A DNA stretch of 26,961 nucleotides from the NCBI GenBank assembly GCA_003561665.1, contig PWVY01000169.1, positions 1 through 26,961 of the forward strand, read 5' to 3'. Below, one piece after another: positions 1-26,961 of the stretch. Position 1 is the stretch's first letter, and every line of letters begins with the position of its first letter. The notes under the pieces are model-generated. The model was given only the letters and a program-made list of their open reading frames with translations, searched no databases and was not told where the DNA came from. Source of the DNA: Thermoplasmata archaeon (lineage in GTDB: Archaea; Thermoplasmatota; SW-10-69-26). The position numbers and the translations under genes were made by a program.

Positions 1-218
1 CATCCTTCGGCGCGTGCGAGGAGGTTTCGTGCGACGGTGGCTTCGATGGGGTCGTCTTGGGGTGTGGTCGCGATGAGGTGGAGGGGTTGGCCGGGTTCGA
101 GTTGGTCGAGGGCGTAGAGGACGGTGTCGTTCATGGCGGGGACGTCTTCGATGGGGATGACGATGCCGCCGCTGGGGGTGGGTGCGTCCTGGGGGGGTTC
201 GCCCGGGTGCTCCTCCAT
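1..218 (-). CDS. Universal stress protein (UspA)-like protein, N-terminal part; runs off the window edge
   Basis: Manual translation from ATG at 218: MEEHPGEPPQDAPTPSGGIVIPIEDVPAMNDTVLYALDQLEPGQPLHLIATT...; this fits the USP beta1-alpha1-beta2 pattern (IVIPIE...TVLYAL...LHLI). Not in the ORF track because it is truncated. Confidence 0.5.
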   Translation of the reverse strand, partial: MEEHPGEPPQDAPTPSGGIVIPIEDVPAMNDTVLYALDQLEPGQPLHLIATTPQDDPIEATVARNLLARAEG

Positions 219-276
219 GTTCGTCCCTTGGGGGGCGCGTCGCGTCGTGCGTGGGGTCCGGCGGTGGGTTGCGTGG

Positions 277-282
277 TTAAAA
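277..282 (-). promoter_or_regulatory. Putative TATA box (TTTTAA) for the USP-like gene
   Basis: AT-rich hexamer in a very GC-rich intergenic region, about 60 bp upstream of ATG 218. Confidence 0.35.
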
Positions 283-385
283 GCCGGTTGGGTCCCTGCG
301 TTGCGATGCGGCGCGGCCCGGGCTGGGCATATCCGCGGTGTAGAAAAGCGTTCGCCTTGCGGAGGGCGTGGGTGGGGGGGTTGGC

Positions 386-1579
386 TTAGTAGAGGTTCTC
401 TTCGATGAATTCGCGGCTTGGGTTGGAGAGGTTTTCTTCTTTGACGCGTCGGACTTTTCGTTCGAGGCGGTCGACGGCGAGGCGTGTGGCGTGTTTCATG
501 CCCCATCCTTCGCCGACGGCGTAGAAGTTGCCCATGTCGCTGGAGAGGTTGGTGCGGATGTGCCAGAGGTCGCGTTTGCGGTTCTTGTCTTTGTGTCGTT
601 TGGCGTGGATCTGGAGCAGGGCGGGTTCGAGGCGTTTTTGGTAGCGGCGCATGAACTCGCGGACTTCTTCGGGGGCGCCGCTGCTTTCGTACCCGTCGCG
701 GCTGGTGTCTTTGCTGGAGAAGTGGACAACGATCTGTGGAACGTCCGGGTCGAGGAGTCGGATGGGGTTGAGAAGGTCGCGCCGGGTGACGATGCCGTAG
801 GGGAATTCGCCGTCTTTGGTGATGACGACGCTGCCGATGGTTTTCTCGTGCATCAGTTCGCTGGCGTCCCTGTAGGTCGATCCTCGGGGCACGTTGACGA
901 CGGGGCTTGACATGATGCTTTTGAGGGGGATCCCGAGGGGTCGGTCTTTTTCACCGCTGCCGGTTTTCCATCCGCCGCGGTCGGAGCCGCGGAGGGGTTG
1001 GATGACTTGGCGGAGGATGTCGTGGACGGTCACGATGCCGACGAGTCTTCCGTCTTCGACGATGGGGAGGTGGCTGAAGCCGTCGGTGCGCATCATGCTA
1101 AGGGCTTTGGCGACGCTGTCGTCGGCGTTTGCGAGGATGACATCTTGCGTCATGTCGTCGGCGAGGTCGCGGTCGCCGAGGCTGGTTTGTCCTGCAGCGT
1201 GGATAATGTCTTCGCGTACGAGGATGCCTTGGACGCGGTGGACGTTGTCCTCTTTTTGGACGACGGCGAGGCTTCGCGCGTTGCTGTCGAGGATCAAGCG
1301 TACGGCTTCGATGAGGTCGTCATCGGGGTGAACGGTGGGAATCTCGTGCTCGGGGAGGCCGTTGGAGACGCGCGCTTTGCCGGGGTCGAGTTGGGTTCGA
1401 AGGTAGTCGCGTTCGCTTGCGATGCCGAGGTATCGGCCTTTGTCGTCGGTGACGACGACGGCGGGTTCGCGATCTTTGGCGAACGCGGAGAGGATTTGGC
1501 TGGCGCGTTCGTCGGGGCGAACACTTTGGAAGTCTGTGCGCATGACATCCGAGACGGTGAGGTCGAAAAGGTCGGGCAC
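386..1579 (-). CDS. Four-CBS-domain protein with a C-terminal HPF/RaiA-like domain (Hib-type ribosome hibernation factor candidate)
   Basis: Four CBS repeats ending in GIASERDYL, GILVREDII, GIVTVHDIL and GIVTRRDLL. The C-terminal ~100 aa (QIVVHF...LQIHAK...WHIRTNL...FYAVGEGWGMKHATRLAVDRLERKVRRVKE) match the HPF beta-alpha-beta-beta-beta-alpha pattern. GTG start with GGAGG upstream. Confidence 0.8.
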   Translation of the reverse strand: MPDLFDLTVSDVMRTDFQSVRPDERASQILSAFAKDREPAVVVTDDKGRYLGIASERDYLRTQLDPGKARVSNGLPEHEIPTVHPDDDLIEAVRLILDSNARSLAVVQKEDNVHRVQGILVREDIIHAAGQTSLGDRDLADDMTQDVILANADDSVAKALSMMRTDGFSHLPIVEDGRLVGIVTVHDILRQVIQPLRGSDRGGWKTGSGEKDRPLGIPLKSIMSSPVVNVPRGSTYRDASELMHEKTIGSVVITKDGEFPYGIVTRRDLLNPIRLLDPDVPQIVVHFSSKDTSRDGYESSGAPEEVREFMRRYQKRLEPALLQIHAKRHKDKNRKRDLWHIRTNLSSDMGNFYAVGEGWGMKHATRLAVDRLERKVRRVKEENLSNPSREFIEENLY

Positions 1580-1693
1580 GGGTCCTGGTTAGGTGGCCTC
1601 CCCATGATAGGAGTTGCGGGAGCGGCCGGGGGTGTTTTCCCCGAGGTGCGATGGCCAAACATATTCGTTGTTGGCTTGGGGTGGGGTGTTTGC

Positions 1694-2623
1694 ATGTGTC
1701 GTTTCGTTGCGTACCATGGCCCGCCGATCCGGTTGGCCGAGCTTTTGTACGAGCCGGAGCATAGCCTGATTCATCAGAGCGTGAACGCGCAGGAGCGCAA
1801 GGAGCCGTTGAACGGGGATGGGTGGGGGGTGGGGTGGTATGATCGGCGTGTGAGCGAGGAGCCGGGGGTGTATCGGACGTTGCATCCGGCGTGGTCGGAT
1901 GATAATATGCGGTATGTGGCGCCGGTGGTTCGTACGCCGACGTTCTTGGCGCATGTTCGTGCGGCGTCGCCGGGGTTGCCGGTGCAGCAGTTGAATTGTC
2001 ATCCGTTCCCGGGGGGGCGTGCGGTGAACGGTGATGGGCGGGCGAAGAAGGATGTGGATGCGGTGGAGCGCGGGCGGCGCAAGTTGTTGTTCATGCATAA
2101 TGGGGCGTTTGGGGCGTATCGGAAGGTGATTCGGAAGTTGCAGAACGAGTTGGATGATGACGTGTTCTTCGGGGTCCGTGGTTCGACGGATAGTGAGCAT
2201 GTGTTTGGGGCGTTCCAGCAGGTGTTGGGGGATCGGGCGGCGGATTTGTCGGTGGATGCGTTGGCGGATGCGACGGTGGAGACGTTGTCGTACATTGACG
2301 CGTTGAAGTGGGAGGTGGGGGAGGAGTCGGCGTCGACGCAGGCGAATTTTTGTGTGAGCGATGGGGAGAGTTTGGTGGCGACGCGGTATCGTCATCCGAC
2401 GGATGAGCCGGCGCAGTCGTTGTACGTTGCGCGGGCTCGTGCGTTCCATTGTGAGGATGGGGAGTTTCGTAGCGAGGAGCCGGGGGAGGAGGGAGCGGTG
2501 TTGATCGCGAGCGAGCGGTTGTGGGATGAGGAGAGCGTGTGGGAGAAGGTTCCGCAGAACCACATGGTGAAGGTGAACCCGGCGCGTGAGGTTTCGATCG
2601 AGGAGATCAAGCCGTCCCCGTAG
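1694..2623 (+). CDS. Class II glutamine amidotransferase / Ntn hydrolase (EgtC/YafJ/Dug3-like), 309 aa
   Basis: Starts MCRF (N-terminal Cys nucleophile); motifs NGDGWGVGWY, AHVRAAS, NCHPF, FMHNG, GSTDSE, ASERL. The start is ATG 1694, not the upstream 998 start of the ORF track. Confidence 0.88.
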   Translation: MCRFVAYHGPPIRLAELLYEPEHSLIHQSVNAQERKEPLNGDGWGVGWYDRRVSEEPGVYRTLHPAWSDDNMRYVAPVVRTPTFLAHVRAASPGLPVQQLNCHPFPGGRAVNGDGRAKKDVDAVERGRRKLLFMHNGAFGAYRKVIRKLQNELDDDVFFGVRGSTDSEHVFGAFQQVLGDRAADLSVDALADATVETLSYIDALKWEVGEESASTQANFCVSDGESLVATRYRHPTDEPAQSLYVARARAFHCEDGEFRSEEPGEEGAVLIASERLWDEESVWEKVPQNHMVKVNPAREVSIEEIKPSP

Positions 2624-2656
2624 GGCTTTCGTGCGGCTTGTCGTTGCGCGTGTTTT

Positions 2657-3025
2657 CTATGTTTGTGCGTCGTCGAAGGCGCTGAAGCCTGCGGGGATAG
2701 CTTCGTAGAAAACGGTGGCTTTGAGGGTGAACGTGGTATCGATGGCGATCTCAGGGCGTGCGAAGGCGGTCCACGTGCATTCGTCTTCGTTGGAGCATTC
2801 GGCTTCGAGCGTGGCCTCATCGAGAGTCAAGCGTAGGTAGTTATTCAGCGTGATGTCTCCGGGTTCGGTCGCGCTGTAGGTTCCTTCGTTGCTTCCGGCG
2901 TGGAAAATTAGGGGACAGAGGATGGATTCGGTGAGTCCACCAGCGCAGAAGCCGGGTGGGAGGGTGAAATCCAGCCTTCTCCAGGGCCGGGGAGAGGGGT
3001 CGGTGCGTTCGTTGCATGTGAGTCG
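2657..3025 (-). pseudogene. Start-less 122-codon open frame, probably a fragment of a secreted or surface protein gene
   Basis: Stop-to-stop frame (TAG at 3026-3028, TAG at 2657-2659) reading ...LDFTLPPGFCAGGLTESILCP...LEAECSNEDECTWTAFARPEIAIDTTFTLKATVFYEAIPAGFSAFDDAQT. It looks protein-like, but the only canonical start is an internal TTG about 57 codons from the end. Confidence 0.35.
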
Positions 3026-3069
3026 CTAGGGTTTATGCTGGGTTGGTGCATGCGCGGCGCGTGGTCGAT

Positions 3070-3330
3070 GTGAAGGTCTTGTCTCGGGCGGCTTCGTGGA
3101 CGTGCCTTTTGTTGTTGATCGGGTCCTTGTTCGCGTTCCCTGCTGGAGCGTTGGGTGGGGGCGTGGATGCGGCTCAGGAGGATGAGGATCATCCTGAGGC
3201 GGAGCCGGGGCCGGATGAGGAGCCCACGTGGATCCGCGTGGGGTTCGTGCTCGTGATGGCGCCGTTCTTGGTGGGGTTGGGCGCCGCGGTCGTGTACTTG
3301 GTTTATCGGGCCTTGCGGTACGAGATTTAA
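3070..3330 (+). CDS. Small membrane protein (signal peptide, acidic linker, C-terminal TM helix), about 86 aa
   Basis: GTG 3070: MKVLSRAASWTCLLLLIGSLFAFPAGA...QEDEDHPEAEPGPDEEP-TWIRVGFVLVMAPFLVGLGAAVVYLVYRALRYEI. TTTATG element at 3032-3037. Confidence 0.6.
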   Translation: MKVLSRAASWTCLLLLIGSLFAFPAGALGGGVDAAQEDEDHPEAEPGPDEEPTWIRVGFVLVMAPFLVGLGAAVVYLVYRALRYEI

Positions 3331-3343
3331 CGCGGAGGGGCGT

Positions 3344-4750
3344 TCAGCGGTCGGTCCATTCGATGTCGTATTCGTCCTGGTGTTCGTGGAGGAAGGCTTC
3401 GAGGCGTTTCATGGGGAGGGGGGGCATCAGGGCGTTCCTTGCGGGGATCTTCTCGGGGATCTCTTCGTGGTATTTGGTGTAGAGGCCGAAGTCGAGGGGG
3501 TAGGCTTCGGGATCCATGCCGAGGAATTCGCCGCGTCGTTGGGCGCGGTTGAGGATGCTTTCCCAGCGTTCGATGGGGGCTTGGGCGGCGCTTCGGACTC
3601 CGTTGGAGAACGCGAGGAGATGGATCTCGTCGAAGGGGTCGGAGCGTTCGAGGTAGGCTTCGAGGGCTTCTGCGCTGTCTTCGCCGTTGAAGGGGATCCA
3701 GTAGGGGACGCTTCCGGTGCGTTGGCTCCACCAGGGGTCGATGCATGTGAAGCTTTGGACGAGCAGTCGGTTGGTGGGGATGTCGTGTTCGCCGTAGCGT
3801 TCGCGGTGGAGGTCGGCGACGGGGGCCCTGAGGTGGCGGGGATCTTGGAAGCGTAAAAGGCGCACGGGGTAGCCGTGGTCGTTGGCGAAGCGGTCGATGT
3901 CGTCGAGGAGGATGTCTTCGAAGCCCCATTCGGCTTCGGGGGCGGTGTCGTTGGGTTCGGGCGCGTCCCAGGAGGCGTTCTCTTCGGGTCGTGAGGCGAT
4001 GAAGGCGGCGACGCGGTCGCTTCCTTCGAGGTATTCTTCGGGGGTGAGGCCGCCTTCGCCGCTGTATTGGAAGACGTGCCGGTCGTTGATGCGGGTGACG
4101 GGTTTGGGGTCATCGCAGTCGATGACGATGATGCTTCCGCCGGGGGCGAGGGTTTCTTTGATGAAGCGTTCGTAGGCGTGGCCGAGTTTCCTGGTTTTCA
4201 GGCGGAAGTAGGCGAACTCGCGGACCATCAGCCAGTCTTCGTTGGGGTCGTGCATGTGGTTGAGGTTGATGTCGGGGTTGGCTTCGAGGAGGGCGCGTCC
4301 GGGTCGTCGGCCCCATTCCATGTCGTCTTCGCCGTTGCCGGGTCGGATCTTCCGGCGCACGGGTGTGAGGAAGGTTTGGGGGAGGAAGGGGATGCCCAGG
4401 AGGGCGGCGAGGAAGGTTCCGGCCCCGTTGGGGGATCCGATCATGATGGCGGGGTAGCCGCGTTCGGGGTATTGCTCGGTGACCCATTCGCGGAAGGTTT
4501 CGATGTTCACATCGCCTAACTCGCTGGGTTGGATGGCTTCGGTGGCTCCGCTTTTGCGGTAGATCCATTTCTTGGTTTTCTCAGGGAGGCGGTTGGGGGC
4601 GCGTCCGAGGCCTGCCAGGGGTTTGGGGATCATGCCCAAGCGGGGGAAGCCTTCGCCTTGGAGGTGGTGGGCGAGGGCTCGCACGAAGGCGGTTGTGCTG
4701 TCGAAGTTGGCAAGGCCCAGGGGCGATTGGGAGGATTGCAATAACCGCAT
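3344..4750 (-). CDS. Conserved hypothetical protein, 468 aa, soluble and enzyme-like
   Basis: Long ORF with coding-type codon bias; motifs IGSPNG, HMHDPNED, PEAEWGF, AFSNGV. ATG 4750 is preferred over the ORF-track start at 4852, which overlaps the HEPN gene. Confidence 0.8.
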   Translation of the reverse strand: MRLLQSSQSPLGLANFDSTTAFVRALAHHLQGEGFPRLGMIPKPLAGLGRAPNRLPEKTKKWIYRKSGATEAIQPSELGDVNIETFREWVTEQYPERGYPAIMIGSPNGAGTFLAALLGIPFLPQTFLTPVRRKIRPGNGEDDMEWGRRPGRALLEANPDINLNHMHDPNEDWLMVREFAYFRLKTRKLGHAYERFIKETLAPGGSIIVIDCDDPKPVTRINDRHVFQYSGEGGLTPEEYLEGSDRVAAFIASRPEENASWDAPEPNDTAPEAEWGFEDILLDDIDRFANDHGYPVRLLRFQDPRHLRAPVADLHRERYGEHDIPTNRLLVQSFTCIDPWWSQRTGSVPYWIPFNGEDSAEALEAYLERSDPFDEIHLLAFSNGVRSAAQAPIERWESILNRAQRRGEFLGMDPEAYPLDFGLYTKYHEEIPEKIPARNALMPPLPMKRLEAFLHEHQDEYDIEWTDR

Positions 4751-4844
4751 CAGGCCCTTGGTAGAGAGGGGATGCAAAAGTGGGGGGCGAAACGCTGGCT
4801 TCGGTTCGAAAACGACGTTTGGTGGGGGACAGGCCTGCCCCGCG

Positions 4845-5270
4845 TTAGTCAAGCCTGTCGAGGATCGTTTCGATGAAGCGAGGGATATCGTTCACATCGT
4901 CATTCAGGAATCGATGAATCTGGGCGTCATCGATGTCCCAGTAGATGTGGACCAAGCGGTTTCGGAAGCGTGCCATCTCTCCAAGACGGGTTGCGAAGGC
5001 GTCGTCGAGCACGTTCTCTTCAGCAAGCACACGGAAGGCGTCGGCGTAATCGTCGGCTGCTCTGAACTCGTTGGCCGCGATGAGGTGGTTTGCCAGGTCG
5101 ATGCATCCTTCGATCGCCACGATGAGCTGGTACTTTGCATTCCCAATCTTGTCAGCGTCGTTCAAGAAGGACTCTTGGGGAAGGCCCCCGATCTCCTGGA
5201 GGGTCCGCGATGCTTTCCGGACCTCGGAGACGAAGCGAGTGACGCGATCCAGGTCACGATTCAAGCCCAA
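4845..5270 (-). CDS. hepT: HEPN/DUF86 (HepT-like) RNase toxin
   Basis: RX4HXY motif RNRLVHIY; N-terminal AKYQLIVAIEGCIDLANHLI typical of DUF86. TTG start with AGGAG upstream; overlaps the MNT stop. Confidence 0.9.
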   Translation of the reverse strand: MGLNRDLDRVTRFVSEVRKASRTLQEIGGLPQESFLNDADKIGNAKYQLIVAIEGCIDLANHLIAANEFRAADDYADAFRVLAEENVLDDAFATRLGEMARFRNRLVHIYWDIDDAQIHRFLNDDVNDIPRFIETILDRLD

Positions 5271-5685
5271 GAGCTTCTCTCCTGTACGATTCTCGATGGT
5301 AGCTAAAGTCCTGGTAGAGCTTCATGGTTCCTTCCTCGAAGTCCAACCGTTGATCTTCCGATCGTGAGAAGATACGGTGTCCATGCTGGATCACAGCGAA
5401 ACGGAACGGTAACGGGGCATGGTTGAGGGTTCTCACATCCATGGGCAAGTCGCGCACATGGTCACTCAAGGCCTGCTCGATCCCCAGCTCGCGATCCAAG
5501 CACTCGTCCTCTGTCAGGTCATCCCTGAGGAGAACGGCGACGTCGACGTCTCCGACCGTTGGACGCTCCTGCATCATGGAGCCGTGCACGTACGCCAAGA
5601 CCACGTCAGGATCCTCCTCAAGATGGGAACGGAGGTTTCGAACGATCCGCTCCCGGTCTTTGGATCCCAGACGGTGGCGCTCCAT
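5254..5685 (-). CDS. mntA: Minimal nucleotidyltransferase (MntA-like) antitoxin, 143 aa
   Basis: AYVHGS...GDVDVAV nucleotidyltransferase motif, DVRTLNHAPLPFRFAVIQHG; directly upstream of and overlapping the HEPN gene. Confidence 0.9.
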   Translation of the reverse strand: MERHRLGSKDRERIVRNLRSHLEEDPDVVLAYVHGSMMQERPTVGDVDVAVLLRDDLTEDECLDRELGIEQALSDHVRDLPMDVRTLNHAPLPFRFAVIQHGHRIFSRSEDQRLDFEEGTMKLYQDFSYHRESYRREALGLES

Positions 5686-5755
5686 GGTCCCATCACGACC
5701 TTCGATAAGATAAGCGCACGGTTTTCCCCTGAGGAGCACGAACCCTGCAGAGCCT

Positions 5756-5809
5756 CCACGAGGCGTGGTGAACGAGCAGCGAGCCTGCTCGTATGCGTTC
5801 TACGCGTAG
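5756..5809 (-). terminator. Cluster of short inverted repeats in the tRNA 3' trailer
   Basis: CCACG-agg-CGTGG (5756-5768), ACGAGCAG-cgagc-CTGCTCGT (5772-5792) and the perfect palindrome CTACGCGTAG (5800-5809). The terminator function is inferred only. Confidence 0.3.
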
Positions 5810-5820
5810 GGGCTGTTGAG

Positions 5821-5903
5821 TGCGGCGGGCAGGATTCGAACCTGCGAAGACCTATGTCACGAGGTCCTAAGCCTCGCCCCGTTGGCCGCTAGGGTACCGC
5901 CGC
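5821..5903 (-). tRNA. tRNA-Leu (anticodon TAG), 83 nt, no encoded CCA
   Basis: Acceptor stem GCGGCGG/CCGCCGC plus discriminator A; anticodon arm CGAGG-CT TAG GA-CCTCG; long variable arm; T-loop GGTTCGAATCC. Confidence 0.96.
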
Positions 5904-5949
5904 TTGGCGCGTTCACCCAGCTTCCACGCCCACGCAGAGGCGCCGCCTA

Positions 5950-6387
5950 TCAAGCCTTTTCGGTTGACGGGCTTCCTGTCTCCCGCGTTGGATCCTCCCT
6001 CTTTGTGCTTGATCGACCCAGCGCCATGCATGCTAGCACGTCGGCTTGCAACTGGCCAAGGAAGCGAGAGACGATGATGAAGAAGATCGAGGAGAACGTT
6101 ACCACCAACGCCAACACCGCGGTCACGATCGCGGCCACGCCGTACTGCGCTGCCCATCCTGGAAGCAGCGCGGCTGCACCGCCAAGGGCAGCCAGGAGGG
6201 TGGCCACGACGACCAACCCGATGATCGTCGCGCGGGCCGCGACGGCGACCTTCAACCCTTTCGCGCGTTTCTCCAGGATCGACCGGTAGGGCTCCTCGAA
6301 CTCGTCAAGGTTATCCTCGACGGCTTCCACGAGGTGCAAGTACCCCGTTTTCCAGTACCAACGCCATGAGGACTCGAACGGGAACAT
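5950..6387 (-). CDS. Hypothetical membrane protein (2 TM helices), 145 aa
   Basis: ATG 6387 with an AT-rich element about 25 bp upstream; two long hydrophobic segments (TIIGLVVVATLLAALGGAAALL; GVAAIVTAVLALVVTFSSIFFIIV). Confidence 0.6.
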   Translation of the reverse strand: MFPFESSWRWYWKTGYLHLVEAVEDNLDEFEEPYRSILEKRAKGLKVAVAARATIIGLVVVATLLAALGGAAALLPGWAAQYGVAAIVTAVLALVVTFSSIFFIIVSRFLGQLQADVLACMALGRSSTKREDPTRETGSPSTEKA

Positions 6388-6450
6388 GCCGCCGTATCAA
6401 GCCTCCTTATGAAAGGAGGCCCGGTTCTCGTTGGGGTCCCGTCCAGGCCC

Positions 6451-6462
6451 AAAACGGTTAAA
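6451..6462 (+). promoter_or_regulatory. BRE/TATA (AAAACGG-TTAAA) of the drg gene
   Basis: About 30 bp upstream of ATG 6492, the spacing expected for a near-leaderless archaeal transcript. Confidence 0.5.
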
Positions 6463-6491
6463 CCGCGAAGGCGCCCCTCATGAGGGTACGG

Positions 6492-7607
6492 ATGGGCGCC
6501 ATCGAAGACCAGATCGAGGAGATCGAGCAGGAGATAGCGGATACGCCCTACAACAAGAGCACACAGAAGCACATCGGCCGGTTGAAAGCCAAGCTCGCCA
6601 AGCTCAGGGACAAGAAGGAGAAACGGCAAGAGGCCAGCGGAGGCGGTGGAGGTGGGTACGACGTCAAGAAAAGCGGCCATGCAAGCGTGGGCCTTGTTGG
6701 CTTCCCCAGCGTGGGCAAAAGCACGCTCTTGAACGCGCTCACCAACGCTGAAAGCGAGGTGGGCGAGTACGAGTTCACCACGCTCGACGTGGTCCCCGGC
6801 ATGATGGAGCACAACCACGCCAACATCCAAGTCCTCGATTTGCCCGGGTTGATCCACGGCGCCAGCGCCAACAAAGGCCGCGGGCGCGAGGTCATCAGCG
6901 TGGCCCGCAACTGTGACTTGATCGTGCTCGTCATCGACCCCTGGAACAAGGATCAACTCGACGTTGTGACCGGGGAGTTGTACAACGCCGGGATACGGTT
7001 GAACATGAAACCGCCGAACGTGAAGGTGAACACGGACCGCATGCAGGGCGGGTTGAAGATCAGCTTCACCGTGGACGCTCCCGAACTGGATGCTGGGCTG
7101 GCCGAGGAGATCATGGATGAGTGGGGGTACGTGAATGCGGACCTGGTCGTGCGCGAGGACATCACACCGGACGAGCTCGTGGACGTTCTCGCGGGGAACC
7201 GTATCTATCAGCCCGCCATCGTGGCCATCAACAAGATCGACGCGGCCGCCCCCAAGATCGTGGAAGAACGCATCAACGAGCTCGAAGAGGAAGGATGGCG
7301 GGTTCTGCCCATCAGCGCGGACGCGGAAGAGAACCTCGAAGCCCTCAAGGAAGCCATCTATGAAGAGATGGACCTCATCCGTTTGTACATGAAACCGCAA
7401 GGCCAAGACGCGGACATGGAGGAGCCCCTCGTCGTCCGACGCGGAAGCACCGTGGGCGAAGTGTGCGATCATTTGCACCGGGAGATGCGGGACCGGTTTC
7501 GGTACGCGATGGTCTCTGGGCCTTCCAGCAAGTTCCCCGACCAACGCGCAGGCCTCGACCACGTGCTCGAGGACGGGGACGTGCTCACGCTCATCACGCG
7601 CAAGTGA
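6492..7607 (+). CDS. drg: DRG/Rbg1-family OBG-class GTPase with C-terminal TGS domain, 371 aa
   Basis: N-terminal TPYNKSTQKHIGRLKAKLAKL, G1 GFPSVGKST, G2 YEFTT, G3 DLPG, G4 NKID, TGS end GLDHVLEDGDVLTL. Confidence 0.95.
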   Translation: MGAIEDQIEEIEQEIADTPYNKSTQKHIGRLKAKLAKLRDKKEKRQEASGGGGGGYDVKKSGHASVGLVGFPSVGKSTLLNALTNAESEVGEYEFTTLDVVPGMMEHNHANIQVLDLPGLIHGASANKGRGREVISVARNCDLIVLVIDPWNKDQLDVVTGELYNAGIRLNMKPPNVKVNTDRMQGGLKISFTVDAPELDAGLAEEIMDEWGYVNADLVVREDITPDELVDVLAGNRIYQPAIVAINKIDAAAPKIVEERINELEEEGWRVLPISADAEENLEALKEAIYEEMDLIRLYMKPQGQDADMEEPLVVRRGSTVGEVCDHLHREMRDRFRYAMVSGPSSKFPDQRAGLDHVLEDGDVLTLITRK

Positions 7608-7692
7608 TCCCTCGACAGGCCGCCCGGTGATGCATCGAACAAACGCGGTTCCAGGCGTTCCTGTAGGCTCCTGAGCACTCGAGCCGGACAAC

Positions 7693-7704
7693 CCTTAAAT
7701 AAGG
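7693..7704 (+). promoter_or_regulatory. TATA box embedded in the palindrome CCTTA-AA-TAAGG (candidate vapBC operator)
   Basis: Inverted repeat overlapping TTAAATA (7695-7701), about 25-30 bp before ATG 7726. Confidence 0.5.
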
Positions 7705-7725
7705 AGGATAACAAAGTGATTATAC

Positions 7726-8001
7726 ATGCCTGAGGTCATCATCGAAGGCAAGATCCTCGAATGGGGCAACTCCTACGGGATACGCATCAAAAAACGCGAT
7801 CTCGAAGAACAAGGCCTCCAACCAGGAGAAAACATCACCGTTCGCATCGAACACGCAAGCGACCGCATCGACCTCTCCGACCTCCCCACCTTCACTGGAG
7901 GCCGCTCCGATGTCTCCGATCGACACGACGCCTACCTAGCAAAAGGCCTCGAAGCAAAGATGAGTGACGATGACGCCTCATCGGAGTGTGACCCCACGTG
8001 A
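7726..8001 (+). CDS. vapB: AbrB/MazE/SpoVT-family antitoxin (VapB-like)
   Basis: GKILEWGNSYGIRIKK...LQPGENITVRI swapped-hairpin signature; GTGA overlap with the PIN gene. Confidence 0.88.
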   Translation: MPEVIIEGKILEWGNSYGIRIKKRDLEEQGLQPGENITVRIEHASDRIDLSDLPTFTGGRSDVSDRHDAYLAKGLEAKMSDDDASSECDPT

Positions 8002-8363
8002 GGGTTGCAGACACAAGCGCCCTTTACCCGCTCTTCGACGCGGACGACGCTCACCACGAGCAGGCCCGCAACGACCTCGCCAACCCCACCCCTGTCCTCA
8101 TCCCGTCCGAGATCCTCGTCGAGACCGTGAACCTGCTCCACTACCGGTTCGGCTGGTCCCCCGCACACTCCGCCCTCGAAGCGTTGCTCTCCAAACCCCA
8201 CACCAACCTCGCCCAGCCCGTGCCCATGGCAGGCGTCCAAGACACCTACAAGAAAGCCCAGGGAGATCTCAGCCTGGCCGATGCGACCGTGGTCCAAACA
8301 TGCCGCGTCCACGGCGCAACCCCCCTCTCGTACGATGAAGCCATCCTCAAACGCGTCGAATAG
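7998..8363 (+). CDS. vapC: PIN-domain RNase toxin (VapC)
   Basis: ADTSAL (D), ILVET (E), SLADA (D), SYDE (D): the four acidic PIN residues are present. Confidence 0.9.
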   Translation: MRVADTSALYPLFDADDAHHEQARNDLANPTPVLIPSEILVETVNLLHYRFGWSPAHSALEALLSKPHTNLAQPVPMAGVQDTYKKAQGDLSLADATVVQTCRVHGATPLSYDEAILKRVE

Positions 8364-8369
8364 CCACCC

Positions 8370-9170
8370 CTAGCCCTCCAGACGGACACGCTCGATGCCC
8401 CACGCGTCCAACCGTTCCGCGATCTTAGCCTCCTCGTTCGTCGCATCCGGCTGCAACACGTACCCCTCACACCCCGGGATTTGATCCAACGCCTCCTGAA
8501 GCGTACCATCCTCGACCCCCTGACTCACCGCCCACCCTGGGATGACGTGCCCGGGCACGATCTCGCCCGCTCGCACCGCATCGTTCACCTGCGGACAATA
8601 ATGCCCACCCCCCACCCACAACACAGGCGTCCCAGAAACGGGGCTTGCATCCAACAAGGCCTCAGCCAGAACCCGCGCAGCCTCCTCATCGTTCCACGCC
8701 TCTTCGTCGCTCCCCAACTCGTAGAACAACGTTGGCACCTCCACATAGGGCCCATGGTGCGTGGCCTCGTACGTCACCTCGTACCCCGCAGGGTCCGCCT
8801 TCACCAACGCCTCGAACAACCCCGCCATCCACGAGGGATGCGAGGGCGCCACCTGGCCCTTTTTGCCCCCGTACGGCGCATCCGCGAAGTTCCCGATCGG
8901 GTGAACGCTCATTGTCGGCGTCCCCGACTCGCTCGCATGACGAGACAAGAACACCACGACCTCCGGATCCTCCAAACTCGGCGGCAACCGCTTGTCCACA
9001 TTCTCGTTCGTGATGTGCAACTCCTCGATCGTCACCAACCGGAAATCCTCGTGAGCAAGGATCCGGTTCCCCTCGAACAACCCCTTCTCCTCCCACGAGA
9101 CCAGCTCACGCAAACGATCCGCGATGTTCACGCTAGCCGGGTCTTCCGTGCACTCCACGAGGACACGCAT
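8370..9170 (-). CDS. dtdA: Archaeal D-aminoacyl-tRNA deacylase (DTD2/DUF516), 266 aa
   Basis: DPASVNI, FLSRHASES, SVHPIGN, EATHHGP, FYELGS and GGGHY motifs; GGTG-rich Shine-Dalgarno before ATG 9170. Confidence 0.92.
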   Translation of the reverse strand: MRVLVECTEDPASVNIADRLRELVSWEEKGLFEGNRILAHEDFRLVTIEELHITNENVDKRLPPSLEDPEVVVFLSRHASESGTPTMSVHPIGNFADAPYGGKKGQVAPSHPSWMAGLFEALVKADPAGYEVTYEATHHGPYVEVPTLFYELGSDEEAWNDEEAARVLAEALLDASPVSGTPVLWVGGGHYCPQVNDAVRAGEIVPGHVIPGWAVSQGVEDGTLQEALDQIPGCEGYVLQPDATNEEAKIAERLDAWGIERVRLEG

Positions 9171-9279
9171 CACCCCACCACGCGCCCTCCTGTTTTTCAA
9201 CGTACCGCCCACGCGTCGAACAAGAAGCAACGAAACAAACAGCCCTCACCTCTTTACGCAGCCTTCGCATCCCGGCCGC

Positions 9280-10719
9280 GTGGACGCAGCCAAGAACCCT
9301 CTCGAACTCGACGAGGCAACCCTGACCGAGATCATCGAACAAACCACACAACGCATCCTCCACCACCTCGAAACCCTCCCCCAACAACACGCCGCCTACG
9401 ACGAAGACCCCGAAACCATCGCCCAACGCTTCCACGAACCCCACCCCCCCGACGAACCCACACCCCCAGGCGAACTCCTCGACCACCTCTTCAACGACGC
9501 CATCCCCCCCTCCCTCAACACGCCCCACCCCGGGTACCTCGCCTACATTCCCGGCGGCGGCCTCCCCCACGCCGCCATCGCCGACCTCATCAGCGACACC
9601 ACCAACCGCTACATCGGCACCAACTTCGCCGCCCCCGCCCTCACCCGCATCGAAGCCAACGTAATCGAATGGTTCTGCCGCATCGTCAACTACCCCAACA
9701 CCGCCTTCGGCATCCTCACCACCGGCGGCTCCATGGCCAACCAAACCGCCATCACCACCGCCCGCCATCACCACCTCGGCGAAACCTTCCTCAACGGCAC
9801 CGTCTACGCCAGCGACCAAACCCACCACAGCATCACCAAAAGCTGCACCCTCGCCGGCATCCCCCAAGACAACGTCAAAAAGATCCCCACGGACAACGCA
9901 TACCGCATAGACCCCAACGCGCTCGAAACCACCATCCACGAAGACCGGTCCAACGACCTCGACCCCTTCCTCATCGTCGCCAACGCCGGCACCACCAACA
10001 CCGGCGCCATCGACCCCCTCCCCCAACTCGCCACCCTCGCAGAACAAGAGAACCTGTGGCTCCACGCCGACGCCGCCTACGGCGGCTTCTTCACCCTCAC
10101 CCCCGACGGCGAACAACGCCTAAGCGGCATCGAGAAAGCCCACAGCATCACGCTTGACCCCCACAAAGGCCTCTTTTTACCCTACGGAACCGGCTGCCTC
10201 CTCGTCAAAGACCCCACAACCCTCCAAGACACCCACACCGCTCGCGCAGACTATCTCCCCAACACGACAACCAACACCCTCCTCCCCGACTTCAGCCACC
10301 TCAGCCCCGAACTCTCCAGGGATTTCAGAGGCCTCCGCATCTGGCTCCCCCTCAAGATGCACGGCCTAGAACCCTTCAAAGCGAACCTCCAAGAGAAACT
10401 CGACCTCGCAAGGTTCACCCACGAACAACTCCAACAACGCCCCCACATCACCATCACGGCCAAACCCCAACTCTCCACGCTCGCCTTCCGCTGGGAACCC
10501 CCACACCTCCCCCCCGACGACCATGATCACGCCAACCAGGACCTTCTCAACCGCATCAACAAGAAAGGCAACGTGCACATCTCCGGGACCACCCTCAACG
10601 ACGCGTTCACCCTACGCGTCAGCATTCTCTCCTTCCGAACCCACCAAGAACACATCCAACGCTTCCTCACCGACCTCGACGAAGCCATCCAAGAATCCAC
10701 CCCCGAACAGCAACGCTAA
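9280..10719 (+). CDS. Group II PLP-dependent decarboxylase (aromatic-L-amino-acid/glutamate decarboxylase family), 479 aa
   Basis: HPGYLAYIPGGG, TTGGSMAN, NAGTTNTGAIDPL, WLHADAAYGG, SITLDPHK (PLP lysine), ELSRDFRGL. GTG 9280 with TTTACG about 27 bp upstream. Confidence 0.92.
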   Translation: MDAAKNPLELDEATLTEIIEQTTQRILHHLETLPQQHAAYDEDPETIAQRFHEPHPPDEPTPPGELLDHLFNDAIPPSLNTPHPGYLAYIPGGGLPHAAIADLISDTTNRYIGTNFAAPALTRIEANVIEWFCRIVNYPNTAFGILTTGGSMANQTAITTARHHHLGETFLNGTVYASDQTHHSITKSCTLAGIPQDNVKKIPTDNAYRIDPNALETTIHEDRSNDLDPFLIVANAGTTNTGAIDPLPQLATLAEQENLWLHADAAYGGFFTLTPDGEQRLSGIEKAHSITLDPHKGLFLPYGTGCLLVKDPTTLQDTHTARADYLPNTTTNTLLPDFSHLSPELSRDFRGLRIWLPLKMHGLEPFKANLQEKLDLARFTHEQLQQRPHITITAKPQLSTLAFRWEPPHLPPDDHDHANQDLLNRINKKGNVHISGTTLNDAFTLRVSILSFRTHQEHIQRFLTDLDEAIQESTPEQQR

Positions 10720-10755
10720 CACCAGGGTTCCCCTATGGCTTCTCACGGCGAACCC

Positions 10756-11757
10756 ATGACGACCATCTGGCCCGAAGGCTTCCCGCGAGTCCCCGACCAG
10801 GCATGGACGCGGTCCGACGTGAAAGAGCTCGCGGTTGGGTACGACAACGTGGAGGAACACGGCTGGTACGACAACCTCGACCCGACCGTCGAGGATATCA
10901 AACGCGTCCTTGAACCCGGAGACATCGTGCTGGACTACAGCGGCGGCACCGGGATCCTCATCGGTCGCCTTCTCGAAGCCATCCCCGAGATGCCCTTCGG
11001 CGTCATCAACGTGGACGCTTCCAAGAAGTTCCTACGGCTTTCCCTCGAGAAGTTCGAGAAGAACGAACGCGTCGCATTCCGATGGATTCGGTACCTCAAA
11101 GAGCAAGAACGGGTCCAAAGGGTGCAAGAGGTCTTCGAGGAGCCCATGCTTGAGCGAGGCGTGGAGGCGCTCGCTTCCACGAACGCCATCCACCTCTATT
11201 ACGGGCTCGAAGAAACGCTGGACTCCTGGCGAGATATCATCCAAGACGACGGGCACGTGTTCGTTCAATCCGGGAACATCGGGCTGCCCAACGATCGGAT
11301 GCCAGAGGACAGTTGGATCATCGACCAGACCGTAACGGCCATCGACGAAGCCGCCCAAACGATCGCTCGCAACGAGGACCGGTGGAGCCCGTACACGGAT
11401 GTCCTTGACGACGAAGATCGCATGACCGCGTACGAGACGCTTCGAGAGAAGTACTTCTTACCCATCCGACCCCTTTCCTACTACACCGACGCGCTCAAGG
11501 GTGCAGGGTTCCACATCGAGGACGTTAGGCACCGCACGGTAGAGGCGAAGGTCGAGGAATGGTACGAGTTCTTGAGCGTGTACCACGAGGGCGTGTTGGG
11601 CTGGGTGGGAGGGTCTGAGCGGATCGAGGATGAACCGCCCACGGATGCGGCCGTTGAGGACCGCCTTGCCCTGATGCGGGCCGCGATGGAGCAGGTGTTC
11701 GAACGTGAAGATGCGTTCGAGGCCGTCTGGACCTACATCACCTGCCGGCCCGCGTAG
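10756..11757 (+). CDS. Class I SAM-dependent methyltransferase (alternative start 10735)
   Basis: Motif I VLDYSGGTG, motif II INVDAS, post-II STNAIHLY; begins 15-36 bp after the decarboxylase stop. Confidence 0.85.
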   Translation: MTTIWPEGFPRVPDQAWTRSDVKELAVGYDNVEEHGWYDNLDPTVEDIKRVLEPGDIVLDYSGGTGILIGRLLEAIPEMPFGVINVDASKKFLRLSLEKFEKNERVAFRWIRYLKEQERVQRVQEVFEEPMLERGVEALASTNAIHLYYGLEETLDSWRDIIQDDGHVFVQSGNIGLPNDRMPEDSWIIDQTVTAIDEAAQTIARNEDRWSPYTDVLDDEDRMTAYETLREKYFLPIRPLSYYTDALKGAGFHIEDVRHRTVEAKVEEWYEFLSVYHEGVLGWVGGSERIEDEPPTDAAVEDRLALMRAAMEQVFEREDAFEAVWTYITCRPA

Positions 11758-11778
11758 GAGGCCCCCCGCGAGGCCGCG

Positions 11779-12948
11779 TTAATCTGACTTCTCATCGATG
11801 GGTGGGAGCGTGAACGAGAAGGTCGTGCCCTCTCCCGGTGTGGAGTCGACCTCGATCGTGCCGCCATGCCGCTTGATCACGCGTTGGCACACTGCCAGGC
11901 CCACGCCGGTCCCCTCGACGTTGTTGTCGTGGGTTCCTCTTCGGAAGATCCGGAAAAGATCCGCTTGCTCTTCCTTGGGGATCCCTTCCCCGTTGTCTTC
12001 AACGTGTACGCAGATCATCCCGTTCTTCGAGGGTTCGGCGTGGATGGTGATGCGTGGCCTTTCCTTGCTGTATTTGATGGCATTGTCCACGAGGTTCTGG
12101 AAGACGTGCATCAGCTGGCCCCCATCGCCGAGGACGGTCCCCAAAGTGTCCACGTCGACGATGGCGTTGGCTTCGTCGATGGCAACGCGAAGGTTCCCTA
12201 AGACCTCCTCCACGACGTCCTCAAGCGCCACAGGTTCTTGGTCCCGGCCTTGTGCTTGCACGCGAGAGTACTCAAGCAACCCTTGAACCATCTCGCGCAT
12301 GCGCCGGGTGCCGTCCATCGCGTACGAGACGTACTCTGTGGCTTCCTGATCCAGAGCCTCCCCGTGGCCCTCCACGAGGAGCGCGAGGTAGCTTTCCGTC
12401 ATCCGGAGCGGTTCTTGGAGATCGTGCGAGACGACGGACGCAAAATCTTCGAGGACTTCGTTGGATTGTTCGAGGCTTCGTGCTTTCTCCGCGAGGCGCT
12501 GCTCGGCTTGCTTACGCGCCTGAAGTTCGCGAGCCATCTTCCGATGGGCTTCCGTGAGGTCGTCGTGGAGAGCGAGCACGCGGTCCTGGAGCTTTCGATG
12601 GTCTTCCGGGTCGTGTTCGGCGAAAAGCACGAGGTGATCGCCATGGCGGTGCACGGCGCCGTCCAACGAGGTGGCCTGTTCTCGTCCTTGGCCGCCCACG
12701 TTGAGGATCCCCTCGTACGTGAGGGCCCACCCGGCGTCTTGCGCTCCTTGGGTGAGGCGTTTGAAGGGAGGCTGCACGAACAGGGTGGTGGGGTCTTCTA
12801 ACCCGGCCTCGCCCTCGGCATCAAGAAGACGGTGGAAGCCTTCGTTGGCTTCCACGAGGCCACCGTCGATCGTGAAGATGGCCGCCACGACGGATCCAAG
12901 ATCCTCCAAGATGGAGGGTATCTGCTCCCTGAACGGGGGCGTGGTCAT
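11779..12948 (-). CDS. Sensor histidine kinase (PAS-like domain, coiled coil, HisKA, HATPase), 389 aa
   Basis: H-box SHDLQEPLR, N-box FQNLVDNAIKY, G1 DNGEG, G2 GTGVGLA; PAS-like N-terminus (AIFTIDGGLVEANEGFHRLL); no TM segment. ATGA overlap with the upstream B12-binding gene. Confidence 0.93.
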   Translation of the reverse strand: MTTPPFREQIPSILEDLGSVVAAIFTIDGGLVEANEGFHRLLDAEGEAGLEDPTTLFVQPPFKRLTQGAQDAGWALTYEGILNVGGQGREQATSLDGAVHRHGDHLVLFAEHDPEDHRKLQDRVLALHDDLTEAHRKMARELQARKQAEQRLAEKARSLEQSNEVLEDFASVVSHDLQEPLRMTESYLALLVEGHGEALDQEATEYVSYAMDGTRRMREMVQGLLEYSRVQAQGRDQEPVALEDVVEEVLGNLRVAIDEANAIVDVDTLGTVLGDGGQLMHVFQNLVDNAIKYSKERPRITIHAEPSKNGMICVHVEDNGEGIPKEEQADLFRIFRRGTHDNNVEGTGVGLAVCQRVIKRHGGTIEVDSTPGEGTTFSFTLPPIDEKSD

Positions 12949-13628
12949 GCTTGAACCGCCTCGATGGCCTCTTGGATGCTTCCCCCCCAACCGTCCGCAT
13001 CGAGGGATGCGATCCCGTCATTATCGGGAAGGCTGCCGCCGATGAGGATCTCCGGCTGAGGCTCACCCAGGGCCCGGATGGCGGACACGGCGTCCTTCGC
13101 AGTGGCCAGATGCCCGTCCAGGGAGAGCGAAAGGCCCACGATGTCGGGACGCCATCGGTCGACCATGTCCACGAGAGCACGCGTGGGAACGTCCGCTCCG
13201 AGGGTCCGCGTTTCCCACCCATAGAGTTCGAAAGCGTCCCCGAGCACGTTCAACCCGAGCTCATGATGGTTGCCTTCCACGCATGCCAAGAGGATGCTCT
13301 TGCCTTGATCAGTCACGATGGAAAGGTTCACGATCTCGCTCGCGATGACGCTCTTCATGGTGGCTGTCGCGAGGTGTTCTTCTGCGACTGAGACTTCTCC
13401 TCTCTCCCAGCACGCACCCACGTGACTCATCGCAGGCTGGACGAGCCCGTCGATGGTGGCCAGGAACGAGCCAGTGTCCTCTAGGTGGCGGGTGAAGATC
13501 TGGCTTGCGGTTCGCCGGTCACCCTCGAGCAAGGTATCCACGAGTGTTTGGATGGACGCATCGAGGTCGGCGGAGGCCGAACCCTGTGTGGTTTCGTCAT
13601 GATCTAACATCGTGAACCCTGTCCTCAC
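12945..13628 (-). CDS. Stand-alone cobalamin-binding protein (four-helix cap plus Rossmann B12 domain), CarH/AerR-like, no DNA-binding domain
   Basis: W-x9-EH (WERGEVSVAEEH) and NxHxxG-x41-SxS-x27-GG. AAGGAGG Shine-Dalgarno 4 nt before GTG 13628; alternative ATG at 13610. Confidence 0.9.
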   Translation of the reverse strand: MRTGFTMLDHDETTQGSASADLDASIQTLVDTLLEGDRRTASQIFTRHLEDTGSFLATIDGLVQPAMSHVGACWERGEVSVAEEHLATATMKSVIASEIVNLSIVTDQGKSILLACVEGNHHELGLNVLGDAFELYGWETRTLGADVPTRALVDMVDRWRPDIVGLSLSLDGHLATAKDAVSAIRALGEPQPEILIGGSLPDNDGIASLDADGWGGSIQEAIEAVQA

Positions 13629-13705
13629 GTTGCCTCCTTGAGTACTTCAACCTGACCCTAGCCTCCTTGCCTGCTTGAACGAGGCCCTAGGCGGGGTTTA
13701 TGGAG

Positions 13706-14779
13706 TCAAGAGCGCGTTATGGTGAGTTCGCCTTCGTTATCGTATTCGAAGGTGAGCGTGTCGCGCTCTGCGAGGCGTTCTTTGTTTTGGAAGAGGGCCG
13801 TGGCGAGTAGGGTGAGCCCGATGGTGGCATCGCAGTACGCGGTGGCTTTCGTTGCGTTCTTGGCGATCTTTCCCCAGGATTGGCCTTCTTCGAGGGTGCA
13901 TCCGCTTAGGCCACCCCAGTGGGGGGCATCGGCGGTGATCTGCACGGCGTATTGGTGACCGCCGGGTTCGTACCCGAGGATCTCGCTGATGACCTCGGTT
14001 TGTTGGATGTAGTTCTTGGGGGTTCCGCCGGCGATGTAGGCGACCATCGTTTTCTCGCTTTTGTACTTGATCTGCGCGAGCTCGTAGGCGTCCTGAATCG
14101 GATCCAGGGTAGGGATGGTTCGGCCTTCGTGTTTGGCTTTCACCATCTCGTGCACCATGCCGATGCCAAGGCTGGAATCGTTCACGGCGGGGCAGAACAG
14201 GGGCGTGTTGGTGCGGTTGCACTGGACGACGAGGCTTTCCTCGTCGTCGAAGTGCTCTCCTAGGTAGTGGTACAGTTCTCGGCTAGTGATGGTGTCTTCG
14301 TCGAGTTTGCCTAACAGTTCGCCGAGGTATCGGTCGGTGGCTTGGAATTTCTCTTCGTCCACGAGCGTGTCGTAGAGGCGGTCGAGGTAGAGTTCGCGCA
14401 GCTTGACGTCGTCCATCTCGGGGGTGGCTTTCCAGTGGTCGTGGTCCTCGCCCATGGCTTGGTAGAGGTCTTGGTAGGGTTGGGAGCCTGCGCTTACGAC
14501 CACGTCGACAAGGCCGTGTTCGACGAGGCGGGAAAGGACGCGCCGCATGCCTCCGGCGATGAGGGACCCGGCGATGCCGAGGATAATGGTGGGGCGTGCG
14601 GGGTCTTCGAGAGCGGCTTGCCAGACCTTGAGGCATTCGCCGAGGCTCCGGGCCTGGAAGCTCATGCCCGCCATCCCATCGAGGAGTTCGTGCACGGTGT
14701 CGACGTTGGCGGGATCGACCTGATGAACGGGGACGCTTAGCAGGTTCTCGCGCGTGTAGAAGCCCTCGTCGTCCTTCAT
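13706..14779 (-). CDS. dys: Deoxyhypusine synthase family protein, 357 aa
   Basis: AGSLIAGGMR, PAVNDSSLG, GGTPKNYIQQ, GGLSGCTLEEGQSWGK (catalytic Lys), YCDATI. ATG 14779. Confidence 0.88.
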   Translation of the reverse strand: MKDDEGFYTRENLLSVPVHQVDPANVDTVHELLDGMAGMSFQARSLGECLKVWQAALEDPARPTIILGIAGSLIAGGMRRVLSRLVEHGLVDVVVSAGSQPYQDLYQAMGEDHDHWKATPEMDDVKLRELYLDRLYDTLVDEEKFQATDRYLGELLGKLDEDTITSRELYHYLGEHFDDEESLVVQCNRTNTPLFCPAVNDSSLGIGMVHEMVKAKHEGRTIPTLDPIQDAYELAQIKYKSEKTMVAYIAGGTPKNYIQQTEVISEILGYEPGGHQYAVQITADAPHWGGLSGCTLEEGQSWGKIAKNATKATAYCDATIGLTLLATALFQNKERLAERDTLTFEYDNEGELTITRS

Positions 14780-14909
14780 GGGAGCACTCGGCGGGTCCAG
14801 GAGGAAGGAGGCTAAAGGTGCTACCCTCAACCCTACGCTACCCCCCACCCATGACAATTCATAGCAAGGGTCATCTATGGGGGCGACCAAGAGAACCATG
14901 GTGAACCCC

Positions 14910-15155
14910 GTGCCCAAGTACATGGATGTCCACAAGATGGAGGGAATCACGGCCGAAGATGCAGCGCACGCCCACAGGGCGGATTTGAAGATCCAAGGGA
15001 AGCACGGAGCTCGGTTCCTGCGCTATTGGGTGAACGAAGAGGAAGGCGTCGTGTTCTGTCTAAGCGAAGCACCCACGAAGCAAGCCGCGCTGGATACGCA
15101 CGAGGAAGCCGGTCACCCTCCGGATGAGATCTTCGAGGTCATCGAGAGAGAGTGA
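14910..15155 (+). CDS. DUF4242 / SCO4226-like small nickel-binding protein, 81 aa
   Basis: MPKYMDVH...AHAHRADL...FLRYWV...VFCLSEAP...THEEAGH; GGTGA Shine-Dalgarno before GTG 14910. Confidence 0.85.
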   Translation: MPKYMDVHKMEGITAEDAAHAHRADLKIQGKHGARFLRYWVNEEEGVVFCLSEAPTKQAALDTHEEAGHPPDEIFEVIERE

Positions 15156-15224
15156 TCAACCCAGACCTTGGCCATCCAAGCGTCAGGCTAGCTTTGGCTA
15201 TGCGCATCGCTCACCAAGCATCCA

Positions 15225-15265
15225 AAACCGCTTGTGAAGGGGGCTTGCCCCTGCTGGAGCGGTTT
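15225..15265. terminator. Nested hairpin between convergent genes
   Basis: AAACCGCT (15225-15232) pairs with AGCGGTTT (15258-15265), with an inner GGGGC-TT-GCCCC. Confidence 0.35.
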
Positions 15266-15306
15266 GATGGGGAGACCTTGGAGCGCCCCGAGGCTATACC
15301 ACGCGT

Positions 15307-16140
15307 TTAGCTTTCGAACGCGCCGGTTGCAGCGCTTTGGGGCGCTGTGGCGCTTGGGCCGTGGTGGTGTCCGTGGCCGTGGTCGTGCTCGTCCATCTGG
15401 TCTCGCGTGACGGTGTCCACGAACCGGATCTCCTCGAGGTTCGTGTGGTCGAAGATATCGTGGCCGAGCTGGTGTTTGGCCATGAACCATTGAGGATCGA
15501 AGCTTGCTTCTTCAGGAACGGTCACAGTGGCCGTGTCGTCCTCGAGCGTCACCTCGAAGGTTTTGGCTTTCTCCGCGTCGTAGTCGAGACCGATGAAGGC
15601 TTCGACTTTCGCTTCGGGGTCGGTGATTTTCTCCACGATCTTGAAGTCGTAGGAGAGGGTGCGACCGGCGAAGGGATGGTTGAAGTCCACGCGCACGCGG
15701 CTGGCAGTGGCTTGGACCACGAGCCCGCTTTGCCCGTTGACTTCCACGCGCGTGCCGGGCTGTGGGTCGATCTCTTCCTTCTCGAAGTCGCGGCGAGGGA
15801 AGGTGCGTACGCGGTCGCTGTCGTGGAGGCCGAAGGCTTTCGTGGGGGGAACGTCAACCGTTTCCTCCTCCCCAACGGTCGCCTCCATCAGGGCTTCTTC
15901 GAACCCGGGAACGATGCGGCCAGCGCCAAGGAGCACAGGCATGGGGGCCAGCTCGTCGTCTTCGACGTCCCAGCCGGCCTCGTCGGCCACGTCGCGTCGT
16001 GTCGTATCGAACAGGTTCTCCTCGTCGGTCCAGGCTTCGAAGTCCACGAGCACGATGTCGCCGTCGGCGAGGCCGGTCTTCTCCTCGTCGTCGGCTTCGG
16101 GTTCGGGTTCTTCTTCGGCCTCGGTTTGGGCCTCGCTCAC
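15307..16140 (-). CDS. slyD: FKBP-type peptidyl-prolyl isomerase, long archaeal SlyD type, 277 aa
   Basis: GDIVLVDF...LFDTT, IVPGFEEAL, VPPTKAFG, VDFNHPFAGRTLSYD; His-rich C-terminus; GGTGA Shine-Dalgarno before GTG 16140. Confidence 0.92.
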   Translation of the reverse strand: MSEAQTEAEEEPEPEADDEEKTGLADGDIVLVDFEAWTDEENLFDTTRRDVADEAGWDVEDDELAPMPVLLGAGRIVPGFEEALMEATVGEEETVDVPPTKAFGLHDSDRVRTFPRRDFEKEEIDPQPGTRVEVNGQSGLVVQATASRVRVDFNHPFAGRTLSYDFKIVEKITDPEAKVEAFIGLDYDAEKAKTFEVTLEDDTATVTVPEEASFDPQWFMAKHQLGHDIFDHTNLEEIRFVDTVTRDQMDEHDHGHGHHHGPSATAPQSAATGAFES

Positions 16141-16283
16141 AGGTGTCACCACCGGGCCGAACCCACCCCGGGTATAAAGCCGTTGGGCGCTGAAGCGGTG
16201 TTCGGCCCCAAGAAGGTGGGTGCTAGGAGCGCTTCACGAGGAGAATCGAAAGACCCTTCGTTGCGAACGCCCTTCCTGAGTGC

Positions 16284-16883
16284 ATGTTAGAGGGGAAGAG
16301 GACGCTTGTTTCGGTCCTTTTGGGTGTTGGGTTGCTGCTTGGTCTAATCTCGATGGTCGTGCCTTGGTGGACGGTCGAGGGGACCGCAGGCGAGTTCGCG
16401 GCAGGCCAGCAGGCGAAACCGTTTGACACCGGAGGTATGGGGGACACTGTGAGCACGATGGGCGTGATGAGCGTTGGCGTGCTGGCTTTGTTCGGGGTCG
16501 TGGCTGCGGCGGGTGGAGGCGCGTTGTGGCTTTCGGCCCTCACGAAGGAGGAGGGTGTGGAGCCTCCGGCGTGGTGGCTTATGATCGCTGGGGGCGTGTT
16601 GTTCGTGATGGCGCCCATCGTGGCTGCAGCGACGTGGCCGTCCGGCGCGTTGGGGTTCTGGGATTCGGTGGGGGCAGATGGGATGGGCGCTGCCTCGGCT
16701 GCGGGCGTGGGTTGGTACATGGCACTGGTTGCGGGCGCGTTGATGGTCACGGCCGGCTTTTTGGGTCTCCAACCCCCGACGACGTCGGTACGGGAGGAAG
16801 GGTCGGAGGATTCGCCCGAACCGGAAGAGGTGGGCGCTGTCCCCGAGGAGACCGAAGAGGTTCATCCCCCTCCGGCGATGTGA
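16284..16883 (+). CDS. Hypothetical 4-TM membrane protein with an acidic C-terminal tail
   Basis: TM1 followed by PWW and a loop, three further hydrophobic helices, tail EEGSEDSPEPEE. Confidence 0.75.
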   Translation: MLEGKRTLVSVLLGVGLLLGLISMVVPWWTVEGTAGEFAAGQQAKPFDTGGMGDTVSTMGVMSVGVLALFGVVAAAGGGALWLSALTKEEGVEPPAWWLMIAGGVLFVMAPIVAAATWPSGALGFWDSVGADGMGAASAAGVGWYMALVAGALMVTAGFLGLQPPTTSVREEGSEDSPEPEEVGAVPEETEEVHPPPAM

Positions 16884-16940
16884 AGCGGGCAGCGTGTTCG
16901 CCGGGTAACCCTTTTAGGTTCCATCCCGCTGGCTGGCGTG

Positions 16941-18077
16941 ATGAAGCTCTACGAGTACCAGGGTCGCGAGCTGTTCCTTGAGGCCGGCATCCCGGCGCCC
17001 GAAGGGACCGTCGTCGAGAGTGTTGAGGCCTTCGACGACGTCGCGGATGACCTGACTTACCCGGTCGTCGTGAAAGCGCAAGTCCTCACGGGAGGACGCG
17101 GGAAAGCCGGCGGCATCAAGTTCGCCGACGACGAGGACGAAGCCCGGGAGCATATCGAAGCGATCCTGGGCATGACCATCAGCGGTCTCACCGTCGAGAA
17201 GGTCGACCTCGTGGAAGCCATCGACATCGACAAGGAACTCTATGCGAGCATCCTTGTGGATCGTTCCAACCGGCTTCCTATGGTAATGATCAGCGACGAG
17301 GGGGGCGTGGAGATCGAAAGCGTCCCCGACGAGGACATCCACAAGATGAACGTCAACCCCTTCACCGGGTTCAACGCCTACCACGCACGCCAACTCACAC
17401 AACGCTTGGACCTCACCAAGGACGAGGCCAAGCAGGTCGGGAACGTGCTCGCCAAGATGTACAAGATCTTCCAAGAGCGCGACTGCGACCTAATCGAGAT
17501 CAACCCCCTCGCCGTCACGAGCAACGGGGAGGTCATCGCCGCGGACAGCAAAGTCACGATCAACCCCGCTGCCGAGTTCCGCCACCAAGACCTTGAAGGC
17601 GGGACCGAAGACATCCCACCCCTCGAGCAAGAGGCCAACGAGAAAGGCATCGCGTTCGTGAAACTCGAAGGGGACATCGGCGTCATCGCGAATGGGGCCG
17701 GGCTCACCATGGCCACCCTCGACGCGCTTGAACACTACGGCGGCAACGGGGGCGTCTTCCTTGACTTGGGCGGCACGGATGACCCCGCCAAGGTCAAAAC
17801 CTGTTTCGAGCTTATGACGAAAGCTGAACCCAGCGTCATCTTCCTGAACCTCTTCGGCGGCATCACGAAAGCCGACACGGTGGCCGAAGGCGTCGTGCAA
17901 GTCCTCGAAGAAGAAGGCCTGGATGTTCCCCTGGTCACGCGTATCCGAGGCGTGAACGAAGAACGCGCCCGTGAAATGCTTCAAGACGCCGGCGTCACCG
18001 CCACGCAGGATCTCAAAGCCGCTGCCAAGAAAACGGTTCAACTTGACAAGAACGTGCAAGCCGGAGGTGGTGCCTGA
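16941..18077 (+). CDS. sucC: Succinyl-CoA synthetase beta subunit
   Basis: [57 protein letters not shown]. Confidence 0.96.
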
Positions 18078-18940
18078 TGGTCGTCATGGTCGACGAGGAC
18101 ACGCGCGTGATCGTGCAAGGCATCACGGGCCACCAAGGCCAATTCCACAGCCAAGCCATGATGGACTTCGGCACAAACGTCGTCGGCGGCGTCACCCCCG
18201 GCAAAGGCGGTCAAGAAGTCAACGGGTTGCCCGTGTTCGACACGGTGCAAAGCGCCGTGGACGAGACGAACGCGAACGCAAGCGTCGTGTTCGTGCCCGC
18301 CCGCTTCGCCAAGGACGCCGCGTTCGAAGCCCTCGATGCAGGCATCGAACTCGTCAACGTCATCACGGAACACATCCCCACGCAGGATGCCATGGCCTTC
18401 GCCCACTACGCGCGATACAAAGGCGCACGCGTCTTGGGCCCCAACTGCCCCGGCGTTGCATCCCCCCCGGATGGAGCCAAGCTTGGGATCCTGCCCAACC
18501 GCATCTTCGAACCCGGCAACGTGGGCATCGTCTCGCGCAGCGGGACGCTCACGTACGAGATGGTTGGCGCGCTCACCGAGGCCGGCATCGGGCAAAGCAC
18601 GTGCATCGGCATCGGGGGCGATCCCTGCCCTGGCACGACGTTCATCGACGCATTGGAGATGTTCGAGAACGACCCGGACACGCACGAGATCATCCTCGTG
18701 GGCGAGATCGGCGGCACTGCGGAAGAGGAAGCCGCCGCGTACGTCACCGAGCACGTCACCAAGCCCGTGCACGCCTACATCGCAGGTCGAAGCGCGCCCA
18801 CGGGCAAACAGATGGGGCACGCAGGCGCCATCGTCACGCGCGGGCAAGGCACCGCAGAGTCCAAGATCAACGCGTTCAAAGAAGCCGGCGTGAACGTGAT
18901 GGACTTCCCCACCGACGCGCCCGAGTACGTCAAGGCCTAG
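18077..18940 (+). CDS. sucD: Succinyl-CoA synthetase alpha subunit
   Basis: [46 protein letters not shown] (phospho-His); TGATG coupling to sucC. Confidence 0.96.
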
Positions 18941-19185
18941 GACGAAGCAGTCCCGCGTTCGCGGGCCGTCACCTGGACCAGCCACAGGCCATGCACGAGC
19001 TTGGCGAACTTCACAAGCTCCCCCCAGCCCATGCCATAGGCCTGCTCGCTCTCGCGAGCAAGAAGCTGTCGGAACCGGTGTTCCTCGTCCGGAGTTAGGC
19101 CCTCCTCATCGTGCTGGATGCGAGCAAGGAGACCGCGAACCTCTCCATCTCGTTGGGGCTCAGGTTCAACGGTTCCCACCACCAA
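18937..19185 (-). CDS. Small hypothetical protein, about 82 aa
   Basis: GTG start with GAGGA upstream; helical sequence ([13 protein letters not shown]...[16 protein letters not shown]); overlaps the sucD stop by 4 bp. Confidence 0.5.
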
Positions 19186-19393
19186 GAAGGTCCTCGATGT
19201 CCCGGTCGCTCATCGATCCTAATTGGTCCTCCAGGCACTTGAAAGTGTCAAGTCGCCCGTTCAACCCGCTCAACGTCTCCCGCACCTGTAGGTAGATTCG
19301 AAGGACGTAGCCACCGAACAAGAACGTGGCCGAGAAATACGCGCTTGAGAGTCCAACGACCAGGGAAGCGTCAGCCGTGATATCTGCTAGCGG
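19166..19393 (-). pseudogene. 75-codon frame (N-terminal TM plus coiled coil) lacking a canonical start at its 5' end
   Basis: [75 protein letters not shown], between TGA 19394-19396 and TGA 19166-19168; overlaps the start of the next ORF. Confidence 0.35.
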
Positions 19394-19508
19394 TCAACGC
19401 GTTTGAGGTCTCGCCAGGAGGGATGGGGAAAGATGCTGGGACCCTGGATGGTGCATCGCGACGAGGGTCCAAAAATCGATACCGTGTCCCCCTTGCGTCG
19501 TGGGGCCG

Positions 19509-19529
19509 GGCTTCAACGAAGCCTTTAAT
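19509..19529 (+). promoter_or_regulatory. Palindrome GGCTTC-AAC-GAAGCC abutting the TATA box TTTAAT of ccdA
   Basis: Inverted repeat at 19509-19523; TTTAAT at 19524-19529, 30 bp before ATG 19559. Confidence 0.45.
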
Positions 19530-19558
19530 GCGCGCGCAGGAACCACGGGACTGCCCTG

Positions 19559-20269
19559 ATGGTCGTCGATGTCGCGCTGGTCGCGTTCGCGTTGAGCGTG
19601 GGAGCAGCCACGTTCTTTAGCCCATGCGCTGTCGCGCTTCTCCCCGCCTACGCGGCGTTCTTCACAGGCACAACCAGCAGGGAACGTGATGCTCGACCGT
19701 TGTTCGAGTCCGCGTGGATGGGCGCCCGCTTCGGGGCTGCTGCCGCGGTGGGTGCGCTTTTCCTCTTCGTGGTAGGCACAGCGGCTGTCTTCCTTCTTCG
19801 GACCCAGTTGGGGGTCGTGCAGACGCCCGAGCTGGCGAGAGCGTTCACGGTGTTGGGTGTGGGCGTGGGCGTCGTGCTGATCGGTCTTGGCGTGTTGATG
19901 CTCTCGGCGCGAGCGCCGAGCGTGACGCTCCCTTTGCGGGCGCCGGAGCGGAAAACGATGGGCGCGATGGTGACGTTCGGGGGCCTTTTCGCGTTGGGGA
20001 GCATGGCGTGCACGCTCCCGTTGTTGTTTGGCGTGATCGGGGCTGCGATCACGCAACCGCCGGCGGGGAGCGTGCTTGTGATGGGTGCATACGGTGTGGG
20101 GCTTGCGGGGCTCTTGTTCGTTGCAAGCGTGGCGTTAAGTGTTGCTGAGGATCAGGCTCGAACGTACATCCGGCGAGCGCAACGGTACGTGAAACCGGTG
20201 GGGGGAGCCTTGTTGGTCGGTGCCGGCGCGTTCGTTGTGTATTACTACGTTCGGTATGGGTTCTGGTGA
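19559..20269 (+). CDS. ccdA: CcdA/DsbD transmembrane thiol-redox protein
   Basis: Six hydrophobic helices; FFSPCAVALLPAY and MACTLP carry the two redox cysteines. Confidence 0.88.
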   Translation: MVVDVALVAFALSVGAATFFSPCAVALLPAYAAFFTGTTSRERDARPLFESAWMGARFGAAAAVGALFLFVVGTAAVFLLRTQLGVVQTPELARAFTVLGVGVGVVLIGLGVLMLSARAPSVTLPLRAPERKTMGAMVTFGGLFALGSMACTLPLLFGVIGAAITQPPAGSVLVMGAYGVGLAGLLFVASVALSVAEDQARTYIRRAQRYVKPVGGALLVGAGAFVVYYYVRYGFW

Positions 20270-20328
20270 CCGGCCCTGGACGGGTTTCAAGGAAAGCCTT
20301 ACTACGCTTGGTTGCGAGGTGTGGCGCG

Positions 20329-20835
20329 ATGCAGGCGCGCTATGTTGCGTTGGCTCTTGCGTTGTTCACGGTTCCCTTGGCCGGTTGCGTGAGCGATGAA
20401 CCAACCCCGGAGGATGAGGCAGGCTTGGCGTGGTCGTTCACGGACACGGAAGGCGTCGATCACTCGCACGAGACGGCCGCGGGGAGCCCGACCGTGGTGT
20501 TCTTCATCGCGACGTGGTGTCCCTCCTGCCAGGAGAAGGCAAGCGAGGTTCGCGCGGTGCATGAGGCCTACCAGGCAGAAGGCGTGGATGTGTTCACGTT
20601 GACCGTGGACACGGAGGAACGCCATGAGGATCTTGAAGCCTGGAAACAAGAGCACGAACAACCCTGGCCGCACGGCGTGGATGAGGACGTTCAAACGGCT
20701 CGCACGATGGGGGTGACCCAGACGAGCAACGTCGTCGTGCTGGATGGGGACAACCGCATCGAGCACCACTGGGGCTACGGGCAGTACAGCGAGGAAGCCA
20801 TCTCGAACGTTCTCGAGGGCTTGCTTGCAGGCTAG
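20329..20835 (+). CDS. TlpA/ResA-like thioredoxin-fold lipoprotein, 168 aa
   Basis: Lipobox LAGC, FFIATWCPSC (CxxC), WPHGVD; ATG 20329. Confidence 0.88.
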   Translation: MQARYVALALALFTVPLAGCVSDEPTPEDEAGLAWSFTDTEGVDHSHETAAGSPTVVFFIATWCPSCQEKASEVRAVHEAYQAEGVDVFTLTVDTEERHEDLEAWKQEHEQPWPHGVDEDVQTARTMGVTQTSNVVVLDGDNRIEHHWGYGQYSEEAISNVLEGLLAG

Positions 20836-20905
20836 TGCCCTCGAGGGGGTTGCTTCAACAGGCTCGCCCCAACGCTAAAAGCCAACCTCAACGCTCCACG
20901 AGCTG

Positions 20906-21826
20906 ATGGCCCGTTCCCTGACCCTCGTCCTCCTCGCCGCGACCTTCCTGATCCTCACCACCGGGTGCCTAGGCGAGGAGAACGGGTACGAGGCTGAACC
21001 TCTGCAAACCAACAACCCGGACGAACCCGCGGCTCCCTTGGCGTTGGAGGGCTCCGGTTGCACGCAAGGCGGAGGCCACAGCGTGCACCCGCAAAACGTG
21101 GCTGGCGTCTGGAACGTGAGCGCGCAAGTGCCCGAGCCTTGGATCGTGGCCGACGTGCTTGAGGACACCGGCGACCAGTTCGTGTACAGCGAGATCCCCG
21201 ACCCGACCACGCCCGTGCCCGAGGAAGGCAACACCTGGGGCCACTACCACGCCACGCTCGAATGCGACGCCTGGACCTTCGACGGGCAACCCCTCAACGA
21301 GGACACGATGTTCGGGTTCGTCGGACCCAAGGTCCAAACACCCCCCTTCGCGAACACGAGCGCGGACAACGAGTACCTTGCCACCGTCATCGCCACCAAC
21401 CACGACGACGTGTACGAACGCTTCCACGAAGCCGGCATCGACGTGATGCACGCCACCGGCACCATCGAACACCAGACCCCAAGCACCGTCCGCATCGACA
21501 TGCACACCAGCCACAACGGGGACTACCTCTCCATCTACGAACTCCACGAGATCGGACCCCTCACACTCGACACGGTGCGCCTATGGTCCCAAAGCGAGAC
21601 CCCCAACCGAACCTTCACACCCCTCGCCGTCGACATCCACCTCGACGGCGGCACCCACTACGGCGCCCAACAACAAGGCTACTTCCACCACATGGGAACC
21701 GCCCACCACTGGCCCCTACCCGGCGCAGGCGGGACCACCGCCGCCGTGCACTACGACGGGTTCGACGTGCGCTTCACATGGGGCCCCATGCCCACCGTAG
21801 CGCTCGATGCCCATTACGACCACTAA
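20906..21826 (+). CDS. Uncharacterised His-rich lipoprotein, 306 aa
   Basis: Signal peptide ending LTTGCLG; beta-rich; two further Cys (SGCTQ, LECD); many His (WGHYH, MHTSH, YFHHMGTAHHW, AHYDH). Confidence 0.8.
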   Translation: MARSLTLVLLAATFLILTTGCLGEENGYEAEPLQTNNPDEPAAPLALEGSGCTQGGGHSVHPQNVAGVWNVSAQVPEPWIVADVLEDTGDQFVYSEIPDPTTPVPEEGNTWGHYHATLECDAWTFDGQPLNEDTMFGFVGPKVQTPPFANTSADNEYLATVIATNHDDVYERFHEAGIDVMHATGTIEHQTPSTVRIDMHTSHNGDYLSIYELHEIGPLTLDTVRLWSQSETPNRTFTPLAVDIHLDGGTHYGAQQQGYFHHMGTAHHWPLPGAGGTTAAVHYDGFDVRFTWGPMPTVALDAHYDH

Positions 21827-22248
21827 CCGTGGCTTGCACCATCGGCGGTGCACGCTGCCAGCACGAGCCCCAAACCGGTCAACCCCACCAACAACACGAT
21901 CAGGAACGGGCCACTCAACGCGCCGGCCAGGGGCAACGCAAGCACCATGCCCGCGAGGGCGAGCAAGGAACCCCTCGCAAGGGCCTCTCTGCCTGGCGGC
22001 CGAAGCTCGTGAGCACCCCACAAGATCAACCCCCCCGCGAGCAACCCCCAGAACGTCCAAAACATCCACGACCCGATGCCCGTGCCCATCCCCATCGTGA
22101 CCGCTCGAACAACATCCCCCACCATGCCCGGAGGGAAGAGGTTCCCCAAGACCCCCCAGAAGAAGCGGGCAAACGACGAGACCGCCACAAGGAGCCCGGC
22201 CGCGATCATCAGGCCATACCCGACCGTGTGGATGGACGTGAACCGCAT
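21823..22248 (-). CDS. Hypothetical membrane protein (about 4 TM), 141 aa
   Basis: ATG 22248 (MRFTSIHTVGYGLMIAAGLLV...); four hydrophobic segments; stop overlaps the lipoprotein stop. Confidence 0.65.
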   Translation of the reverse strand: MRFTSIHTVGYGLMIAAGLLVAVSSFARFFWGVLGNLFPPGMVGDVVRAVTMGMGTGIGSWMFWTFWGLLAGGLILWGAHELRPPGREALARGSLLALAGMVLALPLAGALSGPFLIVLLVGLTGLGLVLAACTADGASHG

Positions 22249-22381
22249 GAGCCGCCTCGACGATGGCCACCACGAACAAGCCTTACGGTTTCGTTCCCCA
22301 AGGGCCGACGGCTTCCCCTCCCAGCGGTAGTCACGCCTCACAAACGTTTCTTACCTGTCGACCGGTTCACGGGGTTGCCCC

Positions 22382-23596
22382 ATGGCCCTTGAGTTCGAGT
22401 TCAGTGACGAGCACAAGCTCTTCCGGCGCACCCTACGGGACTTCATGGACGAAGAGATTCGTCCCATGATCGACAACCGCTTCTACGAGTCCGAGGAGTT
22501 CCCCTGGGAGCCCGTTCGAGCGATGAGCGAGCAAGGCCTCTTTGGCGTCCCCGTTCCCCCCGAGTACGGAGGCGCAGGCCTTGGCGAGATCGGGTACGGG
22601 ATCCTCCTTGAAGAGGTCAGCCGCGTCGACACGGGGCTTGCCACGATCGTCGGCGCCCACACCGGCATCTGCCTGGCCCCCATCTACCTCTTCGGCACCG
22701 AAGAGCAACGCGAAACGTACCTCCCCCCCCTCTGCCGAGGAGAGAACATCGGCGCGTTCGCCCTCACCGAGCCCCAAGCCGGAAGCGACGCGGCCAACAT
22801 CCGCACACGCGCCGAGCGCGACGGGGACGAGTACGTCATCAACGGGACCAAGATCTACGTCTCCAACGGGGACGTCGCCGACACCATCATGGTCAGCGCC
22901 GTCACCGATCCAGCGCTCGGAGCCAAGGGCGGCGTCACCGCGTTCATCGTGGACACCGACACGGACGGGTTCCACGTCTCCAGCAAAGAAGACAAGATGG
23001 GCATCCGCCGCTCCACGACCGCGCAGATCGAGTTCGAAGACCTACGCGTACCCGCCGAGAACGTGCTCGGCAACGTCGGCGAAGGCTTCATCGTGGCCCT
23101 CACCGCTCTGGACGGTGGACGCGCAACGCTCGCCGCTGGAAGTTGCGGAGGCGCGCAAGAAGCCCTGAACATGGCGCTCGAGTACGCCACCGCGCGAGAG
23201 CAATTCGGCAAACCCATCGCGCATCACCAAGACGTCCAATTCCGCTTGGCTGAGATGAGCACGGAGATCACCACGATGCGGTACGCCACGTACCACTGCC
23301 TCGACTACGTTGAAACATATTACGAGAAAGTCGCCGCCGGGGAAGACGTGGACAAAAGCTTCCGCGAGAAGGTCTCCAGGCGATCAGCCCAAGTCAAGGT
23401 GCAAGCCAGCGAGATGGCCGCGGAGGTCACCGAGAAAGCCTGCACCATCATGGGCGCACGAGGCCTCCAAGAAGGATACAACCTCGAGAAAGGGCTCCGC
23501 GATGCTCCCATCGCGGAGATTTACGAAGGAACCAACGAGATCCAGCGCCTGGTCATCGGTCGCGAACTCGTACAACGAGGTCGATACGAATGGTGA
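22382..23596 (+). CDS. Acyl-CoA dehydrogenase (short-chain/butyryl-CoA type)
   Basis: FALTEPQAGSD, NGTKIYVSNG, KMGIRRS, REQFGKPIA, IYEGTNEIQR (catalytic Glu). Confidence 0.95.
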   Translation: MALEFEFSDEHKLFRRTLRDFMDEEIRPMIDNRFYESEEFPWEPVRAMSEQGLFGVPVPPEYGGAGLGEIGYGILLEEVSRVDTGLATIVGAHTGICLAPIYLFGTEEQRETYLPPLCRGENIGAFALTEPQAGSDAANIRTRAERDGDEYVINGTKIYVSNGDVADTIMVSAVTDPALGAKGGVTAFIVDTDTDGFHVSSKEDKMGIRRSTTAQIEFEDLRVPAENVLGNVGEGFIVALTALDGGRATLAAGSCGGAQEALNMALEYATAREQFGKPIAHHQDVQFRLAEMSTEITTMRYATYHCLDYVETYYEKVAAGEDVDKSFREKVSRRSAQVKVQASEMAAEVTEKACTIMGARGLQEGYNLEKGLRDAPIAEIYEGTNEIQRLVIGRELVQRGRYEW

Positions 23597-24390
23597 ACAT
23601 CGTCGTCGCCGTCAAACACGTCCCCCAACAGGACAACGTCCGCATCAGCAAACGCACGGGCAAACCCCTCGTGGACCTCGCCGAAGGCCGCATGAACCCC
23701 CTTGGGAAGAAAGCCCTCGAAACAGGCCTCCGATTGGCTCAGCAAGACCCCAACAGCGAAGTCACCACGCTCAGCCTGGGCCCCAAAGAAGCCGAGCCCA
23801 CCCTCCGCGAATCCCTCGCCATGGGCGCCGACCGAGCCCTCCTCGTCACCGACCCGCTCCTCGAAGGCAGCGATGGGTTGGGCACCGCGAAAGCCCTCGC
23901 TGCCGTCGTGAAACAACTCGGCAACGTGGACATCGTTCTCACCGGCGCCCGCACCTCGGACCGATACGCCGGGCACGTGGGCCCCGCCATGGCCGCCATC
24001 CTAGGGTGGGAGATCGCCACGCACGGCCAAAGCGCCAAACTCACCGATGAGGGGATCCGCTTCGAGAAAGTGCTCACCTCAGGCACGGTCGCCACCCTCA
24101 CCGTGGACACCCCATGCCTGCTTAGCATGGGCACGCACGCGCCCAAACCCCGCCACGCGACCACCTGGGGCGTGCACGCAGCGCACGAGACCGACGCACT
24201 GGAACGCTGGAACTTGGACGATTTGGGCTTAGCCAAGGACGAGGTGGGCCCCAGCGCGCAAGCGACCACGCAACGAAGCATCGAGCCCGTGCCGGAGAAG
24301 GAACGCGACACGGAAGCCTTCACAGGGGACCCCGACGACGTCGCGGAAAGCCTTCCCCGCCGCTTGGCCAGCAGGGGGTTGCTCCGATGA
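23590..24390 (+). CDS. etfB: Electron transfer flavoprotein beta subunit (divergent)
   Basis: IVVAVKHVP, MNPLG..ALE, LAMGADRALLV; overlaps the acyl-CoA dehydrogenase stop by 7 bp. Confidence 0.9.
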   Translation: MVNIVVAVKHVPQQDNVRISKRTGKPLVDLAEGRMNPLGKKALETGLRLAQQDPNSEVTTLSLGPKEAEPTLRESLAMGADRALLVTDPLLEGSDGLGTAKALAAVVKQLGNVDIVLTGARTSDRYAGHVGPAMAAILGWEIATHGQSAKLTDEGIRFEKVLTSGTVATLTVDTPCLLSMGTHAPKPRHATTWGVHAAHETDALERWNLDDLGLAKDEVGPSAQATTQRSIEPVPEKERDTEAFTGDPDDVAESLPRRLASRGLLR

Positions 24391-25367
24391 GCCAAGACGA
24401 ACACCGAGGCGTGCTCGTCGTCGGCGAGATCCTCGATGGAGAGATCCGAACGTGCACTTTGGAGCTTTTGGCCAAAGCACGGGACATCACAGACCGTCTT
24501 GGAGGACGCTTAACGTTGGCCCTGATCGGTGAGGATGCCGAAGCCTTGGGAGAAACGGGCGTTCACCATGGCGCCGATCGTGTCCTTGCCGCTGATGTCG
24601 ATCATGACGGGTTCCAGGCCACCCCGTTGGTGCGGCCCATCGCGCGCGTTATCGAGGACGTCATGCCTGAGATCGTGCTCCTTAGCGCCACGGACATGGG
24701 GCGCGATCTGGCTCCCATGTTGGGGGGACGGTTGGACACGGGCGTTGCGAACGAGTGCGTGGATCTGGATTTGGATGTGAGTGATCGCCGCTTGCTTGCA
24801 AAGCGGCATGTGTACGGGGGCGAGCTGGAGGAGACGCTTGTTACACCTTCAAGCATGCCTCAGATCGCGTCGCTTCGACCCGGCGCTGCCCGCGTGGGGT
24901 TCCCTGACGAGATGCGGTTCGGGGATGTTGAGACGCTTGAGGTTTCCTTGGATGAGGGATCGGACCTTGCGGGCACGACCCAGGGGGAAGGTCCCTCATT
25001 GGAGGAGGCGGATGTCGTCGTGGTGGGGGGTCGAGGCGTTCCTGAGGATGGATGGAACATCGTGGAGGAGCTTGCGGAGACGCTGGGGGGCGCCGTGGGT
25101 GCAACGCGGGGCGCCGTGCATGGGGACCGGGCAGGAGAAGAGGTCCTCGTGGACGCGACGGGGTTAACGATCCAGCCTCGGTTGTACGTGGGTGTTGGCG
25201 TCATGGGCACGTTCGATCACGTGAAAGCGGTGGATGCGGAATGGACGGTGGCCATCACGCGAAGCGGGGAGACGCCGTTGGCGAAGATCGCGGATTGGGC
25301 GCTCGTTGGAGACCCGGTGGATGTGGCGCAAAGCCTTATGGAGAATGTGACCGAGCGCCGGTCTTGA
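24387..25367 (+). CDS. etfA: Electron transfer flavoprotein alpha subunit (divergent)
   Basis: HHGADRV, GRDLAPMLGGRL, RHVYGG, LEEADVVVVGGRG, PRLYVGVG, ADWALVGD; ATGA overlap with etfB. Confidence 0.9.
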   Translation: MSQDEHRGVLVVGEILDGEIRTCTLELLAKARDITDRLGGRLTLALIGEDAEALGETGVHHGADRVLAADVDHDGFQATPLVRPIARVIEDVMPEIVLLSATDMGRDLAPMLGGRLDTGVANECVDLDLDVSDRRLLAKRHVYGGELEETLVTPSSMPQIASLRPGAARVGFPDEMRFGDVETLEVSLDEGSDLAGTTQGEGPSLEEADVVVVGGRGVPEDGWNIVEELAETLGGAVGATRGAVHGDRAGEEVLVDATGLTIQPRLYVGVGVMGTFDHVKAVDAEWTVAITRSGETPLAKIADWALVGDPVDVAQSLMENVTERRS

Positions 25368-25390
25368 CCCAAACGGGCCCGTGGAAACCC

Positions 25391-25395
25391 TTTAA
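25391..25395 (+). promoter_or_regulatory. TATA box (TTTAA) of the ABC transporter gene
   Basis: 25 bp upstream of GTG 25420. Confidence 0.45.
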
Positions 25396-25419
25396 CGGGG
25401 GGGACCCTCAACGGGGTTC

Positions 25420-26961
25420 GTGCGTGGACTTACCCCTGGTGATGGGGCGCTGGATGACTTACGCAGCGAGAAGCCGTACGCGTTCTGGCGCCTGTTGGCT
25501 CGCTACGCGCCTGATCAGTGGCGCGTGCTCACCGTCGGCATCGTCTCCGGTGTGGGGGCTCGTGCGTTCGAGATCTTGCCCGCGTTCTTGATCGGTATCA
25601 GCTTGGACATGATCTTCTTCCGCGAGGCCGCTTTCGCGCTTCCTGGGCTTCCGCAAGCCTGGGTCCCTGCGACGGCCACGGGGGAGCTTTTGCTCGTGGG
25701 CGGCCTCATCGGGGGCGCGTACGTGGGCGCTGCAGCGTTGGAATGGGTCAACCGGTGGGCGTGGAACCGGTTCTCTCAGCACACCCAGCACGAAGCTCGA
25801 ACCGACACGTACGCAGCGATGCAAACCCTAGACATGGCTTTCTTCGACTCGAGACAGACCGGCGAGTTGATGAGCGTGCTCAACAACGACGTCAACCGCC
25901 TCGAGCGCTTCCTCACGGACGGCGTCAACATGGGTTTCCGCATCGTGGTGATGGTCGGCGGCATGGCGCTCGTGATGCTTTTGATCAACTGGCAACTGGC
26001 CTTGATCCCCGTCGTGCTCATCCCCCTCCTGGCGCTCGCCAGTTGGTGGTTTATGAGCATCATCTACCCCAAGTACCAGAACGTGCGAACCGTCGTCGCC
26101 AAACTCAACAGTCGCTTGGAGAACAACGTCGGCGGCATCGAGACCGTGAAAGCCTACCGGCAAGAACGCTTCGAGGAAGAACGCGTCACGGAAGCCTCCC
26201 AACAGTACTACGATACGAACTGGGATGCCATCACGACGCGCATCAAATTCTTCCCCACGCTGCGCATCCTCACCGCGGTCGGCTTCCTGGCCACGTTCTT
26301 CGTGGGCGGCTGGTGGGTCCTCTACGGTGCCCCCTGGATCTTCACCGGCACCCTCAGCGCGGGCATGCTCGTCACGTTCCTCCTGTACACGCGCACGTTC
26401 ATGTACCCCATGCACGAGTTCGGCCGCATCGTCAACGACCACCAATACGCCCAAGCCGCCAGCGAACGCGTGCTTGGCCTCTTCGAACGCACACCCACCA
26501 TCCACGATGACCCCCACGCGCACCCCCTCCCCAGCCTCGACGAAGCCATCCAATACGACGCGGTCACCTTCGCATACCCCACCGACGAGGCCCCCGTCCT
26601 CAACGACATCACCCTCCACATCCAACCCGGCGAAACCATCGGCCTCGTCGGCCCCACCGGCAGCGGCAAAACCACGCTCGCCAAACTCCTGATGCGCTTC
26701 TACGACCCCACCAACGGACGCATCACCATCGGAGACCACGACCTGCGAAGCATCACGCTCGAAAGCCTCCGATCCAACATCGGGTACGTCCGCCAAGACC
26801 CCTACCTCTTCTACGGGACCGTCAAAGAGAACATCACGTACGCCACGCCCCACGCCGATCAGGCAGCCACCCAACGCGCCGCCCGCCGCGCAGGCGCACA
26901 CACCTTCATCAAAGACCTCCCCCACGGGTACGACACCATGGTGGGAGAACGCGGCGTCCGC
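25420..26961 (+). CDS. ABC exporter (fused TMD-NBD, MdlB/MsbA-like), truncated at the window end
   Basis: Manual translation from GTG 25420 (MRGLTPGDGALDDLRSEKPYAFWRLL...); TGELMSVLNNDVNRLERFL, Walker A GPTGSGKT, Q-loop VRQDPYLF, ends DLPHGYDTMVGERGVR. Absent from the ORF track because it has no stop in the window. Confidence 0.95.
   Translation, partial: MRGLTPGDGALDDLRSEKPYAFWRLLARYAPDQWRVLTVGIVSGVGARAFEILPAFLIGISLDMIFFREAAFALPGLPQAWVPATATGELLLVGGLIGGAYVGAAALEWVNRWAWNRFSQHTQHEARTDTYAAMQTLDMAFFDSRQTGELMSVLNNDVNRLERFLTDGVNMGFRIVVMVGGMALVMLLINWQLALIPVVLIPLLALASWWFMSIIYPKYQNVRTVVAKLNSRLENNVGGIETVKAYRQERFEEERVTEASQQYYDTNWDAITTRIKFFPTLRILTAVGFLATFFVGGWWVLYGAPWIFTGTLSAGMLVTFLLYTRTFMYPMHEFGRIVNDHQYAQAASERVLGLFERTPTIHDDPHAHPLPSLDEAIQYDAVTFAYPTDEAPVLNDITLHIQPGETIGLVGPTGSGKTTLAKLLMRFYDPTNGRITIGDHDLRSITLESLRSNIGYVRQDPYLFYGTVKENITYATPHADQAATQRAARRAGAHTFIKDLPHGYDTMVGERGVR

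Follow-up and report, generated by a model that had tools for sequence, protein, structure and literature searches.

An overlapping gene pair for a cobalamin-binding protein and a soluble histidine kinase in a halophilic Thermoplasmatota archaeon: a candidate B12-based light sensor

The gene pair and its host

In the window, by which we mean the whole stretch of 26,961 nucleotides that was analysed, two genes on the minus strand encode a stand-alone cobalamin-binding protein (CBD) and a soluble histidine kinase. Both lie where an initial annotation of this DNA had placed them, as confirmed by the ORF list. The TGA stop codon of the CBD gene (12945-12947) overlaps the ATG start codon of the kinase gene (12946-12948), and the ATGA that had been described at this junction was indeed found. 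Apart from its GTG start, the CBD gene has an alternative ATG start at 13610. The features of the locus are as follows:

13633..13637 (-), GGAGG Shine-Dalgarno-like motif, 5 nt upstream of the CBD GTG, read from the sequence
12945..13628 (-), stand-alone cobalamin-binding protein (CBD), 227 aa, GTG start, TGA stop; ORF, Pfam B12-binding_2 and B12-binding, AlphaFold2 model, structural matches
13341..13550 (-), four-helix cap (B12-binding_2), CBD residues 27-96; Pfam PF02607, E 1.5e-16, model helices 18-34, 38-52, 55-75 and 81-99
13374..13409 (-), adenosyl-pocket motif W74-x9-E84-H85 with G71 before it (GxxW); regex and alignments
13008..13298 (-), Rossmann-type B12-binding domain, CBD residues 111-207; Pfam PF02310, E 1.1e-16
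13263-13265 (-), predicted lower ligand H122; invariant in the family, aligns with SasPcob His108
12945..12948 (-), ATGA overlap of CBD stop and kinase start; sequence, same 4-nt overlap in related loci
11779..12948 (-), soluble histidine kinase, 389 aa; ORF, Pfam HisKA and HATPase_c
12610..12915 (-), PAS-like N-terminal domain ('kinN'), kinase residues about 12-113; model and Foldseek, Pfam silent
12442..12609 (-), long signalling helix from the PAS-like domain to the H-box, kinase residues 114-169; model
12253..12450 (-), HisKA dimerisation/phospho-acceptor domain, kinase residues 167-232, H-box S174-H175-DLQEPLR; Pfam and motif
11803..12129 (-), HATPase_c catalytic domain, kinase residues 274-382; Pfam E 7.9e-32, N, G1, F and G2 boxes at residues 284, 318, 332 and 346

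The genes near the pair include those for deoxyhypusine synthase (DHS), archaeal DTD2, FKBP26 and a DRG GTPase, in agreement with the earlier assignment of this DNA to an archaeon. The best named relative of SucC of the host genome is 'Thermoplasmatales archaeon SW_10_69_26' (76% identity), and the sample of origin is a salt lake metagenome. The class Halobacteria was also considered as host and was ruled out by the SucC relatives. The host is a halophilic Thermoplasmatota archaeon and not a haloarchaeon. Its genome assembly is 75% complete and encodes two methylmalonyl-CoA mutase large subunits, which indicates that the host uses adenosylcobalamin (AdoCbl). The genome encodes 16 receiver-domain proteins. 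No response regulator gene is adjacent to the pair, and the neighbours examined include no CrtJ/PpsR-like gene.

All catalytic boxes are present in the kinase (SHDLQEPLR with H175, QNLVDNAIKY, DNGEG, FRIF and GTGVGL), and HisKA and HATPase_c both score above their Pfam cut-offs. The protein has a pI of 4.75. As its maximum Kyte-Doolittle 19-residue mean is 1.39, a transmembrane segment is unlikely, in line with the TM-less kinase described before. The H-box, on the other hand, had been taken as typical of phytochrome-type kinases, and this had to be dropped, since five kinases in the host genome carry exactly that H-box.

The PAS domain proposed for the kinase could be kept only as a PAS-like domain. 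No Pfam PAS family matched the N-terminus even at E<=1, but the AlphaFold2 model (pLDDT 82) has a PAS topology with a beta2-helices-beta3 arrangement (strands 20-26, 31-34, 75-84, 93-102 and 105-112, with helices between them). In a Foldseek search, the top 40 matches were all PAS domains with probabilities mostly of 0.96-1.0, but they are weak matches (E 2e-3 to 2e-2, TM about 0.5). Among the fold matches of kinN together with the helix, we found PpsR N-Q-PAS1 (4L9G, 4HH3) over about 156 columns. Furthermore, L131 and R136 of the signalling helix are invariant in alignment A1.

The cobalamin-binding protein and its relatives

The upper-ligand motif W-x9-EH and the base-off motif that had been reported for the CBD were both recovered by regex with all their spacings. 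The base-off motif reads G119-N-H-H122-E-L-G125, followed after 41 residues by S167-L-S169 and after another 27 by G197-G198. Light-responsive CBDs are characterised by a signature of GxxW, EH, GxxH and GxxxP (SignatureFinder, PMC11796333), and all four motifs are found here, as G71-A-C-W74, E84-H85 (the EH standing ten residues after the pocket Trp), G119-N-H-H122 and G144-A-D-V-P148. Among 33 aligned family members, G71, W74, E84, H85, H122 and G144 are invariant and P148 nearly so. In addition, W74 and E84-H85 align with W61 and E71-H72 of SasPcob (PMC10979010). The AlphaFold2 model of the CBD has a pLDDT of 89.9. Only about 25 residues precede the cap and Pfam finds no MerR or other HTH domain, so that the reported lack of a MerR DNA-binding domain stands.

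By sequence, the best solved relatives of the CBD are the photocobilins 8J2W/8J2X/8J2Y (E 1e-18, 30-31% identity), whose response to light has been demonstrated by experiment; other solved relatives include CarH (E 4e-12), MttC (5e-8) and MetH (about 1e-6). The top structural matches of the model are the CtMerR CBD 8JBS, the photocobilins and CarH (TM 0.68-0.80; range for CarH 0.64-0.71), and the photocobilins, at TM 0.78-0.79, are the closest solved relatives also by fold. The NCBIfam CarH model gave 68 bits against a cut-off of 400 and covers profile positions 84-256 only. In the tree, the clade of the window's CBD is sister to a clade of mostly photoglobin-fused CBDs (97/96 support) and is not nested within it, a position that fits loss of the globin as well as its primary absence. 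The initial annotation had likened the protein to photoreceptors. The motifs, the photocobilin matches and the methyltransferase corrinoid protein model TIGR02370, which stays below its cut-off (40.2 versus 215.3 bits), agree with this and not with a methyl carrier. The sequence evidence thus supports a photoreceptor-type cobalamin-binding domain of the photocobilin clade.

The photocobilins SasPcob and AbDPcob (Zhang et al. 2024, PMC10979010) have the same W/EH adenosyl pocket and lower-ligand His as the CBD. They carry a bilin-binding globin, whereas here none is found, neither fused nor as a separate gene, and the partner is a separately encoded histidine kinase in an archaeal, halophilic host. 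CarH of Thermus thermophilus and Myxococcus xanthus (5C8A, 5C8D) has the same cap and Rossmann CBD with W-x9-EH, and relies on B12 as sole chromophore and on His-on ligation, as we propose for the CBD. However, CarH has a MerR DNA-binding domain and its output is DNA release, while the output proposed here is phosphorylation. CarH His132 forms a bis-His light state (PMC4557120). The residue after W74 in the CBD is E75 and not His, and photocobilins likewise have no equivalent of His132, SasPcob lacking it too. A bis-His light state is therefore unlikely for the CBD, and CarH-style photochemistry cannot be assumed.

To search for a photoglobin partner, we used an HMM built from 54 photoglobin sequences. 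No match was obtained at E<=10 in the 19,461 six-frame ORFs of the 75%-complete host genome, nor at E<=1e-3 in the loci L054, L064, L066, L069, L121 and L122. A single photoglobin protein used as query also found nothing in the host genome. As positive control, 35 ORFs were matched, including the split globins of L004 and L056. Without a bilin-binding photoglobin, the system should respond to wavelengths absorbed by B12 only.

Conservation of the pair and a recurring partner domain

Close relatives of the CBD were obtained from a protein collection and comprise five related clusters from metagenomes (49-54% identity). In all five, the next gene overlaps the CBD gene by 4 nt. In three clusters this gene encodes a kinase (386-394 aa), and in the other two it is a contig-truncated fragment with the same N-terminal domain. 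The survey of gene neighbourhoods suggested before thus speaks for conservation of the pair, and since the overlap recurs in every related cluster examined, the pairing is not due to chance. An overlap of 4 nt was found in L064-L070 and L121-L123 and, among bacteria, in L127 and L128. The pair is also present in L054, a locus from a further genome of the same family. The flanking genes differ, with DHS in the window and PhzF in the others.

Within the phylum Thermoplasmatota, the module was found in 5 of the 301 genomes sampled and is patchily distributed. A genome of the same genus (G001, 88% complete) gave no CBD match. In the G002 assembly, the kinase is present and the CBD gene is reduced by an in-frame deletion of 486 nt, which, if the deletion is real, means that the kinase can exist without the CBD. 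Scans of metagenome and GTDB contigs with the CBD returned distant relatives only (<=45% identity), which were bacterial where the organism was named.

A profile search with kinN retrieved 1637 clusters at E<=1e-3, 531 of them at E<=1e-10; a word-indexed search, run with kinase residues 1-170, gave no protein but that of the window. Immediately after CBD genes, kinN occurs joined to GGDEF (L019, L080 and L129), joined to a Cys4 C-terminal domain (L052, L087 and L124) and in plain or hybrid kinases (L004, L127 and L128). Four kinN-family proteins were picked blind to their context, and for three of them the gene directly upstream encodes a CBD and overlaps by 1 or 4 nt. Viewed from the CBD side, 6 of roughly 70 loci of distant relatives have a kinN partner, which puts this arrangement in the minority. 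The operons of bacterial relatives include bilin-making enzymes and photoglobins. An apparent CBD-kinase fusion in L004 turned out to be two genes in different frames, the long stop-to-stop frame being an artefact of high GC content.

kinN hence tracks CBD genes and not the output domain, and is found in distant bacteria as well. It has the appearance of a receiver dedicated to B12 sensor proteins. We go one step further only tentatively, at somewhat less than even chances: kinN and the helix may form a dedicated general adaptor that couples stand-alone B12 photoreceptors to kinases, diguanylate cyclases and Cys4 output, with the pair in the window as its simplest, globin-free and light-gated archaeal form. 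The initial annotation had the B12 protein docking on the PAS and coiled-coil part of the kinase in trans. Comparative genomics argues for a functional link of the CBD to the PAS-like domain plus helix; as to the docking itself, complex prediction for the CBD with kinase residues 1-170 scored 0.08 and 0.02, where the mark is 0.32, a result that says nothing about binding either way.

Possible mode of action and alternatives

In H-NOX systems, a small cofactor-binding sensor adjoins a sensor-less soluble kinase and controls its autophosphorylation by protein-protein contact. The CBD/kinase pair is similar in layout but differs from them in fold, in cofactor (heme in H-NOX) and in signal (NO). 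In AerR-CrtJ and AppA-PpsR of Rhodobacter, a stand-alone B12-binding (or B12-like SCHIC) protein binds and regulates a separate PAS partner (background in part from PMC9144470), which is a transcription factor there and a kinase here. Stand-alone photocobilins modulate a diguanylate cyclase (DGC) domain in trans in vitro, depending on light and concentration (PMC10979010).

For bacteria and archaea, Schneider et al. 2021 (PMC8717448) predicted that B12-binding domains are associated with genes for PAS, histidine kinase, GGDEF and receiver proteins, and proposed these associations as light sensors on computational grounds only. Since the photoglobin domain served as the anchor of that survey, globin-less pairs fall outside its search, and the PAS-like N-terminal domain is not defined there as a recurring partner. 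The novelty that had been claimed for a split B12 two-component input therefore holds in part: the class was predicted in 2021 and action in trans is known from the photocobilins, but the missing photoglobin partner and the host lineage are new here. Because the pairing is conserved, it is probably a pared-down form of a light-sensor family for which predictions and a partial characterisation exist in bacteria.

We consider it rather likely that CBD and kinase together make up a minimal cobalamin-based sensor kinase of two proteins. By analogy with the systems above, we infer the identity of the cofactor, the light response, a direct contact and the sign of regulation. The CBD would bind AdoCbl in the base-off/His-on form via H122, with the adenosyl group lying against W74 and E84-H85 beneath the four-helix cap. 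Like CarH and SasPcob, it would probably form head-to-tail dimers in the dark. UV-to-green light would then cleave the Co-C bond, remodel the cap and change the oligomeric state of the CBD. This change may be read by the PAS-like domain and signalling helix of the kinase, which would alter autophosphorylation of H175 and phosphotransfer to a response regulator encoded away from the pair.

DNA binding is an established target of B12 photoreceptors (CarH, AerR), joined in 2024 by a diguanylate cyclase, whereas control of a histidine kinase has so far been predicted only. If the dedicated-receiver reading is true, the pair would be the first in which B12 photochemistry is demonstrated to control a histidine kinase. 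The pair would make a simple test case of two soluble proteins with one chromophore and no bilin, in which the contribution of B12 can be separated from that of bilin. Moreover, the recurring PAS-like partner is a lead on signal transfer from stand-alone B12 sensors, which the photocobilin paper left open, and a green-light-controlled kinase module might serve as a tool for optogenetics. Our data suggest light sensing through B12 in a lineage of halophilic Thermoplasmatota that has not been cultured.

The module could instead sense cobalamin supply with any upper ligand and adjust the kinase to it, for instance in regulating corrinoid uptake or metabolism that depends on B12. The host has an AdoCbl-dependent methylmalonyl-CoA mutase, and neither CobS nor PduO-type and CobA-type adenosyltransferases were found, as would fit a B12 scavenger that benefits from such a sensor, although missing genes are weak evidence in a 75%-complete assembly. 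Binding of AdoCbl alone also alters the enzyme activity of AbDPcob compared to the apo protein (PMC10979010). However, the residues conserved here are the ones by which CBDs that respond to light hold the adenosyl group, the bilin-making enzymes and photoglobins in the operons of bacterial relatives point to light, and the habitat is a sunlit salt lake. We therefore regard supply sensing as unlikely, if the most serious competitor. Light sensing and supply sensing are not mutually exclusive.

Somewhat less likely again is a functional pair in which the CBD acts on the kinase core (DHp/catalytic), or as a co-expressed dimerisation scaffold, and not via the PAS-like domain. The lack of a predicted interface would fit this, as would the AbDPcob sensor, which acts on the catalytic DGC domain itself (PMC10979010). 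Against it, the PAS-like domain and helix stay constant across pairs while the output varies.

A role of the B12 protein as corrinoid methyl carrier, or as some other corrinoid protein of metabolism, with the kinase as a mere neighbour, is very improbable: the JGI pipeline names CBD relatives 'MtbC1', the corrinoid proteins 4JGI and 1Y80 match at E about 1e-14 and the NCBIfam MtgC and MtbC models reach 46-55 bits, but the scores lie far under the family cut-offs of 215-450 bits (MtbC 46 versus 350, MtaC 39.5 versus 450), the predicted domain arrangement fits the methyl carriers 4JGI and MttC at TM about 0.5 only, the flanking genes examined include no MT1- or MT2-type methyltransferase, the pocket motif of CarH type does not vary in the family, and every related cluster examined has kept the overlapping kinase or kinN-bearing fragment.

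The cobalamin-binding protein and the kinase

The stand-alone cobalamin-binding protein (CBD) and the kinase are encoded by two overlapping genes:

12945-13628, minus strand: CBD gene, ORF of 227 aa, GTG start with GGAGG upstream
11779-12948, minus strand: kinase gene, ORF of 389 aa

In the CBD, Pfam recognised a B12-binding_2 domain (residues 27-96) and a B12-binding domain (111-207) and nothing else, which agrees with the initial annotation of a protein without a MerR DNA-binding domain. The motifs W-x9-EH and HxxG-x41-SxS-x27-GG, also noted there, were exact in residues and spacing: a motif check gave W74-x9-E84-H85, and the base-off motif G119-N-H-H122-E-L-G125 is followed by 41 residues up to S167-L-S169 and then by 27 residues up to G197-G198. 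All four elements of the signature of light-responsive cobalamin-binding domains (GxxW, EH, GxxH and GxxxP; PMC11796333) are present. In an alignment of 33 relatives, G71, W74, E84, H85 and H122 are invariant and P148 is nearly so.

The best sequence relatives of solved structure are the photocobilins SasPcob (8J2W/8J2X, E 1e-18) and AbPcob (8J2Y), followed by the corrinoid proteins 4JGI and 1Y80 (~1e-14), the MerR-type photoreceptor CarH (4e-12), MttC (5e-8) and MetH (~1e-6). W74, E84-H85 and H122 align with SasPcob W61, E71-H72 and H108, which are pocket residues and the lower ligand (PMC10979010). The AlphaFold2 model of the CBD (pLDDT 89.9) reached TM scores of 0.79-0.80 to the CBD of CtMerR (8JBS/8JBT), 0.76-0.79 to photocobilins and 0.64-0.71 to CarH; the methyl carriers 4JGI and MttC reached only ~0.5 because their cap is placed differently. 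NCBIfam models of methyltransferase corrinoid proteins stayed far under their cut-offs (TIGR02370, 40 bits versus 215), and the CarH equivalog matched the CBD part only, with 68 bits versus a cut-off of 400. In contrast to CarH, in which His132 gives the bis-His light state (PMC4557120), the window CBD has Glu at that place, directly after W74. SasPcob likewise lacks this His, and its light end state is water/hydroxide-ligated cobalamin (PMC10979010).

The kinase is acidic (pI 4.75), has no transmembrane segment and contains HisKA and HATPase_c domains (Pfam) with all catalytic boxes and the phospho-acceptor H175 in the H-box SHDLQEPLR, as first described. The use of this H-box as a marker of phytochrome-type kinases did not hold, as five kinases of the window genome carry it. 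The PAS domain initially assigned to the kinase was supported at the level of fold and not by Pfam, which gave no match to residues 1-165 even at E<=1. In a model of this region (13 homologues, pLDDT 82), two strands, several short helices and three strands are followed by a long helix (residues 114-169) leading into the H-box. The top Foldseek matches were all PAS domains (8PX4, 3BWL, PYP and phytochrome PAS domains), and PpsR N-Q-PAS1 (4L9G, 4HH3) matched over ~156 columns, helix included. Since these matches were all PAS, yet weak (E 2e-3 to 2e-2, TM ~0.5), we named the domain PAS-like ('kinN').

Conservation of the pair and absence of photoglobin

The closest CBD relatives, all from metagenomes, are 213-259 aa long and 49-54% identical over the aligned sequence. 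In the window, the CBD TGA and the kinase ATG overlap as ATGA (12945-12948, minus strand), confirming the initial reading, and in all five related clusters examined the CBD gene overlaps the next gene by 4 nt. This next gene encodes a kinase of 386-394 aa in three clusters and is cut by the contig end in two. kinN is 43-45% identical to that of the window in all five, and the catalytic cores of the three full-length kinases are 46-54% identical. Because the five clusters share an upstream PhzF gene, and one closely matches G002, a representative genome within the window's family, they were counted as one lineage. The window pair, with deoxyhypusine synthase rather than PhzF upstream, provides a second gene context, and a CBD-kinase pair is also present in L054, from another genome of the family. 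The neighbourhood survey upheld the conservation of the gene pair.

In G002 itself (L131; C1:14743-18216), the orthologous kinase is intact and the upstream CBD gene is a remnant of ~57 aa, with an in-frame deletion of 486 nt relative to the family pair L069 (L069 positions 2246-2731). The remnant may reflect an allele that naturally lacks the CBD, or else a collapse in the assembly. kinN was found in 5 of 301 Thermoplasmatota genomes sampled, all five of the window's class; its distribution is patchy.

In kinN-partnered relatives outside the window's family, the B12 protein comes with a photoglobin domain of ~130 aa, fused or as a separate gene. The window CBD lacks this domain. When 19,461 six-frame ORFs from the window genome (75% complete) were searched with a photoglobin HMM made from 54 sequences, there was no match at E<=10, and related loci of the family gave none at E<=1e-3; as a positive control, the HMM matched 35 ORFs, including the split globin genes of loci L004 and L056. 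In a maximum-likelihood tree, the sister group (97/96) of the window CBD clade (100/100) is a clade of 61 CBDs, most of them fused to a globin.

Photoglobin-B12 operons with kinN often include an ABM-type (heme-degrading-like) protein. ABM-family (IsdG/MhuD-like) genes adjoin photoglobin-B12 genes in L129 (3226-4273 region), L128 (1631-1930), L052 (832-1131) and L124 (843-1148), and L129 also encodes a ferredoxin-dependent bilin reductase, which fits an in-operon bilin supply. Neither an ABM-family gene nor a bilin reductase was found in the window locus. Within the window's family, L053 (1111-2121; G002:C43) encodes a photoglobin-B12 protein in which EY replaces the otherwise invariant EH (GRRW...AEEY), with no adjacent kinN partner.

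kinN as likely receiver domain

In distant organisms, HMM searches revealed kinN-like domains encoded directly after B12 proteins, with differing outputs. The output is GGDEF in L080 and in the Synergistota-like L019, a kinase in the Gemmatimonadota locus L004, and a Cys4 domain at the C-terminus in L087, L124 and L052, the last from a genome of the window's class. Against 1.8 billion representatives, a kinN profile matched 1637 clusters at E<=1e-3, of which 531 passed E<=1e-10. In these matches kinN is almost always N-terminal; the outputs joined to it include kinases, hybrid kinases and GGDEF, and two proteins have a MEDS domain in front. When four kinN proteins were chosen from the matches blind to gene context, three (L127, L128 and L129) had a B12 protein of 350-360 aa encoded directly upstream, its gene overlapping the kinN gene by 4 or 1 nt; no B12-protein gene lies directly upstream in the fourth, L125. 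Conversely, a kinN partner was found for 19 of 81 signature-bearing CBD genes with enough downstream sequence, and in only ~6 of 70 CBD loci fetched without bias. kinN mostly accompanies a CBD, and the partners of the CBD are diverse. A functional link is supported chiefly by this co-occurrence, and it would run through the PAS-like domain and helix and not through the catalytic core. kinN is the likely receiver of the B12-sensor signal, and the window pair directs attention to it.

The Cys4 output is a C-terminal module of ~45 aa with two CxxC pairs (LPIC..CKK...W......H.......IC..C), on which Pfam is silent. This third kinN output is encoded at:

L052, 2187-2798: kinN-Cys4 gene
L124, 2178-2825: kinN-Cys4 gene
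L087, 2411-3028: kinN-Cys4 gene

In the bacterial locus L127 (GCA_036704275.1, JBAJGS010023379.1:44166-51458), the photoglobin-B12 gene overlaps that of a kinN-type kinase, and genes for a receiver-PAS protein, KaiB and a KaiC-like ATPase come next. The arrangement may represent a B12/bilin light input to a Kai-type timing system.

Host, proposed mechanism and neighbouring genes

The window assembly (G000), a MAG, comprises 350 contigs with a total of 2.05 Mb. Among public runs, a salt lake metagenome of 2012 matches best, the pair has archaeal neighbours (deoxyhypusine synthase, DTD2-type deacylase, FKBP26 and DRG GTPase), and the genome's succinyl-CoA synthetase beta subunit shares 76% identity with its counterpart in 'Thermoplasmatales archaeon SW_10_69_26', with Thermoplasmatota as the next named matches. 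The host is therefore a halophilic member of the Thermoplasmatota, in line with its initial assignment to the archaea. A haloarchaeal host was ruled out by the best named relatives of this subunit.

In 2021, computational work anchored on photoglobin predicted that B12-binding domains associate with two-component genes, both in bacteria and in archaea, with no locus studied (PMC8717448); photocobilins were characterised in 2024 (PMC10979010). The window locus shares with photocobilins the CBD clade and the partner logic, but it lacks the globin, encodes its output kinase separately and belongs to a halophilic archaeon. Work on photocobilins showed that light raises the activity of a fused diguanylate cyclase more than 10-fold, and that an isolated cyclase domain also changes in activity when stand-alone photocobilins act on it in trans, with a dependence on concentration (PMC10979010). 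By analogy with the solved relatives, the window CBD would bind AdoCbl His-on through H122, with W74 and E84-H85 holding the adenosyl group across the interface of a head-to-tail dimer. On illumination this group would be released and the dimer would come apart, as happens in SasPcob, and photolysis may change CBD binding to the PAS-like domain or helix of the kinase and so switch autophosphorylation. Among natural systems in which B12 control of a histidine kinase could be tested, the pair is the simplest.

That the module instead senses B12 supply seems rather unlikely. It stays a live rival, since the organism uses AdoCbl, as judged from two methylmalonyl-CoA mutase large subunits, and searches of the 75%-complete assembly turned up neither the adenosyltransferase families nor CobS. 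The window CBD is the sole PF02310 (B12-binding) match in G000; the small B12-binding subunits of both mutases were not found there, probably because they lie within the unassembled 25%. None of the 16 receiver domains of the genome is on the window contig.

Upstream of the pair lies:

13706-14950, minus strand: deoxyhypusine synthase ORF, 77 nt upstream of the CBD gene, same strand

The two genes could be co-transcribed. Read from the first GTG, the synthase has a hydrophobic extension of ~57 aa ahead of the Pfam DS domain, and its true start is probably an internal ATG (MKDDEGFY...). The PLP-decarboxylase gene (9124-10719, plus strand) is extreme in the composition of its coding strand (45.5% C and 16.5% G), with local GC skew down to -0.45; the encoded protein has a high content of T, H, P, Q and N, unlike the acidic proteins next to it. 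Positions 1-5000 have a similarly strong skew of opposite sign. For five long ORFs of 220 to 502 aa, Pfam gave no match at E<=1e-4:

1592-2563, minus strand: Pfam-silent ORF
3347-4852, minus strand: Pfam-silent ORF
4572-5303, plus strand: Pfam-silent ORF
6255-7691, minus strand: Pfam-silent ORF, overlapping the DRG GTPase gene on the opposite strand
19397-20056, minus strand: Pfam-silent ORF

Some of these are probably high-GC shadow frames, and the remaining ones may be real genes.
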